Below are positions 1 to 64,000 of a stretch of DNA of 64,000 bases, one piece after another. Under the pieces are notes generated by a model. The model searched no databases, was not told where the DNA came from, and worked only from the letters and a program-made list of their open reading frames with translations. Origin of the DNA: an uncultured Candidatus Saccharibacteria bacterium (GTDB lineage: Bacteria > Patescibacteriota > Andersenbacteria > UBA10190); the NCBI GenBank assembly GCA_964610055.1, contig CAZSUC010000001.1, positions 216,867-280,866 on the forward strand. Reading direction: 5' to 3'. Made by a program: the position numbers and the translations under genes. Every line of letters begins with the position of its first letter. Within the stretch, counting starts at the first letter, position 1.

Positions 1-951
1 GTCCGACAGCCTGGTTGGAATTTGCCCAAGCATCAGACGCATTTCCTGGGCACTGTGGGAAGGACGAAGCTCAATCTGGACTTGCAGACAGGGAAGACCC
101 CCGTCAACCTTAGGTTTTATCCAGCCGCTTAAGTTGTAGATCGTCTCATGGAAGAGACTGATCCTAAACGTTTGATTAGGCGGCTCTTTCTTGCTCTGCC
201 ATCGAATCTGCGTCAAGTCTTGACCATCCATGACCTCGTAACACCAGTTGTTGTGCAGCGGCCATTCCCATAACTGGTTCCCTGCTGCCGTTGGTTGACG
301 TGTCAATGACAGCGTCAATCCGTCTGGTGGTTCTGGGTCACAGTAGCAAAGGACGTGGCTACCCGATTTGCAGCTCACTGTGTTCTGCGCATCCTTGAGC
401 AGACAACTCAGAGGCACATTCTTGATCGATCCTTCCAGCGCTGGATTGTATTCCAACGTGATCTGGGTTGGATTAAACAAGAACCGCAAATCCGGAACAC
501 TGTTAGTCAGATTGTTCTTAATCTGAACTTGCAGGTTATCAACATACTTCCAGAGATCTTGGCGAACATCTTCCGGTTTCCGAACCCTGAGAGTACTCGC
601 CTTCACCTGGTGTTCTTGTGCCTGCTTCGGTTCGGACCATTTCGCCTCGGCAGCTGCTGGCAATACCGTATTCCTTGCTTCTGGCGGACGATCCGACCAA
701 GACCAGATCGCTTTGAGAATCATCCAAAGCACCAACAGGATGATCACACCAACAAGGAATTTGATGGCCGTAACCATCAAACTAACCGGTAACGACACCA
801 TATTTTCTGCCGTGAGCCACGGCAGCCTTGTTGCCGGCGGTGGTGTTGACGCTTGCACGGTATCAGTCAAACTCTTTGGTGGCGTCCTGTCGCGTACTAG
901 CTTGACCACTACTAGTATCACAGTCAAAACTAAACCAGAGAATACAACGAA
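1..951 (-). CDS. hypothetical membrane protein (3' end truncated by window edge)
   Basis: My own translation of the minus strand gives one open frame from the ATG at 951 to position 1 with no stop. It is absent from the ORF track because it is incomplete. It begins MIAYFVVFSGLVLTVILVVV (TM helix), then a Pro-rich linker and a second hydrophobic helix. AGGAG lies 9 nt upstream of the ATG. The + strand ORFs 355..792 and 713..970 have non-protein-like composition and are rejected. Confidence 0.5.
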
Positions 952-984
952 ATACGCAATCATTAAGTGATGCTCCTCAAGAGA

Positions 985-2013
985 TTAGTCGAAAAAGAAG
1001 TACTTAGTACCTGACACCCCCTCAATTGTTCTCAGGGACATGATTACTTCAGATGGTACACCTGTCTTTTCTGACAAAACTTGAATCCCTTCAGCTTCAA
1101 GGCGCGCAATCTCTGGTTGGTTTAAGGCTTTAAATAAAGCCACATCAGAGACCTTGATTCTTAGGTTAAGTCTCAGACTGATAGCACTGAGACCCGGACA
1201 GACTGTCTTTTTTCCAGAATTATCCTCCCTGATTTGCAAAAGCCTAGTAAAATACCAAGAGGAATCGAAGTTTTCAGCCAAAAACAACTTAACCCGAGCT
1301 TTAAATTCATTCACATTGGCCAAAATACCAATAGGACCCAATAACGAAAATTGAGTAGCAATTGCCCCAAAAGCTTCGTGTAAAGATGGCTGTAGTATCG
1401 ACTTGAGAGTTTCCGTCAACGCAAAACACCCGTGCAACGTTAGATCAGAACCTCCACCTAAAAGTCCGATATGTTCTAACAAATGACGTGCACAGGCAGA
1501 TAAACTAACCTCGATTGTAGCTTCGGTAATGAATGGCGTGCCTTCCTTTGTGTGAATCTGAATGTCGTCATGCTTTAAGGTGATCGGAGTAGTTGGTAGT
1601 TCAATGACCTTATAAAGTGGCCACAACGCAAACAACCACAGTAGTGACACCTTTCCGTTATATGGTGGATCTTTCATTTTCAATCCATTATGTGGATTTT
1701 GAGTTTCTGAAAACCCAAAGGACACAAAAGTATCCACATAATCTCGTCCTAACACGTAAACAACGTACTGCTTGCCAGCTTCTTGCTGATAAAAAGACGT
1801 GCATCCAACAAACAAAAGCCAGAGAGAACACAACGCAAATGCCGTCTGCGTCCATGAAAGTGATTGATCAAAAAAATTAATCACCACAGAGGCAAGAAGG
1901 AGAAATCCCAACACTCCCAAAACGCACACCAAGCTCACCAGCTGCACGCTCTTGTGATTTTCACCCGCCAACAGTTCATGCACGGATTGCATCGGATCAC
2001 CTCGTGTTGTCAA
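985..2013 (-). CDS. hypothetical membrane protein, possibly SPFH/band-7-like
   Basis: 342 aa ORF with N-terminal TM segments; co-oriented and tightly spaced with the downstream gene at 951. Weak resemblance to SPFH fold only. Confidence 0.45.
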   Translation of the reverse strand: MTTRGDPMQSVHELLAGENHKSVQLVSLVCVLGVLGFLLLASVVINFFDQSLSWTQTAFALCSLWLLFVGCTSFYQQEAGKQYVVYVLGRDYVDTFVSFGFSETQNPHNGLKMKDPPYNGKVSLLWLFALWPLYKVIELPTTPITLKHDDIQIHTKEGTPFITEATIEVSLSACARHLLEHIGLLGGGSDLTLHGCFALTETLKSILQPSLHEAFGAIATQFSLLGPIGILANVNEFKARVKLFLAENFDSSWYFTRLLQIREDNSGKKTVCPGLSAISLRLNLRIKVSDVALFKALNQPEIARLEAEGIQVLSEKTGVPSEVIMSLRTIEGVSGTKYFFFD

Positions 2014-2083
2014 AGAACATAGTTATTCTCTATTGGTACGATCCAATAGACTAATAATCTATACACCATTATCTCAAAATATC

Positions 2084-2114
2084 AATAGAAAAGCCGCTGT
2101 GGTAACACAGCGGC
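2084..2114 (-). terminator. rho-independent terminator
   Basis: Perfect 9-bp stem GCCGCTGTG / CACAGCGGC with a 4-nt loop (2093..2114), followed on the minus strand by TTTTCTATT. Lies just downstream of the 2146.. gene. Confidence 0.5.
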
Positions 2115-2145
2115 TCAAGAGGGAAATAGAGTTTCCGTTCCTCTC

Positions 2146-3303
2146 TTATTCCCCGACTTTCCAACTCACATAGATAAGCGTCTCACCCAGCTCCTCTGGA
2201 GCGATCAGGATTAAATACGATCGCTGCGTGGAATCCGACACTTCAGCGACGATCCTGTCGTCTACCTGTAAAACCTCAAACTGCCTCAGTAATGCCAAAG
2301 GGTTTGGCTGGCTTAAGTTCTCCAGCGCTTTCTCTGGCATTAAAGCGACCCAAGGCCGTGTCAATGGATTATCTATCAGCTCTTGGCCAAAATACCCGCC
2401 TTGAGCTGGTAGAAACATCACACTGACCTCACAGGTAGTCGAGTGTGTGATGTAGGAGGCCGGATTAACCCCCCACAAAACAACACTTTTATCTGCCACC
2501 TTCTCGGTTGACAAGATAATTGCTTGATCCCCACTGCGCCAGGCCTTTGCTGAAAATATCAGCTCAAGGCCGGTGTGGTCAAAGAAAGGCGCCTGTTCAG
2601 GCGGCTTGTAGACCTCCCAAGCATCCAAAGGATTAGCTCCGACCTTGAAAAATTTATGCGTCGAAGCGGAGAACCAGTCGTTTCCTGATGATGCGCGCCA
2701 TTTCCAACCTGCTGGATTACAACTTGCTGCCAAGGTATGGAATTCTCCATGATCCATGTACAGCATGTTCATGACATGGGCTGGAGCTTCCTTGCTCTTG
2801 CTAACCCGTACGGTTGACTTGTCTAACTGGGATACCTGCCATCCCAGATTAACTGGGTCGGTTAACCCATACGCTCGAATCTTCTGCCTGTCATCTTCAG
2901 ACAGAATGTGTGACTGAGACGGGCTAGATTTTTCCTGGAAAGTAGTCGCAACAGGATTGGTGGCAGTCCCTGACTGACTAGTTGCTGCGCTAGGCGGATT
3001 CTTTGCAGAACCTTGCCACAGGTCTTGTACGACAATAATCGCCATCGACCCCAGCATTAAGATCCAGCCAGTTTTGCGGATCCTTTGACCAATATCAGGA
3101 AAACCAAGAAAAACACGCACCAAGCCGCCGATGAACAACAATGCTCCATCAATCAATGAAAACACCGTAATCCAAAGCACTGCCCAGTCACTCAAGTTCA
3201 GTAAGTAAGCAACGGTTAGCCAAAAGATCAGTGTTAATGGTACGGATGCCCAAATAACAATCCGATCCTTGGCATTCATGGACAACTTGTGTGTTTTGCT
3301 CAT
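2146..3303 (-). CDS. hypothetical membrane protein
   Basis: The ORF track gives 2146..3357. The first 18 codons overlap the upstream SPFH gene, so an internal Met (MSKTHKL...) at 3303 is the more likely start. Multiple N-terminal TM helices, then a soluble domain. Confidence 0.45.
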   Translation of the reverse strand: MSKTHKLSMNAKDRIVIWASVPLTLIFWLTVAYLLNLSDWAVLWITVFSLIDGALLFIGGLVRVFLGFPDIGQRIRKTGWILMLGSMAIIVVQDLWQGSAKNPPSAATSQSGTATNPVATTFQEKSSPSQSHILSEDDRQKIRAYGLTDPVNLGWQVSQLDKSTVRVSKSKEAPAHVMNMLYMDHGEFHTLAASCNPAGWKWRASSGNDWFSASTHKFFKVGANPLDAWEVYKPPEQAPFFDHTGLELIFSAKAWRSGDQAIILSTEKVADKSVVLWGVNPASYITHSTTCEVSVMFLPAQGGYFGQELIDNPLTRPWVALMPEKALENLSQPNPLALLRQFEVLQVDDRIVAEVSDSTQRSYLILIAPEELGETLIYVSWKVGE

Positions 3304-3310
3304 TACATTC

Positions 3311-4207
3311 TCACTTTTTCGGGCCTTTAGAGGCATCTCCAGCAGCATCACTTTCATGCCTCAAGCTTTCAACAGTGTCTTTCGCAGCACCGCGCAATGC
3401 TGCCGCTATAATAGCAGCAACGCTTCGATTTGGATTCGGTTCAGTCAAAGCTACCGCCTCTTGTGTGGTCAGATGGTCACCCCTCTCGTCAGCAATGTCA
3501 GTCAAGACTTTTGCTGCTTCTCCGGCAAGCTTAGCCTTTTCTTTCTGTTCGATGCGGGCTTGCAAATCTGCCGATTTTGGGACTAAATTCGTCACTCGAA
3601 AGCTCAGGCAAGCTAACCCTAAAGGGCCAACGGTAATGTTCAATTGCCGCTCAACTTTGCGAGCAATCAAGACATATAATTTTCTCGCAGTTGTCCCATA
3701 CTCGCTAGGCCTGAGCAAGTAGTCGCTCTGAAGACCTCCGCACACTCTCTCAACTATCGCCGCTGCATGATCTTGCATGATTTTCAGATAATCTTGAAAA
3801 TCAATAAGAGTTGCAGCTCGAATCACAGCATCGTCAGTGACGCCTCCTTCATGATTAGGATCGCCGATAACCTCTCCTTTGTCATCCACCGCACGTCCCG
3901 CAATCGCATCAAAGCGATAGTCAATTAGCAGTACGACTCCGTTAGAGGCACGAATCTCCTGCTTCTCGACTCTAATGGGTTTGCGGTTCAGATCAATTCT
4001 GGTCAAGACCTTAAAGAGAAACATGAAATGCAGGCCTGGACTCAAGACTTTCAGATTGCCCCTCAGGCCTTGTAAAACCAACCTCTCCCTCTTACCCGGT
4101 TCCACTACGAAAGAGAAATGCTCCCGAATCTCCATCAAAATCACAGCAGTGCCAGCGATTACATGTACCAACAGCAAAAAAACCATCAGCTTGTCTGCGT
4201 TGTCCAT
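3311..4207 (-). CDS. SPFH/band-7 (stomatin/HflK-like) family protein
   Basis: N-terminal TM helix, then a conserved SPFH core (…VVLLIDYRF…AVIRAATLIDFQDY…) and a C-terminal coiled-coil/Ala-rich tail. Confidence 0.7.
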   Translation of the reverse strand: MDNADKLMVFLLLVHVIAGTAVILMEIREHFSFVVEPGKRERLVLQGLRGNLKVLSPGLHFMFLFKVLTRIDLNRKPIRVEKQEIRASNGVVLLIDYRFDAIAGRAVDDKGEVIGDPNHEGGVTDDAVIRAATLIDFQDYLKIMQDHAAAIVERVCGGLQSDYLLRPSEYGTTARKLYVLIARKVERQLNITVGPLGLACLSFRVTNLVPKSADLQARIEQKEKAKLAGEAAKVLTDIADERGDHLTTQEAVALTEPNPNRSVAAIIAAALRGAAKDTVESLRHESDAAGDASKGPKK

Positions 4208-4294
4208 CTCTTCACTCCTTCATGTAAGTTGTCAAAAGAGCACTACTAAATTAGTAGTCATCAAAAATATACATAAAATTTACGAAAAGTCAAG

Positions 4295-4376
4295 TGCCGG
4301 GGACAGGAATCGAACCTGCATACCTTACGGTACATGGTCCTAAACCATGCGCGTCTACCAATTTCGCCACCCCGGC
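4295..4376 (-). tRNA. tRNA-Leu (anticodon TAG), type II with long variable arm
   Basis: Reverse complement reads GCCGGGGTGGCGAAATTGGTAGACGC...TTTAGGA...GGTTCGATTCCTGTCCCCGGC(A). Cloverleaf with a 7-bp acceptor stem, GTTCGATTCC T-loop, anticodon loop TT-TAG-GA. CCA not encoded. Confidence 0.85.
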
Positions 4377-4532
4377 TACTACTACCCTTATATCCTAGCT
4401 GAATTTTGCAAAAATGCACGCTATTACACCCTAAAAAACAATTATTGACAATAAAATCACATAATGTATACATTAAAACAGCCCAATAAAGGGCGTTTCT
4501 TTCTCAACTCAACCCAAGCCAAGGAGATTGCG

Positions 4533-5492
4533 ATGTTTCGGTATCGTTTGTTCGGCGTTGTCGCTCTTTGCAGTGCACTTTTCGGATGTGGCGGCGATCA
4601 GTCGCCTGATTCCAAGGAGGCCGTCACGGCCTCTGCCTCTTCGCCAGACTCATCCTCTTCTCAATCCACATCTTCGGAGATTCCTCAGCTGAAAACCGCG
4701 CTTGCCGGGGTTCAGTCTCAGCTTGCCGATCATGACCAGCAAATCGCAGAACTGAATGCTGATCAAACTCGAGTACTTACATGGCAGCGTGATGCCGATG
4801 TTAGACTCTGTGCATTAGATCGACGTGTGGCTGACAATGCTACTGATATCGCATTCTGCACTAACAAAACTCGTGGACTGGAAGATCTTATTGAAGCTGC
4901 TAATCAGCAGCTGGCACAACAAGCTCACATGCGGCAGCAATCTCTTCTGTGCCGGTCCTCAGACCCTCTACTCGAGATCGATCAAGGAGCTTCGCCTGAA
5001 GATCTTGAACAAGCTACTGCAACGCTTGATGCCTGTCGTCGCTTTCGAGAAGCACGGAATGCTTACTATGACGAGCAGCTAGACGAAACAGCTGAACAAC
5101 GAGCTCAAGATCAAGCAGTGTCAGCAGCAATAAGGGCAATGAATGAGCGGGCACGACAGAATGGATTCCAGCTCCAGATGATTGCCCCTCGTTGTGGCCA
5201 ACCTGAGGATAGCAGAAAATTTATTCTGTCTATTCAGGGCGTGTCAAACGGTAAAATCATTGTTTACAGGCATAACGAGGATAAGGATTGCTTCTGGCAC
5301 TTGCAAGGATGTAGGCTACCTAAAGAGTTTCGAGTAGCCGAGGCAGATGATCCGTTTAGTCAGGCATCATCCGTTCCTACCCCAGCCTTAGTGCCCGCTG
5401 CCATTACTTCTCCGCCTGTCGCCACTCCTGCTCCTTCTTCTGCTCCTCCGCTAAAAAAAGTCCTGTCGCCACCACCAGCGACTCCTCAGTAG
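4533..5492 (+). CDS. secreted lipoprotein with coiled-coil and Pro-rich C-terminus
   Basis: The ORF track starts at 4464. The internal Met at 4533 (MFRYRLFGVVALCSALFGCGGD) carries a classic lipobox LFGC and has AGGAG 7 nt upstream, so 4533 is the preferred start. Confidence 0.6.
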   Translation: MFRYRLFGVVALCSALFGCGGDQSPDSKEAVTASASSPDSSSSQSTSSEIPQLKTALAGVQSQLADHDQQIAELNADQTRVLTWQRDADVRLCALDRRVADNATDIAFCTNKTRGLEDLIEAANQQLAQQAHMRQQSLLCRSSDPLLEIDQGASPEDLEQATATLDACRRFREARNAYYDEQLDETAEQRAQDQAVSAAIRAMNERARQNGFQLQMIAPRCGQPEDSRKFILSIQGVSNGKIIVYRHNEDKDCFWHLQGCRLPKEFRVAEADDPFSQASSVPTPALVPAAITSPPVATPAPSSAPPLKKVLSPPPATPQ

Positions 5493-5571
5493 TCGAAGTG
5501 GTGGCGCCTCCTCGAGCTTCAGCGTGTGGGCCTAGTCGTTTCCGACTATTCCGCCGCTCCCCTTAGTTCTC

Positions 5572-5610
5572 TCCGCGCCCGACGCTTTGTGTCCGGGCGC
5601 TTTTTTATTA
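5572..5610 (+). terminator. rho-independent terminator (copy 1 of a repeated element)
   Basis: GCGCCCGGACGCTTTGTGTCCGGGCGC perfect hairpin followed by TTTTTTATT. Confidence 0.6.
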
Positions 5611-5698
5611 TTGACATTAAAGCCATTTAATTTCACTATCTTCTTAACTTGTCTCTTTCGATAAGTCGTTCTCTTTCACATTCACAAAGGGTTATACC

Positions 5699-6193
5699 AT
5701 GTCCAAGCGCACTGAATTGGTTATCGCGATTTATCTCGCCTGTTTCTTGCTCGTGCTGAACTGGATCGGTTTATTCAATCTTATTGGCCAGCGTCTTATG
5801 CAGACCTATGGCCAACAATCCCCGCCTATTCCAGCAAAGGAGTGCCAGTCGACGCCTCCAGCTCATCACGTCGTCGATTCGTACGTTCAGCCCGCTTTGT
5901 TCACGGAACCTGTCAAAACCACTAGATTGATCACCTCGCGCAGTGATGACATTCTTATTTCCAAGGCCTGGCAGAAATTTCTTGAAAATCATATGAGCTT
6001 CATTGTGAGCTGTACTTCTCAGTACCAACCTTTGCGGGCAGGGGAGAAGCTAGTGGTTTTCCCTGTCTCCGGGTTGCCTCATGTCAGTATCGAAGCGCAT
6101 ATTGATTTCGAAAAAGGCGAAATCTGGGCCTGCATTAACGGCGGAGTCCTTCCTGATGACTGGGCTGACCTTGCTGACGGGCCTGACCCATGA
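5699..6193 (+). CDS. hypothetical membrane-anchored protein
   Basis: 164 aa ORF with an N-terminal TM helix, bracketed by the two repeated terminators. Confidence 0.45.
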   Translation: MSKRTELVIAIYLACFLLVLNWIGLFNLIGQRLMQTYGQQSPPIPAKECQSTPPAHHVVDSYVQPALFTEPVKTTRLITSRSDDILISKAWQKFLENHMSFIVSCTSQYQPLRAGEKLVVFPVSGLPHVSIEAHIDFEKGEIWACINGGVLPDDWADLADGPDP

Positions 6194-6205
6194 AAGACCT
6201 CATCC

Positions 6206-6245
6206 TTTTCGCGCCCGACGCTTTGCGTCCGGGCGCTCTTTTTAT
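6206..6245 (+). terminator. rho-independent terminator (copy 2 of repeated element)
   Basis: CGCGCCCGACGCTTTGCGTCCGGGCGC + TCTTTTTATTT. Differs from copy 1 by one base in the stem/loop. Confidence 0.6.
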
Positions 6246-6299
6246 TTCATTTCTCTGCGTTATTATTAAACATATTCCTTATTCTTAATTTTCTTTTCT

Positions 6300-8975
6300 A
6301 TGTTGTGTGAACGTTGCTCTTCTCGCCCCGCTGCCTTGCAAGTAACTCGCACAGTCAACGGGCGGACCGAACATCATAATCTATGTCACGCTTGCGCAGA
6401 AGAATTGGGGCTTACTACCCCGCAAGCATCATCTCAAAATTCGCCTTTTGGCCTTTTCCCTGGGTTTGGCGGCTTTTTAGACGAGCCATTTTTTGGTCTT
6501 GGCCAACACTCGCATACTGGCATTCCTAATACTCGTCCTCAGGCTGAGCAAATTAATATCCTGGATTCATTTTCTGACCGAGCTAAAGCTGTTATTCAGT
6601 TCGGAGCCAAAGCCGCCGTTCAAGCCAAAGCACCTTTTTTAGATACTGAACATCTTTTAATTGGCGTGGCTCAAGAGCCGGAAGTTGGACAAGTCGTTTT
6701 AAAAAATCTTGATATCAATCCCGATGAGTTGGTGGGATATTTGTCCGAAAACATGCTTAAAAATCAAAAGAATTACAGTGAAGGAGTTGCCCCCGATCTT
6801 TCTCCGCGCGCCAAAAAAGCCCTTGAGCTAGCTTGGCATACCGCTCGCAATCTTGAACATGGCTATGTTGGGAGTGAACACATTTTGTTAGGACTATTAG
6901 CTGAAGGAGAAGGATTAGCTGCTCAGACTTTACAAAAATACGGCATTTCCGAAACCAAATTACGCCAAGCCGTTTTATCGGCTGTCGGTGAAAAAGGCAA
7001 AAAGACTGGCACAGCAGCTGCTAAAAGTAAAACGCCAACTCTTGATCAATATAGTCGCGATTTATCTCAATTAGCTCAAGAAAATAAATTAGATCCAGTA
7101 ATTGGTCGGGCTGATGAGGTTCAAAGAATTGTTCAAATTCTCTCACGACGAACAAAAAATAATCCTGTCTTAATTGGAGAGCCGGGGACAGGTAAAACTG
7201 CTATTGCTGAAGGTTTAGCAATCCGCATTCTTTCCGGGCAAGTCCCGGAAACATTAAAGGATAAGCGTATTGTTGCCCTTGATATTGCTGGTATGGTTGC
7301 CGGTACTAAATTTCGCGGCGAATTTGAAGAGCGTCTTACTAAAGTCATTCAGGAACTGCAGGCCACTAAAGGAACAATAATTTTGTTCATTGATGAATTA
7401 CATACAGTGATGGGTGCTGGCAACTCCGGCGAAGGCGGTACGTTAGACGCGGCTAATATTTTAAAGCCCGCTCTCGCTCGCGGTGATCTTCAAGCCATTG
7501 GCGCCACCACTTTAAATGAATATCGCAAGCATATTGAAAAAGATCCGGCCTTAGAGCGTCGTTTTCAACCCGTTATGGTCGATGAACCTTCCGTTTCTGA
7601 CGCCATTGAAATTTTGCGTGGGCTTAAAGATCGTTACGAAACTCATCACAAAGTCACTATTAACGACGATGCTATCGTAGCCGCTGTTACTTTATCTGAT
7701 AAGTATATTCGCGATCGCTTTTTGCCTGACAAAGCCATTGACTTAATGGATGAAGCCGCTGCCAAAGTGCGTCTTAGCTCTTTGGAACCACCTTCTTCTC
7801 TTGTGCGCCTTCAGGACCAACTTAAGGCCTTGCAACGTGATTTAGCTGCGGCTCAACGAGCCAAACAGTCAGAAAAAATCACTCCATTAAAAGATCAAAT
7901 TTCAACTACTGAAAAAGATATTGCTGAGCAACAATCAGTCTGGAAAAAGCAATCAGGCACCACTCAGGCTGAAGTTCGTTCTCAGGATATCGAGTCTATT
8001 ATTGCTGCTTGGACCGGTATTCCTGTTGAAAAATTAACTGAAGCTGAATTAGATCGGCTCCTTCATTTAGAAGATGAGTTGCATAAGCGGGTTATCGCCC
8101 AAGAAGAGGCCGTTAAATCAGTTAGTGAAGCCATTCGTCGTAATCGAGCCGGATTAAAAGACCCGAATCGGCCTCAAGGATCATTTCTTTTTCTGGGTCC
8201 GACTGGAGTTGGCAAAACAGAGCTAACCAAAGCTTTAGCCAATGTTCTTTTCGGCACCGATGACGCTCTAATTCGTTTAGATATGTCTGAATACATGGAA
8301 AAACACTCAGTCTCTCGCATGGTTGGTGCGCCTCCGGGTTATGTTGGCTACGATGAAGGCGGACAGCTCACTGAAGCTGTGCGTCGTAAGCCATATGCCG
8401 TTATTTTGTTGGATGAAATTGAAAAAGCCCATCCTGATGTATTCAATATTCTACTACAAGTCCTCGAAGATGGTCGTTTAACCGATAGTAAGGGGAGAGT
8501 CATCGATTTTAAAAACACCCTGATTATTATGACTAGTAATGTCGGCAGTGCCATGATTCAGGAAGCGGCTAAACGAGCTAACAAATCTGACTGGGACAAT
8601 CTCAAACGTCTTTTAAACGATCAGCTCAAAACCACTTTTCGCCCTGAATTTCTGAATAGAATCGACGATATCATTGTTTTTCACGCTTTAACTAAGGAGC
8701 ATGTCCAAAAAATTACCGATTTATTATTAGCTGATGTTAAACGGCTTGTTCGTGCTCAAGGGCTTAACCTGGAAATCAATGAAGAAGTACGTAATCGTCT
8801 TGCTCAAGATGGGTTTGATCCTGAATTTGGCGCTCGTCCGCTTAGACGCGAAATCAGACAGCGTTTAGAAAATAAACTTTCCACTGTTCTGCTCACCGGA
8901 CAATTCCCTCAAGGATCAACTATCGAAGCTTCTCTGAAGCAAGATGACATTATTTTCACTGCTAAGAAAGCCTAA
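6300..8975 (+). CDS. clpC: ATP-dependent Clp protease ATP-binding subunit (ClpC-type double AAA+ chaperone) with N-terminal Cys4 zinc-ribbon extension
   Basis: Two Clp_N repeats. Walker A GEPGTGKT in D1 and GPTGVGKT in D2. A short ~80 aa middle domain (ClpC-like rather than the long ClpB coiled coil). Sensor motifs. The N-terminal CxxC...CxxC (MLCERCSS...CHAC) ~80 aa extension is unusual. Confidence 0.9.
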
Positions 8976-9029
8976 AAATGTTTATTAGCTTGGCAGTTGT
9001 AGTCAATATGGTAATGTACGAGTAGGAAT

Positions 9030-10088
9030 ATGGATAGACATTCACATTCTTTCAATCATTCAGAGGATCGGCTTCGTGCTTTGTGTGCTTTAAGTGATGT
9101 TGTTGCTCCGATCGATATCAGTCACTTCATTAACCACATTCAAGAAACACCCGATCCTGAAACTGCTGTTCAGCTTATTCTTATGAGTATGCCGTCTGCT
9201 TCTGCTGCCCTGACTCGTCAATGGCGTAATTTTATTGTTGATACTTGGGCAAAATACCACCCAGGAATCCCTATTATGCCTAATTGGCCGATCTCTTCTG
9301 CTACGGTTGATCACTCTCCGTTGTTAAGTGATGCTCGCGCTTTTCTCGACATTATTAAGCGTCAGCCAATTCGCATGAGCAAAATGAATCATGAATGGCT
9401 GATTGATTCAGATGAAATCTTGCGTATCATTCGTCTGCTTCCCTCTTTTTCTTCTTTTTCTATTGAAGCTGTTGAAAGCGAATGGAACATTCTGCCTTTG
9501 CGTCGTCTTCGCTCTCTGCTGCAGTCTGTCCGTTTAGCTCGAGTCGTGAAAGGGGAGTTAGTTCCAATCATGTCTCGTCTTAAGCGTTTCGAAGCTTTAC
9601 CAAGTTCATTGCAGTTTTATATTCTTTGGCATGCCGACGTCTATCATGTTAGTTGGGCCGAATTTTCTGGTTTATGGCACAAATATATGCGCCTTATGCA
9701 AGAATATATTCCATTACTCTGGGAAACTGTTATTGATGCTGAACCTGGACAGTTAGAAGATCGCGCTCTTTGGGCTGTTTCGCTCCTAGAATCGTTTACC
9801 CCGTTATGGGATGAAGAAGGATTATTAGATTTGCAAAAAGGACAAGGAGCTGCTTTGCAAATCGTACAACAACACGCCTTACCAACTGTAGTTGATCGTT
9901 TTATCTTGCGCGATTTGCTTGAACGCCATGGCTTAGTGACGATCACGGAAGAATTCGGCAGCCTTTCTAAATTCTCTTGGACTCAAACCGGGCTGCAAGT
10001 CATATCGGCTGAAGATAATCAGATTATGCCATGCGGCAATCATCTCCTAGACGCTCATCCGCAATTAACTGCTGATCTCTCCCGTTGA
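9030..10088 (+). CDS. hypothetical protein
   Basis: 352 aa ORF. Its 3' end overlaps the convergent xerC by 24 bp. No recognisable motifs. Confidence 0.45.
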   Translation: MDRHSHSFNHSEDRLRALCALSDVVAPIDISHFINHIQETPDPETAVQLILMSMPSASAALTRQWRNFIVDTWAKYHPGIPIMPNWPISSATVDHSPLLSDARAFLDIIKRQPIRMSKMNHEWLIDSDEILRIIRLLPSFSSFSIEAVESEWNILPLRRLRSLLQSVRLARVVKGELVPIMSRLKRFEALPSSLQFYILWHADVYHVSWAEFSGLWHKYMRLMQEYIPLLWETVIDAEPGQLEDRALWAVSLLESFTPLWDEEGLLDLQKGQGAALQIVQQHALPTVVDRFILRDLLERHGLVTITEEFGSLSKFSWTQTGLQVISAEDNQIMPCGNHLLDAHPQLTADLSR

Positions 10089-10985
10089 TTCCGGCTTTTT
10101 ATGGTGAAAACGCTCATGCACATCGCGTAAATGAGCGTCTGTTAGGTGAGTATATATCTGTGTCGTCATAATCGACGCATGACCTAAAAGTTGTTGGACT
10201 TGGCGTACATCCGCTCCGTTACTTAATAAGTCAGTTGCAAAAGAGTGTCTTAAAGTATGCGGTGTGATAGTTTTCGTTAAACCCGCTTTAGCTGCATATT
10301 TCTTGATTAAACGCTGAATACTACGCGCCGATAATCGTAAATCATCCTGATTGCCAGCTCCTTGTTTATGGCGAATAAATAAAGCCGGATCCATGTCTAC
10401 CCGGGCGGCTACATAGCTTTTAATCGCGTTATGCGCTTCTTCTGACAAAAACACCACTCTTACTTTGTTACCTTTACCGCGTACTGGTAGCTCGTGTGTA
10501 TTTTCTCGAATATCATCACGATCTAGATGAACTAATTCCGAGATTCTTAATCCCGTTGCAAATAATGTTTGTAAAATCGCCTGATCCCTTTTTTCCTCAA
10601 TATCTTTGTTTTGTGGCGCGCTTAATAACGCATCTACTTCTTCTGGATACAAAAAATCTATTTCTCTTTCCCCTAATTTAGCTAAACCAATTTTTTCTGA
10701 TGCTAAAGCCGCTATGTCTCGGCGTGCTAAGTATTTCAAAAATTGACGCAAGGCTATCAAGTGGTAATTTTGCGTAATTAAGGCAATCTGGCTCATATCA
10801 TTCAAATATCGACGAAATTCCCGAACAGCGTCAGCTGTTATGTCATCAATTGAATTGATTTTCTGTATTTCATAAAAACGTCGCAGGTAATGGTCGTAAT
10901 TCTCAATCGTTTTTTGGGATCTTCCTTGAGCTATTTCTAAGTCCTCCAAAAAATCCGTATGTAATTGCTTTAGTTGGGTGTTCAT
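10065..10985 (-). CDS. xerC: site-specific tyrosine recombinase XerC/XerD family
   Basis: C-terminal catalytic region RHSFATDLLSNGADVRQVQQLLGHASIMTTQIYTH (R..H..R..Y tetrad), plus an N-terminal SAM-like core-binding domain. Confidence 0.9.
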   Translation of the reverse strand: MNTQLKQLHTDFLEDLEIAQGRSQKTIENYDHYLRRFYEIQKINSIDDITADAVREFRRYLNDMSQIALITQNYHLIALRQFLKYLARRDIAALASEKIGLAKLGEREIDFLYPEEVDALLSAPQNKDIEEKRDQAILQTLFATGLRISELVHLDRDDIRENTHELPVRGKGNKVRVVFLSEEAHNAIKSYVAARVDMDPALFIRHKQGAGNQDDLRLSARSIQRLIKKYAAKAGLTKTITPHTLRHSFATDLLSNGADVRQVQQLLGHASIMTTQIYTHLTDAHLRDVHERFHHKKPESTGEISS

Positions 10986-11017
10986 AACCCATAGTTTACA
11001 CTATTTTTGTTTACTGC

Positions 11018-11046
11018 TTGCCAAAATTACCCAATTCAGCTATTGT
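11018..11046 (+). promoter_or_regulatory. candidate sigma70-like promoter for rpsO (TTGCCA-17-TATTGT)
   Basis: TTGCCA at 11018..11023, a 17-nt spacer, TATTGT at 11041..11046, about 80 nt upstream of the rpsO start. Confidence 0.3.
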
Positions 11047-11124
11047 AGACCATATTGGTCTAAGGTATTATTAGAGCAGGTGTAAGCCTGTTATTTCATT
11101 TAGATTAAGATTAAATAAGCTGGT

Positions 11125-11397
11125 ATGTCCAAAGTTGATGCCCGCAAGGCAGATATCATAAAAAAGCATAAAATCCATCAAGGCGACACAGGGTCTCCTG
11201 AGGTTCAAATTGCTATTTTTACTGAAAAAATTGCCGAATTAGCCAAACATCTTCAGTCTAATAAAAAAGACAATCATAGCCGTCGTGGTCTTTTGAGCAT
11301 GGTAAGCAAACGTAAGCGTCTTTTGACTTATCTAAAGCGCCAGGACGAAAAACGATACAAGAGCATTACTAAGAAACTAGGTCTTAAAAGCCAATAA
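11125..11397 (+). CDS. rpsO: 30S ribosomal protein S15
   Basis: 90 aa with the [11 protein letters not shown]...HSRRGLL...RKRLLTYL signature of uS15. Confidence 0.95.
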
Positions 11398-11407
11398 TTT
11401 CCCAATT

Positions 11408-11968
11408 TTGCCTAACGATATGATATCCTCCGGACAATTCCCCCAACAGAGAGTCGGGGTATTTGTTGATATCCAGAACATGTATTACTCAGCTCGGGCT
11501 TTATACAATAAAAAAGTTAATTTTAAAGCCATTCTTGAAGCCGCTGTTAATAATCGCCAACTCGTGCGAGCAATTGCCTATGGCATTACCACCGAAGAAG
11601 CGCACGAAGAAGAATTTCACGAAGCTTTAGCCAAACAAGGCTTTGAATTAAAAAATAAGCCCTTACAGACATTTCTTGGTGGCCAGAAAAAAGGCGACTG
11701 GGATGTTGGCATTGCTATTGATATCTTACGGTTAGAACCCAAAATAGACGTTGCTGTCCTTGTGAGCGGTGACGGTGATTTTATTCCACTCGTCTCTTTT
11801 GCTAAAGATCGGGGTCTGCGCATAGAAGTCGTCAGTTTTCGAGAAAGTACCTCTAGTGCGTTAATAGAAGCAGCTGATAGCTTTACTGATTTGTCGGATG
11901 GCCGCCAATTTCTTCTAAGTAATCGCATCGTTAAATCGACTCGACGTTCTCCTAAAATTATCTCCTAA
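11408..11968 (+). CDS. NYN-domain (LabA/DUF88-like) putative ribonuclease
   Basis: VFVDIQNMYYS...VLVSGDGDFIPLV motif arrangement typical of NYN/LabA nucleases. Sits between rpsO and pnp. Confidence 0.7.
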   Translation: MPNDMISSGQFPQQRVGVFVDIQNMYYSARALYNKKVNFKAILEAAVNNRQLVRAIAYGITTEEAHEEEFHEALAKQGFELKNKPLQTFLGGQKKGDWDVGIAIDILRLEPKIDVAVLVSGDGDFIPLVSFAKDRGLRIEVVSFRESTSSALIEAADSFTDLSDGRQFLLSNRIVKSTRRSPKIIS

Positions 11969-11978
11969 TAAAGGCGCT

Positions 11979-12030
11979 TTATATGAAGCGAATATAATTC
12001 CGCTTCATATACATGTTTCTTTATTCATAA
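11979..12030 (+). promoter_or_regulatory. perfect 11-bp stem hairpin in NYN-pnp intergenic region (terminator/processing site candidate)
   Basis: TATATGAAGCG - aatataattc - CGCTTCATATA followed by CATGTTTCTTTATTCAT. Positioned where the rpsO-pnp RNase III/attenuation hairpin lies in model bacteria. Confidence 0.35.
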
Positions 12031-12162
12031 CTAATTAACCGACTTACATTTTTATTGGCACAAGCCCGTCTTTAGACCACTATTTCCCTTACTTAAAGAG
12101 AGATTACGGCCTGAAGATCACGACTTGAGCTGATAAAGATCATATAAAGTCGTAATCAATTT

Positions 12163-14376
12163 ATGGAACCACAAATATCATCTCAGGAGGGAACAGTTAC
12201 AGTGACTGTTCAAGGTAAAAAATTGTCTATATCTACCGGCGAACTAGCTCGTCAAGCCGGTGGGTCAGTGTTAGTCCAGTATGGCGACACCATTGTTCTT
12301 GGTACGGCTACTATGGGGCGACCTCTTTCTCCGGATGGCGATTTTCTCCCTCTACTTGTCGATTACGAAGAAAAATTCTATGCCGCCGGCAAAATTAAAG
12401 GTAGCCGTTTTATCAAAAGAGAAGGGAAGCCTAATGACGAAGCTATCCTGACTGCTCGACTTATTGACCGGGCTATCCGTCCGCTTTTCCCTGATGACAT
12501 GATTAATGATTGTCAGGTAGTATGCACGGTACTCTCTTATGATGGTGAAAATGATCCTGATATCCCTGCGATGATCGCAGCGTTTTCAGCCCTTCATGTT
12601 TCTGATGTTCCTTGGCAAGGCCCATTAGCTGCAGTGAGAATCGCTCATATTGACGGGCAATTCGTCGCTAATCCTAGCAACGAACAGCGCGAACAAAGCG
12701 CCATGGATTTAGTTATTGCTGGTACCAGGGATCGTATCGTTATGCTTGAAGCCGGAGCCAATGAAGTCTCGGAAGAAGTTATTTTAGATGCGTTTGAAGT
12801 CGCACAGCAATTAATGGGTGACATTGCTGAGGCTATGAACCAATTACAAAAACAAATTGGTAAAACCAAACGTGAACCGAGCTTAATGAAAGTCAATGAA
12901 ACCGCATCTCAACGGGTTTTTGCTCCAGCCAAAGAGCTTTTAATCAAAAAGTTAGCCAATGCTCACACTAAAGATGAGATCGGGACGGCTGAAAACGAAA
13001 CCGCTCTTGAAATATCAGCGCAATTATCTGACGAAGATAAAGAATCTATTAGCGATCAAGACGTTCGTAAACAAGTCCATTCCGCTTTCGCTGCCTATTT
13101 TCGTGAACGTGTTTTAGGGGAAGGGTGGCGTTCTGACGGACGCGGGCTTGAAGATATTCGTCCTTTAAAAATTAAAGCTGGCCTTTTGCCTCGTACTCAT
13201 GGTACCGGTCTGTTTCAGCGTGGAGATACCCAAGTCTTAACCGTTCTAACGCTCGGTGGCCCTTCTGATGTTCTGTTCCTTGACACTATGGAAGTTGAAG
13301 AAAAGAAACGTTATATCCATTATTATAATTTTCCTGGATTTTCAGTGGGTGAAGTACGTCCCAGCCGCGGTCCTGGTCGACGCGAAATTGGTCACGGTGC
13401 TTTAGCTGAACGCGCTTTAATCCCTGTACTACCCGAAAAAGATTCTTGGCCTTATACGATGTTGTTAGTCTCAGAAGTACTCGAAAGTCACGGCTCTTCT
13501 TCGATGGCTTCAGTTTGTGGTTCTACTCTCGCCTTAATGGATGCCGGCGTTCCTATCAAAAAACCAGTTGCCGGTATTGCTATGGGTCTTGTAACTGACG
13601 GGGAAGGTAACTTTAAAGTCTTAACTGACATTGCTGGAATTGAAGACGAGAAAGGGGATATGGACTTCAAAGTCGCTGGCACTACTGATGGCATTACTGC
13701 TATTCAAATGGATATAAAAGTTACTGGGCTTAATCGGGATATCCTATCTCAAGCTCTCGCTCAAGCTCGTCGCGCACGTGAATTTATCCTTGATAAAATG
13801 AGTCAAGTTATAGCTCAACCCAGAGCCGAATTGTCTCCATACGCTCCTCGTATTGAGCTAGTCAAAATTGATCCATCCAAAATCGGTGAACTCATTGGAC
13901 CTAAAGGAAAAAATATCAATGAGATTATTGAAAAAACGGGTGTCGAGATTGATATTGATGATGATGGACTTGTATCAATTACCTCAACTGATCAAAAAGG
14001 AATGTCTGAGGCATTAGATTGGGTTAAGAATATGACTCGCGAGATTAAAGTAGGCGAAAAGTTCGACGGTCGTGTCACTAGAATTATGGATTTTGGCGCT
14101 TTTGTTGAGCTTATTCCTGGAGCAGAAGGTATGGTGCATATCTCTCAATTTCGTGATGAACGTGTTAATAATATTCACGATGTTGTTAAAGTTGGAGACA
14201 TTATACCTGTGGTTGTCATCGAAATTGACGCTATGAAACGCATCAACCTGTCGCACAAGGCCGCTTTGCCCGGAGCTAAATTACCATCTAAGACAGATCA
14301 TAAAAATAGTAACGGATCTCGCTATCAATCAGGCAAAAGACCAACTCCTCCTCGACCCCCTCACATCGCTGGATAG
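12163..14376 (+). CDS. pnp: polyribonucleotide nucleotidyltransferase (PNPase)
   Basis: 737 aa with two RNase PH domains, KH (…IGPKGKNINEI…) and S1 (…GRVTRIMDFGAFVEL…) domains, and a Pro-rich C-terminus. Confidence 0.95.
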   Translation: MEPQISSQEGTVTVTVQGKKLSISTGELARQAGGSVLVQYGDTIVLGTATMGRPLSPDGDFLPLLVDYEEKFYAAGKIKGSRFIKREGKPNDEAILTARLIDRAIRPLFPDDMINDCQVVCTVLSYDGENDPDIPAMIAAFSALHVSDVPWQGPLAAVRIAHIDGQFVANPSNEQREQSAMDLVIAGTRDRIVMLEAGANEVSEEVILDAFEVAQQLMGDIAEAMNQLQKQIGKTKREPSLMKVNETASQRVFAPAKELLIKKLANAHTKDEIGTAENETALEISAQLSDEDKESISDQDVRKQVHSAFAAYFRERVLGEGWRSDGRGLEDIRPLKIKAGLLPRTHGTGLFQRGDTQVLTVLTLGGPSDVLFLDTMEVEEKKRYIHYYNFPGFSVGEVRPSRGPGRREIGHGALAERALIPVLPEKDSWPYTMLLVSEVLESHGSSSMASVCGSTLALMDAGVPIKKPVAGIAMGLVTDGEGNFKVLTDIAGIEDEKGDMDFKVAGTTDGITAIQMDIKVTGLNRDILSQALAQARRAREFILDKMSQVIAQPRAELSPYAPRIELVKIDPSKIGELIGPKGKNINEIIEKTGVEIDIDDDGLVSITSTDQKGMSEALDWVKNMTREIKVGEKFDGRVTRIMDFGAFVELIPGAEGMVHISQFRDERVNNIHDVVKVGDIIPVVVIEIDAMKRINLSHKAALPGAKLPSKTDHKNSNGSRYQSGKRPTPPRPPHIAG

Positions 14377-14400
14377 TGTAGTATTTTGTCACTATAGTCA

Positions 14401-14435
14401 CTACGCGCCTCTAATAAGGCGCGTAGTTTGTATAC
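14401..14435 (+). terminator. rho-independent terminator after pnp
   Basis: CTACGCGCC-tctaataa-GGCGCGTAG followed by TTTGTATAC. Confidence 0.55.
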
Positions 14436-14462
14436 ATGGTATAATAACGCGAGTTAGCCCTT

Positions 14463-16472
14463 ATGGCCTCAAACGATTCGCAATCTCCTTCTCAATCAAC
14501 GCAGCCGCCGCAATTTAAAGCGCCGGTCTCTCCTCCTCGTTTGCAAGCTCAGCCAATAGTTAAAGGTTTATTACCGTCAAAAGATCATGTTTCTAACCCT
14601 GTCATTCCTCAGCCGCAATCTGATATTAAAACGCAAATTAGTGCTCCGTCATCACGAGAGCAATTACCTAAGCCAAATAAACCTTCTCAAAAAACATCGT
14701 CAATACCATCGTCTCCTTCTAATAAGCCATTATCTTCAGCTCCCAAAAAACTAGAAATTCACACAATGAAAGATGACATGGAGGCTTTGCGTGCTTCTAC
14801 CCTTAGTACGCCACAAATTTTACCGTCTAAGGATCAAAAGCCAGTACCTGTCGTTAAAACTATTTCCAAAACATCGTCTCCTTCTGCTCAGCAAACACAG
14901 GTATCAGTATCAGGCACACCTTCTGCTGTGCCTAAGCGTATTGTTTCTCAACCGTCCGTTCCTTCAAAAAAAGCACCTAGACATCGCAAAACTAACCGGA
15001 AAACTATCCGATCTCTATTTTTAACTATCTTATTGCTAGTAATTACTTTGGGGGGAGCGGGGGCATTTTGGTGGTACTTTGGCGACATGATTCTTCCGTC
15101 ATCAGAAACAGACACTATTTTAGCTACTGCGTCGCAAGTATTACCGTCTAATTACTCAATGATTATCGGATATCATTTTGATACTTTATCTGATCGAACC
15201 TCTGTTTCTTCTGTCTGGCAAAAACAAAGAGGTGATAAAACAGAAGATATCTCCGATTTGCTTAGTGGCGACCCGCGGCTGCTAATTGACGATCCTGAAA
15301 TAACTCAGATTTATTACGCTATTTTATCAGATAGCCCTCGCCCTTATTTAATTGTTCCTCAGGTTGAAAGTACAACGGCTCTTTTTGACGCTGCTGCTAG
15401 TCATATTCAAGCTACTACTTACAAGGGATGGTATGTCGTGCACCCTGTTGCAACTGAAAAATTTATTCAAGCCGTCTCAGATAGTCAGTTAGCTAACGAC
15501 AGTACTGATTATTCTGTGTTAGTGTCTACCCAAGCCAATGCACCAATTCGTGTGCTTCTTAATGCCAGTGTGATTGCTGCCATTAGTCAAGACGCTTTAG
15601 GCGAAGGACTAGGTAGCGCACAACTAAGCCAATTAAATTTAATCGGATATCCAGCTAACGATAATTCCACAATTGAATTTACGGGTGAAGCCGTTCAGAT
15701 TTCTTCCACTATTACCAATGGACTTATGTTGCAGAATAGTCGTGATTTATTAAATAAGATTCCAGATTCGGCCACATTTATTCGCTTAGGAGGTAGCTTT
15801 GCTGACGACCTTAGGGAATGGAGCGCTAATGCCACTGAAATTGATCAAGACGCTATCAATTTACCTAATGTACGTCAAACCATTGATCAACTCGAATCTC
15901 CTTATGCTTTTTACATCATCGAAAAGTCTGCCGGAGAACGTGATTTTGGTCTGATTATCGATTTACCTAGTGATTATCAAAATTTTATAACTGAGCCAGA
16001 TTCAGTGATTGAGGCTGGTTTGGCCGCTTTGATTCCAATTCTTACCGGAAGACAATCTGTTGCTTCGGTGGCCTTTTCAGATGGAGCTTATTCGGGGGTT
16101 AATCTAAGGTATGTAAATTTTTCTGGCTCAAACAGTGCTCTTGATTACGCCATTTCTGATCAATATTTGCTTATTGGCACTTCAAAAGACGCTATGTTTG
16201 ATCTCATTGATACGGTTCTAGGAAATAATTCATCTGTACCGTCATCTTCCTTATTCACTGAACTCTTGAATTCCTGGGGAGTTTTACCGGAAAGTCAAAA
16301 CTTAGTTATTAGTCAGGTTGGGTATGAGTATTTAAGCCAAATTCTGCCCATATCGTCTCCATCTGGTGAATTTAATTTTGGATATACTTCTACAATTGAT
16401 TCAAATTCTCCTTCAAAACGCTCTTTATCTGGAATTATTCAGCTCAATAATAGCTCCGAATCTTCTGACTAA
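14463..16472 (+). CDS. hypothetical membrane-anchored protein with Pro/Ser-rich N-terminal region
   Basis: 669 aa. A low-complexity S/P/Q-rich ~190 aa N-terminus, one TM helix (LFLTILLLVITLGGAGAFWWYF), then a large probably extracytoplasmic domain. Confidence 0.5.
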   Translation: MASNDSQSPSQSTQPPQFKAPVSPPRLQAQPIVKGLLPSKDHVSNPVIPQPQSDIKTQISAPSSREQLPKPNKPSQKTSSIPSSPSNKPLSSAPKKLEIHTMKDDMEALRASTLSTPQILPSKDQKPVPVVKTISKTSSPSAQQTQVSVSGTPSAVPKRIVSQPSVPSKKAPRHRKTNRKTIRSLFLTILLLVITLGGAGAFWWYFGDMILPSSETDTILATASQVLPSNYSMIIGYHFDTLSDRTSVSSVWQKQRGDKTEDISDLLSGDPRLLIDDPEITQIYYAILSDSPRPYLIVPQVESTTALFDAAASHIQATTYKGWYVVHPVATEKFIQAVSDSQLANDSTDYSVLVSTQANAPIRVLLNASVIAAISQDALGEGLGSAQLSQLNLIGYPANDNSTIEFTGEAVQISSTITNGLMLQNSRDLLNKIPDSATFIRLGGSFADDLREWSANATEIDQDAINLPNVRQTIDQLESPYAFYIIEKSAGERDFGLIIDLPSDYQNFITEPDSVIEAGLAALIPILTGRQSVASVAFSDGAYSGVNLRYVNFSGSNSALDYAISDQYLLIGTSKDAMFDLIDTVLGNNSSVPSSSLFTELLNSWGVLPESQNLVISQVGYEYLSQILPISSPSGEFNFGYTSTIDSNSPSKRSLSGIIQLNNSSESSD

Positions 16473-16520
16473 ATAATTTTGCTACTTAATTTTTAAGAGT
16501 AGCTAAGGTAATCTTTTTAC

Positions 16521-17771
16521 ATGCGTCTTAAAATTCGTGTTTTATTGCTCGTGATTATTCCAATAGTACTTCTTGGTGGTTCTTTAAGTATTGTCTTTCT
16601 TCCTTGGGCAACTTGGTATGTATTAGATCCAAACGCCACATATCGCATATTTTTTACGCCAAAAAGTATTCCTGAGGTTATGAAAAATCACAGCGCTCAA
16701 TTATTGCCAGGTATCAACGAAACAATTATTCAATATAGCCAGTTTGTAGCTATATACAGCGAAGGACAGTCGTTAATTTATATTATAAATCCAACTTTAA
16801 CAGGCCAGATTTTATTGCCTAAAATAACGAGACAGCAAGGATTAAATGTTCAAAGGTTAGGGCCGCTTTTACAAATCTCTTCTTCTGACAATAACCCTGT
16901 ACTATTAACTTCAAGCTTGCTAATCAAATCTTATGCTAAAGCAATATATCATGTTCCTCTTGATCACTTATCTTTTTACCCTGATTTAGTCGCAAATATT
17001 CCAGGAAATGAGCTTAATTATTCTTCAAATGTTAATTTAACTGGTGATTTTCAAGAACATGCTCTTAATTTTTATATTTCATCTGAAAAATTATCATTTA
17101 CAAAGACTCTTAATAATACAGAAAATAATAATGAAGACCTACGTATAGCTATACAAAGCGAATTATTAGAGTATATCCCAAAAGAATTACAAGACAATCT
17201 CAACCAAATAATTAAAGAAGATCTTAATTTTTCTTACACTCAACCCAATTTCATTAATAGTTTATCTGACGCCGAAGCTTTCGGAGTTTTATATTCGCCA
17301 GATAAAGGTTTCAGTCTTATTTATGACGGTGACCAGCCAGAAGAATTTGTTCAAATTGCAGAAACCTGGATTCAAGATGAAGAGCGTTATTCTCGTCCAA
17401 CAAAACGTGGTTTTAAAACCCCCGATGGAATTCTTGGTTATGAAATTGTCCCTGGTGAAGCCGAACCTGTTTTTCATGGCTGGCTATCAAATTGTCGCGA
17501 ACCCATTGATGGTAAAACTAATGTTTGGTTGTGTCGGCAGGGGAACAAAGTCTCCCTGGGGAGTAACGAATCCGCGACTCGCTCAGCTCTAGATTTACCA
17601 GTCTCAGATGAAAGCTGGTTGATTGATATTCCGCAATCAATTCTCACACAATTACATCAAAGTCAGGCCTGTCAAGGCAGTGCTGATCTTATCACTGATG
17701 CTTTATGTCAAACCAATGACTTGTTAATTAAATACGATAATGGAAGTCTGCAAATCTCTACAAAATTCTAA
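16521..17771 (+). CDS. hypothetical secreted/membrane-anchored protein
   Basis: 416 aa ORF with an N-terminal TM/signal-anchor (LLLVIIPIVLLGGSLSIVFL). Confidence 0.45.
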   Translation: MRLKIRVLLLVIIPIVLLGGSLSIVFLPWATWYVLDPNATYRIFFTPKSIPEVMKNHSAQLLPGINETIIQYSQFVAIYSEGQSLIYIINPTLTGQILLPKITRQQGLNVQRLGPLLQISSSDNNPVLLTSSLLIKSYAKAIYHVPLDHLSFYPDLVANIPGNELNYSSNVNLTGDFQEHALNFYISSEKLSFTKTLNNTENNNEDLRIAIQSELLEYIPKELQDNLNQIIKEDLNFSYTQPNFINSLSDAEAFGVLYSPDKGFSLIYDGDQPEEFVQIAETWIQDEERYSRPTKRGFKTPDGILGYEIVPGEAEPVFHGWLSNCREPIDGKTNVWLCRQGNKVSLGSNESATRSALDLPVSDESWLIDIPQSILTQLHQSQACQGSADLITDALCQTNDLLIKYDNGSLQISTKF

Positions 17772-18094
17772 TTATTTTTCATCCACAGCCCCTGGGGAAA
17801 AGGTGTCAAAAACATGAATACAAAATGTGTGCAAAAATCGATCCCACAGGATTGATTGTTAGTCAAAAAGATGCTATACTGTGATCAATACCAGTGAATT
17901 AGGCGCTGGGATGCACACAAACAAACGAAATTAAAATAACGATTCTAGCGAGAAAAGCCCGTGAACGGCTGCTAGAATCGCCCAAGGAGTTCTTTGCAAA
18001 ATAAATATTCGATAAAAACATCCAAGACTCTTCTCACTTTTTGACGGCTCTTTCTTTCTGAATTTTTAACTTGATTTACCTCATGATTTTAGCC

Positions 18095-18515
18095 GCTTCT
18101 GGGAGAGCGCGGTTAGGGAGTATTTCCCCCTATACTCCCTAACTGTGCTCTCTCAATATATGAGACGAAGAGCACACCTTGGCTGCGAGGATGAGGTCCC
18201 TCTGCGGACCCCACAATAAAAAAACAAACAATCAAAAACACGGACGTACCCTTGTACATTATCAGCGGTGCCCTCTCTAGCCTCTCGGGCTTTGGGGAGG
18301 AAGATCCGCAATCGCAGTTAAGGATTCTGTGCAAGCAGTAGGGCACAGAAACTCATTCCTTCCAGTAGGTACCCATTGTTATGGCCGTCCATGTCTGGCT
18401 TTACAGTTTTTCTGTAATGCCAGATACGGATGGCTATAACGGACTTGCTGGGAGCTCTCAAAAGCCCTCCGGTCCTTTAAATCTCTTAATCGGCCGTCGA
18501 GGGCTTTTTCTATTC
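18095..18515 (+). ncRNA. candidate structured ncRNA (possibly RNase P RNA / rnpB-like)
   Basis: ~750 bp region without a credible ORF. Densely nested perfect hairpins (GGTTAGGGAGTAT...ATACTCCCTAAC; GTGCTCT...AGAGCAC; GGTCC...GGACC). A 5'/3' complementary pair GGGAGAGC / GCTCTC could form a P1-like helix. Elements weakly resemble P4 (GAGGATGAGGTCC, GGCTATAACGGAC). Terminal hairpin AGCCCTCCGG...GAGGGCT + TTTTTCT. Confidence 0.3.
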
Positions 18516-18523
18516 TTAATTTT

Positions 18524-18892
18524 TTGTATACTGTCATTATGACTCCTAATCACTCTCATTATTCCGTTGAGTTTATTCAAGAAATGCAGGCACGGCTTGA
18601 AGATGAACGCCAAAAAATTAAATCTGAATTAAATCAGGATGCTCACCAGGAACATAGTGATTATGTCGCTAACTTCCCGGAATATGGTCGTACGGACGAA
18701 GAGAATGTCAGTGAAATCGCTGATTACACTACTCTAAATGCCACCACCGAAGCCTTAGAAAGCCGCCTCGATGATGTTAACTCCGCCTTAAATCGCATCT
18801 CTAACGGCACTTATGGCGTTACTGATTCCGGTGACATTATTCCTGAGGAACGATTACGCGCCAATCCTGCCGCCAATACACTTGTTCAATAA
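18524..18892 (+). CDS. DksA/TraR-family-like protein lacking the zinc-finger cysteines
   Basis: C-terminal ALNRISNGTYGVTDSGDIIPEERLRANPAA matches the DksA/TraR C4 finger region (AL.RI..GTYG.C..CG..I...RL.A.P.A), but all four Cys are replaced. N-terminal coiled-coil. Confidence 0.45.
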   Translation: MYTVIMTPNHSHYSVEFIQEMQARLEDERQKIKSELNQDAHQEHSDYVANFPEYGRTDEENVSEIADYTTLNATTEALESRLDDVNSALNRISNGTYGVTDSGDIIPEERLRANPAANTLVQ

Positions 18893-19304
18893 AAGATCAG
18901 ATCAATTAATCTACCTATTTATCCTGCTTGGCGTTTTTTTATTTGATCAGTTTTTAAAAACTGTCTGTGCTGATTTAGGGTTTATTTATCTAAATCATTA
19001 CGGTTCATTTTCTCTGGCTTTCTCTCAGACTGCTATTGTTTTTTCTGCCTTAATTACGCTCTTAATCTTATTTGGATTTTTTACCGTCGAACGTAATCAA
19101 CTCAGGCTTTTTAGTTTGAGCCTTATTCTTGGCGGTGGTTTAAGTAATTTTATCGATCGCATTATTTATTCAGGTGTTAGAGATATTCCTTTAGCTTCGT
19201 CTTTTTCTTTTAATTTTGCGGATTTATTTGTCATTAGTGGGATTATTCTGCTTTTATCGCAATCAATCGTGCATATGTTAAACTTAAACACAAATCAACC
19301 CTAA
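18882..19304 (+). CDS. lspA: lipoprotein signal peptidase II
   Basis: Motifs GGGLSNFIDRIIYSGVRD and FNFADLFVISG match LspA conserved blocks; four TM helices. The ORF track start (18813) overlaps the upstream gene. An in-frame TTG at 18882 is the more likely start; no ATG is available. Confidence 0.7.
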   Translation: MFNKRSDQLIYLFILLGVFLFDQFLKTVCADLGFIYLNHYGSFSLAFSQTAIVFSALITLLILFGFFTVERNQLRLFSLSLILGGGLSNFIDRIIYSGVRDIPLASSFSFNFADLFVISGIILLLSQSIVHMLNLNTNQP

Positions 19305-19313
19305 TTAATCAGC

Positions 19314-20873
19314 ATGCCTGCTTTAATTCATTCGGCTGCGTTACGGGGGATTGAAGCCGACCAAATTGATGTCGAAGTTTCCGTTATGTCTGGCTTACCT
19401 AGCTATACTGTTGTTGGCTTAGGTGATACTGCTATCAAAGAGTCTCGTGAACGTCTTACTGCTGCTTTAAGTCATCTTGGATTTACCCCGCCTCGTCGTA
19501 AAACAATTGTTTCTTTAGCCCCAGCTAGCCTGCGCAAGGTCGGTTCTTTGTATGACGTTCCTATTACGCTTGGTTTCTTGCTTGCTAGTAATCAAGTTAA
19601 GATTTCAAGCCAAATATTAGACCAAGCTTGGTTCTGCGGAGAACTAGGCCTAGATGGTCAGGTGAGACCGATTAATGGTGTTTTACCTATGGCCTTAGCT
19701 GCTATTAATAACAATGTTAAAACTCTATACATACCCGCCAGCAACGCTGCTGAAGTTGAAGCTATAGCTGATAAAATTGTTATTTTCCCTGTTACATCGT
19801 TATCGGAGCTTGTTGACCATCTCCAAACTTCATGTCGCGGAATCGCGCCTTTAATTCCTCGTCAGTCTGCTCACAGCGCTTTTGTGCCAGAATTAGATTT
19901 TAGCGATATTCAAGGACAGAACCATGCCAAGCGCGCTCTTTTGATTGCTGCTGCCGCTTCGCATAATATTTTGCTCGTTGGTAGTCCTGGTACCGGTAAA
20001 ACTCTGATGGCACGTGCTTTAGCCGGAATTATGCCTCCTCTGACAGAATCTGAATCATATGTTGTTACCTCAATCTATTCTGTCGCCGGACTCCTACGCG
20101 CTGGAGAAGGTTTAATCAAACATCGTCCTTTTCGTAATCCTCATCACGGCGCCTCTAGCGCCGCTTTAGTTGGAGGTGGTAACAATGCTCGCCCTGGAGA
20201 AGTCAGCCTTGCTCATTCCGGCGTGCTGTTTTTGGACGAATTACCCGAATTTACCCCGCATGTTCTTGATCAGTTACGTCAACCACTTGAGGACGGAGTT
20301 ATTACTATTGCTCGTGCTAATCACACCCAATCTTTTCCCGCTCGTTCGGTTTTGGTTGCCGCCATGAATCCATGTAAATGCGGCTACCTTGGCAGTCAAA
20401 GACAAGAATGTCGTTGCTTACCAGCCGATGTTCTGAGGTACCAACGTCGTATCTCTGGTCCATTTCTAGATCGAATTGATCTCCATATTATGGTAAATGA
20501 CGTTCCAGTAGCAGACTTATTAACCGATAAAGCTTCCCCTGTTGCTTCTTCTAATTTACCCAATACATCGGCTGATTATGCCCAGCTTGCCTTTAATGCT
20601 CAAACAAGACAGTTGAAACGGCAGGGGAAAGCAAACTCTGCTCTTTCTGTGCCAGAAATCAAAACTTATTGTGATATTGATAATTCTAGTAAAAAATTGC
20701 TATACCAAGCAGAGAGCAGGTTTCATCTAACCGCTCGAGGAGTGCATCGTCTACTTAAAGTTGCGCGTACTATTGCTGATTTATCAGAATCAGATCATAT
20801 TCACTCTAGTCATTTGGCTGAGGCTCTACAGTATCGTGAGCAGCTTCGCACTGCTTTGCCTGACTTCATCTAA
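19314..20873 (+). CDS. comM: YifB/ComM family Mg-chelatase-like AAA+ ATPase
   Basis: N-terminal Lon-like subdomain, Walker A GSPGTGKT, an Mg_chelatase core and a C-terminal ComM domain; 519 aa. Confidence 0.9.
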   Translation: MPALIHSAALRGIEADQIDVEVSVMSGLPSYTVVGLGDTAIKESRERLTAALSHLGFTPPRRKTIVSLAPASLRKVGSLYDVPITLGFLLASNQVKISSQILDQAWFCGELGLDGQVRPINGVLPMALAAINNNVKTLYIPASNAAEVEAIADKIVIFPVTSLSELVDHLQTSCRGIAPLIPRQSAHSAFVPELDFSDIQGQNHAKRALLIAAAASHNILLVGSPGTGKTLMARALAGIMPPLTESESYVVTSIYSVAGLLRAGEGLIKHRPFRNPHHGASSAALVGGGNNARPGEVSLAHSGVLFLDELPEFTPHVLDQLRQPLEDGVITIARANHTQSFPARSVLVAAMNPCKCGYLGSQRQECRCLPADVLRYQRRISGPFLDRIDLHIMVNDVPVADLLTDKASPVASSNLPNTSADYAQLAFNAQTRQLKRQGKANSALSVPEIKTYCDIDNSSKKLLYQAESRFHLTARGVHRLLKVARTIADLSESDHIHSSHLAEALQYREQLRTALPDFI

Positions 20874-20924
20874 AATGGTCCTAGTTACTCGTGGTATAAT
20901 TAATCGCAATCTAATCTTATTGCT

Positions 20925-21833
20925 ATGAAATCAGACTCGGCTTCGCAAATGCGAACTTTTCTCTATGGCGGTGGCGCTACCTTACTTCTTTTCGACGTCT
21001 TCTTCCTATTCAAAGCTGTATTTACTGATAATTTTGTTCCTATTATTCCTATTATCGCCGGTATCTTCACCGCTTTTGGGCTTTTAATAGTTGTCTATTA
21101 CGAACAGCAGACTCGGCTTTTAGATAAAAAAGAACATCGTCGTATATCTCGAGTTGCCCATCAATTAACAGCGCCTTTGCAAGCCTTAGAAACGAACATG
21201 GAAGAATTAAGCGCTCAGGCGCAGTCTTTGCCTGCAGAATTACGACTTAAGCTCCGTCATATGGATACTAAAACTAAAGTTTTGCTAGATAACATTCGCG
21301 ATGTCTTCCTTATGCTTCAAGCTCAAGAACATCCAGTTTCACAAGAAATTCGTACTTATGATCTCTGCTCTTTGCTCAAAGACGTGATTTCCGATTGCCA
21401 GCCTTTAGCCAAAGCTCGCAATGTTAACCTCGTTTATCAAACCCATTGTGAATATGCTCCCGTCAAAGTTGATCGTCGTCATTTCTTTTTAGCCATGACA
21501 CACTTAATCGACAACGCAACGATCTATACCATGAATCCTGGAATTGTGAATGTTGCCGTTTTAAAAAACCATAAGCATATTCGAATTGTCGTTCAAGATC
21601 GTGGTATCGGTATTTCTCCTGAAGACGCCAGTCAGGTTTTTCTGCCCTTTGCTCGCGGGCAAAATGCTGCTAAATATGATCCTGATGGCATAGGTGTGGG
21701 GTTAACGATTAGTCGCCTTCTCTTACGTGAATTTAACGGCAAATTGATTTGGCGTAATCGCCATCCTGGCATGGGCACTGAATTTCAAATTACGCTTCCT
21801 CTCGTCCGTTCCTCGTCTAAATCAAAAGCTTAA
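20925..21833 (+). CDS. sensor histidine kinase (orphan, 2 TM)
   Basis: HisKA H-box region (RVAHQLTAPLQAL), HATPase_c N/G1/G2 boxes (LIDNATIYT; DRGIGI; GVGLTISR). No adjacent response regulator. Confidence 0.8.
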   Translation: MKSDSASQMRTFLYGGGATLLLFDVFFLFKAVFTDNFVPIIPIIAGIFTAFGLLIVVYYEQQTRLLDKKEHRRISRVAHQLTAPLQALETNMEELSAQAQSLPAELRLKLRHMDTKTKVLLDNIRDVFLMLQAQEHPVSQEIRTYDLCSLLKDVISDCQPLAKARNVNLVYQTHCEYAPVKVDRRHFFLAMTHLIDNATIYTMNPGIVNVAVLKNHKHIRIVVQDRGIGISPEDASQVFLPFARGQNAAKYDPDGIGVGLTISRLLLREFNGKLIWRNRHPGMGTEFQITLPLVRSSSKSKA

Positions 21834-21843
21834 TCTCCTTGTA

Positions 21844-21917
21844 GTACCCCCGGCAGGAATCGAACCTGCGGCCAAAGGTTTAGAAAACCTCTGCTCTATC
21901 CTCTGAGCTACGGGGGC
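21844..21917 (-). tRNA. tRNA-Arg (anticodon TCT)
   Basis: Reverse complement GCCCCCGTAGCTCAGAGGATAGAGCAGAGGTTTTCTAAACCTTTGGCCGCAGGTTCGATTCCTGCCGGGGGTA. Anticodon loop TT-TCT-AA; G1-U72 wobble; CCA not encoded. Confidence 0.85.
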
Positions 21918-21992
21918 ATAGACCCTTTCACTTGTTTTTAGCAGAAAATATGGTACATTGCTAGCACTCCACCTCTATAGAGCGGGGCATAT

Positions 21993-22067
21993 GGCGGTCG
22001 TAGCTTAATGGTAAAGCACCGGGTTGTGGTCCCGGCGACGTGGGTTCGATTCCCATCGATCGCCCCA
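21993..22067 (+). tRNA. tRNA-His (anticodon GTG) with G-1 and encoded CCA
   Basis: GGCGGTCGTAGCTTAATGGTAAAGCACCGGGTTGTGGTCCCGGCGACGTGGGTTCGATTCCCATCGATCGCCCCA. The extra 5' G pairs with C73, which is the His identity element. Confidence 0.9.
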
Positions 22068-22085
22068 ATTATATTAGTTACTTTT

Positions 22086-22667
22086 ATGGTTCATAAAAAA
22101 ACTACTGCCGAATTAGTTCAAGAACGCCCTCAGCCGGAACAAATGCAAAATTTACCTCGTCTTGAGCTTAATGTCGTAGTTGATAATGTTCGAAGTCTCG
22201 ATAATGTCGGGCTCATTTTTCGACTCTGCGAATTAGCTCGAGTGAATAAGCTTTATTTAACCGGCTATACTGGCCATCCTCGTCTGCCAGAAGGGGATAA
22301 TCGCGAAGAGGGTCTTATTTCTCGACATGAAAGCCGTATTTTTAAAACCGCTGTCTATGCTGTTCCTTTTCAGCCGTGGGCATACGTTCCTGATCCCGTT
22401 CCTTTGGTTCGCAAGCTCAAAAAATCAGGTCATCAGATTGTCGCGTTAGAGCAAACTGACCACAGTGTTTCTTATTGTGAGGCTTTATATCAACTTCCCA
22501 CCACTCTTATTGTCGGTCACGAACGCCTTGGCGTCCGAGCAGAATTGCTTGAATTAGCCGATTTACAGGTGGAAATTCCTATTCTTGGCCTAGGCAATTC
22601 GCATAATGTTGCTACCGCCACCGGGATCACTTTGTACCATATACTGGAAAAAACTCATCAAATCTGA
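22086..22667 (+). CDS. TrmH/SpoU family RNA 2'-O-methyltransferase
   Basis: SPOUT motifs (LDNVGLIFR; ALEQTDHS; LIVGHERLGV; GLGNSHNVATATGI). The ORF track start at 22008 runs through tRNA-His, so the internal Met at 22086 (MVHKK) is used. Confidence 0.7.
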   Translation: MVHKKTTAELVQERPQPEQMQNLPRLELNVVVDNVRSLDNVGLIFRLCELARVNKLYLTGYTGHPRLPEGDNREEGLISRHESRIFKTAVYAVPFQPWAYVPDPVPLVRKLKKSGHQIVALEQTDHSVSYCEALYQLPTTLIVGHERLGVRAELLELADLQVEIPILGLGNSHNVATATGITLYHILEKTHQI

Positions 22668-22687
22668 TAATAATTGGATTACTACGC

Positions 22688-22764
22688 GCGCCCGTAGCTC
22701 AGTGGATCAGAGCGCCTGGCTTCGGACCAGGAGGCCGTGGGTTCAAATCCTACCGGGCGTACCA
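22688..22764 (+). tRNA. tRNA-Arg (anticodon TCG) with encoded CCA
   Basis: GCGCCCGTAGCTCAGTGGATCAGAGCGCCTGGCTTCGGACCAGGAGGCCGTGGGTTCAAATCCTACCGGGCGTACCA. Anticodon loop CT-TCG-GA. Confidence 0.85.
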
Positions 22765-22774
22765 TTTCATCATC

Positions 22775-24883
22775 ATGCCTTTTTCCTTGTCCCAAATACG
22801 TCTTTCTTCTCCTGTAACTGTTTTACCTGGGATTGGGCCGGCCAAGGCTCAAATTCTTGCTCGATTGAATATCTTTTATCTTCGCGACCTGCTTTTTCAT
22901 TTTCCTCGTCGGTACGATGATTTTTCTACTATTACTCCCATTGGCCAGTTATCTCCTGGAAAACCACTCACTGTGCGAGGACGCATCAAATCCGTCACAG
23001 TTAAGCCTGGTTTTCAGGGAAAACGTCGACTTACTCGTATTTTTGTCACCATTGTCGATGATAGTGGAGAATTAGACGTTATTTGGTACAATCTAAAATT
23101 TTTAATTCCACAACTACACCATAACCGTGAATTATATGTTGCTGGTATGGTTGAGCCCAATGTGACCCAAAATCCTCGTAGCTCAAGCCCGTCAGCTGCT
23201 CCTTTTCGGATGCGCTCTCCTGTTATGGAGTTTATCAATCAAAATGACCCTACCCACACCGCCCGTATTACTCCGATCTATGCGGAAACACATGGCATCT
23301 CTTCGCGTTTTTTGCGTTATCAAGTCAAACAGATCTTGCCACTGATTCAGACTATCCCTGAATATCTTCCGGAAGAAATTCGCACGAAACATCATCTTAT
23401 AGGTATTCACGAAGCTCTGCGTAGTGTTCATTTTCCTGATTCGACCCAAAATCTCGCTATTGCTCAGGCTCGCCTTCGTTTTGATGAACTTTTCTTTCTT
23501 CAATTAGCCGCTTTAGTGAGACGAGCTGCTCGATCTCATCGTGCCGCTTATCAAATTCCAATTGATCCTCATGTTATTTCTCAAATTACTCACCAGGCTG
23601 GATTTTCTCTAACTAATGCTCAAACCCAAGCTTTAAGCGAAATATTTGCTGATTTATCCCAAAAACAGCCCATGAACCGTCTTCTACAAGGGGACGTTGG
23701 TTCCGGAAAAAGTATTGTCGCCGCCGCCGCCGCCCTGCAAGCTCTCACGGCTAATTTAAAAGTACTTTATTTAGCTCCAACTGAAGTGCTTGCTCGTCAG
23801 CAACACCAAGCATTCTCTGAGCTGTTGAACTCATATCCTGTTCATCTACTAGTTGGTGCGACGCCTAGTCACAAAAAACAAAAAATTAATCAGGAGCTCA
23901 GCGAAAAGGCCCCAGTCTGCGTCATTGGTACTCATGCTTTATTACAAGATCATATTGTGACCAATAAATGTGGTCTAGTTATTATTGATGAACAACATCG
24001 TTTTGGAGTCGCTCAACGTCAGTCTTTGCAAAACGTTAACCTCTCTGATGAAATGCCTCATTTACTCTCAATGACAGCTACCCCGATTCCACGCACCCTT
24101 AATCTAACAGTTTACGGGGATTTAGATGTTTCTACCCTGAACGAACTTCCGCCTGGTCGCCAGCCTATCCAAACTAGTGTTGTCAGTAGCCACGATTATG
24201 ATCGTGTCATTATTCATGTTTTGTCTGAATTACACGCTGGTCGCCAAGGATACGTTATCGCGCCCTTAGTGGAAGACTCCGTTAAGCTCCAGGCAAAATC
24301 CGCTAAAGCTGTTTTCCGGGATATGCAGCATTTATTTCCTGATATTGCCGTTGGGCTTTTACATGGCCAAATGAGTTCTGCGGACAAAGAAGCGACTTTA
24401 CGTAGTTTTTCAGCCGGCGCTATTCAATTATTAGTTGCCACTGCTGTTGTTGAAGTTGGTGTTAATGTCCCTAACGCTACTATCATGTTAATTGAAGGCG
24501 CTGAAAGATTTGGCCTCGCTCAGCTGCATCAATTCCGCGGCCGCATTGGTCGGGGAGAGCACCAATCGTTCTGTTATCTTTTTCCGACTCATAATGATAG
24601 TAATGACAACTTAGATAATCCGCGTTTAAATATCTTGGCTCAAACTAACGATGGCTTTGTCATCGCTGAAAAAGATTTAGAATTACGCGGACCCGGTGAA
24701 ATTTACGGCCTCGCTCAATCTGGGTTTGGTCATCTTCAAGTTGCCTCTCTCCTTGACTACGCCGCTATCAAAAAAGCGCGTGCTTCTGCTCAGGCTTTAC
24801 TTAAACAAGATCCTTCTCTGGATGAGTATCCTATTCTCAAAGCAAAAGTTGCTCAGAAAAATACTATTACTCATTTTGAGTAA
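22775..24883 (+). CDS. recG: ATP-dependent DNA helicase RecG
   Basis: Wedge/OB N-terminal domain, helicase motifs (GDVGSGKS, DEQHRFGV, SMTATPIPRT, QLHQFRGRIGRG) and a C-terminal TRG motif region. Confidence 0.9.
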   Translation: MPFSLSQIRLSSPVTVLPGIGPAKAQILARLNIFYLRDLLFHFPRRYDDFSTITPIGQLSPGKPLTVRGRIKSVTVKPGFQGKRRLTRIFVTIVDDSGELDVIWYNLKFLIPQLHHNRELYVAGMVEPNVTQNPRSSSPSAAPFRMRSPVMEFINQNDPTHTARITPIYAETHGISSRFLRYQVKQILPLIQTIPEYLPEEIRTKHHLIGIHEALRSVHFPDSTQNLAIAQARLRFDELFFLQLAALVRRAARSHRAAYQIPIDPHVISQITHQAGFSLTNAQTQALSEIFADLSQKQPMNRLLQGDVGSGKSIVAAAAALQALTANLKVLYLAPTEVLARQQHQAFSELLNSYPVHLLVGATPSHKKQKINQELSEKAPVCVIGTHALLQDHIVTNKCGLVIIDEQHRFGVAQRQSLQNVNLSDEMPHLLSMTATPIPRTLNLTVYGDLDVSTLNELPPGRQPIQTSVVSSHDYDRVIIHVLSELHAGRQGYVIAPLVEDSVKLQAKSAKAVFRDMQHLFPDIAVGLLHGQMSSADKEATLRSFSAGAIQLLVATAVVEVGVNVPNATIMLIEGAERFGLAQLHQFRGRIGRGEHQSFCYLFPTHNDSNDNLDNPRLNILAQTNDGFVIAEKDLELRGPGEIYGLAQSGFGHLQVASLLDYAAIKKARASAQALLKQDPSLDEYPILKAKVAQKNTITHFE

Positions 24884-24885
24884 CC

Positions 24886-25521
24886 CTAAAATTTACGTGA
24901 CAAAAAATTACTATTCTTAATTCCAAATCGCCAAGGGAGTTGAGCGTCTTTACCAGCATAATCAACTCCGATACGCGGGCCACTTACAACCTGAATAGGT
25001 CGATAATCGTCATCCCAAATCATAATTTCACGACTGCACGTCACATCATCGCCATTTAAATCGCGTGTAATTTGTAAAGCCTGGGTTAATTTACCCGGAC
25101 CTGTCGTCAGCTTATATTCACAGCTCGGATCCAAATCTAAGTTCCGATTTTTTCGCATCTCCTTTACACCAATCATTGGCTCTAACGCTCTAATTAAAAC
25201 TGCTGCTGGAAAACCTTTCTTTTCTGTTACCACATTTAAGCACGCATGCATTCCATAAATTAAATACACATATGCCAAGCCTGCTTCTCGAAACATTATT
25301 TCATTACGTTTTGTTTTTCCGCGGGACGCATGACATGCCGCATCATCTTTACCGACATAACCTTCTGTTTCTGTGATACGTCCGGCTAATATTTTCTTGT
25401 TATCAACACGCACCAAGACTTTGCCTAATAATTCTTGCGCCACCTTGATTGTATCTCTTGCAAAAAAATCACGTTCACATCTTTGACCGTGTAAAGTTTT
25501 TTCTATTTCCAATGACCGCAT
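24886..25521 (-). CDS. mpg: DNA-3-methyladenine (methylpurine) glycosylase, Mpg/AAG family
   Basis: ARDTIKVAQELLGK...TEGYVGKDDAACHASRGKTKRNEIMF...LIYGMHACLNVV conserved AAG blocks. Confidence 0.85.
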   Translation of the reverse strand: MRSLEIEKTLHGQRCERDFFARDTIKVAQELLGKVLVRVDNKKILAGRITETEGYVGKDDAACHASRGKTKRNEIMFREAGLAYVYLIYGMHACLNVVTEKKGFPAAVLIRALEPMIGVKEMRKNRNLDLDPSCEYKLTTGPGKLTQALQITRDLNGDDVTCSREIMIWDDDYRPIQVVSGPRIGVDYAGKDAQLPWRFGIKNSNFLSRKF

Positions 25522-25547
25522 TGCAAATTAGTTTAATAAAATGAATT

Positions 25548-26141
25548 ATGAAGATATCCCATTACTCCTTCGCTATCGTTATGTTTAATGTATCGTTATT
25601 TGTTTTGGAAGTCCTTTGGTTTTTTCTGCCGGCTTTTGCTGGTAACATTGCCCCTGTCTTAGCCGCACATTATCATTGGTTGCCTCGTTTAAATTTGCCA
25701 TTGGATGGGGGAGCATATCTCGGTTCTAATCGCTTATTGGGGCAAAATAAAACTATTCGCGGTGTCGTTGTCGGTCTTTTAGCCGGTGCCTTAGTGGGCG
25801 GTTTTCAATTTATAATCGTTGCGCTCATTCCTGCCGAAGTTGTTGTAATTAATGCCTATCATAATTTAATTGGCGCTGTTAGCCTTGGTATGTTAATTAG
25901 TTGCGGTGCTTTACTTGGTGACGCTATCAAAAGTTTTTACAAACGACGCTTGCATATTCCCGCTGGTATTTCATGGAAGCCATGGGATCAAATTGATATT
26001 GTCATCGGTGTGCTGTTAGTAACCTTCCCTTTCTTTCCATTTTCATTATCACAATTTTTTCTCAGTTTAATTGTGATCGGTCTTGGCATGTTTATTATTA
26101 GTTACTTTGGTTTTCGTCTTGGCATCAAAGAGTCAATCTAA
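25548..26141 (+). CDS. CDP-archaeol synthase-like (CarS/DUF46 family) integral membrane protein
   Basis: 5-6 TM helices with PLDGG...GSNRLLGQNKTIRG, resembling the CarS cytoplasmic-loop motif. Assignment is from memory of family motifs. Confidence 0.4.
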   Translation: MKISHYSFAIVMFNVSLFVLEVLWFFLPAFAGNIAPVLAAHYHWLPRLNLPLDGGAYLGSNRLLGQNKTIRGVVVGLLAGALVGGFQFIIVALIPAEVVVINAYHNLIGAVSLGMLISCGALLGDAIKSFYKRRLHIPAGISWKPWDQIDIVIGVLLVTFPFFPFSLSQFFLSLIVIGLGMFIISYFGFRLGIKESI

Positions 26142-26312
26142 TTATTTTTCTACTTGTCCACTTATTCACAAAGTAATATTGAATTACATGCAAAAATTTG
26201 TTCTAATTACTAACAGTAATTATCTTCCTTCATGTTAACTCCAGCACTCGCTAACTTTTTTTCCGCATTTATGGATTTGTTATTAAATTCATCTATGAGA
26301 GGAGGTGGTAAA

Positions 26313-26483
26313 CATGCCAGCTAAAAAGAAGCGCACCGTAAAGAAGCGCACCGTTCGCAAGACCGCCAAGCGCAAAACGACTGCGCGTCGCAAGACCGCT
26401 GCTCGCAAGCCTGCGACTAAGCGCAAGACGACCCGCCGCAAAACGACGGCTCGCCGAAAGACCACCTCGCGCAAAAAGAAGTA
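26313..26483 (+). CDS. small lysine/arginine-rich histone H1-like DNA-binding protein (56 aa)
   Basis: Not in the ORF track (<60 aa). ATG preceded by GAGGAGGTGG with a 6-nt spacer. Encodes MPAKKKRTVKKRTVRKTAKRKTTARRKTAARKPATKRKTTRRKTTARRKTTSRKKK, followed by a strong terminator. The listed antisense ORFs 26289..26582 / 26293..26490 are rejected. Confidence 0.6.
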
Positions 26484-26504
26484 AGCGCAAGGACTTTCGA
26501 TCCT

Positions 26505-26540
26505 AAAAACAGGCTCTTTTAACAAGAGCCTGTTTTCTTT
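26505..26540. terminator. bidirectional rho-independent terminator
   Basis: AAACAGGCTCTT-ttaac-AAGAGCCTGTTT with a T-run on the + strand and an A-run upstream. Sits between the convergent genes 26313..26483 (+) and 26552..27169 (-). Confidence 0.6.
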
Positions 26541-26551
26541 TACCTCGGTAT

Positions 26552-27169
26552 TTAACTTAACGTATCTTCCAAATCCACCCAAAAACCTTCTAATAATTGC
26601 TGTGCCGCGGGCAAGTCTCTCAATTTCCGCACATAAGACACTGTTTCTTTTGCCATCGCTTTTGTTAATCCTTTATCATGCAACATTTTTTCTCGCACCT
26701 CATCATCCGGATGATTCTTGATGTAATTTTGAATTACTTTGTGCCAATTAGATAACACTGTTGAAACACTTATAAAATTTAACTCGTCATTATCAATTTT
26801 ATTTAACAACCGATACACTAAATCCCAGTCATCAAAATAGTCATACAATAAGTCATCTTCTAAAAGTCGCAACGCTTCTGATACTACCGGATTCCAAGGC
26901 AGTCTCTCCTTCCAAAAATGATTTCGTAAATAATTTTCACGTGTTATATCCACCCATGCGTGTACTCGTAAGCCTGTCATAAAATCATTTTCCGCTACCA
27001 AAGAATACAACGATACTTTATCCGGATGTAACCGATGACGTGCTTTTATTCCTAATTGATAAATATTCGGAAATAAAGTGCCAACCCAATAATCAGGCTC
27101 TCTAACTTGGTTTCCCAAATTAGTTAACACTCGTGCTGCATATACAACGTGACTAATCTCACTGGCCAT
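26552..27169 (-). CDS. hypothetical protein
   Basis: 205 aa ORF, mostly alpha-helical composition, no recognisable motif. Confidence 0.45.
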   Translation of the reverse strand: MASEISHVVYAARVLTNLGNQVREPDYWVGTLFPNIYQLGIKARHRLHPDKVSLYSLVAENDFMTGLRVHAWVDITRENYLRNHFWKERLPWNPVVSEALRLLEDDLLYDYFDDWDLVYRLLNKIDNDELNFISVSTVLSNWHKVIQNYIKNHPDDEVREKMLHDKGLTKAMAKETVSYVRKLRDLPAAQQLLEGFWVDLEDTLS

Positions 27170-27219
27170 AAAATATCTTGCTCTCCATTATACCATGGCA
27201 ACAATGATATAATTAACTC

Positions 27220-28494
27220 ATGTCTGTACCCGCCAACTCTTCTCGCCGCTTTCTTATTTTAAGTCTCATTATCCTTATTCTTATCATCACAGCGCTCACC
27301 GCTTTTTTAGTGATTCAACGCTTGCGCGCTGATTCCTCCTCGTCTTCATCGTCTCTTTCGCTCACCGCAACTTCTCCGACTGTTAATCCTGTTATGACTA
27401 CCACTCCTTCTCCTTCTATAAATTTACTTTCTGCTGCCGTTCCTCCTTCTGAGACTTGGACCAATCTATTAGTAACAGTAAGTTACACTTCTTCGCCAAA
27501 CTTTATTGTTACGCTTGATGATCTTTTTCGTACTCCTGATACTAATTTTGACCAAGTTAGTCCCCTTGATACTAACCAGTACTCAGTTTTACGGGTCAAA
27601 GATAGTTCTGGCGCCGTATTGTCGGAACAAAAATTTACTTTAGCTACTCAAGCCTTAATGGAAGGGGATGGTTTAGACCCTTATCTATTTTCTTTTACTG
27701 ATGGCACTCAATCCGTCATTGTCACTCTGCCTGATTATTCCCAGCCCACTAGTATTGAGCTGCAGAAAAGCGATGGCACTGTGATTGCGCAACGTTCTTT
27801 TGCTTATTCCAGTCTGTCTTTAGATCCCGCTTACACTAATGTTAGTAATCTCACCACTAGCCCTTCCGCTTCCGCATCTTTTGATCAGCCGCTTACCATT
27901 GCTATTACTCATTCTTCCAATGATGCTAGTTTTGTCACTGCTGTAGCCGCCGCCACTATGGAAATGCTCCAAACAATTGCTCCTTGGCCCGATTATATCG
28001 ACAATATTAATCTTATGACCGTTCCTCTTACCCAAACTGATATTATTTTTGATTGCGAGCATGTCACAACTTCATCTGGTCAATATCCGGTTTGTCGTAA
28101 TCAACCATCTCAAATCCTCCAGCTCATGCGTAGTCAAACCGGCATCGTACCTGATTTTGTCATTGTTACTACGTCTGGTCAAAATCGCGGCTCTGTTCAA
28201 TTAACTAATGCGGGATATTCGAATATCATTACTGTAGGCAGCCAAAGCACTGCCAGCATGATCGCTCATGAATTCCTCCGTTCCCTTGGTCAATTTTCCG
28301 ATGATTCTCAAGTTGCTTCTGCTTACACTGCTACTGAAAAAATAGTCATCGATACCGCTTTAGCTGATCTAACTGGTAAATCCGATTGTGTTAGTTGCCA
28401 TTCATCCCCAACACCGACTCCAACTCCTACTGTCACACCTGTTTCTTCGTCTCAATCATCTTCCAGTCCTGGCTATTGGGGCTGGTCACGTTAA
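27220..28494 (+). CDS. hypothetical secreted protein with Ser/Thr-rich regions and C-terminal PT-repeat linker
   Basis: N-terminal signal anchor (LILSLIILILIITALTAFLVI), S-rich stretch, and C-terminal PTPTPTPTVTPV. Confidence 0.45.
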   Translation: MSVPANSSRRFLILSLIILILIITALTAFLVIQRLRADSSSSSSSLSLTATSPTVNPVMTTTPSPSINLLSAAVPPSETWTNLLVTVSYTSSPNFIVTLDDLFRTPDTNFDQVSPLDTNQYSVLRVKDSSGAVLSEQKFTLATQALMEGDGLDPYLFSFTDGTQSVIVTLPDYSQPTSIELQKSDGTVIAQRSFAYSSLSLDPAYTNVSNLTTSPSASASFDQPLTIAITHSSNDASFVTAVAAATMEMLQTIAPWPDYIDNINLMTVPLTQTDIIFDCEHVTTSSGQYPVCRNQPSQILQLMRSQTGIVPDFVIVTTSGQNRGSVQLTNAGYSNIITVGSQSTASMIAHEFLRSLGQFSDDSQVASAYTATEKIVIDTALADLTGKSDCVSCHSSPTPTPTPTVTPVSSSQSSSSPGYWGWSR

Positions 28495-28503
28495 CTAAAC
28501 CAT

Positions 28504-29178
28504 ATGTCACATTATTCTCATTATTACTCCTCTCTCTTCGTCGCAGTTATTCTCGTTCTTTATCCTGTCACAACTTATGCTGGTACAGTTTGGCGCATTT
28601 CTATGCCTGCTGCCGAAACCGTAACTACTACACCGACTGGCTTTTGGGGGAGCTTGACCCAATGGATTCAAGGCCGAGTTCAAATTGTCCGCCTCGAGAT
28701 AGGGACTCAATTCACTATTGAAAGTACCGCTTACACTCCTTCTCCTTACGAAACTGACAGCACGCCCTGCATTACTGCTGCTGGCACGCGAGTGCGCTCT
28801 GGTGTTGTTGCCAGTAATTTCTTGCCACTCGGTACAATTCTTGAGATTACTCCCGAATCTGCTCCTAAAAACTTGCCTCAAAACCTCTTTATAGTCGAAG
28901 ATCGCATGAGTTCTCGTTTTGAGCAACGCTTAATTGATATTTGGTTTCCTGACAAAGAATCCGCTTTAGAATTTGGCCGTCGCAAATTAACTCTTGAAGT
29001 CGTTGGTTATGGTACCCCCGGCCAATCTCTCGAAACCGATGAACAAGAAGAGGTTGTTGAAACTAGTATTATTAAACGGGCTAATTTACGTTTTATTGCG
29101 AGTGCCCGCTCACTCTCGCGTCTTTTAACGGCTGCGGTTGGCCAATCGCAGACCGTTGATTGTTTTGCTACTGAATAA
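28504..29178 (+). CDS. 3D-domain (MltA C-terminal-like) cell-wall-binding protein
   Basis: Signal peptide. STAYTPSPYETDSTPCITAAGTRVRSGVVASNFLPLGTILEI...DIWFPDKESALEFG matches the 3D domain pattern (three conserved Asp). Confidence 0.6.
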   Translation: MSHYSHYYSSLFVAVILVLYPVTTYAGTVWRISMPAAETVTTTPTGFWGSLTQWIQGRVQIVRLEIGTQFTIESTAYTPSPYETDSTPCITAAGTRVRSGVVASNFLPLGTILEITPESAPKNLPQNLFIVEDRMSSRFEQRLIDIWFPDKESALEFGRRKLTLEVVGYGTPGQSLETDEQEEVVETSIIKRANLRFIASARSLSRLLTAAVGQSQTVDCFATE

Positions 29179-29184
29179 ATAACT

Positions 29185-30306
29185 ATGTCTCATTACTTAC
29201 GTTTCACTCTTTTTACCCTTTTAATTACGCTCCTTATTCATCCTGGAGTAGTTTCCGCTGCTAATTTAACCGGTTCCGTCTCTATTTCCACTGAAGCCCA
29301 AGCCGCCATTCAAAATCACGCTTTCACTTTGGTATATAACCAGAAAAATTTTACCGCCAACGCTGCCGAAGCCAAGACTTGGTATCAAATTAAAAACGAT
29401 ACTTTAACTCTTAAACCCGGCGCGATCTATAACTTCCTTAACGTTAAAATTTCTCCGACCGTTAATTCTCCCGGTGTTTCCAGTCGATTTGCCTATGTCG
29501 ACGGTAATTTGCACTTAATTGCTGGCGGAACCAAAGGACAAATTGTCGACGGTGAAAAAACATCGCTCGCTATCCGGGCTGCGCTCGCTCAAGGCCAATC
29601 CCAAGCCAAAGTGTATCTCAAAACTGATCGGCCATCCGTTTTTTCCGCCGCCGATTTTCAAAAATTATCTTTTCCTGATTTACTCGCCAGCGGTGAAAGC
29701 AATTTTGCTGGTTCTCCCGCTAATCGCATCCATAATATTGTTACTGCCACCGCACGCTTTCATGGCTTAGTTGTTATGCCTAACGAAGAATTTTCCTTTA
29801 ACCGTTATTTAGGTTCTGTCGACGCCGCAAACGGCTATTTACCCGAATTAGTCATTAAAGACAATGTCACTACTCCGGAATATGGCGGGGGAATCTGCCA
29901 AGTTTCAACGACTGCTTTTCGTGCTGCCATGCAAGCCGGACTTAAAATTACTGAACGTCACAGCCATTCTTATCCTGTTAGTTATTACGGCACTCCTGGC
30001 TACGATGCGACCGTTTACCAACCGTCACCCGATTTACGTTTCGTAAATGACACCGGCAATCCTGTCTATTTAACCACTCAAGTTGTCGGCACTCGAGTGA
30101 TCTTTAACGTGTGGGGGACTGATGATGGCCGCCAAGTCACGATTAACGGTCCTTTCGTCACCAAAAGTTTGCCTGATGGCAGTATCGAAGCCGCGGTCGC
30201 TCAAATTATCACCAAGGCCGGCCAAACCATTCGTGAGCAAAATTTTGTCTCTAAATATCAACCTGCCGAAAACTTTCCTACGGTAGTAGCCGCTAATCAA
30301 GGCTAA
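29185..30306 (+). CDS. VanW family protein
   Basis: Signal peptide. Core PEYGGGICQVSTTAFRAAMQAGLKITERHSHSY...GYDATVYQPSPDLRFVNDTGNPVYL is a close match to VanW-domain conserved blocks. Confidence 0.8.
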   Translation: MSHYLRFTLFTLLITLLIHPGVVSAANLTGSVSISTEAQAAIQNHAFTLVYNQKNFTANAAEAKTWYQIKNDTLTLKPGAIYNFLNVKISPTVNSPGVSSRFAYVDGNLHLIAGGTKGQIVDGEKTSLAIRAALAQGQSQAKVYLKTDRPSVFSAADFQKLSFPDLLASGESNFAGSPANRIHNIVTATARFHGLVVMPNEEFSFNRYLGSVDAANGYLPELVIKDNVTTPEYGGGICQVSTTAFRAAMQAGLKITERHSHSYPVSYYGTPGYDATVYQPSPDLRFVNDTGNPVYLTTQVVGTRVIFNVWGTDDGRQVTINGPFVTKSLPDGSIEAAVAQIITKAGQTIREQNFVSKYQPAENFPTVVAANQG

Positions 30307-30340
30307 TAGAATTAATTTAAACTATAAACCGCATTACATT

Positions 30341-30865
30341 ATGACCACAATTCTTGAAAATAAACATATAAAAATCACTCAAGAAGAAGTATCTTTCCCT
30401 AATGGAGATCAAATCAATGACTATTATTTAGTAGAAAAAAGAGATTATGTAGCCATTGTTCCTTTGATTAATGATATCGAAAAAAGTTCAAATATTATAT
30501 TAGTTGAACAATACCGTCCTGCTTTAAAACAAAGTATATGGAATATTCCTATGGGATTTATTGATAATGGAGAAACTCCTAAAGAGTCTGCTAAACGTGA
30601 ATTAGCCGAAGAAACCGGATATGAAGGAAAATTAAAGTTATTAGATATATTAGCACCCGCGCCTGGGTTTTATAAATCAATATGTTATTTATACGTGGCT
30701 TATAATTGCCAACAAATTAATACTAACAAAAAACTTGATACAGAAATTCAAAATGTAAAAATCTTAGAATGGTACTGTGCTTTCAATCGTCTTAAAAATA
30801 GCAAAGGCGCAGATATGACATCAGTAGCGGGATTATTACTAATAAAAGAAAAACACGCTTGGTAA
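30341..30865 (+). CDS. NUDIX hydrolase
   Basis: Nudix box GFIDNGETPKESAKRELAEETGY. Confidence 0.8.
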   Translation: MTTILENKHIKITQEEVSFPNGDQINDYYLVEKRDYVAIVPLINDIEKSSNIILVEQYRPALKQSIWNIPMGFIDNGETPKESAKRELAEETGYEGKLKLLDILAPAPGFYKSICYLYVAYNCQQINTNKKLDTEIQNVKILEWYCAFNRLKNSKGADMTSVAGLLLIKEKHAW

Positions 30866-30892
30866 CTTGTTAGTATACAAAGCGTGTTAGTG

Positions 30893-30908
30893 AAAGTGAT
30901 CACTTTTT
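30893..30908. terminator. palindromic hairpin between convergent genes (weak terminator candidate)
   Basis: AAAGTGATCACTTT perfect palindrome followed by TT. Overlaps the stop codon of the minus-strand gene. Confidence 0.25.
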
Positions 30909-31577
30909 CCACTCGTTTAGAGTATAAGGACAAAGAGGCGCAAAGCGCTGTTCAACCCGTTGTAAATCTTCAATCCTGTCCACGTCAAATATGGGTGAAA
31001 GTGCTTTGCAGGTCAATCCTTGGATTGCAGCTTTCTCTTTCCAGCGATTGATGTAATTCGGTGTCCGTGAATCATTATCTGTCCACATATCACCGAATTT
31101 ACGCAACCCATGAGGGCAACAACCGTCATCTTCATTGGGGTGATATACGGCATCAAAGTTATCCAGTGCATCCCATATCTCTTTCAGTTGATCTTCGGAA
31201 TAATGAGGCAAATCCGCACCTGTCAGCGCAACTTTAGAAAATTCTTGCAAAGCGGTGTAATACGCGTACACAATATCCTGATTCATATCACCAATGCCAC
31301 GCAAGAAGTGTAATCTAGCTACAGGAATATGGTACTGGCGACAAAGTGTGTGGAACGGTTCCGAATGCTCATCTTTTGGGTAAACTATCTCAACCACAAT
31401 GTTCTGAACTCGCAAAAAGCGATCTAAGAGATCAAGCAGCATGCCCCTTTGAACATCAGAGGCTTTCTCTGGACCAATTGAAGCAGCTAAACGACTTTTC
31501 ACGCGCCCAGCAGCCGGGAAACGAGCTAATATCAGCAAGCACTTTTCCATAACATTCTCCTTATTAAGAAAGAGCAA
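30900..31577 (-). CDS. DUF2064/MobA-like nucleotidyltransferase-fold protein (TIGR04282-like)
   Basis: N-terminal LLILARFPAAGRVKSRLAASIG...LLDLLDRF resembles the DUF2064 glycosyltransferase-like family. Assignment is from memory. Confidence 0.45.
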   Translation of the reverse strand: MLFLNKENVMEKCLLILARFPAAGRVKSRLAASIGPEKASDVQRGMLLDLLDRFLRVQNIVVEIVYPKDEHSEPFHTLCRQYHIPVARLHFLRGIGDMNQDIVYAYYTALQEFSKVALTGADLPHYSEDQLKEIWDALDNFDAVYHPNEDDGCCPHGLRKFGDMWTDNDSRTPNYINRWKEKAAIQGLTCKALSPIFDVDRIEDLQRVEQRFAPLCPYTLNEWKK

Positions 31578-31740
31578 ATACCGTTATCTTAAGATAACAC
31601 ACTAGACTACTATAAATAGCTAAAACATCAATGCTCAAATTAATCATTTTAATAACTCAACTGCTGGAACACCATAACGCACTTAATTCAGTGCATAGCG
31701 GCTTACGAGGTTATATTCCATCAGCAAAACAGAAGTTTTG

Positions 31741-31812
31741 TAGCCCCACGGGGAATCGAACCCCGATTGCGAGAGTGAAAATCTCGTGTCCTAGCCGTTA
31801 GACGATAGGGCC
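31741..31812 (-). tRNA. tRNA-Glu (anticodon TTC)
   Basis: Reverse complement GGCCCTATCGTCTAACGGCTAGGACACGAGATTTTCACTCTCGCAATCGGGGTTCGATTCCCCGTGGGGCTA. Anticodon loop TT-TTC-AC. Confidence 0.85.
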
Positions 31813-31866
31813 AAGTAAATCAGTTTTAACTGATTTTTTTTCATTTGTCCACTATACTGCCTTCAT

Positions 31867-32925
31867 ATGGCAACTATCTTAAGCCTAGAAACTTCTTGCG
31901 ACGAAACCGGCGTGGCTATTTTAACCCAATCTGGCCCTGATGCTCCGGCAGTTTTAAGCCAATCTGTTTCTTCCCAAATCAATATTCATGCCTTAACCGG
32001 GGGAGTTGTCCCTGAAACCGCCGCTCGTGAGCACTCAGCCGTCATTGCTCCGATGATTTTGGATAATTTACGGCATAGTGGCTTACAGCCATCCAATTTA
32101 GACGCTATTGCGATAACCGTTGGCCCCGGGCTCATTCCTGCCTTAGTTGTAGGAGTGGCGACTGCTCAAACCTTAAGCTTTGCCTGGGATAAGCCGCTTG
32201 TGCCCGTTCACCATCTTGAAGGCCATATCTATTCCGCTTTATTATCCGCCCCTTCTCCTGATAGCTTATTTCCCGCTTTAGCCTTAATTGTCTCGGGCGG
32301 GCACACCTTATTAGTCCTTATTTCCGCTCATTTAACTTATCAAATCCTCGGCTCCACTCTCGATGATGCTGCCGGTGAAGCTTTTGATAAAGTTGCTCGC
32401 TTACTTGGCCTCCCTTATCCTGGTGGCCCCGCCTTAAGCCGCCTGGCTGAGTCTGGCAATCCGTCCGCATTCGATTTTCCGCGCCCTATGTTGCATGACT
32501 CTAGCCTGAATTTTAGTTTTTCTGGCCTTAAAACCGCAGTTCTATACACTTTCCGTGATTTAACCCAATCCGGAGCAGTCACAGCCGCTCAAAAAGCCGA
32601 TATTGCCGCTAGCTTTCAGCAAGCTGTTGTCGACGTGCTCGTCGCAAAAGCTTTTCGTGCCGCTTCCGAATACCATGCTCGCTCATTGTTATTAACCGGC
32701 GGAGTCGCTGCTAATCAATTGCTCAGACAAACCTTTCAGCTCAAAGCTGACCAAGCTGGGCTACCTTTATTAACCGCTCCTTTAGAGCTTTGCGGCGATA
32801 ACGGTGTTATGATTGGCCAAGCCGGACTTTATGCTTTCGCGGCTGGTCGAGTTAAATCGTGGTCGGAGATCGAAGCAACTGCCCGTCTTAGTATTGAAAC
32901 TTTTAGCCCAAGCACCTTACAGTAA
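31867..32925 (+). CDS. tsaD: tRNA N6-adenosine threonylcarbamoyltransferase TsaD (Kae1/Gcp family)
   Basis: N-terminal SLETSCDETGVAIL, metal-binding HHLEGH, and the GGVAAN block. Confidence 0.9.
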   Translation: MATILSLETSCDETGVAILTQSGPDAPAVLSQSVSSQINIHALTGGVVPETAAREHSAVIAPMILDNLRHSGLQPSNLDAIAITVGPGLIPALVVGVATAQTLSFAWDKPLVPVHHLEGHIYSALLSAPSPDSLFPALALIVSGGHTLLVLISAHLTYQILGSTLDDAAGEAFDKVARLLGLPYPGGPALSRLAESGNPSAFDFPRPMLHDSSLNFSFSGLKTAVLYTFRDLTQSGAVTAAQKADIAASFQQAVVDVLVAKAFRAASEYHARSLLLTGGVAANQLLRQTFQLKADQAGLPLLTAPLELCGDNGVMIGQAGLYAFAAGRVKSWSEIEATARLSIETFSPSTLQ

Positions 32926-32930
32926 TAACC

Positions 32931-35501
32931 ATGGCTCTTCCTAAACAATACGACCCCCAAGCTCACGAAACCGCTGTTTATGACACCTGGGAAAAAAGCG
33001 GAGCTTTTTGCCCTAATCAAGCCGCTTTAGATGATGGTCGTCCTCCGTATGTCATTATGCTTCCGCCGCCCAATATTACCGGCAGTTTACATATGGGGCA
33101 TGCTCTTCAAGACACCTTAATTGATGCCCTTATTCGTTATCATCGCATGCAAGGCGAGCCAACCCTTTGGCTGCCCGGAACTGACCACGCTGCCATTGCA
33201 ACTAATAAAGTGTTAGAGACTCAGCTCCAAGCTGAAGGCAAAACTCGCTGGGATCTTACTCGAGCAGAATTTTTACAACGAGCTGAAGCTTGGTATCAGA
33301 CCACCGGTACTACCATTATCAGTCAAATGAAGCGTTTAGGTTGTTCTTGTGACTGGAGTAGGGAACGCTTCACTATGGACAACAAATATGTTCAAGCAGT
33401 CAACGCCGCTTTTATTGCATATTTTAACCAAGGTTATTTATACCGCGGCTTGCGAATCGTTAATTGGGACCCCAAAGCTCAAACCACCGTTTCTGATTTA
33501 GAGATTGAATACAAGACCGAAAAAACTCCCTATTATTACCTTCAGTACGGATCAATTGAAATTAGTACCGCTCGTCCCGAAACAAAGTTTGGCGATAAAT
33601 ACGTTGTTGTCCATCCTGATGATCCTCGTTATGCGCATCTGAAACACGGTGATCAGTTTGAAGCTGAATGGATCAATGGCCCTATTACAGCAACTGTCAT
33701 CAAAGACACTGCTTCTGATCCCGCTATCGGTTCCGGTGCTATGACTATTACCCCTTGGCATTCTGTCGTGGATTTTGAAATCGCTCAACGCCATCATCTC
33801 GATATGGAGCCGATCATTGATTTAAATGGTCGTTTACTGCCTATTGCCGGTGAATTTGCTGGCATGACTATTGCCGAAGCCAGACCTAAAATTGTCGCCA
33901 AACTGGAACAAAAAGGCTTACTAAACCGCATAGATGAAAAGTATGAGCATAACCTTGCCTTAAACTCACGTGGCAACGGCGTTATTGAACCGCAAGTTAT
34001 GCGTCAGTGGTTTATTAACATGGAAAAAATCAAAGCCAATACTATCAAGGTCGCAACTGACGATACTATTCAATTCGTTCCTCCGCACTGGAAAGCCAAA
34101 TTTATTAATTGGATGGAAAATGTGCGTGATTGGAATATTAGCCGCCAAATCTGGCTCGGTCATCGTTTACCGGTCTGGTGGAAACCAGGCACCAGAGATA
34201 CCGATCACGAAGAAGGCAATTATGTAATTTCCGTAGATAAGCCCGCTGACGGGGAATGGGAGCAAGATCCTGATGTTTTAGACACTTGGTTTTCTTCCGC
34301 TTTATGGCCTTTCGCTACTTTAGGATGGCCTGAAGCAACCACCGATCTCAAAACATTTTATCCCACTTCTTTATTAGTTACTGCCCGCGACATTTTATAT
34401 TTATGGGTTGCTCGCATGATTTTTTCCGGACTCGATTTGCTAAAAGATCCTCAGTTTCAACGTCCTGAAATATCAGATCGCATTCCTTTCCGCCAAGTTT
34501 TAATTCATCCCACTATTTTAGCCAAAAACGGTCAGCGGATGAGTAAAAGCCTTGGTACTGGCATTGATCCTTTAGAATTGATTGATAAATACGGAGCTGA
34601 CGCCACCCGTTTCGGTTTACTTTTTCAAATTTCATACGATACCCAAGCCCTAAAATTTGATGAAGAAGCGATCAAATCTGCTCGTAATTTTGCGAATAAG
34701 ATCTGGAATATTGGTCGTTATTTAGATTCTTTAGATTCCAATGGACACACAACTATTGCTGATACCTGGATTCAGTCCCGGTTAAACGAAGTTATTCAGC
34801 AAGTCTCGCAATTAATTAATGATCACAAACTTGGTGAAGCCGCTCGCACTCTATATGATTTTATTTGGAAAGATTATGCCGACTGGTATTTAGAAATTAT
34901 CAAAACCGACGGCTCCCCTGCGGTCGCTAAACAAGTTTTCCGTCAAATTTTAGCTCTCCTGCATCCATTTATGCCGCACCTTACCGAAATTCTTTGGCAG
35001 AACTTCGGCGATACCGATGCTTTAATTACCTCTGCGTGGCCAACCGCTGGTGATATTGAATCTGACTCCCTAACTGCTATCACTCGCTTTCAGCAAACCG
35101 TCACTGCTTTACGCAGCGCTCGTAAACTCTTTAATTTATCGCCGTCAGAAACTATTACTGTTTGGGTCGCTGATCCAGTTATTCCATCTGCCTTTCAGCG
35201 TTTAGTTAAATGCCAACTTGAATCCGAGCATCTCAAATCCGGTATTATGATTCCTGTCTCTGGCGCTGATCCTGCTGAATTATCCGCACCGAGTTTAACT
35301 GCCGACAAGTTAGCCCAAGGAATTACGCAGCTAAAAAGCAATCAAGCTAAACTTACTCAGTTAATTAGTCAGCATCATAATATCCTTGAAAAAATGCAGG
35401 GGAAAGCTCCGGATGCAATTATTGCCGCTAAAACTACCGAAGTTGCTACCTTGCGCCAAGAGCTTGATCAGATTACACGTAGTCTGGAATTACTTGCCTA
35501 A
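32931..35501 (+). CDS. valS: valine--tRNA ligase
   Basis: Class I HIGH (PNITGSLHMGHA) and KMSKS (RMSKSLGTG), editing domain and C-terminal coiled-coil; 856 aa. Confidence 0.95.
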   Translation: MALPKQYDPQAHETAVYDTWEKSGAFCPNQAALDDGRPPYVIMLPPPNITGSLHMGHALQDTLIDALIRYHRMQGEPTLWLPGTDHAAIATNKVLETQLQAEGKTRWDLTRAEFLQRAEAWYQTTGTTIISQMKRLGCSCDWSRERFTMDNKYVQAVNAAFIAYFNQGYLYRGLRIVNWDPKAQTTVSDLEIEYKTEKTPYYYLQYGSIEISTARPETKFGDKYVVVHPDDPRYAHLKHGDQFEAEWINGPITATVIKDTASDPAIGSGAMTITPWHSVVDFEIAQRHHLDMEPIIDLNGRLLPIAGEFAGMTIAEARPKIVAKLEQKGLLNRIDEKYEHNLALNSRGNGVIEPQVMRQWFINMEKIKANTIKVATDDTIQFVPPHWKAKFINWMENVRDWNISRQIWLGHRLPVWWKPGTRDTDHEEGNYVISVDKPADGEWEQDPDVLDTWFSSALWPFATLGWPEATTDLKTFYPTSLLVTARDILYLWVARMIFSGLDLLKDPQFQRPEISDRIPFRQVLIHPTILAKNGQRMSKSLGTGIDPLELIDKYGADATRFGLLFQISYDTQALKFDEEAIKSARNFANKIWNIGRYLDSLDSNGHTTIADTWIQSRLNEVIQQVSQLINDHKLGEAARTLYDFIWKDYADWYLEIIKTDGSPAVAKQVFRQILALLHPFMPHLTEILWQNFGDTDALITSAWPTAGDIESDSLTAITRFQQTVTALRSARKLFNLSPSETITVWVADPVIPSAFQRLVKCQLESEHLKSGIMIPVSGADPAELSAPSLTADKLAQGITQLKSNQAKLTQLISQHHNILEKMQGKAPDAIIAAKTTEVATLRQELDQITRSLELLA

Positions 35502-35584
35502 CGCTAGCGACATCCTGGTCGAAAACTGCTATACTTTTACCAGTAGTTTTTTGATATAATATTCACATCCTTTAACATAACGAC

Positions 35585-36148
35585 ATGCCGCAAGAACCAC
35601 GCAGTTTCTTTGAACGCCTCACCGGAGCCCGCTTAATGGGTGGTCATCAAGATGAAGAGGAGGATGATAATCAAACCGTCTCATACCAAGACGATTATGA
35701 AGAAGTGCCCGTATCGCAAGAAGACGAAGGGCATATTAATGAAATGATTGAAGAAGATGATCCTGATGCTGAAGAAGTTTATTCCGACGAAGATCATGGC
35801 GATAGTGGGGAAGAGCAAGAAGGCCAGCTAACAGTCGATGTTTTTCAAGACGATGAGAATATCGTTATTCAAAGCACTATTGCTGGTGTCTCCCCGGAAG
35901 ATTTAGACGTTTCTATTACCAATGACATGGTTGCTATTCGTGGTGAACGTCGCCAACAATACGACGTTGATCCCGAAGATTATTTTTACCAAGAATGTTA
36001 CTGGGGCACTTTCTCTCGTAGTATTATTTTACCTGTTGAAATTGATGCTGACCGTGCCGACGCTAAAATTAAAAATGGTATCCTGACCATTCGCATTCCT
36101 AAAGCCAACGCCGCCGTTACTCGCAAACTCAAAGTAAAATCAACTTAA
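35585..36148 (+). CDS. Hsp20/alpha-crystallin small heat-shock protein with acidic N-terminal extension
   Basis: Alpha-crystallin domain (VDVFQDDENIVIQSTIAGVSPEDLDVSI...NGILTIRIPK) preceded by a ~80 aa D/E-rich region. Confidence 0.85.
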   Translation: MPQEPRSFFERLTGARLMGGHQDEEEDDNQTVSYQDDYEEVPVSQEDEGHINEMIEEDDPDAEEVYSDEDHGDSGEEQEGQLTVDVFQDDENIVIQSTIAGVSPEDLDVSITNDMVAIRGERRQQYDVDPEDYFYQECYWGTFSRSIILPVEIDADRADAKIKNGILTIRIPKANAAVTRKLKVKST

Positions 36149-36183
36149 TTTGCCAATTTTCTTTTGGCATCTAACCTAATAGT

Positions 36184-36717
36184 ATGGTTATTTTCTTTTG
36201 GATTACGCTATTAGGACTGCTGTTATTAATCCCAACCGCCTACGCTGGCTTAATTGGCGCTCCTTATGCGCCCACGCGTCGGCAAGCTATTATCGACACT
36301 TTTGATCATATTAAACTGTCTTCCTCTGATTATTTAGTTGATTTAGGTGCCGGCGACGGTGTGGTTTTACGTTTTGCCGCTATGCGTGGTGCCAAAGCAC
36401 TTGGTTACGAGCTGTCACCTATTATGTGGTTTATTGCTTTTTTACGTCTTCTTGCGTTTCGTCCTCAAGCGCGAATCAAGTATGGCAATTTTTTTCACGC
36501 CTCTTTACCTGCTGAAACCACTGTTATTTTTGCCTTTTTAATGCCTGAACATATGGCGCACTTGCGCCAATATCTTGCCACTCAAAACTTACCTCATGCC
36601 CGTTATTTACTCTCATATATGTTTCCTTTTCCTCATCTTCAACCTCTCCATATGGTTCGCTCGCCTCGGGCCGGTCACGTTTATATCTATGACCTTGAAC
36701 AGGTTATTGCCAACTAA
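36184..36717 (+). CDS. membrane-anchored class I SAM-dependent methyltransferase
   Basis: N-terminal TM helix, then motif I VDLGAGDGVV and an acidic-loop GYEL. Confidence 0.5.
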   Translation: MVIFFWITLLGLLLLIPTAYAGLIGAPYAPTRRQAIIDTFDHIKLSSSDYLVDLGAGDGVVLRFAAMRGAKALGYELSPIMWFIAFLRLLAFRPQARIKYGNFFHASLPAETTVIFAFLMPEHMAHLRQYLATQNLPHARYLLSYMFPFPHLQPLHMVRSPRAGHVYIYDLEQVIAN

Positions 36718-36747
36718 CTTAACTCAGCCTACACTCACCATAAAACT

Positions 36748-38184
36748 ATGAAATATTACCTTACTACACCTATTTACTACGTTAACGCTAAGCCACATAT
36801 TGGCTCAGCTTACACAACTATTGCCGCTGATGTTTTAGCTCGTTATCACCGTCTGCTTGGTCATGACACCCATTTTTTAACTGGTGTTGCCGAACATGGT
36901 ACCAAAATCGCTACCAGTGCTGAGGCTGCCGGGCAAGATCCACAAGCATTCGTTGATTATAATTCTCAACTATTTAAAGATGCTTGGAGCGCTCTGAACA
37001 TCAATTACGACGACTTTATTCGCACTACCGAACCCCGTCATGGCGCTGCTGTCACTCTATTTTTCGAACAGCTAAAAGCATCGGGCCAACTTTATGAAGC
37101 TGAATACGAGGGGCTGTATTGTGTTGGTCACGAAGCGTTTATCAAAGCCTCTGACCTTGATGAACGTGGTTTTTGTCCTGAGCACGGTAAAGCCCCGGAA
37201 GTCGTTAAAGAAAAAAATTGGTTTTTCCGTCTCTCGGCTTATCAGGATTGGATTAAAGAGCAAATCACTTCGGATCGCATTAAAGTCTCGCCTGCCTCTC
37301 GTAAAAACGAAGTCTTGGCTTTTATTGATCAAGGGTTAGAGGATATTGCAGTTTCTCGTCGTACCGCCAAATTTGCTTTGCCACTGCCCTGGGATGAAGA
37401 ACAAACCATGTATGTCTGGTTAGACGAACTCTTTAATTATTGCTCGGCTATCGGTTATGGCGTTGATAATGATAAATTCAATCATTTTTGGCCAGCTGAC
37501 CTCCATATTGTTGGTAAAGATATTATCAAATTCCACTGTATTATTTGGCCTACGCTGCTTCATGCGATTGGCCTCGAACCTCCCCGACACATCTTCGCGC
37601 ACGGATTTTTCACTGTCGATGGTCAAAAAATGAGCAAAACTCTTGGCAACGTTGCCGATCCTATTGAACTAGTTGCTAACTATGGCGCCGACGTAATCCG
37701 TTATTTTGTTTTGCGTGATATTCCTTTTGGTAACGACGGTGATTTTTCCTATACTCGCCTTCAAGATCGTTACAATTCTGATTTTGCTAACGGTTTAGGT
37801 AATTTTGTTTCCCGCACTCTTAACATGATTGAAAAATTCTATCCTGATTTCAATGGCCAATCTTCTCTGCCGCAGGATCTCAAAGCTGAAGTTGAGCAAA
37901 TTAATCCTTTCATTGAAGAATTAGCTTTTGATAAAGCTTTAAATTCAATTTGGAACCTTATCTCATGGGCGGATAATCGCATTGAAACTACTCGTCCGTG
38001 GGAATTAGCGAAAACAGGGGATACCGCCACCCTACAGCAAATTTTAGCCGAACTTTTTGCCGTTTTAACTGTAGTAAACGATAAACTTGCTCCATTTATG
38101 CCCGATACGCATGCAAAAATTTCCACTCTGTTATCAACTCGCCCTCTCCGAAAACCCGCCGATCCCTTGTTTGCCCGTAAATAA
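36748..38184 (+). CDS. metG: methionine--tRNA ligase (short form)
   Basis: HIGH variant (KPHIGSAYT) and KMSKT (QKMSKTLGN), plus a Zn-knuckle region. Confidence 0.9.
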   Translation: MKYYLTTPIYYVNAKPHIGSAYTTIAADVLARYHRLLGHDTHFLTGVAEHGTKIATSAEAAGQDPQAFVDYNSQLFKDAWSALNINYDDFIRTTEPRHGAAVTLFFEQLKASGQLYEAEYEGLYCVGHEAFIKASDLDERGFCPEHGKAPEVVKEKNWFFRLSAYQDWIKEQITSDRIKVSPASRKNEVLAFIDQGLEDIAVSRRTAKFALPLPWDEEQTMYVWLDELFNYCSAIGYGVDNDKFNHFWPADLHIVGKDIIKFHCIIWPTLLHAIGLEPPRHIFAHGFFTVDGQKMSKTLGNVADPIELVANYGADVIRYFVLRDIPFGNDGDFSYTRLQDRYNSDFANGLGNFVSRTLNMIEKFYPDFNGQSSLPQDLKAEVEQINPFIEELAFDKALNSIWNLISWADNRIETTRPWELAKTGDTATLQQILAELFAVLTVVNDKLAPFMPDTHAKISTLLSTRPLRKPADPLFARK

Positions 38185-38201
38185 AAGGAGATAATTAACC
38201 T

Positions 38202-39206
38202 ATGTCTCATTTACTTGTCACCGGTGGTGCTGGTTTTATTGGATCAAATTTTATTCATTACTGGCTCGAGCATCATCCTGACGATCGTGTCACTAATTTA
38301 GATGCCTTAACTTATGCTGGTAATTTGAATAATTTAACCGATATTGCCGCAAATCCGAACTATAAGTTTATTAAAGGGAACATCTGCGATTCTGAGTTAG
38401 TTAGTCGCCTTGTATCTGATGTTGATGTGATTGTTCATTTTGCTGCAGAAAGTCATGTTGATCGCTCCATCATAGGTCCTGGATCATTCGTGGAAACTAA
38501 TATCAACGGTACTTTTGTTTTGCTCGAGGCTATCCGTCAGCGTCCTCACATCCGTTTTCATCACGTTTCCACCGATGAAGTTTTTGGTGCTTTAGCCTTA
38601 GACTCAAATACTAAGTTTACTGAAAACACCCCATATCGTCCTCATAGCCCATATTCTGCTTCTAAAGCCGCTTCTGATCATCTGGTCTCGTCTTATGCCG
38701 ATACTTACAATTTATCGGTTACTATCACCAATTGCTCTAACAATTTTGGTCCTTACCAACATCCCGAGAAATTCATTCCTCGCATGATCACGAACTTAAT
38801 CACTGGAGAAAACATCAAAATTTATGGTGATGGACTGTATGTTCGCGATTGGCTCTATGTCATTGACCATTGTCGGGCGATTGATCTGGTGCTTCAATCT
38901 GGAAAAATCGGAGAAACCTATCTAGTCGGTGGTATGACCAAAGATGTAAATAACCTTACTTTAGCCCAGCTCTTGTTAAAGCAATTCAATTTAGATGACG
39001 CTAAACTTGAATTTGTGAAAGACCGTCCAGGACATGATCGTCGTTATGCTGTCGATTGGACTAAAATTAATCAAGAATTAGGTTGGGAACCAGAACATTC
39101 TTTCGAAGATTGGCTGCAAGAAACTGTAACTTGGTATAAAAATAACGAAAATTGGTGGCAATCACTTAAACAAGAAGCCGAAAAGATGTACAGTAAAGGC
39201 AATTAA
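38202..39206 (+). CDS. rfbB: dTDP-glucose 4,6-dehydratase
   Basis: TGGAGFIGSNF Rossmann, YSASKAASD catalytic YxxxK, C-terminal RfbB blocks. RBS AAGGAG upstream. Confidence 0.9.
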   Translation: MSHLLVTGGAGFIGSNFIHYWLEHHPDDRVTNLDALTYAGNLNNLTDIAANPNYKFIKGNICDSELVSRLVSDVDVIVHFAAESHVDRSIIGPGSFVETNINGTFVLLEAIRQRPHIRFHHVSTDEVFGALALDSNTKFTENTPYRPHSPYSASKAASDHLVSSYADTYNLSVTITNCSNNFGPYQHPEKFIPRMITNLITGENIKIYGDGLYVRDWLYVIDHCRAIDLVLQSGKIGETYLVGGMTKDVNNLTLAQLLLKQFNLDDAKLEFVKDRPGHDRRYAVDWTKINQELGWEPEHSFEDWLQETVTWYKNNENWWQSLKQEAEKMYSKGN

Positions 39207-39221
39207 TTTATATTACCCCTT

Positions 39222-39668
39222 ATGGACAATACCACTTCCGAGCATAAAAGTAGCAACAAAGTTCTTTCCGCGGTTCATGCGTTTATTCAGTACAACAATA
39301 AATTTCTCGTTATTAAGCAGGTTGTTACTGAGACTCACGTTTTTTGGGATTTACCCGGTGGCAAAATTATGCATTTAGAAACGCCATATGAAGCACTGCG
39401 TCGTGAAGTTAAGGAGGAAGTTGGCTTAGGCGTAGAAGTGTTTGAGCCTTTAGGAATGTGGTGGTTTTTCCGCGTTAAAGACGGTGACCAGATTGTCTCC
39501 ACGGTTTTCCGCTGCACGACTAATAGTTTTGACGTTAATATTCATAACAATCCTAGTACTGAAGCCATTCAAGATTATCGTTGGATTACACCAGCCGAAT
39601 ACGCTACTGATGAATATCAGGCCTCAGACCCGAGTCTCAAACAACTAATTGGCTCTCTCAAGCTTTAA
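39222..39668 (+). CDS. NUDIX hydrolase
   Basis: Nudix box LPGGKIMHLETPYEALRREVKEEVGL. Confidence 0.8.
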   Translation: MDNTTSEHKSSNKVLSAVHAFIQYNNKFLVIKQVVTETHVFWDLPGGKIMHLETPYEALRREVKEEVGLGVEVFEPLGMWWFFRVKDGDQIVSTVFRCTTNSFDVNIHNNPSTEAIQDYRWITPAEYATDEYQASDPSLKQLIGSLKL

Positions 39669-39680
39669 AATCAAATCTCC

Positions 39681-40793
39681 ATGGCTTTTTTTGCGGAGAT
39701 TTCGGCTTTTGTCTATCAAAAGTTTTTAAAACCGATATTTTTTCTTGTTGATCCTACCGTCACACACGAATACGCACTTATTGCTGGTCGGATAATCAAT
39801 CGCTCTGTAATCTTGCAAAAGATTGTACAAATATTTTGTATATATAAAAACAACAAACTTGAACAGAAGATTTTAGGTCTTACTTTCTTAAATCCAGTCG
39901 GATTATCTGCTGGTTTCGATAAAGATGCTGAGCTAATTAATCTTTGGCCTTCAGTTGGGTTTGGCTTTTCTGAAGTCGGATCTATCACCCTTAATCCTTA
40001 TCCCGGTAATCCCGCACCACAAGCCTATCGTTTGATAAAATCAGGTGGTTTAGTCATAAATTATGGACTTAAAAATCAGGGTATCAAAAAAATAATGCCT
40101 CGTTTATCTGCCTCTTACCCGGCTCATATTCCGCTTAATATCTCTATTGCTAAAACTAATTGCCAAGCTACGGCTGATGAGTCCTACGGAATCAATGATT
40201 ACATCGATACTTTAAAACAAATAAATTCTCAAAAAGTCGGCGATATTTACACGCTTAATATTTCCTGTCCCAATACGTTCGGCGGCGAACCTTTTACTAC
40301 ACCGTCCGCTTTAGACCGACTCTTGACTCAAGTTGCCGACCTGCACATTACAAAACCGATCTTCTTAAAAATGCCAATTGACTTGCCCTGGGAAGAATTT
40401 CGTCAACTTTTAGACATTGCCGTGAAGCATCACATTCAGGGTGTTACTATCGGTAATTTAACTAAACAACGCCATAACCTTAAAGATAATCTGCCTGACC
40501 ATATCCCCGGTGGTATTAGCGGTCTGCCTACTCAGTCCTTATCTAACGATCTCATTAGTCGTACTTACCAACAGTATGGCCAGCAGTTAATTATTATCGG
40601 AGTCGGCGGTATTTTCTCTGCCGACGATGCTTATGAAAAGATTAAACGCGGAGCTTCTTTAGTCGAGCTCATCACCGGCATGATTTTTCAGGGCCCGCAA
40701 CTAATCGGCCAAATAAACGCCGGTCTAGCTCGTAAGCTTCAAGCCGATGGTTATTCACGTCTTAGCGAGGCCATCGGTGCTTATCATCGTTAA
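39681..40793 (+). CDS. pyrD: dihydroorotate dehydrogenase (class 2-like, with N-terminal membrane-association extension)
   Basis: LNPVGLSAGFDKDAE, NISCPNT, the catalytic region GGISG and IGVGGI FMN-binding blocks. Confidence 0.85.
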   Translation: MAFFAEISAFVYQKFLKPIFFLVDPTVTHEYALIAGRIINRSVILQKIVQIFCIYKNNKLEQKILGLTFLNPVGLSAGFDKDAELINLWPSVGFGFSEVGSITLNPYPGNPAPQAYRLIKSGGLVINYGLKNQGIKKIMPRLSASYPAHIPLNISIAKTNCQATADESYGINDYIDTLKQINSQKVGDIYTLNISCPNTFGGEPFTTPSALDRLLTQVADLHITKPIFLKMPIDLPWEEFRQLLDIAVKHHIQGVTIGNLTKQRHNLKDNLPDHIPGGISGLPTQSLSNDLISRTYQQYGQQLIIIGVGGIFSADDAYEKIKRGASLVELITGMIFQGPQLIGQINAGLARKLQADGYSRLSEAIGAYHR

Positions 40794-40796
40794 ATT

Positions 40797-41582
40797 ATGA
40801 TTGGCCTTTTTGATTCTGGACTCGGCGGATTAACCATTCTACGCCAATTAGAACAAGATCTTCCTCAATACGAATACCTTTATCTTGGCGACACTGCTCA
40901 TGCTCCTTATGGTTCTAAAGACGCTGCAGAAATTACACATCTAACATGGCAGGGGGTTGAACAGCTCTTTTCTCAAGGGGCCAAACTAGTCTTATTAGCC
41001 TGCAACACTGCTTCAGCAGTTGCTCTGCGGCATATTCAACAAACAGAATTACCTCAAAAATATCCTGACCGTAATGTTTTAGGTATTATCGTCCCAACCA
41101 TTGAACAAATTACCGGCATTGACTGGAAACATCAAACCCCTATCACCACCACAGTTGCTGACGGGGCTGTTACTATTGGTGTTTTAGCCACTACCGCCAC
41201 CGTGTCTTCTGGTACATACGAACATGAAATTCATAAACGCAATCCTTCTCTAAAAATTATTTCTCAAGCTTGTCCGCAATTAGTTCCTTTAATTGAGTCG
41301 CAGGCTCCGCCAGAAAAAATTTCAGCTGCTATTAAAAAATACTTAAACCAACTTTACGCCCAAGCAGAGAACAACCTATACGCCGTTCTTTTGGGCTGCA
41401 CACATTACGAATTAATTGCCGATTTAATCCAAGATCAACTTCTTCCGTCTATCCGTCTCTATCGTCAGCCGCAAGTCATCTCTCAAAGCCTCAAATCTTA
41501 CTTGCATCGTCACCCTGACCTCGCAACTCCACAGTCTAAACCAGCCCCAACTCGCATTATGCTCACAAAAAAAGCACTGTAA
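40797..41582 (+). CDS. murI: glutamate racemase
   Basis: IGLFDSGLGGLTI N-terminal motif, two catalytic Cys contexts (LACNTAS; LGCTHY). Confidence 0.85.
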   Translation: MIGLFDSGLGGLTILRQLEQDLPQYEYLYLGDTAHAPYGSKDAAEITHLTWQGVEQLFSQGAKLVLLACNTASAVALRHIQQTELPQKYPDRNVLGIIVPTIEQITGIDWKHQTPITTTVADGAVTIGVLATTATVSSGTYEHEIHKRNPSLKIISQACPQLVPLIESQAPPEKISAAIKKYLNQLYAQAENNLYAVLLGCTHYELIADLIQDQLLPSIRLYRQPQVISQSLKSYLHRHPDLATPQSKPAPTRIMLTKKAL

Positions 41583-41624
41583 CATTGGATCGAAACCCAA
41601 AGTTACAGTGCTGGTCACCCTTGC

Positions 41625-42206
41625 CTACTTCGCGAAGTGATGAGAAGACGGTTTGTTCCGGTACCCATACCGTGGTACAGGTTGTGCAGGACGGGCTGTA
41701 CGTTGCGGAATCTCGGTTATAGGCGCCATGCCTTGGAAGACACGGCACAACGGCAATTCAGAGACGATGCCCTTGCGCACTGTCAGCAACGAAGGGTGTT
41801 TGCGTCCATCGTTCGGTGACTTCCGCTTCCATTGGCGCTGCCAATTCTTCGTCTCGGGTGTTGGCGGCGTAAAAATGTAATTCCATAAATAGTAATCCGC
41901 CAGAATGTACAAAATGGAACAGCGGGGAAATCCCGGCTTTCCCTCCACCCGCTCCAACCGCACGCCGAAGTATCCCGCCAATTGAGTATTTGAGGTAATC
42001 GAATCCGGTAACTCCGAATTATTAGCTTGCGGTTTGAACTGGTGGTCAATGGCCTTCCAAAGCAGTTTAGCCTGTTCCAGAGCACAGCCGTATCCAACCA
42101 GCTCCTGAACGAACGCCTCCTGTTCATCAGGAGAATGCGCGTAATGACCCAACCGATCAGCCGCTTGAGTCATTTGGTTCACCAAAACCGGCAGATCCGA
42201 ATACAT
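41625..42206 (-). CDS. hypothetical protein encoded on a high-GC islet
   Basis: 193 aa ORF. The local sequence is visibly GC-richer (mid-50s % by eye) than its neighbours. No motif recognised. Confidence 0.35.
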   Translation of the reverse strand: MYSDLPVLVNQMTQAADRLGHYAHSPDEQEAFVQELVGYGCALEQAKLLWKAIDHQFKPQANNSELPDSITSNTQLAGYFGVRLERVEGKPGFPRCSILYILADYYLWNYIFTPPTPETKNWQRQWKRKSPNDGRKHPSLLTVRKGIVSELPLCRVFQGMAPITEIPQRTARPAQPVPRYGYRNKPSSHHFAK

Positions 42207-42762
42207 TGGTCGTCTCCTAACAAGGTGACAAAGAACAACCCAGCTCGTCCTTCTAAAGATCCATATCTTTAGGCGCTGGTGAGAAAAACTTTTCTCTCAT
42301 CATCCGCCCAAAACTAAAATCTCCTGGGATGAGCCAGGAGATGTGTAATCTAGTTAATATCTTTAAATATTCTTACAAACTTCCTGGCTGAATGCAGATG
42401 AGCGGACATGCAATAGGGTAATAAACCAAGCTGCCATTGCCGCACGGTTATACAAACGCTTAGTTGTGCTATTACCTAACATAAATTCATCATAATGTTT
42501 TTAACATTAGTGTCAAATTAAATTTGACTTAAACGCAATAAATATGTTAAACAATAATCACATGCAATTATTTAGTTACCAAAATAATCAGAAAGTTTCT
42601 ATGCACTTTCGTGCCGGACGTCTTTTGTTTGCCCAAGGTAGCTTAAATAGCCCAATACTCAGATAAATTATTTTTTCTCTAATTAACTACCTTGGCCAAA
42701 CAAAGCCAAGGTAGTTTTGTTTTCGGCCTTATGTACCTTTAACTCAAAAAGGAGCCCACTAA

Positions 42763-43949
42763 TGATCCACGTGAACTACAACATTCCTAAATTGTACTTG
42801 CTGTACGCTTTCCAAAGCATGTCTTTTTGCTCTGGCTTGATCATTCCTTTTGTCATTGCTAACCACGTCACTCTCGATGAATTCTTTTTGCTTCAGTCTC
42901 TTTATTCTTTAGCTGTATTTATCTTAGAAGTGCCATCCGGATACGCGTCAGACATTTGGGGTCGCAAACCAACCATCATGATCTCTGGTCTTGCTGGGAC
43001 AGCTGGCAGTTTTTTGTATGCCTTAGGCACCAATTTTTGGCACTTTCTTGTCGCCGAATTGCTTTTAGCTATTCTTTGGAGTTTCCAATCTGGTACTCTT
43101 GACGCTTTGACTTACGAAACGCATCAAGAACTTAAGCTGAGCAATAGTCATTACGACTATGTTACTCATCGGCAAAAGTTTTTGAACTTTCTGTTTCAAG
43201 CCATTGGATCATTCATGGGAGGAATTGTCGCTTACTTTTTTGGCTTGCGCGTGGCGCTGTTATGTACGGCAGTGAGTTACAGTTTTGTTCCTCTGATCAC
43301 TTGGTCTCTTGTTGAGCCAGCTCGTCATACCCAAAAAGAAGCACAAGCCATCAAGGATATCTGGCGGGTTTGTTACCAAACGTTTCGGTTCAACGTTCCG
43401 CTGCGCAGCATTATCATGCTTTCTAGCGCCCTCGGAACCATGACTATGGGATTGGTTTGGTTGGGACAGGCTTACCAAGACGAGATTCACTTGCCTGTGC
43501 ATTGGTATGGATTCAGCAATACTGCAATCTTAAGCGCTACCGCTTTTGCTGTTTGGTGTTTGCCTAAACTCAAGCAACGTTTAGATGATCGTAAGTTGCT
43601 CATGGGCATTTCCGCAGTGATCCTTTTGAGCTACTTTGCCATCGGTCAAACGCTCTCAGTTTTTGGATTACTGTTCTTCTTGTTAGGTCGAGCTATGTGG
43701 GGCGCTCTGAGTGCTTTAAAAGTTACCATGATGCAACCTCTCATTCCATCGCATCGACGCGCTACAGTACTCTCCTTTGAAAGCTTACTTGGTCGCCTTA
43801 TATTTGCTGCTGCATCTCTGTTTATGGGTGCCTTAGCACAATCGGGCGGAGTGAGTATTACAGCTACTGTCATTGCTACCATTGGTACGATTATTGTAGT
43901 CAGCATCTTTCTCGCCATGCGGCCGATCTGGCGCCAGCTGCCCTCCTAA
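42763..43949 (+). CDS. MFS transporter
   Basis: About 12 predicted TM helices with a G..G.SD.WGRKP-like loop (GYASDIWGRKP) after TM2. The start was moved from the track's 42717 to ATG 42763, which has AAAGGAG 7 nt upstream. Confidence 0.7.
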
Positions 43950-44005
43950 CGAGTTTTGCCTCGGATATTCCTTATCCGAGGCTTTTCTTATGGTAATCTA
44001 AACAT

Positions 44006-44767
44006 ATGGAAACTATTGCGTTTAAACCCGTTCCTCGTCAGCTAGAGGTCGAAATGTTTTATCGTTTCCTCGTCTTAAATAACTGGGGTTGGGATAAAAT
44101 GATTACTAAACAACATCCTGCTTTAAAAGTTGTTAAAACACTTAAAACAAAAACTGATCGTCTAAATTTCATCACTCAATATCTCAATCAATACACTGCT
44201 CAACATCAAAATATTATTCAAACACGATCTGAGCAACACGAAAAAAGTTGGCGTCAAATAGAGGAGAAAATTTTCATTTTATTATCACAAGTTATGGAAA
44301 TCGATTGGCCTCAAAAGCATCCTCCTATCCAAGCCTTCTTTTCTACGCTTCCTATCTGCCCGCGTTTTTTACGCAATTGGTGCTTCTTTATTAACTGGAA
44401 CGTACCAATTAAACGCAGTCGTACAATTATCGCTCATGAAATTACTCATTTTTTGTATTTCACTCAATGGAAAAAAGTTTTTCCCGATTCGCGTAGCCGC
44501 ACCTTTGATTCTCCATACCTAGAATGGCATTTAAGCGAACTTTTAGCCCCGGTTATTCTTAATGATCCTCGCCTTCAAAAAATTCTAAAAAGACCGCAAG
44601 AGACGTATCAAGAATACGATTCCATTAAAATAGGTAAGCGCACAGTTTTTCAGCATTTAACCTCTTCATATAATTCCCATCTCAAACACCAAACATCTTT
44701 TGCTGCTTTCCTGCAAGCAGCCTATGAAGATACCAAACCTCTCAAAAAACAATTAGAAAACATCTAA
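44006..44767 (+). CDS. putative zinc metallopeptidase (HExxH motif)
   Basis: IIAHEITHFLYF contains HEITH, with a downstream E (EWHLSEL) at a position compatible with a gluzincin third ligand. Confidence 0.4.
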   Translation: METIAFKPVPRQLEVEMFYRFLVLNNWGWDKMITKQHPALKVVKTLKTKTDRLNFITQYLNQYTAQHQNIIQTRSEQHEKSWRQIEEKIFILLSQVMEIDWPQKHPPIQAFFSTLPICPRFLRNWCFFINWNVPIKRSRTIIAHEITHFLYFTQWKKVFPDSRSRTFDSPYLEWHLSELLAPVILNDPRLQKILKRPQETYQEYDSIKIGKRTVFQHLTSSYNSHLKHQTSFAAFLQAAYEDTKPLKKQLENI

Positions 44768-44776
44768 ACAATTTCT

Positions 44777-45175
44777 ATGTTAACTAATGTTTCCGCTTTT
44801 ATTTTCAAAGACAATCAAGTCTTAATCGCTCAAAGAGCTGATAATGAAGACTTGCTATTAGGCTATTGGGAATTAGTTGGCGGAGGTGTCGAAACAAATG
44901 AAACTCCAAAGCAAGCGTGCCTTAGAGAGACAAAAGAAGAAGCAGGTATAGATATTGCAATTGGTCGACAATATGGTAATTTCCCTTTTACTCATCCAGA
45001 ACTTGGTCAAATTGATAGCCTTGCTTTTGTTTGTGTTCCCAAATCAAATTCCGCAATCACATTGAGTTTCGAACATCAAAACTATCGTTGGATTACAGCC
45101 GCAGAACTAGGGGATATTAACCCAATGACTGATCGCATGCGTTCTATGATTCTTCAGGGTTTTAATGAAGTTTAG
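44777..45175 (+). CDS. NUDIX hydrolase
   Basis: Nudix box GGGVETNETPKQACLRETKEEAGI. Confidence 0.8.
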   Translation: MLTNVSAFIFKDNQVLIAQRADNEDLLLGYWELVGGGVETNETPKQACLRETKEEAGIDIAIGRQYGNFPFTHPELGQIDSLAFVCVPKSNSAITLSFEHQNYRWITAAELGDINPMTDRMRSMILQGFNEV

Positions 45176-45473
45176 CTTGTAAAACTTCCACATTCCGAAT
45201 AAACTCTTTTTCTAAATCAATTCCATACTCATCTGCTAGCACTAACACGCTCCATAAACAATCTGCTAATTCATGTGCTAAAGCCTCATCCACATTATCA
45301 ATTTTCCTAATACCTTGCTTAGCCAGTATTAATTTCATTAAATCACCTACATCTCCTACGAATCCTTCGGCAATATTTTCCCTAGTCCAATTTTTATTGT
45401 ATGTAATTTTCTCATACTTTCTATATATCTCTCTTAGTTCCAACGCTTTTTCCTTTAATTCGTTAAATTGCAT
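45162..45473 (-). CDS. MazG-like nucleotide pyrophosphohydrolase
   Basis: EEVGDLMKL-like and ELADCLWSVLVLADEYGIDL blocks of the all-alpha MazG/NTP-PPase fold. Confidence 0.7.
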   Translation of the reverse strand: MQFNELKEKALELREIYRKYEKITYNKNWTRENIAEGFVGDVGDLMKLILAKQGIRKIDNVDEALAHELADCLWSVLVLADEYGIDLEKEFIRNVEVLQAKLH

Positions 45474-45504
45474 TATTTTATCTTAAGTAGAGTAAAGTAA
45501 TATT

Positions 45505-46008
45505 ATGCTTAACGTTAAACCTTTCCAGGAGACTTTGCACGGTGGCTATTGTGGTCCAGCAAGCCTAAAAATGGTCTTAAACTATTACGGCCGAGATAAA
45601 AGCGAAGAAGAGATAGCTGTGCAATGCAAACGCGACCCCGATCTTGGCACTACCGATATTGCTCTTAAACAAGTCGCCGAAAACTATGGATTTGAAGTAA
45701 TTATCCAAGATAAAGCCTCGTTTGATGACCTAAAGCACTGGTTAGACCGAAAAGTACCTGTAATCGTTAATTGGTTTACTCGCGGTCGTTCGAACTATTC
45801 AGACTCTGAAGTTCCTGACGGTCATTATTCTGTCGTCATCGGTTTAGACGCTAACAACATCTATCTCCAAGACCCGGAAATAGGGAATATACGCACTATC
45901 AGCCGGGATAATTTCCTAAAAGTATGGTTTGATTTCAAATCCAGCCACATCCAATCATGGGAAGATTTAATCCTCCGGCAAATCATCGCCATTTATCCTA
46001 AAGAGTAA
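45505..46008 (+). CDS. stand-alone peptidase C39-like domain protein
   Basis: HGGYCGPASLKMVLNYYG (catalytic Cys context) plus downstream His (DGHYSVVIG) and Asp (QDPE), typical of the C39/C39-like papain fold. Confidence 0.6.
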   Translation: MLNVKPFQETLHGGYCGPASLKMVLNYYGRDKSEEEIAVQCKRDPDLGTTDIALKQVAENYGFEVIIQDKASFDDLKHWLDRKVPVIVNWFTRGRSNYSDSEVPDGHYSVVIGLDANNIYLQDPEIGNIRTISRDNFLKVWFDFKSSHIQSWEDLILRQIIAIYPKE

Positions 46009-46024
46009 TAAAATTGTTCATCAT

Positions 46025-46420
46025 ATGAAAAAAGAAAGCGTTGGTATTCTGATTACAAATAAAGCCGGAGAATACCTTTTACAAATGCGAGATGGAACCC
46101 CTGGTATTTGCAACCCTTTACGCTGGAACTTTTTTGGCGGTCGACGCAATAATCTCGAAGAAATTATTTCCGGAGCTATGCGTGAGTTATCTGAAGAATT
46201 AGATATTATTGCGAATTCAGAAGAATTCAAAATTCTTGGGGACATTATTTTTCCTGACGGTGAGTTTTACACTCTTACTCAATATTTGAAACCAATAACT
46301 TGGCGCGATTTCAGTGTTAATGAAGGCGCTGGAGCAGCTTTTTTTACGAAGCAAGAGCTAGAACAAATTAACATTACCGAAAAAACCAAACTACTAATCC
46401 ATAAATTTATTATTGGATAA
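46025..46420 (+). CDS. NUDIX hydrolase
   Basis: Nudix box FGGRRNNLEEIISGAMRELSEELDI. Confidence 0.7.
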   Translation: MKKESVGILITNKAGEYLLQMRDGTPGICNPLRWNFFGGRRNNLEEIISGAMRELSEELDIIANSEEFKILGDIIFPDGEFYTLTQYLKPITWRDFSVNEGAGAAFFTKQELEQINITEKTKLLIHKFIIG

Positions 46421-46423
46421 ATA

Positions 46424-46876
46424 ATGTTAACATGCGTTTTTGAAAACGGAGACGAAGCATCACTGCGACATGCAGTCGTGCAAGGAATTGTGCTAAATCA
46501 GGATAACCAACTCATGCTTATTAAGCGGGCAGTCAACTTGATTGAAGGAAGTAAATGGGCCTTACCGGGTGGTTATGTTGAGCGCGATGAAACGCTTCCC
46601 GAAGCTCTTACACGGGAAGTTAAAGAAGAAACTGGTTGGGAAATTAAAAATATAAAACTCATTAGTATTTACGATAATCCTAATCGCCCTCGTGAAGATC
46701 GACAAAACATCGCCTTTAACTACATCTGTCTGGCTACTAAGCAAACCGGTCAACATGACCATGAAGTTACCGCAACGCACTGGTTTTCTTTAACGGATCC
46801 AGTCGTTAAGAACCTCGCTTTTGATCATTCTAATGCAGTCAATGATTTTATTAGCCAAAAAAATATTCGTGACTAA
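46424..46876 (+). CDS. NUDIX hydrolase
   Basis: Nudix box LPGGYVERDETLPEALTREVKEETGW. Confidence 0.8.
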   Translation: MLTCVFENGDEASLRHAVVQGIVLNQDNQLMLIKRAVNLIEGSKWALPGGYVERDETLPEALTREVKEETGWEIKNIKLISIYDNPNRPREDRQNIAFNYICLATKQTGQHDHEVTATHWFSLTDPVVKNLAFDHSNAVNDFISQKNIRD

Positions 46877-46981
46877 AATATGGCAATTGCACCGTTTGGC
46901 CTAATTCAGCAAGCATACCAATTAAAATTTTTAATAAGCACTCCAATAACATTGATCATTTAGTAAACGATATTATTAACT

Positions 46982-47563
46982 ATGCCAAAATCTAAAGAAA
47001 TCAAACCTTGGAAACTAATTAACTCCGAAATGGTTTTAGATGAAAAATGGTACCGTGTTCGTAAAGATACTGTCGAAGTCCGCCCAGATCGAATTATTGA
47101 CGATTACTACATCGGTCTTTTCAATGACATTGTTTTAATCCTTGCTCTTACTCCGGACAATAACGTTCCTCTGGTGCGTCAATATAAACATAGAGCCGGG
47201 GAAATCCTCTTAGAACTCCCGGCTGGTTACATGGATCCAGGCGAAGAACCGCTGCATGCCGCTCAAAGAGAATTGCAAGAAGAAACTGGGTTTACTGCTA
47301 AAGATTGGCAATATTTTGGTTGTTTCATCTCAAACTCCGCTAAATCAAAAGGGAATAATGTTCATATTTTTCTTGCGCGCAACGCTGTTCAAACTCACTC
47401 GCAAAACCTAGATCCTAACGAAGACATCGAAATTGTTACTATTCCTTTTCAAGATGCCATTAAAAAAGCTCTTAATCATGAAATCAAAGGCAGTGATAGT
47501 GTTTTGGCTCTCCTTCTAACTGAAAAACAGAAAAAATCAATTTACCGCCACGCGCAAAAATGA
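46982..47563 (+). CDS. NUDIX hydrolase (ADP-ribose pyrophosphatase-like)
   Basis: Nudix box LPAGYMDPGEEPLHAAQRELQEETGF with an N-terminal NudF-like extension. Confidence 0.8.
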   Translation: MPKSKEIKPWKLINSEMVLDEKWYRVRKDTVEVRPDRIIDDYYIGLFNDIVLILALTPDNNVPLVRQYKHRAGEILLELPAGYMDPGEEPLHAAQRELQEETGFTAKDWQYFGCFISNSAKSKGNNVHIFLARNAVQTHSQNLDPNEDIEIVTIPFQDAIKKALNHEIKGSDSVLALLLTEKQKKSIYRHAQK

Positions 47564-47907
47564 AAGGCGACACCAAGCAATTATAGACTCAGCCAGGTGT
47601 CACAACTCAAATAGACTTCTTTTTCTTCGCGCAAAACACCAAGATTAATCCAGGGACTTCCAACAAATTACAACACTATGAAGGTATCACAGAAGCGCGC
47701 TTTTTCTCAAAAGACAAGATATTTACCGTGATTCGCCAAGGAGATATCACTCATGGTCAAACGTTAACAGGTATCTTTTTAGCGCATTTAAAAGGCAAGA
47801 TTTAAAAACGGATATAATCTAATCATTATTTACTTGCCCAATACAAACGCTTCATTCCCAGCTTTCTTAATTGGCGCAAGCTATCCAATTAATGTTATTT
47901 TAATCTT

Positions 47908-49149
47908 ATGAACGACAATTTATCACAAAAATTAACTGCAACCTCAAACAAGACCGGCGAGCCAAAACCGGTTTTTTTTGACCTCAGTTCTAATGCAGAC
48001 CAATCCAAACTCGAGGATCTGTTAGAAAAAAATCCTCATACAAAAATTGTTGATACGTATGATACGCAGTTGCTCGAATCTTTTGTTCTAGATCATCCAG
48101 CTTTACACATTAATCATCCTGAACGTGATCGTCAGTTTAAAGATTACCGCGATCAGCATTATGGTACCCAAGAAGCTTGGCAAGCCGGTAAATGGGTTTA
48201 TCTTCCTTGGAGACACATCTTGCTCCATATTCTAGACGATGCTTCGTATCAAAAAGTTCGCACCGGGCGTAACCGTAACCTTATTACTGCAGCTGAACAG
48301 GACAAGTTTTATAACAGTACTATCGGTATCGGTGGTCTGTCGGTTGGTAACAGTATCGTACTGGCTATTGTTTTAAGCGGTGGGGGAAAGCATATGAAAT
48401 TGGCTGATCCAGATACTTTGGAACTAACAAATCTTAATCGCATTCGCGGTAGCATATCCGAACTCACTGAGCCAAAAGTATATATGACTGCTCGACAAAT
48501 TTACGAGCTTGATCCTTATGCGGATCTGACTCTCTACACCGACGGGATTACTGAAGACAATATTACTGATTTCTTTACCGGTTTAGATTTGGTTATTGAT
48601 GAAATAGATAATCTAGGAATCAAAATTCGTATCCGTCAGCATGCTCAAAAAAATCGTATCCCAGTAGTGATGGCAGCTGACAATGGAGAAGGAGGCATTT
48701 TAGACGTTGAACGACATGACAAAGAAGACAATATCCCATATTTTCATGGTCGAGCTGGCCAAGACATTGAAGATCGCGTTTTAAATCAACATTTACCTCT
48801 ACCTTTAATTGGTAAGGTAATTTGTGAAGAACTTATTGGCTACGATATGACCGATGAACGAATGCAACAGTCTGTCTTGCAGATTGGCCAAGAAATTCCT
48901 ACTTGGCCTCAATTAGGAGCCGCCGCTCTCTTAAATGGAGTTGCTGTTGCTGGTACCGTTAGGCGTATTTTAAATAATCAGCCCGCCGTTAATGATAGAG
49001 CTGATTTGCGTATGAGTGCTTGGCTTGATCCTTATTACAATGATCCTGAGCAAGCCGAACAACGCCGCCGCAATACCGAAAAATTCGGTAAGGCTTACGA
49101 TCAGAATATCGAACAGTTTCTAAAAATGATGCAAAAGAAACTTAACTAG
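47908..49149 (+). CDS. ThiF/MoeB/E1-like adenylyltransferase family protein with long N-terminal extension
   Basis: Rossmann GxGxxG (IGIGGLSVGNSIVLAI), followed by a DPD...L.NLNR arginine-finger region and a DxxD-like block (LVIDEIDN). Confidence 0.6.
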   Translation: MNDNLSQKLTATSNKTGEPKPVFFDLSSNADQSKLEDLLEKNPHTKIVDTYDTQLLESFVLDHPALHINHPERDRQFKDYRDQHYGTQEAWQAGKWVYLPWRHILLHILDDASYQKVRTGRNRNLITAAEQDKFYNSTIGIGGLSVGNSIVLAIVLSGGGKHMKLADPDTLELTNLNRIRGSISELTEPKVYMTARQIYELDPYADLTLYTDGITEDNITDFFTGLDLVIDEIDNLGIKIRIRQHAQKNRIPVVMAADNGEGGILDVERHDKEDNIPYFHGRAGQDIEDRVLNQHLPLPLIGKVICEELIGYDMTDERMQQSVLQIGQEIPTWPQLGAAALLNGVAVAGTVRRILNNQPAVNDRADLRMSAWLDPYYNDPEQAEQRRRNTEKFGKAYDQNIEQFLKMMQKKLN

Positions 49150-50299
49150 CACCTAAAATTACCTCAACTTTCTCTACATCATCCGGACTTAACGCAAAAT
49201 GAGCTCGTAAATAACCCGTATCAGCACTCCCAGGCCTAAAGAAAGGAATACCAGGCGCCACCGCGATGCCTTTATCTAATAGCTCCTGCATCGCTGCCAT
49301 ATCACTGGCGCGATTATGTTTTACCATCATGTAATAAGCCCCCTGCGGCGACACTGGTTCCATGCCATATTTCTCAAAAGCAGCCATAATTCTTATTCGA
49401 TTATTTCGATATTGTCCCACTAAATCTGACACAAACCGATCTAATTGGTTGCTTTCTGTTTGCCATAAGTCTGCTAAAATCAATTGCGCTGGCGCTGGTG
49501 CACCTACGTATAAAGCCTCATGAATATGCGTCATATTAGCCCGTCGTTCAGGAGCAGTTATCGCATATCCTGTTCTCCAGCCAGCTAAGGCTAAATTCTT
49601 GGAAAAACTCCTACAGATTACTAAGTGGTTTAAATCGGAAGCTAAACTTAAAAGGGAAGTATAATCATTTTCCCAAATAAAATCTTGATAAACCTCATCC
49701 ATTACTAGCAGCACATTATTACGAACACATAAATTGTACAATTTTTCTAAATCATCCTTATCAATCACTGTGCCTGTCGGATTAGCTGGATTTCCAATTA
49801 ATAATGCCTTGAGCCCCGGGATTTTTTGGCCAATAGTTTCCCAGTTCAATTTAAATTCAGTATTGTAGGGAATGTATTCCGTAACCGCTTGAATAGCTTG
49901 AATGGCCCAATTATGAGCTGGATAAAAAGGCTCCAACAAGCCTACTTTATCGCCGGGAGCGCATACTGTTCTTAAAGCAGAAACTACTCCACCTGTTACT
50001 CCATTAGTTGCCATTACTTCCTCTAAAGTTAAGTCAGCTCTTTCTCTTTGCAAGCGATTTAATAGTGCTGCTCTATATTCCTTATATCCTGCTGGAGAAG
50101 CATAAGTATGCATTCGGCGCTCTTTAAACCTCTCATTTAATTTATCCAAGAAAATCTTAGGTGGGGCAGTATGAACTACTCCTTGCGCCATATCAATTGC
50201 TCCAGCTTCAACTGCCATGTCGGCCATTTCTCGGCCTGTTGGTAAATGCGTCCCGTTATTTTTAATCATCAAAACCTTGGCATCGATAACATTTTTCAT
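49142..50299 (-). CDS. PLP-dependent aminotransferase (class I/II, AAT fold)
   Basis: SFSKNLALAGWRTGY (PLP-lysine block), NPANPTG, and a C-terminal R for substrate carboxylate. Confidence 0.85.
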   Translation of the reverse strand: MKNVIDAKVLMIKNNGTHLPTGREMADMAVEAGAIDMAQGVVHTAPPKIFLDKLNERFKERRMHTYASPAGYKEYRAALLNRLQRERADLTLEEVMATNGVTGGVVSALRTVCAPGDKVGLLEPFYPAHNWAIQAIQAVTEYIPYNTEFKLNWETIGQKIPGLKALLIGNPANPTGTVIDKDDLEKLYNLCVRNNVLLVMDEVYQDFIWENDYTSLLSLASDLNHLVICRSFSKNLALAGWRTGYAITAPERRANMTHIHEALYVGAPAPAQLILADLWQTESNQLDRFVSDLVGQYRNNRIRIMAAFEKYGMEPVSPQGAYYMMVKHNRASDMAAMQELLDKGIAVAPGIPFFRPGSADTGYLRAHFALSPDDVEKVEVILGAS

Positions 50300-50322
50300 A
50301 AGCTAAGGATAGCTCCATTTTC

Positions 50323-50356
50323 GCCCAATAAAAAGCGGCAGGTGATACCCGCCGCA
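50323..50356 (-). terminator. rho-independent terminator closing the RiPP operon
   Basis: Minus-strand GCGGCGGGTATCACCTGCCGC hairpin followed by TTTTTATTGGG. Lies between the small membrane-protein gene and the aminotransferase start. Confidence 0.5.
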
Positions 50357-50381
50357 TAAACCACCTGGATTTCATGCTGCT

Positions 50382-50657
50382 TTAGCCGAAAAGCCAGGGG
50401 ACCAGAGACCAGAAAGCCCAATGTGCCATGTAACCGATGCCACACATCAGCAGGGTTACAACCGTGACGATCATCCAAAGAGGAGTCTGGAATGGCGCTG
50501 CAAAATCAACGGATTCACTGGGCGCACTTGTCTCTAAGTTCGCATGCGGCAACAGGCCATCCCGAGCGCGGGACTCCCACGCAATCTTGCTAGGAGTCTC
50601 ACTGTCATTCCTGTGATTTTGATCCGCACCAACATCGTAAGAACTCCCGTGCATCAC
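50382..50657 (-). CDS. small membrane protein (2 C-terminal TM helices); candidate immunity/export accessory
   Basis: 91 aa with a hydrophilic N-terminus and a C-terminal WMIVTVVTLLMCGIGYMAHWAFWSLVPWLF. It is the last gene of the operon and has higher GC than the host background. Confidence 0.4.
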   Translation of the reverse strand: MMHGSSYDVGADQNHRNDSETPSKIAWESRARDGLLPHANLETSAPSESVDFAAPFQTPLWMIVTVVTLLMCGIGYMAHWAFWSLVPWLFG

Positions 50658-50796
50658 ATAACCCTCCTAAAAAGGACAAAATCACACAACCTACTACTAA
50701 TCAAAAATTACAGTCAATAACACAAAATTACAACCATGCCGTGTCAATTGTTCTTAACACGCAGATTCAAACTTAATTAACAATAGGTTGGTAATT

Positions 50797-51471
50797 CTAA
50801 AAAATTTCCTCTGCTTTGACCTCCACAATTGCCGCCGGATTCTTAATATTCCGTTTCGCCATATACTGCCGCACCATATCATACCCCAGCGAATACCCAG
50901 TCCACTTTTTTATACCGTTCCCCCCGTAAAACCAATCATCGCGGTTAAAATCTTCAGACTTCAAGATCGGTTTTGCTTTTTTCCAAATCAGACTCAACTC
51001 CTGACTATCAAGATTATGAGCATACGGCACATCAATATCAGAATACATAAATTCCTCAAACATTGACGGCAATCCCTCGTCAACTAACGCCTCACCCAAT
51101 GTTTTTGCTACTGGCCAAGTGGCATATCGTCTAGCATGGCACATCTCATGGGCAATTGCTGATGGCATCCATTGTTTTACATTATGAATTATCCCATTTT
51201 TATGTTTTGGGTCTATAAAAATTAGAATTGTATCTGCTTCGCCGCACCGGCCTCCTACACCCTGCTCCGGAATAGTCGCAAATTTATCCGCATAAACCAA
51301 AATATTACACTCCTTAAGATTAAGCCATTTATTACAGTCAGTCACAGCCTCTCGCGCCACTTCTAAAACATTAGCCGCATCTAGCACTTCCGCATCTTGA
51401 TCATGTATCCGGTACATTAAATGGATATAAATTTTACTGCTAGTTATCTTGTATGAGAATTTTGTGAGCAT
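50797..51471 (-). CDS. putative Zn-dependent metallopeptidase (HExxH; DUF2268-like?)
   Basis: SAIAHEMCHARRY contains HEMCH with a downstream Glu (VDEGLPSMFEEF). Immediately downstream of the precursor gene in the same orientation. Confidence 0.5.
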   Translation of the reverse strand: MLTKFSYKITSSKIYIHLMYRIHDQDAEVLDAANVLEVAREAVTDCNKWLNLKECNILVYADKFATIPEQGVGGRCGEADTILIFIDPKHKNGIIHNVKQWMPSAIAHEMCHARRYATWPVAKTLGEALVDEGLPSMFEEFMYSDIDVPYAHNLDSQELSLIWKKAKPILKSEDFNRDDWFYGGNGIKKWTGYSLGYDMVRQYMAKRNIKNPAAIVEVKAEEIF

Positions 51472-51490
51472 ACCACCGTATGATCATAGG

Positions 51491-51526
51491 ATTAATAAAA
51501 GGGCCGACTGTATAGGAGCCGGCCCA
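51491..51526 (-). terminator. intra-operon partial terminator/attenuator immediately after precursor gene
   Basis: Minus-strand GGGCCGGCTCCTATACAGTCGGCCC hairpin followed by TTTTATTAAT. Sits 17 nt after the precursor stop codon. Confidence 0.45.
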
Positions 51527-51542
51527 ACGCGGAGAGGATTGG

Positions 51543-51725
51543 CTAGCGGCTGCACTTACCGCCGCCGTTTGATCCGCCACCGCTGCACTTACCGCCGCCG
51601 TTTGATCCGCCGGCACATCCGTTTCCGCTTGCTTGCATCTCGCGGGTAGAAATACCGCGAGAATAAGCGAGCCGCGTCACCTTCAGTTGAGGAGACGCTT
51701 TTTTCGCAACCGTCTCTGACGGCAC
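51543..51725 (-). CDS. RiPP precursor peptide, microcin B17-like Gly/Ser/Cys/Asn-rich core (LAP/TOMM substrate)
   Basis: 60 aa: MPSETVAKKASPQLKVTRLAYSRGISTREMQAS | GNGCAGGSNGGGKCSGGGSNGGGKCSR. GTG start with AAGGAGGT 5 nt upstream. Lies 15 nt downstream of the YcaO gene. The core has 3 Cys, 4 Ser, 3 Asn and 14 Gly in 27 residues. Confidence 0.7.
   Translation of the reverse strand: MPSETVAKKASPQLKVTRLAYSRGISTREMQASGNGCAGGSNGGGKCSGGGSNGGGKCSR
51549..51611. repeat. perfect 33-nt direct tandem repeat (x2) inside precursor core
   Basis: GCTGCACTTACCGCCGCCGTTTGATCCGCC occurs at 51549 and again at 51582 (period 33). It encodes the duplicated core module GGSNGGGKCS. Confidence 0.85.
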
Positions 51726-51740
51726 AACGAACCTCCTTTC

Positions 51741-53603
51741 CTAATCCAAAGGGTGGACAGAAAATCTTAGAGGCACATCCTTAACTTCAACGACACGAGT
51801 ATGCGGGAGCTGGTTGAACCCAAACGTCAAAGGAACAAACCAGGGACTCAGGAGCCGCACCACCCTCAATCCCTGTACCTCACCATACGCAACCGAGTAC
51901 AGCGCGTCAACACCTAATTGTCGACACACTTTGACAACGTCGGCGCTTTCAACAACCTCTTCGGAAAAGCAAGGCTTCGTTAACTCTGACTCTGAAAAAG
52001 TTGTTGAAGACCACAAAAAAGAAGCTGAAACCAAGTTTTCAGGATTGTTAAACCAGCACGCATGGTCATCTGGCGTCCTAACGTCCTGTAAGGCAATTCG
52101 CGGCTTTTCTTCCATGTGCATTGCCGGATCCAGTAACCGGCAAAACAATCCTACCTCAGCTTCTTTCCAAGCACTCAGCAGTGCTTCTTGGACAGTGTTG
52201 CGCGCAGCTGCGCCGCAAATCATCGCCGGCCAATTGTTTCTCCGCAAGACTACTAGCATCGTGGGTACGATAGTCTTGGATATATCAAGGAAATCCACCT
52301 GATATCCAAGTGACCGCACCTTATCGCATTCCGCGACGAGGTCTCGGGGAATCATGCACTCAGACAATCGTGACGGAGGCTGGCGAAAAATCCAGGTTTT
52401 CATGAACGCATCGCGTTCAATGAGCTCTAATAGCGCCGAAAACTGCGCTTTCGCAACAGACATTCCAGCAGCCATACCAGAAGAGTTCGCCCAACGGCAT
52501 CTTTGCTTGTAAGAATGCGGTTGGAAAGGGTAGTAACACAAATCAGCAAGAATCCGCACTTCCTGACCAGTTATAACACTAATGGCATTGCGCCAATAGT
52601 ATTTGCAATCTGGTTTAAAAGGGCGCAGCTCCGCATCCTCGCATTGGCTACCAGTCAAGTGATACAGGGAATCGGGGTCAATCCGATTTTTGCTTCCATG
52701 CAATGACCCATATTCAAGTCCATGAGTATTGTATTTTCCAGCCGCATGCCTCTCCAAAGCTTCTGCGGACGAAACCAAATGCGCTGTGAGCCTATCCCTG
52801 TGCGCGCCACTTGCGACTGGATTACGTCTCCCGTCCCATTGTCCTTTTTGGCGATAGCGAGACATAACTATCGCCACAGACGGAGAAAATCCCGTGGACA
52901 AATCTGTGATTACAGATTGCTGAACCACAGAGCCAAATGGACCACAATAATGCCAATTCCCAACATCAATCCAATTAACTGTGCGCTCGCGGACACTAAT
53001 CTCGCATAGGCATTCATCCTCCGCTAACAAAGAGACAATCGTACTAGCAAGCCACTTACACGTGTCATGCTCAATAAAATTTTCTCCAGGAATAACTACC
53101 TCGCCCGTGTTCCAGAAAAGAGGGCGTGCCCTATCTAGCCAAACGCCAGCAAACGCCCACTCAATCAGCCGCTTAGCCAGAAGCTTTTGCTGTCGTGGTT
53201 TAGATAGCTTGGCCAACAGGTAAAGAGGGCCAAACCGGAAGCCTAAACCATAGCATTTCCCAGTTTTATTAAAAACTGGGAAATGCTGAAAAATTGGCAA
53301 ACCCGAGCAATTCTCTGCGATGTGCCAGTCAAGTCGATCAGGAGGTTGGGTATCCAAAACCCAGACTTGCTCTTGAATCAACAATGACCATAGCGACATC
53401 ATTTTTTCTGGGGGAACATTGCTTTGTTCAGCAAAATTCCAGACAATTACTTGATCAAGCAGGCCATTCTTATAACCTGCACACGCACGTAACAAGTGCG
53501 AGACCTGAGCATCAGCAATGGAAACCTCGTTCTGTAGACTTACGAACTCGGCCCGGTCACTCAGAAAAAACAGATCATATGTAGGGTTAAACCTAACAAT
53601 CAT
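51741..53603 (-). CDS. YcaO-domain cyclodehydratase (TOMM SagD/McbD-type) with ~230 aa N-terminal extension
   Basis: YcaO signature RWANSSGMAAGMSVAKAQFSALLELIERDAF (ATP/Mg-binding S...E..ER motif) and downstream conserved blocks. The N-terminal ~230 aa has no Rossmann motif and is a possible leader-binding/E1-like docking domain. Confidence 0.85.
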   Translation of the reverse strand: MIVRFNPTYDLFFLSDRAEFVSLQNEVSIADAQVSHLLRACAGYKNGLLDQVIVWNFAEQSNVPPEKMMSLWSLLIQEQVWVLDTQPPDRLDWHIAENCSGLPIFQHFPVFNKTGKCYGLGFRFGPLYLLAKLSKPRQQKLLAKRLIEWAFAGVWLDRARPLFWNTGEVVIPGENFIEHDTCKWLASTIVSLLAEDECLCEISVRERTVNWIDVGNWHYCGPFGSVVQQSVITDLSTGFSPSVAIVMSRYRQKGQWDGRRNPVASGAHRDRLTAHLVSSAEALERHAAGKYNTHGLEYGSLHGSKNRIDPDSLYHLTGSQCEDAELRPFKPDCKYYWRNAISVITGQEVRILADLCYYPFQPHSYKQRCRWANSSGMAAGMSVAKAQFSALLELIERDAFMKTWIFRQPPSRLSECMIPRDLVAECDKVRSLGYQVDFLDISKTIVPTMLVVLRRNNWPAMICGAAARNTVQEALLSAWKEAEVGLFCRLLDPAMHMEEKPRIALQDVRTPDDHACWFNNPENLVSASFLWSSTTFSESELTKPCFSEEVVESADVVKVCRQLGVDALYSVAYGEVQGLRVVRLLSPWFVPLTFGFNQLPHTRVVEVKDVPLRFSVHPLD

Positions 53604-54630
53604 CCATAGTCTCCTCCAGGCGACCAGCTAAAACGACAGTAAGAGGCACAACGCCATCTAACAGGTTAAGAACAGCGGACAACTCACGATCAAAAAACCC
53701 ACCAACTTCTACACAACCCAAGCCACACTCAGCACAAAAAATTTGCAAATTTTGTGCTGCATGACCGGCTTCAAGAATAGTGTAGCGATAACCGCGATCA
53801 CCATACTTCCTACACACGAATGGCACATCACCACTGATCACAAAACATGCCCCGCAAGTATCTACATAAGTGTCTTTCATAAAGCAACCATGAAAGGCAG
53901 TAGTATCTTGCCATTTAGTCAGCAGATGAATGTCATGGGTGTAAGAATACACTCCGCTGTCAAGTCCAGGCGACGGTGTTGTAACAAGAACATGCAGCAT
54001 AAGCGGATAGAGAGCGCCAGCTGACGGTATCGTACGGCGTAATAAACCGCAAGACTCCCAAGCAAACGATCCTACCACCCCGCATGCAGACCAACACAAA
54101 TCCCTAACCTCCTGGCGCTTGAGAGGCGCCCCAGTAAACTGACGAGACGTGCGTCGACTACATAATAACTTCGCAAAGGGGGTCGTCGGCACCGGCAGAA
54201 AGCCTCCTACAGGCTGCCTTTTCTGCACTTCGTTGTACAAATTGTTCATCTCATCGTCAGACAGCCTCTTAAAAAGAGGCATGGGATTGTTGCCGTATGC
54301 ATGAAATGCACGCCAGCATTCCTGGGCATCTACTAACGCTCCGCTACTTTGTAACAACTCAACCAGTGACAAAATTGACGGAAGTGGGTATGAGCAAGAA
54401 AGAACCTCAATAATCTCATGTAACTCGTAGTAGCCGGAACAATAACGCAACAAATCCCGCTGAAGCTGAACGTCACATTCAACTACTATGACTTCCTCGG
54501 GAAGGTAATACCGCATAGAGGAAATACAGTTATCAACGTAACAAGTAACCCTAGGGCGCCAAGAAAGGCTCATCAGAAGTTTCTCCTTATAATTGTCAAA
54601 GAACTGTCCAAAACGACGACAATCAATCAT
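53593..54630 (-). CDS. SagB-type FMN-dependent dehydrogenase (McbC-like azoline oxidase, nitroreductase fold)
   Basis: N-terminal SagB-specific extension followed by a nitroreductase core (LLCSRRTSRQF; AGALYP; RYTILEAGHAAQNLQIFCAECGLG). Overlaps the YcaO gene by 11 bp. Confidence 0.8.
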   Translation of the reverse strand: MIDCRRFGQFFDNYKEKLLMSLSWRPRVTCYVDNCISSMRYYLPEEVIVVECDVQLQRDLLRYCSGYYELHEIIEVLSCSYPLPSILSLVELLQSSGALVDAQECWRAFHAYGNNPMPLFKRLSDDEMNNLYNEVQKRQPVGGFLPVPTTPFAKLLCSRRTSRQFTGAPLKRQEVRDLCWSACGVVGSFAWESCGLLRRTIPSAGALYPLMLHVLVTTPSPGLDSGVYSYTHDIHLLTKWQDTTAFHGCFMKDTYVDTCGACFVISGDVPFVCRKYGDRGYRYTILEAGHAAQNLQIFCAECGLGCVEVGGFFDRELSAVLNLLDGVVPLTVVLAGRLEETMDDC

Positions 54631-54825
54631 TCACTATTATTGCTCTATAAGCAAATTAAACCTGTCAATCAAAACTGACAAACAAAAAACCAATTTTTTG
54701 CCACAAGGCTATTTACATGTTCAAAACCCAGTATAAACTAATCCCCCAAAACCAGCTAAAATAGGCATGGTTTCCAGCATCGGGTTTATCGTGCGTATCC
54801 TAGCTGTTTTTATTAACCCTCGTGT

Positions 54826-55447
54826 ATGACCTATCAACATTTCACCGTCGAGGAACGAGAAACAATTCAACTCGGACTTTGGCAGAGGGAGTCGATCAGT
54901 TCCATCGCAAAACGTCTGGGACGCTCAGCCTCGTCCGTCAGTCAAGAGATTAAGAGGAATCTGTACCTCAAGCGTCGCTGGTCACCAGAACAGATTGCGG
55001 GTCGCATCAAGCGTGACCTCGGCGAGACTATTTCTCACGAAGCAATTTACTAATTCATCTACTCCTAGGTGTATCGAGAAGGCCATGGGTATGTGAAGCC
55101 AGCTCATTAAGACTTGCGGCCATACCTACGCCGACGCCGTAAGCGACGCCTTGCTCGCGGTAGCCGTTGTTGCCAGCGAGTGCCGCGACCAAAAACACCC
55201 TCACGGAACGGCGGACCGGTAAGCTCTTCATTATGAAATTGCCTGACCGAACAGCGGCGAGTACCGCCACCGCGGTGACGAGCCATCTGGAGCATCTGCC
55301 ACAGAGACTACGACGGACCCTCACCAGATGAGCTGGCGCATGTCGAAGCCGAGCTCAATGACCGGCCGCGCAAACGGCTCGGTTATTTAACCCCTAACGA
55401 AGCTATAGGGTGTTGCACTTCGAGGTTGAATCTACCGGAGACACGTT
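54826..55447 (+). pseudogene. IS30-family transposase remnant (N-terminal HTH plus C-terminal tail, DDE core deleted or scrambled)
   Basis: The 75-aa ORF MTYQHFTVEERETIQLGLWQRESISSIAKRLGRSASSVSQEIKRN...WSPEQIAGRIK...ISHEAIY matches the IS30 Tnp N-terminus. At 55330..55447 another frame reads DELAHVEAELNDRPRKRLGYLTPNEAI, the typical IS30 C-terminus. The middle ~270 bp is GC-rich with no intact frame. Confidence 0.55.
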
Positions 55448-55475
55448 TGTCTAAAAACATGTATTATGACACCAT

Positions 55476-57077
55476 ATGAATATGAAAAATATTCCGTTTC
55501 CAGTACCAACCATTCCTGTAGAAAGTAAAAATCAGGATTCAAAATATTCGTATAAATATGCTCACAAAATTTATAAAGAATATTTTAATTTTCCGATCAA
55601 AAAAGCAAGGCAGACCCTAGAAGATACTTCGCCCGCAGATTGGAATAAGAAGGGCAAGGTGCAAGCATTAAACGTATTTCAAGCCGCTGCCCATCGCGTC
55701 CCAGCATATAAAGACTTCTTAAAGAAACATAAAGTTAATCCAAGCACCATCACCTCTGTATCTGATTTCGAAAAAATTCCAGTCATTGATAAAGAATCCT
55801 ACCTAAAACATTATCCCGTAGAACAGCTATGCTGGGACGGGATTTTTACTAATGGTAATATAATTTCAGTATCCTCTGGGTCTTCTGGAAAACCATTTTT
55901 ATGGCCTCGAGAAATCGGTCTTGAATTAGAAGTAACTTATTTTTTTGAACTTATTTTAGATTCGTTCTTTCATATTTCTAGTCACAAAACTCTATTAGTG
56001 GATTGTTTTGCTATGGGGATGTATGTAGGGGGACCGTTTGTATTAAATACAACCATGCGTATATCGCAAAAAGGCTACCCCATATCAATTGTTACTCCAG
56101 GGAATGTTATGGAGGATATTCTGCGCGTGGTTAAGGAACTCGGACCTCAGTATGAACAAGTTATATTATCCGGATACCCGCCTTTTATTAAGGACATTAT
56201 TGATAAAGGCAGAAAGATTGGAATCGATTTTAATTCTTTTAAAACAATTATATTTCCAGCAGGCGAAGGTTTCTCTGAATCATGGCGCAGTGCAGTTGCA
56301 GAAAATGCCAATATTCAAGATCCTGTTAATAGCCTCTTAGGATATTATGGTACTGCTGATGCTGCGGTTATGGGAGCAGAAACTCCTTGGTCTGTATTGA
56401 TACGTAAAGCTGTATCGCGAAATATAGAAAATATTGAAAAAATATTTGGAGAATGTCGCATGCCATCAGTTCTGCAATATATTCCGACGCTACGTTATTT
56501 TGAATTAATAAACGAGGAACTAGCCTTTACAGCCGCTAACGGATGTATACCTTTAGTGCGTTACAATATAAGAGATAAAGGAGGGCTATGGAAATTTACC
56601 GATGCACATAAAAATCTCAAACAAATAGGAGTGTCATATCAGGACGAGTTAGATCAAAATTCCAAATATGGTAAACCATGGCAATTGCCATTCGTTTATG
56701 TATTTGGGCGCAGTGATCAAACTGCTATTATCTACGGCGCTAATGTTTATCCTGAACACATCAAAATGATTCTTGAAAGTAAGGAATTGGCTGGCTACTG
56801 TTCTGGGCGTTTTGTTCTTGATACAGAAGAAGATCATTCGCATAATCAACATCTTATCTTGCATTTAGAATGTCATGCTCACGTTCAACGCAATAATGAT
56901 TTGCGAGACTACTTAACAAAAACTGTTTTTAAAATGCTCAAAAATATTAACGCAGAATACGCAAATTCCGCTAAAGCTAACGGGTCAAAAGCCATTCCTA
57001 AGATTTTCTTACAAGAATACGAAGATTCTCATTATTTTGCTCGAGACAAAAAGCAGCAGTGGAAGCTTAAAAAGTAA
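55476..57077 (+). CDS. PaaK/CapK-like adenylate-forming enzyme (phenylacetate-CoA ligase / F390 synthetase family)
   Basis: P-loop-like VSSGSSGKPFLWP in the ANL superfamily position, 533 aa, and a YGTADAA-like block. Very low GC, unlike the adjacent island. Confidence 0.55.
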   Translation: MNMKNIPFPVPTIPVESKNQDSKYSYKYAHKIYKEYFNFPIKKARQTLEDTSPADWNKKGKVQALNVFQAAAHRVPAYKDFLKKHKVNPSTITSVSDFEKIPVIDKESYLKHYPVEQLCWDGIFTNGNIISVSSGSSGKPFLWPREIGLELEVTYFFELILDSFFHISSHKTLLVDCFAMGMYVGGPFVLNTTMRISQKGYPISIVTPGNVMEDILRVVKELGPQYEQVILSGYPPFIKDIIDKGRKIGIDFNSFKTIIFPAGEGFSESWRSAVAENANIQDPVNSLLGYYGTADAAVMGAETPWSVLIRKAVSRNIENIEKIFGECRMPSVLQYIPTLRYFELINEELAFTAANGCIPLVRYNIRDKGGLWKFTDAHKNLKQIGVSYQDELDQNSKYGKPWQLPFVYVFGRSDQTAIIYGANVYPEHIKMILESKELAGYCSGRFVLDTEEDHSHNQHLILHLECHAHVQRNNDLRDYLTKTVFKMLKNINAEYANSAKANGSKAIPKIFLQEYEDSHYFARDKKQQWKLKK

Positions 57078-57102
57078 GATGTTTTGTAATACGATGTAGG
57101 TA

Positions 57103-59394
57103 ATGTTTTCCCTCATTGCCTTTCTAAGCACTACGCTTATTAATTTAACTTTAGCAACGCTGGTTATTCGCCGTAACCCACGTAGTGCGACTCATCGTTT
57201 TTTTAGTGCTCTTACTTTTTCTTTTGCCATCTGGGCAACTGCTAACTACATTTCTTTTACAACTTCAAATCCAATTATTTCCTTATGGATGGTAAGACTA
57301 GTAATGGCATCCGCTATTGCCCAGTCTTATTTTTTTATGCTATTGCTGGGAACATTTCCAAAATCATCTTTATCGGTTAACAAGATATTCTTAACTTGTA
57401 TTACTGCTTTGGCTGCATTAGCTTTTGTGGTTTGCCTCTCTCCTTTGCTCATTGATTACGTGCAATTAGGAGTAAAGGCCACTCCTGTAACACACTATAG
57501 TTTTGGCATGGCTCTGTTTTTACCGACTGCCTTTGGTTGTCTTGGTACTGGAGTGATATGGATCATTCGCCGAAATCTCAAAGCTGAATCTATAGAAAAA
57601 GTTCAACAACGATATTTAATTGCTGGATTACTGATTACTTTTTCTTTGTTTGTAGGTTTAGCTTTAATTCCAACTATTGCATTCAACAATACATCGTTTA
57701 TACCCCAAGCCCCGTTATTTACAGTCCCATTTGCTATTTTAACAGCCTACGCAATATACAAGCATCGTCTTATGGATGTTCGTTTAGCTCTCGCCAGAAG
57801 CCTTTCCTTCTCTTTTCTTGTTGGTAGTTTTCTTGTTGTTTACGGTCTCATATTTATTTTTGCTGTTCCTATACTATCTGATATCTTAGGTGTTCAAGAA
57901 GGAATTATTGCTGCTGTCGGTGCTCTGTTTAGCATTCCTATCGCTCGTTGGATTAGGGGTATCTTGCGTCGTGTTACTGACCGCTTTCTTTTTCAGCAGC
58001 AAGCTAATTACAGAATAGCCCTAGTAAGTATTAGTCGTATTTTATCCGGAACTATTAACATTGAAGAAGTTACAGATACTCTTCTTAATGCTGCTTCTCA
58101 GGTTATTCGATCCCAAAAAACAATTATTTTTCTTCGCGATAAAGATGGTCAACATTACCAGCCACGCGCTGCTAGTCGCAGTACACGCTTAAATACTGTT
58201 ATTAATCTTGATCATCCTTTAATTCGTCATCTTCAACATTCAATAAGTCCAGTCGTCAAAGACGAAATATCAGTGATGCACGAACAAACAAATCAGCCTA
58301 GTCGTATTCAAGAGTTAGAATCTGTTCAAAAAGCCATGGAATGGTTAGATGCTTTCGTGCTCGTACCATTATTCGTTGATAAAGAATTAACAGGATTTAT
58401 CCTCTTAGGTGAAAAACTCACCGGAGAACCTTATTCTAACGACGACATCGAATTCTTAGCCGCCCTTGCCCCTCAGGCTGCTACCACTCTTGAAAATGCT
58501 CGCCTCTATAAAGAATCCTTGGAATTCGGCAAGAAACTGCAAGAAGAAGTTGATGCCGCCACCAAAGAACTCAAATTTGCTAATGAACAGCTCAAACAGA
58601 TTGATCAGGCTAAAAGCGAGTTCCTAAGTATCGCCAGTCATCAGCTATACACGCCTCTAACCGCTATCCGTGGCTACCTTTCCATGTTGTTAGAAGGGGA
58701 CTTTGGTAAAATCTCCAAAGAACAACAGCCTATTATCGACATTCTGATGCAAAGTGCAATGCGCCTCATTGAGCTTATTAAAAGCCTGTTGGATGTTTCG
58801 CGCATTGAAAGCGGTCGGTTAGAGCTCAAGTTAACCTCGGTTGATTTTGTGGAAATGGCGCGTAATATGGTTCAAAATCTCATGCCTAATGCGCAGGCCA
58901 AGAAATTAAACCTATCTTTCCATGAGCCGTCCAAAAAAGTTACTCATGTTGTCGCTGATTCCGAGCGCATCCGTCAGGTCGTCTTAAACTTCATCGATAA
59001 TGCCATTAAATACACTGATAAAGGTCAAGTTGATGTCTATGTTAAGCCATCAGGTGACAACATTGTTTTTGAAGTAACTGATACTGGAAAAGGTATTACT
59101 GAAGAAGACATTCGCAAACTGTTCAACAAATTTAGTCGGGTTGGTGGGTCAGATAAATACCATACTGAAGGAACTGGTCTTGGTCTCTACGTCGCTAAAC
59201 AAATCGTTAACGAGCATCACGGCGATATTGAGGTTTCCAGTCCCGGTACAGGCAAGGGGAGCACTTTCACTATTCGTCTTCCTGCCGAAGGGTCACCACA
59301 AAGCCTAAAATTGGATCCTAATGCTGAATTCACCATTAAAAAAGCTGATCCGCATCCAGAACCAGTTGAAAACTCGCCATCCCCTCAAACCTAA
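57103..59394 (+). CDS. sensor histidine kinase with N-terminal 7TM region and GAF domain
   Basis: About 7 TM helices, a GAF-like middle region, HisKA H-box (SIASHQLYTPLTAIRGYLSML) and HATPase_c (DNAIKYT; DTGKGI; GTGLGLYVAKQIV). No adjacent response regulator. Confidence 0.85.
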   Translation: MFSLIAFLSTTLINLTLATLVIRRNPRSATHRFFSALTFSFAIWATANYISFTTSNPIISLWMVRLVMASAIAQSYFFMLLLGTFPKSSLSVNKIFLTCITALAALAFVVCLSPLLIDYVQLGVKATPVTHYSFGMALFLPTAFGCLGTGVIWIIRRNLKAESIEKVQQRYLIAGLLITFSLFVGLALIPTIAFNNTSFIPQAPLFTVPFAILTAYAIYKHRLMDVRLALARSLSFSFLVGSFLVVYGLIFIFAVPILSDILGVQEGIIAAVGALFSIPIARWIRGILRRVTDRFLFQQQANYRIALVSISRILSGTINIEEVTDTLLNAASQVIRSQKTIIFLRDKDGQHYQPRAASRSTRLNTVINLDHPLIRHLQHSISPVVKDEISVMHEQTNQPSRIQELESVQKAMEWLDAFVLVPLFVDKELTGFILLGEKLTGEPYSNDDIEFLAALAPQAATTLENARLYKESLEFGKKLQEEVDAATKELKFANEQLKQIDQAKSEFLSIASHQLYTPLTAIRGYLSMLLEGDFGKISKEQQPIIDILMQSAMRLIELIKSLLDVSRIESGRLELKLTSVDFVEMARNMVQNLMPNAQAKKLNLSFHEPSKKVTHVVADSERIRQVVLNFIDNAIKYTDKGQVDVYVKPSGDNIVFEVTDTGKGITEEDIRKLFNKFSRVGGSDKYHTEGTGLGLYVAKQIVNEHHGDIEVSSPGTGKGSTFTIRLPAEGSPQSLKLDPNAEFTIKKADPHPEPVENSPSPQT

Positions 59395-59421
59395 CGACAT
59401 CAGCGATCTCGGCGAACCTAT

Positions 59422-60477
59422 TTGCCAAGCTTTATGTTCTTAAAAAAAATCCCATTTCAAAATATCCAAATTGAGCCCGGAGGAGTGCTCTTAACAGCTG
59501 ATTCTACAAGCCAACTAGAGCAAGAGGGAATTTTTAATCCTGCTGTAGCGGGCGACATTCTGCTGTACCGCGCCGCTGGGCCAAATAATTTTTCTCGTAT
59601 TTTAGCCGCTCAACTCTCATATAATTCTTTACGAAACGATTGTAATGCCACGCGTCTTAATCAAGTCATTTTAAAACCAGAAACATCCTATGAGCTCATG
59701 TCAGATGGATCAGGTGGTGTAGAAGATCCTCGTATTACTCAGTTAGCAGACGGAAACAAAGTCATGTTTTATACTGCCTTTGGACTACAACCTCACACAC
59801 ATATTCAAGCTCCTAGTATCGCTGTTGCTGTCTCAAACAACGGTCTTAGTTGGCAACGCCTTGGTCCTGTCACTTTTAGTCTTCTCAAGTGGCATGGTCA
59901 ATCATTTGATTTTAACAAAGTTCCCAATAAAGACGCTGTTCTTTTTAGTCGCAAAATTAACGGACGCTATGCCATGTATCATCGTCCTATGTTTAGTCAA
60001 GCTGAAGCCGATAAATTACAAGTTCCATGTCGTGGTATCTGGTATGCCGAAGCTGACTCTCTGACTGGACCATGGGGAAATCATGCTTTGGTAACTGGTC
60101 CAAACAATAGCTGGGAAACTAACGGTGTCGGTGCTGGTGTACCGCCGATTTTGATTAAAAACTCATGGCTTCACATATATCATGGTTTTATTTATGACGG
60201 TCATCACAAGCATTACAATGCCGGAGTCTTCATGACTCCAAAAAATCATCCCCAAAAAATCAGTTGGCGAAAAGCCGAGCCAATTTTAGAACCAATTGTA
60301 TTTAATGAAAATTACAACGTTGATAAACATATTGTTTTTTCTACTGCTGCTTGGCGGTCTCCTGAGGGTCATATTCTAATTTTTTGGGGCAGAGAAGATC
60401 GTATGATTATGTGGGGATACCTAAAGATAGCTACTAAACAACCAAACTTTCTTGCCAAACTCGAGCTGCCTGCTTAA
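59422..60477 (+). CDS. GH130/DUF377-like glycosidase or glycoside phosphorylase (5-bladed beta-propeller)
   Basis: IFNPAV...LLYRA, EDPRITQLADGNKVMFYTAF and later Asp/Glu-containing blocks resemble the GH130 family. Assignment is from memory of family motifs. Confidence 0.5.
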   Translation: MPSFMFLKKIPFQNIQIEPGGVLLTADSTSQLEQEGIFNPAVAGDILLYRAAGPNNFSRILAAQLSYNSLRNDCNATRLNQVILKPETSYELMSDGSGGVEDPRITQLADGNKVMFYTAFGLQPHTHIQAPSIAVAVSNNGLSWQRLGPVTFSLLKWHGQSFDFNKVPNKDAVLFSRKINGRYAMYHRPMFSQAEADKLQVPCRGIWYAEADSLTGPWGNHALVTGPNNSWETNGVGAGVPPILIKNSWLHIYHGFIYDGHHKHYNAGVFMTPKNHPQKISWRKAEPILEPIVFNENYNVDKHIVFSTAAWRSPEGHILIFWGREDRMIMWGYLKIATKQPNFLAKLELPA

Positions 60478-61549
60478 CCGATGCCGGTGCTAATTGAAAA
60501 AATATTTCAGTTAATAAATACGCTAAAGTAGATTCTGCGCCACAATTCAAATTCACACCGTCCGCATTTAAACCATCGTGACAAGCACCGTTATTTTCTC
60601 TTAATGCCAAGCCTAAAGAATTACGTCCCCAAAACCACAAATAAGGAGCACTAATAATTTCAGGAGATAAAACATTGGCTACAATTTCATCGTATGCTAA
60701 TAACAATTCAAACATTAAAGCTGCGTCCAGAGGCTGTTGGTCGTACATAGATAATTTTTGCCCTCTCGCATACCACCCTTTATTTCCAACAGGCTGAAAA
60801 AATCGTGGCTTTATGGTCGTTTTAATTAAAAAAGGTAATGTTGCTAGTAAGATTTCTTGGCTTTCCTGATCGTTTGGAAAAGCCTGATTGTAGGCCAACA
60901 CAGCGTGAGGAAATAAAGCGTTTGCATATGTCATTCTTTGCTCAAACCATGGCCAGTCCTTTTGCTTATTTTTCTTAAAATGACCCAGTAAAATTTTGTA
61001 TAAAGACTGCATTACTTCTTGGCCATCTTGATGATTCCATTCATGTAAAGCTAAAATTGTTTCCGCAGCACTTCTTGGATGTTCCAATTTTCCCAACCGA
61101 GGTAATAGCTTCCTCATCATCATCTGCGCCTCATTTTTTATCTCCAAATTATCTTCATATTTAATTACTGTGCCCAAAGCTCGTGCTGCGTGTGAATGTG
61201 TTTCTTCTGTTCCGATATCATCAAGCCATTTTCCTTTTACATCTCGAAAATTTTTAAATGATCCATCCTGATTCTGTGCTTCTTTTAAAAATTGCCAGTA
61301 CAATTTTTTATTTTGTTTAAACTCCTCGTCTTCTTTATTCCATTGCCTTAATGCACATAATCTGATTGCACGACTATTGTCATCCGTGCAATATCCTTCT
61401 GATAAATTTGGTTCAAATCCATGCGCGTGCTGATACAACCCATATGGGCCGGTCAATTTCTTCATATAACTCCATGAAACAGCTTGCATAAATGTTGACT
61501 TAATAGTATTATTTCTCCCGTCTGTCAAGGTAAGTAATTCCGTATACAT
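60434..61549 (-). CDS. hypothetical protein, possibly (alpha/alpha)6-toroid glycoside hydrolase-like
   Basis: 371 aa ORF with Trp-rich, helix-rich composition, convergent with the GH130-like gene (44 bp 3' overlap). The function guess is weak. Confidence 0.35.
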   Translation of the reverse strand: MYTELLTLTDGRNNTIKSTFMQAVSWSYMKKLTGPYGLYQHAHGFEPNLSEGYCTDDNSRAIRLCALRQWNKEDEEFKQNKKLYWQFLKEAQNQDGSFKNFRDVKGKWLDDIGTEETHSHAARALGTVIKYEDNLEIKNEAQMMMRKLLPRLGKLEHPRSAAETILALHEWNHQDGQEVMQSLYKILLGHFKKNKQKDWPWFEQRMTYANALFPHAVLAYNQAFPNDQESQEILLATLPFLIKTTIKPRFFQPVGNKGWYARGQKLSMYDQQPLDAALMFELLLAYDEIVANVLSPEIISAPYLWFWGRNSLGLALRENNGACHDGLNADGVNLNCGAESTLAYLLTEIFFQLAPASVKQAARVWQESLVV

Positions 61550-61595
61550 ATTATATTCTCGAGTTCATTGATTCGTATACCGCAACAGGCACTAT

Positions 61596-62693
61596 ATGAA
61601 GATTCTCCTGCTAACCGCAGAACATGGTTTTGGATTTATAAATCAAGCCGATGCACTCGCAAAAGGGTTGAATCGTATTGGTGTCGTTTGTCACATTGAA
61701 AAAATTCATCAAAATAAACTTGATCAAGCAAAATTAGTTAAATATCATCCCGATTTTATTATCAGCATTGGTGATTGGCATGATGTTAATCTTTTATTGC
61801 AAACGCCTTTGCAAGCTGGTTTTCCCGTGATCCCTTGGCTTGTCGCTGACGATAAAGCCGATGAGTGGGTTTCTGCATACAATCAAATTCCATTAGTTCT
61901 ATCAACCAGTGAACACGTTAAACAGACACTCATCGCCGGTGGTATCAAATCAAGTCTTATAGATGTTTTGCCGGAAGCGGTTGATGATTCAATTTGGAAA
62001 TCATGGCCCGACCAAAAACGCCAAGACTTCCTGCAATTAATTTCAGTTTCACGTCCTGATTTAGACCTTTTGCCTCGTTTAGATTTAGAACGAGCTATCC
62101 AAGAACATATTCCAATTATTTTTACGACTGGTGGCTATGCAACCGCCAAAGGCGCTCAAGAAGTTATGCGCGCCTTAGCTGAAATTGATCAACTTCCCTG
62201 GATTTACATTATTAAAACTTGGCCTTCTACCGAAGGATTCCGTCACTGTGCCGAGGAAATGGCTTTAGCTGACGAATTAGGTATTAGTAATCAAGTTAGG
62301 TACATAGTAGGAGAGTTTGCTCATGACTTTATTGTCGGTTTAATTAGCATTTGTGATATTTATGCCGCTCCTTCTCGTCATGAAGGCTTTGGGTTACCTC
62401 TAGTTGAAGCTCAAATGTGCGGTAAACCAGTTGTTAGCGTAGCCGCCACGGCTGTTCAAGAAACAGTCATTCATGGTCAAACCGGATGGTTAGCAAAAGT
62501 AGATCCAGATGCACACGATACTCGTGCTCATGTTGGCGATTTATCAGATTATCTAAAACGCTTGATTTCAAATAAAGCAGAGCGTGAATCAATGGGTAAA
62601 AAAGCTGCTCAACATGCTTACGCTAATTATCGTCCCGAAGTTATCGCAAAACGTTTGTTAGAAATTATTGCAACAAAGTATCCTCGTTTATGA
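61596..62693 (+). CDS. glycosyltransferase family 4 (GT-B fold)
   Basis: C-terminal EGFGLPLVEAQMCGKPVV (E-x7-E motif region) typical of GT4/GT1. Confidence 0.8.
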   Translation: MKILLLTAEHGFGFINQADALAKGLNRIGVVCHIEKIHQNKLDQAKLVKYHPDFIISIGDWHDVNLLLQTPLQAGFPVIPWLVADDKADEWVSAYNQIPLVLSTSEHVKQTLIAGGIKSSLIDVLPEAVDDSIWKSWPDQKRQDFLQLISVSRPDLDLLPRLDLERAIQEHIPIIFTTGGYATAKGAQEVMRALAEIDQLPWIYIIKTWPSTEGFRHCAEEMALADELGISNQVRYIVGEFAHDFIVGLISICDIYAAPSRHEGFGLPLVEAQMCGKPVVSVAATAVQETVIHGQTGWLAKVDPDAHDTRAHVGDLSDYLKRLISNKAERESMGKKAAQHAYANYRPEVIAKRLLEIIATKYPRL

Positions 62694-63928
62694 ATCGAAC
62701 ATACGCTCAAATTCTCGAAAAACAACAAGAACCCATTAACGCTATTTATATTTCGTCATATATACCTCGCAAATGTGGTATAGCCACTTATACAAAAGAT
62801 CTAACCAATGCTATTAATTTATTAAATTCACGTTCATTATCAGAAATTCTTGTTATTCATCATTCAGGACAAGAAGCAGATTATCCTTGGGAGGCAAAAT
62901 TTAAGATAGATGATGATAATTTAGCTTCTTATTTAGATGCCGCAAGTTATATTAACAAATCTCATGCCGATATTGTTTCGTTGCAATTAGAATTTGGATT
63001 ATTTGGTGGTGATGGTGGTGAGTATATCGTGCCTTTAGTCGAAGCACTTGATCTTCCTTTGGTTACAACTTTACATACTGTTATTAAAGATCCTGATAGC
63101 AATTATGGGCGAGTGCTCGCTAGGGTCGCAGCACATTCTGAAGCTATCATTGTTATGATGGAAAAAGTCGCTGATCATCTTATTAATACTTTCCATGTTT
63201 CACCAAATAAAATAGTTGTTATACCTCACGGTGTTCCTGATCTACCTTTTAACGCAACCAATATCCACAAACGCAAACGCCATCTTGAAAACCGTTTCGT
63301 AATTGGCAACATAAATCTATTATCTCCTAATAAAGGCATTGAATATGCCCTTGAAGCTACTGCTTTATTGACTCAGGAAATTCCGGAAATACTTTATTGC
63401 GTTATTGGTCAAACTCACCCCTTATTACTCAAACATGAAGGCGAAAAATATCGTAATTTTTTAAAAAAACGTGTTCGCGAATTAGGTATTCAAAACAATG
63501 TAAAATTTGTTAATGAGTATTTGTCATTATCAGCTCTAACCGATTGGCTCAAAACTTTTGATGTTTATGTCACACCGTATCTTGATCCACAACAAGTTAC
63601 TTCTGGGGCGCTAGCTTATGCTATTGGTGCTGGCAAAGCTTGTGTTTCCACCCCCTATATTTATGCTCAAGAAGTTTTAGCTGACAATCGGGGAGTGATC
63701 GTGCCATTTCGCGATCCTAAAGCTATCGCAAATGCAATCACACGGTTATATCATGACCAAAACAAAAAAATATCTTTGGAGAAAAAAGCTTATGAATACG
63801 GTCGTCTTATGACTTGGCCTAATGTTGCTCAAAGCTATCTTCAGCTTTTCCGTAGTGTTTTGCAGCATCGTCAGATACAATCTGTTGATATGCCTGTAAA
63901 TAATCCTGAGCCATCCGTGCCGCTGTAA
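62690..63928 (+). CDS. glycosyltransferase family 4 (GT-B fold)
   Basis: GT4-like N-terminal and C-terminal domains (…YVTPYLDPQQVTSGALAYAIGAGKACVST…). Overlaps the previous GT4 gene by 4 bp (translational coupling). The 3' ~100 bp is also open on the opposite strand (see rejected list). Confidence 0.7.
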   Translation: MNRTYAQILEKQQEPINAIYISSYIPRKCGIATYTKDLTNAINLLNSRSLSEILVIHHSGQEADYPWEAKFKIDDDNLASYLDAASYINKSHADIVSLQLEFGLFGGDGGEYIVPLVEALDLPLVTTLHTVIKDPDSNYGRVLARVAAHSEAIIVMMEKVADHLINTFHVSPNKIVVIPHGVPDLPFNATNIHKRKRHLENRFVIGNINLLSPNKGIEYALEATALLTQEIPEILYCVIGQTHPLLLKHEGEKYRNFLKKRVRELGIQNNVKFVNEYLSLSALTDWLKTFDVYVTPYLDPQQVTSGALAYAIGAGKACVSTPYIYAQEVLADNRGVIVPFRDPKAIANAITRLYHDQNKKISLEKKAYEYGRLMTWPNVAQSYLQLFRSVLQHRQIQSVDMPVNNPEPSVPL

Positions 63929-64000
63929 ATCTTTCTTCTACTTCGCGTCTACAAGCATAACGGTCAATCTGCTCTATCTGCTTCACAGCTTGAATCACTT

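Follow-up and report, generated by a model that had tools for sequence, protein, structure and literature searches.

A thiazole/oxazole-peptide gene cassette beside a decayed IS30-family element at an aminotransferase-PaaK junction, with evidence for its probable gain from a related lineage

The window, by which we mean the whole 64-kb stretch of DNA that was analysed, contains a block of minus-strand genes placed between two divergent flanking genes, with the remains of an insertion sequence (IS) at the right edge of the block. The features of the locus are as follows.

49142..50299, minus strand: class I/II aminotransferase, native left flank outside the insert (Pfam PF00155, E = 1e-54; GC3 0.32, background-like)
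50335..50355, minus strand: hairpin resembling a terminator, at the insert's left border, GCGGCGGGTATCACCTGCCGC then TTTTTATT (9 pairs, 7 of them G-C)
50382..50657, minus strand: orf91, a small orphan protein whose C-terminus is hydrophobic, from the ORF list (53.6% GC)
50797..51471, minus strand: DUF2268 predicted zinc protease, a putative leader peptidase (Pfam PF10026, E = 4e-26)
51501..51525, minus strand: hairpin and T-run directly after the precursor stop codon, GGGCCGGCTCCTATACAGTCGGCCC then TTTTATTAAT (9 pairs, 7 of them G-C)
51543..51725, minus strand: 60-aa precursor peptide with the core GNGCAGGSNGGGKCSGGGSNGGGKCSR, an ORF with a GGAGG ribosome-binding site
51741..53603, minus strand: YcaO cyclodehydratase of 620 aa with an N-terminal extension of ~260 aa (Pfam PF02624, E = 3e-36)
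53593..54630, minus strand: SagB-type (nitroreductase-fold) dehydrogenase (Pfam PF00881, E = 1e-14)
54631..54821, no strand assigned: AT-rich spacer (36% GC), presumed promoter region of the cluster, with the palindrome TGTCA-N8-TGACA at 54663..54680
54822..55436, plus strand: decayed IS30-family insertion sequence of 615 bp, from protein and DNA alignment to intact relatives
54826..55053, plus strand: surviving 75-aa ORF, coding for the DNA-binding N-terminal part of the transposase (Pfam HTH_38, E = 3e-13, residues 3-45)
55410..55436, minus strand: right-end inverted repeat of the IS, preserved intact and marking the right junction of the insert, GGTAGATTCAACCTCGAAGTGCAACAC (sole match in the window, 0 expected)
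55476..57077, plus strand: PaaK-like adenylate-forming enzyme, native right flank (TIGR02155, E = 1.5e-14, far under the cut-off; 36.5% GC)

Judged by homology, the insert appears to contain the TOMM core set, consisting of a YcaO cyclodehydratase, a SagB-type dehydrogenase and a Cys/Ser/Thr-rich precursor, and the cassette reads as a small thiazole/oxazole-peptide gene cluster with a predicted heterocyclised product. The TIGR family matches lie below their cut-offs: YcaO scores 123 bits against the TIGR03604 SagD family (cut-off 219), and SagB 75.2 bits against TIGR03605 (cut-off 78.4). Sequence similarity of the cluster to characterised systems is very low, as PDB sequence searches with the YcaO and DUF2268 proteins returned remote matches or none, the best at E = 6e-6. 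The five-part order of the cassette is common to four other loci, L005, L083, L084 and L085; homologous small ORFs occupy the position of the precursor in all four, making it conserved in five loci, and the gene after the precursor codes for a protein 55-62% identical to the DUF2268 protein. No Pfam match was obtained for orf91, and tblastn found it solely in identical Logan contigs. The hairpin at 51501..51525 is a possible attenuator; an Rfam scan of the window yielded five tRNAs and nothing else. The palindrome TGTCA-N8-TGACA occurs once in 64 kb, against 0.10 occurrences expected, and sits 93-138 bp upstream of SagB in L005, L083 and L085; an exact copy was not found in L084, and copies lie upstream of ThiF/PaaK genes in distant relatives too. 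Comparison of the SagB upstream spacer with the spacers of the same four loci revealed no extended DNA similarity, the palindrome alone being shared. A word-index search with YcaO covered 5.8 billion proteins, of which the 8000 best word-sharing candidates were scored; besides the protein itself, these included seven full-length homologues of more than 30% identity, on similar metagenomic contigs, and one partial homologue above that threshold, so that within this sample the cassette family appears rare.

The IS remnant keeps positions 44-1050 of a 1050-bp intact element, minus 393 bp that have been deleted. Its frame-corrected conceptual translation (54826..55428) matched 2516 proteins at E ≤ 1e-5, the best being 331-aa IS30-family transposases (phmmer, E = 7e-75), and is 77% identical to intact 331-aa transposases over the aligned columns; the HTH N-terminus of an IS30 transposase, which a sequence-only reading of this DNA had recognised at 54826..55053, is confirmed. 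Against the NCBIfam profile NF033563 (“IS30 family transposase”, cut-off 80), intact relatives score 255-263 bits, and the remnant falls short, at 58.7 bits, because of its deletions. DNA alignment to the intact 1050-bp element in L007 places these at IS positions 186-305 (120 bp; window junction 54963/4), 536-638 (103 bp; 55193/4) and 769-938 (170 bp; 55323/4), and reveals one additional base at 55405. The GDWEGD (D1), DNG (D2) and NEN (E) columns of five intact relatives fall within the second and third deletions, and all three catalytic positions of the DDE triad are gone. The absence of a DDE core had been noticed at the outset, while ~360 bp of middle sequence still present at 54964..55323 had been overlooked; the C-terminal tail, then put at 55330..55447, does exist and extends over 55324..55436. 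The reading frame of the remnant is interrupted by three or more stop codons and changes three or more times; the 75-aa ORF, which is called as a gene in Logan contigs, itself contains an in-frame 40-codon deletion in the alignment. With D, D and E deleted, a reading frame broken by stops and shifts, and no left repeat, this copy cannot transpose.

Homology to the IS of L006 and L007 stops exactly at the end of the right repeat, 55436, which is separated from the PaaK start codon downstream of it by 39 bp, and similarity to the PaaK upstream regions of two other loci, L086 and L087, starts ~8 bp to the right of the repeat, near 55445. At the other end, homology to intact elements begins at IS position 44 (window position 54822), the left repeat and the first ~43 bp having been lost. 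A search for IS30 inverted repeats at both borders therefore recovered the right one intact and none on the left; no left repeat or second IS fragment was found in 64 kb with a degenerate pattern allowing 3 mismatches, an 11-mer core or blastn at word size 7, and the intact IS, used as a blastn query on the entire window, gave a single match, 54822..55436. The remnant has 54.5% GC, compared with 59-60% in its intact relatives in L007 and L006. Its private substitutions comprise 46 GC-to-AT and 8 AT-to-GC changes (p = 1.4e-7), the corresponding figures for the two intact relatives being 30:15 and 28:21.

The hairpin at 50335..50355 occupies the gap that separates the stop codon of orf91 (50382) from the aminotransferase start codon (50299), and with its T-run, read on the minus strand from 50355 to 50335, would end the cluster operon. 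Seven terminator-like sites were found in the scanned region against 6.3 expected, i.e. without excess over chance, so that the case for a terminator at the left border, which had been proposed from the sequence and is upheld here, rests on the strength and position of this hairpin. Target-site duplications of the IS30 family are short, 2-3 bp. With the left IS end missing, the flanks offer no target-site duplication to read, and no flanking repeat was found at the insert; direct or inverted repeats common to both borders included no word of 10 or more bases, except a coincidental 10-mer at the flanking start codons, and no repeat-like sequence was present at 50.2-50.9 kb. Pfam detected no integrase domain within the insert, and the nearest tRNA is at 31.7 kb.

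The composition of the segment is atypical. With the 64 kb of host sequence as reference, 50300..55436 has 47.6% GC versus 41.9% for the remaining window, and just 0.5% of equal-length windows elsewhere match it, all of them starting at 1.7-1.9 kb, within 1.7-7 kb; in tetranucleotide usage, 51-55 kb correlates with the rest of the window at 0.69, versus a typical value of ~0.92. Non-uniform composition, as expected from the sequence-only reading, was thus found by both measures. The claim that the whole of ~50.3-55.45 kb is GC-richer needs trimming, however, as the DUF2268 gene has just 41% GC (GC3 0.40), and the actual GC-rich block is made up of 51.47-55.44 kb plus orf91; the estimate of ~35% GC for the adjoining PaaK-like gene was close to the measured value. 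GC3 is 0.47 in YcaO and 0.44 in SagB, whereas the genes of the window average 0.35 and the PaaK-like gene has 0.29; the 57% GC of the precursor region probably reflects its glycine-rich coding sequence. The background is itself heterogeneous, the 1-7 kb segment deviating equally and 41.6-44 kb being likewise GC-rich, and the GC contrast of the insert is moderate and not unique within the window. Part of it may be intrinsic to the genes: YcaO and SagB have 44-48% GC in every genome examined, regardless of flank GC. The GC3 of YcaO in the window, on the other hand, exceeds that of all orthologues (0.37-0.40) as well as the local background. Karlin codon bias per gene gave z = 6.1 for YcaO, 5.2 for DUF2268 and 4.1 for SagB, yet 5.8 for the native aminotransferase, and nearly all minus-strand genes in the window also deviate; being confounded by strand asymmetry, this test was dropped in favour of strand-symmetric GC3 and symmetrised tetranucleotides.

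We compared the locus with its counterparts in relatives. The PaaK-like protein has 2576 homologues at E ≤ 1e-20, and among 75 metagenome loci most of the longer ones have the PaaK-like gene adjoining a ThiF-like gene, usually with a kinase near. The cluster is absent from the aminotransferase-PaaK junction in L004, L008, L010, L011 and L088, where the gap between the two genes measures 20 bp, ~70 bp, ~95 bp, ~170 bp and 100 bp, respectively, as opposed to 5176 bp in the window. In L008 and L010 the direct neighbour of the PaaK-like gene is an aminotransferase orthologue (57-60% identity), and in L088 it is an aminotransferase recognised by Pfam. These empty-site relatives are distant ones, their PaaK proteins being 45-58% identical (42-58% for relatives overall); the closest relatives, L086 and L087 (75-77%), are represented by contigs of 1.9-2.2 kb that stop short of the far side of the junction. 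In a neighbour-joining tree of PaaK, the window groups with L086 and L087, followed by L088, L008, L009 and L004, and L005 branches outside. L005 is the only other genome with this cassette directly upstream of PaaK, and there the cassette is inverted. In L084 the cassette lies beside aminotransferase and ThiF genes, with a 3′ fragment of a window-type aminotransferase after DUF2268, and in L083 and L085 its contexts are unrelated. L008 carries in the same neighbourhood a second cassette type with fused SagB-YcaO, lying between two direct repeats of 342 bp that each code for the N-terminal ~110 residues of a PaaK-like protein; PaaK-like 5′ fragments of this kind were searched for inside the insert, and none were found. 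Altogether, three of five YcaO/SagB/DUF2268 cassette loci, including the fused type, are situated elsewhere in the same ThiF/aminotransferase/PaaK/kinase neighbourhood. SagB in L005 is preceded upstream by an 825-aa gene; an 869-aa gene upstream of PaaK in L012 was considered as its counterpart, and proved not to be homologous.

The explanation that we consider probable, with some reservation, is that a cassette was gained from a related lineage at the aminotransferase-PaaK junction, with a decayed IS30-family element lying beside it. The flanking genes would belong to a conserved ThiF/aminotransferase/PaaK/histidine-kinase backbone of what is, going by the organism names that PaaK-like homologues carry, probably a Patescibacteria (CPR) genome. 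Between the divergent aminotransferase and PaaK-like genes this lineage would have gained ~4.5 kb comprising its own promoter/operator region, SagB, YcaO, a Gly/Cys/Ser-rich precursor, the DUF2268 protease and orf91, and ending in a terminator; most likely it came from a related bacterium whose GC content was similar or slightly higher. The right junction would be held by one copy of a 1050-bp IS30-family element from a GC-rich background, presumed to have been inactivated later through loss of the left repeat and the first ~43 bp, three deletions, stops and frameshifts, and to be drifting toward the AT-rich composition of its host. The anatomy of the locus, the decay of the IS, the deviant composition and the empty sites are directly demonstrated, whereas we infer that there was a gain and not a series of losses, that the donor was a relative, and in which order IS and cassette arrived; a related source is suggested because YcaO homologues are few and occur on similar contigs, and because the L005 and L084 cassettes lie beside the same genes. 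The IS itself is no longer mobile, a fossil marking a recombination-prone junction. The initial proposal of horizontal acquisition followed by IS decay thus agrees with the empty sites, the deviant composition and the dead IS, with the amendment that “foreign” probably points to a related lineage as the source, and not to a distant donor.

A possible, if rather doubtful, alternative is that the cassette has long resided in the ThiF/aminotransferase/PaaK/kinase neighbourhood of this lineage, shuffled by local inversions and deletions and repeatedly lost, with a gene-intrinsic GC content and an unrelated later IS30 insertion. The linkage could indeed be old, given that the same cassette type is tied to this neighbourhood in L005 and L084 and the fused type in L008. 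Moreover, identities among the window, L005 and L084, the only three genomes with both cassette and flank, rank alike for PaaK (43%, 33%) and YcaO (49%, 39%), without incongruence among the three, the cluster genes stay at 44-48% GC in all hosts examined, and the DUF2268 gene is native-like in composition. Given the placement of L005 in the PaaK tree, however, vertical descent requires at least three to four independent clean losses, each leaving a gap of 20-170 bp, versus two gains, and the patchy presence of the cassette on this tree would favour gain. The elevated GC3 of YcaO also speaks against long residence, as does the mobility of the cassette, evident from its unrelated contexts in L083 and L085.

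It could also be argued that the IS30 element brought the cassette in, within a composite transposon or through an IS30-mediated cointegrate, and that the second IS copy and the left repeat then disappeared by deletion. Composite and fusion structures are known for the IS30 family, and the outer IS end, the right repeat, is the exact right junction with native sequence. Nevertheless, we regard this as quite improbable. No second copy, IS30 repeat or IS fragment is present at the left border or elsewhere in 64 kb, no IS30 was found beside the cassette in L005, L083, L084 or L085, the GC content of the IS (54.5%) and its relatives (59-60%) lies above that of the cluster genes (47-48%), and the AT-rich spacer with the cassette's own conserved palindrome separates the IS from the cluster; with a single copy, no left-border repeat and no IS at other cassette loci, nothing indicates that the IS carried the cluster. 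An assembly or binning chimera, in which the GC-rich segment would stem from another organism, deserves mention because the source genome is metagenome-derived and IS elements are common assembly break or join points, and is highly improbable: Logan assemblies of two runs (SRR8925775 and SRR8925805) carry the window sequence with 100% identity across both junctions, L003, from a different run, covers 47686..56202 at 100% identity with both junctions included, and the IS is a unique decayed copy, offering no repeat able to mis-join contigs.

A broader joint reading, which we think unlikely to hold as a whole, would make the region directly upstream of PaaK a lineage-wide hot spot for exchange of azole-peptide cassettes in Patescibacteria. 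Cassettes with the TGTCA-N8-TGACA operator may join the regulon of the adjacent histidine kinase; they may move by homologous recombination via copies of the PaaK 5′ end, an idea prompted by the 342-bp repeats around the L008 cassette; and the 75-aa HTH ORF with the intact right repeat could constitute a domesticated repressor-operator pair.

The finding is one of ordinary gene gain with a decaying mobile element alongside, i.e. routine genome evolution. Its main bearing is on annotation: the 75-aa HTH ORF is properly described as a fragment of a transposase pseudogene, and the 5.1 kb should count as accessory. The host appears to be a reduced-genome organism of the Patescibacteria type. Patescibacteria are described by genome surveys as poor in biosynthetic clusters. 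A deadwood metagenome study recorded 0 such clusters in six Patescibacteria genomes (PMC11613949). The recurrence of the cassette at different positions in one conserved neighbourhood offers a place to study gain and loss of antibiotic-like functions.

Comparison with known systems shows that, among TOMM clusters, the cassette shares with that of microcin B17 (mcbABCD) a YcaO cyclodehydratase, a SagB/McbC-type flavin dehydrogenase, a protease and a short precursor with a glycine-rich core in which Cys and Ser follow Gly; the precursor presumably resembles McbA. It differs in having no separate McbB/E1-like partner, which the 260-aa N-terminal extension of YcaO may replace, in lacking both an ABC exporter and a recognisable immunity gene within the insert, and in its protease, which is of the DUF2268 type instead of TldD/E or a C39 domain. 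The remnant agrees with the IS30 family (IS30 of E. coli; NF033563) in its N-terminal HTH_38, in the transposase layout of HTH, LKRRWSPEQIAGR, DLRPYLRRRRKRR and a C-terminal NDRPRKRLGYLTPNEA...GVALRG motif, in the imperfect terminal inverted repeat of ~27 bp that overlaps the ORF end, and in having intact relatives of 1050 bp with a 331-aa protein, although the window copy is a pseudogene devoid of D, D, E and the left repeat. Unlike in a composite transposon, the cargo is not bracketed by two IS copies, as judged by blastn over the whole window. With genomic islands and islets the segment has in common atypical GC and oligonucleotide composition, a cargo that is accessory and of the secondary-metabolite kind, the remains of a mobile element on one side, and absence from the same site in relatives; in contrast to them, it measures just 5.1 kb, lacks an integrase, a tRNA target and flanking direct repeats, and has cassette homologues confined to similar genomes, often in the same neighbourhood. 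The insertion site looks like a variable hot spot, and the segment looks more like within-lineage exchange at such a site than import from a distant donor.

Using the PaaK-like protein encoded to the right of the insert (2576 homologues at E ≤ 1e-20), we gathered two genome and 75 metagenome loci; the few organism-named homologues belong to genomes of Patescibacteria group, Candidatus Andersenbacteria and Saccharimonadales, names by which the host would be placed in Patescibacteria. A ThiF-like gene adjoins PaaK in most of the longer loci among the 75, usually with a GAF histidine kinase nearby, and the three genes constitute a conserved backbone. In the window, this module, which is conserved and without assigned function, lies at 47908..49149 and 55476..59394, and it is found among loci L015-L074; the ThiF-like protein is similar to the N-terminal half of Rv1355c-family proteins, and the kinase is of the 7TM-GAF type. 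The nearest relatives with enough flank show the order ThiF, aminotransferase (on the opposite strand), PaaK and kinase, the start codons of the middle two genes being close to each other, with the following distances between these genes.

Aminotransferase-PaaK gap in five relatives (L handles denote retrieved loci) and in the window
L004: 20 bp
L008: ~70 bp
L010: ~95 bp
L088: 100 bp
L011: ~170 bp
Window: 5176 bp

The synteny comparison proposed along with the sequence-only reading thus finds the segment absent from five relatives, which have 20-170 bp where the window has 5176 bp. L086 and L087 are the closest relatives (PaaK 75-77% identical), and their sequence upstream of PaaK is similar to that of the window from near 55445 on, ~8 bp right of the IS end; the right terminal repeat of the IS therefore forms the physical junction on the right of the inserted DNA. 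Left of that point both relatives hold unrelated sequence, in L087 the tail of a plus-strand gene and then a hairpin. The equivalent gap in another relative, L012, holds unrelated genes without annotation. Two aminotransferase types occur at the equivalent position, one 57-60% identical to that of the window (L008, L010) and the other 33-36% identical (L004, L011, L012, L084). The PaaK-like gene has its best promoter-like site at 55438..55467; the -10 (TATTAT) falls in a stretch that is conserved in L086 and L087, and the -35 (GAGACA) begins 2 bp past the IS end, so that the native -35 region of this gene may have been replaced or changed by the IS insertion.

The cargo is encoded on the minus strand in the order listed below.

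Cargo of the insert, with base composition
190-bp AT-rich spacer between the IS and SagB; GC 36%
minus strand, SagB-type dehydrogenase (PF00881); GC 46.7%, GC3 0.44
minus strand, YcaO (PF02624; TIGR03604 under its cut-off); GC 48.0%, GC3 0.47
minus strand, precursor of 60 aa, ending GNGCAGGSNGGGKCSGGGSNGGGKCSR; precursor region 51472..51740, GC 57%
51525..51501, minus strand, hairpin immediately 3′ of the precursor stop codon
minus strand, DUF2268 zinc protease, 3′ of the hairpin; GC 41.0%, GC3 0.40
minus strand, orf91; GC 53.6%
50355..50335, minus strand, terminator hairpin, flanked by the orf91 stop (50382) and the aminotransferase start (50299)

Homologous GGSNGGGK[C/S]-repeat precursors occupy the equivalent position in four other cassette loci (L005, L083, L084 and L085), and the cluster is of the linear azol(in)e-peptide type. 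The precursor core (51543..51640) contains an exact peptide-level tandem duplication of GGSNGGGKCS; the window, L005, L083 and L084 each have two GGSNGGGK-like units and L085 has one, and core length appears to evolve via repeat gain and loss. The two hairpins are the strongest terminator-like ones within 50.0-55.6 kb, each with nine pairs, seven of them G-C, and the left border does coincide with a terminator, as had been claimed; terminator-like sites overall are not above chance (7 found vs 6.3 expected). Just upstream of the ThiF-like gene, 45505..47563 holds a stand-alone, 167-aa papain-like peptidase of the C39/C70 type, then three consecutive NUDIX hydrolase genes. C39 domains usually cut bacteriocin leaders, so it is conceivable that this peptidase is linked to the peptide cluster, which is 4 kb distant.

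Quantitatively, the GC-richness and deviating composition ascribed to the insert hold: 50300..55436 has 47.6% GC vs 41.9% in the remainder of the window, a value matched by 0.5% of 973 equal-length windows elsewhere, all of which start at 1.7-1.9 kb. Strand-symmetrised tetranucleotide frequencies in 4-kb windows, correlated with the rest of the window, give 0.69 for 51-55 kb vs a typical value of ~0.92, and 0.59-0.70 for 1-6 kb. The PaaK-like gene has 36.5% GC and a GC3 of 0.29, and the 53 long ORFs of the window have a mean GC3 of 0.354 (sd 0.075). Composition is uneven within the insert (DUF2268 gene 41.0%, spacer 36%), and the GC-rich block is therefore narrowed to 51.47-55.44 kb plus orf91; the 57% of the precursor region is probably due to glycine-rich coding sequence. 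The window is rather heterogeneous, and two of its segments deviate, this block being one. The second, at 1..7000 (46-48% GC, tetranucleotide correlation 0.59-0.70), has a tRNA-Leu in its middle (4294..4376) and an ORF at 3311-4207 with only a weak Band_7 match, and Pfam gave no match for ORFs 985-2013, 2146-3357, 4464-5492 and 5699-6193; it may be another acquired segment. An atypical pair at 41625..43949 comprises an ORF of 193 aa whose GC3 (0.58) exceeds all others in the window, with 52% GC and no Pfam match, and an adjoining putative MFS transporter (GC3 0.47). A codon-bias test for foreign genes was uninformative, as nearly all minus-strand genes deviate, the native aminotransferase included: plus-strand GC skew is negative over most of the window and the majority of genes are on the plus strand, so that nearly all minus-strand genes become codon-usage outliers, and this strand asymmetry confounds naive codon-based tests here.

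At the right border, a 75-aa open frame (54826..55053, plus strand) matches HTH_38 (Pfam E 3e-13), and, reading on, further IS30-like peptides are spread across three frames (LKRRWSPEQIAGR...ISHEAIY, DLRPYLRRRRKRR, LTERRTGKLFIMKLPDRTAA...LPQRLRRTLT and PDELAHVEAELNDRPRKRLGYLTPNEAI, the last followed by a one-base frame change and then GVALRG and a stop). Concatenated and frame-corrected, these pieces match 2516 proteins at E ≤ 1e-5 (best E 7e-75); the best matches are all of 331 aa, the named ones being labelled ‘IS30 family transposase’, and five 331-aa transposases are 68-77% identical to the remnant over shared columns. With NCBIfam NF033563 (cut-off 80), the remnant scores 58.7 bits and two intact relatives 255-263 bits. 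The border thus indeed carries an IS30 transposase remnant, which we mapped onto L007, a 1050-bp contig coextensive with the element (L006 has the same ends within a longer contig).

IS30 remnant relative to L007
54822: homology begins (IS 44)
junction 54963/4: deletion 1, 120 bp, in frame (IS 186-305)
junction 55193/4: deletion 2, 103 bp (IS 536-638)
junction 55323/4: deletion 3, 170 bp (IS 769-938)
55405: one extra base
55436: homology stops (IS 1050)

In the alignment with intact proteins, the columns holding GDWEGD, DNG and NEN fall in deletions 2 and 3, so that all three catalytic residues are lost and the DDE core is missing, as first thought; moreover, three stop codons stand where relatives have sense codons. 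Of the inverted repeats sought at both borders, the right one is whole at 55410..55436 (the sole consensus match in 64 kb vs 0 expected), and the left one, together with the element's initial 43 bp, is absent from the window, as is any second fragment of the element. The remnant has 54.5% GC vs 59-60% in intact copies, and at sites where both intact copies agree its private changes comprise 46 GC→AT vs 8 AT→GC (p = 1.4e-7), the corresponding ratios in the intact copies being 30:15 and 28:21; the element is therefore of GC-richer origin and in long-running decay towards host composition.

The palindrome TGTCA-N8-TGACA lies at 54663..54680, just upstream of SagB, as a single exact copy in 64 kb (0.10 expected); counting the one-mismatch copies at 50742..50759 and 51919..51936, the window has three, every one of them within the insert. 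In L005 (5800-5817), L083 (554-571) and L085 (1572-1589) the palindrome is again found ahead of SagB, at a distance of 93-138 bp; it also occurs at 4611-4628 in L012, and twice upstream of ThiF/PaaK genes in the distant relatives L070 (8533-8550 and 8958-8975), L071 and L078. It is a candidate operator, possibly bound by a putative response regulator partnering the adjacent histidine kinase.

A word-index search of 5.8 billion proteins yielded, among the best 8000 word-sharing candidates, one YcaO homologue at 50% identity besides the protein itself (that of L005), six full-length homologues at 39-43% and a partial one at 40%, the remaining matches being ≤32% identical. In L005, SagB, YcaO, precursor and DUF2268 lie immediately upstream of PaaK and on its strand, that is, at the same site in inverted orientation relative to the window. 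L084 has a second-type aminotransferase (36% identical to that of the window), SagB, YcaO, precursor, DUF2268 and, directly 3′ of the latter (12875-13021), a 3′ fragment of the window-type aminotransferase (residues 306-354, 57% identical), with ThiF, PaaK and kinase ≤5 kb away; in L083 and L085 the cassette is in unrelated contexts. L008 carries a different cassette, located beyond the aminotransferase: two 342-bp direct repeats (633-972 and 4881-5220, 81% identical), each encoding the first ~110 residues of a PaaK-like protein, bracket 3.9 kb containing a fused SagB-YcaO (734 aa), a DUF2268 protease and an ASCH-domain gene, and just outside them are the aminotransferase and a full-length PaaK gene. 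These repeats look like the scar of a cassette exchange via PaaK 5′ homology. No IS30 was found beside the cassettes of L005, L083, L084, L085 or L008.

Acquisition followed by IS decay, as the sequence-only reading had it, is supported by the atypical composition, the five empty sites and the dead IS30; the donor is likely a related lineage, and the insertion site has the look of a variable hot spot. YcaO and SagB have 44-48% GC in every host examined. Since cassettes are recurrently linked to one neighbourhood, this one could conceivably be an old associate of the ThiF/aminotransferase/PaaK/kinase genes, but on the PaaK neighbour-joining tree, which joins the window with L086 and L087, then L088, L008, L009 and L004, and leaves L005 outside, vertical inheritance at this site requires no fewer than three or four clean losses vs two events of gain. 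As for the route of acquisition, delivery by the IS30 is unlikely, because it is a single copy without a partner repeat, its GC differs from that of the cargo, and the cassette's own presumed promoter region with the conserved palindrome lies between IS and cargo. An assembly artefact was ruled out, as Logan contigs from two runs are 100% identical, one spanning both junctions. Apart from the fact that such clusters are rare in reduced genomes, the interest of the locus is modest, and its element classes, an IS30 pseudogene and a small acquired islet, are already known.
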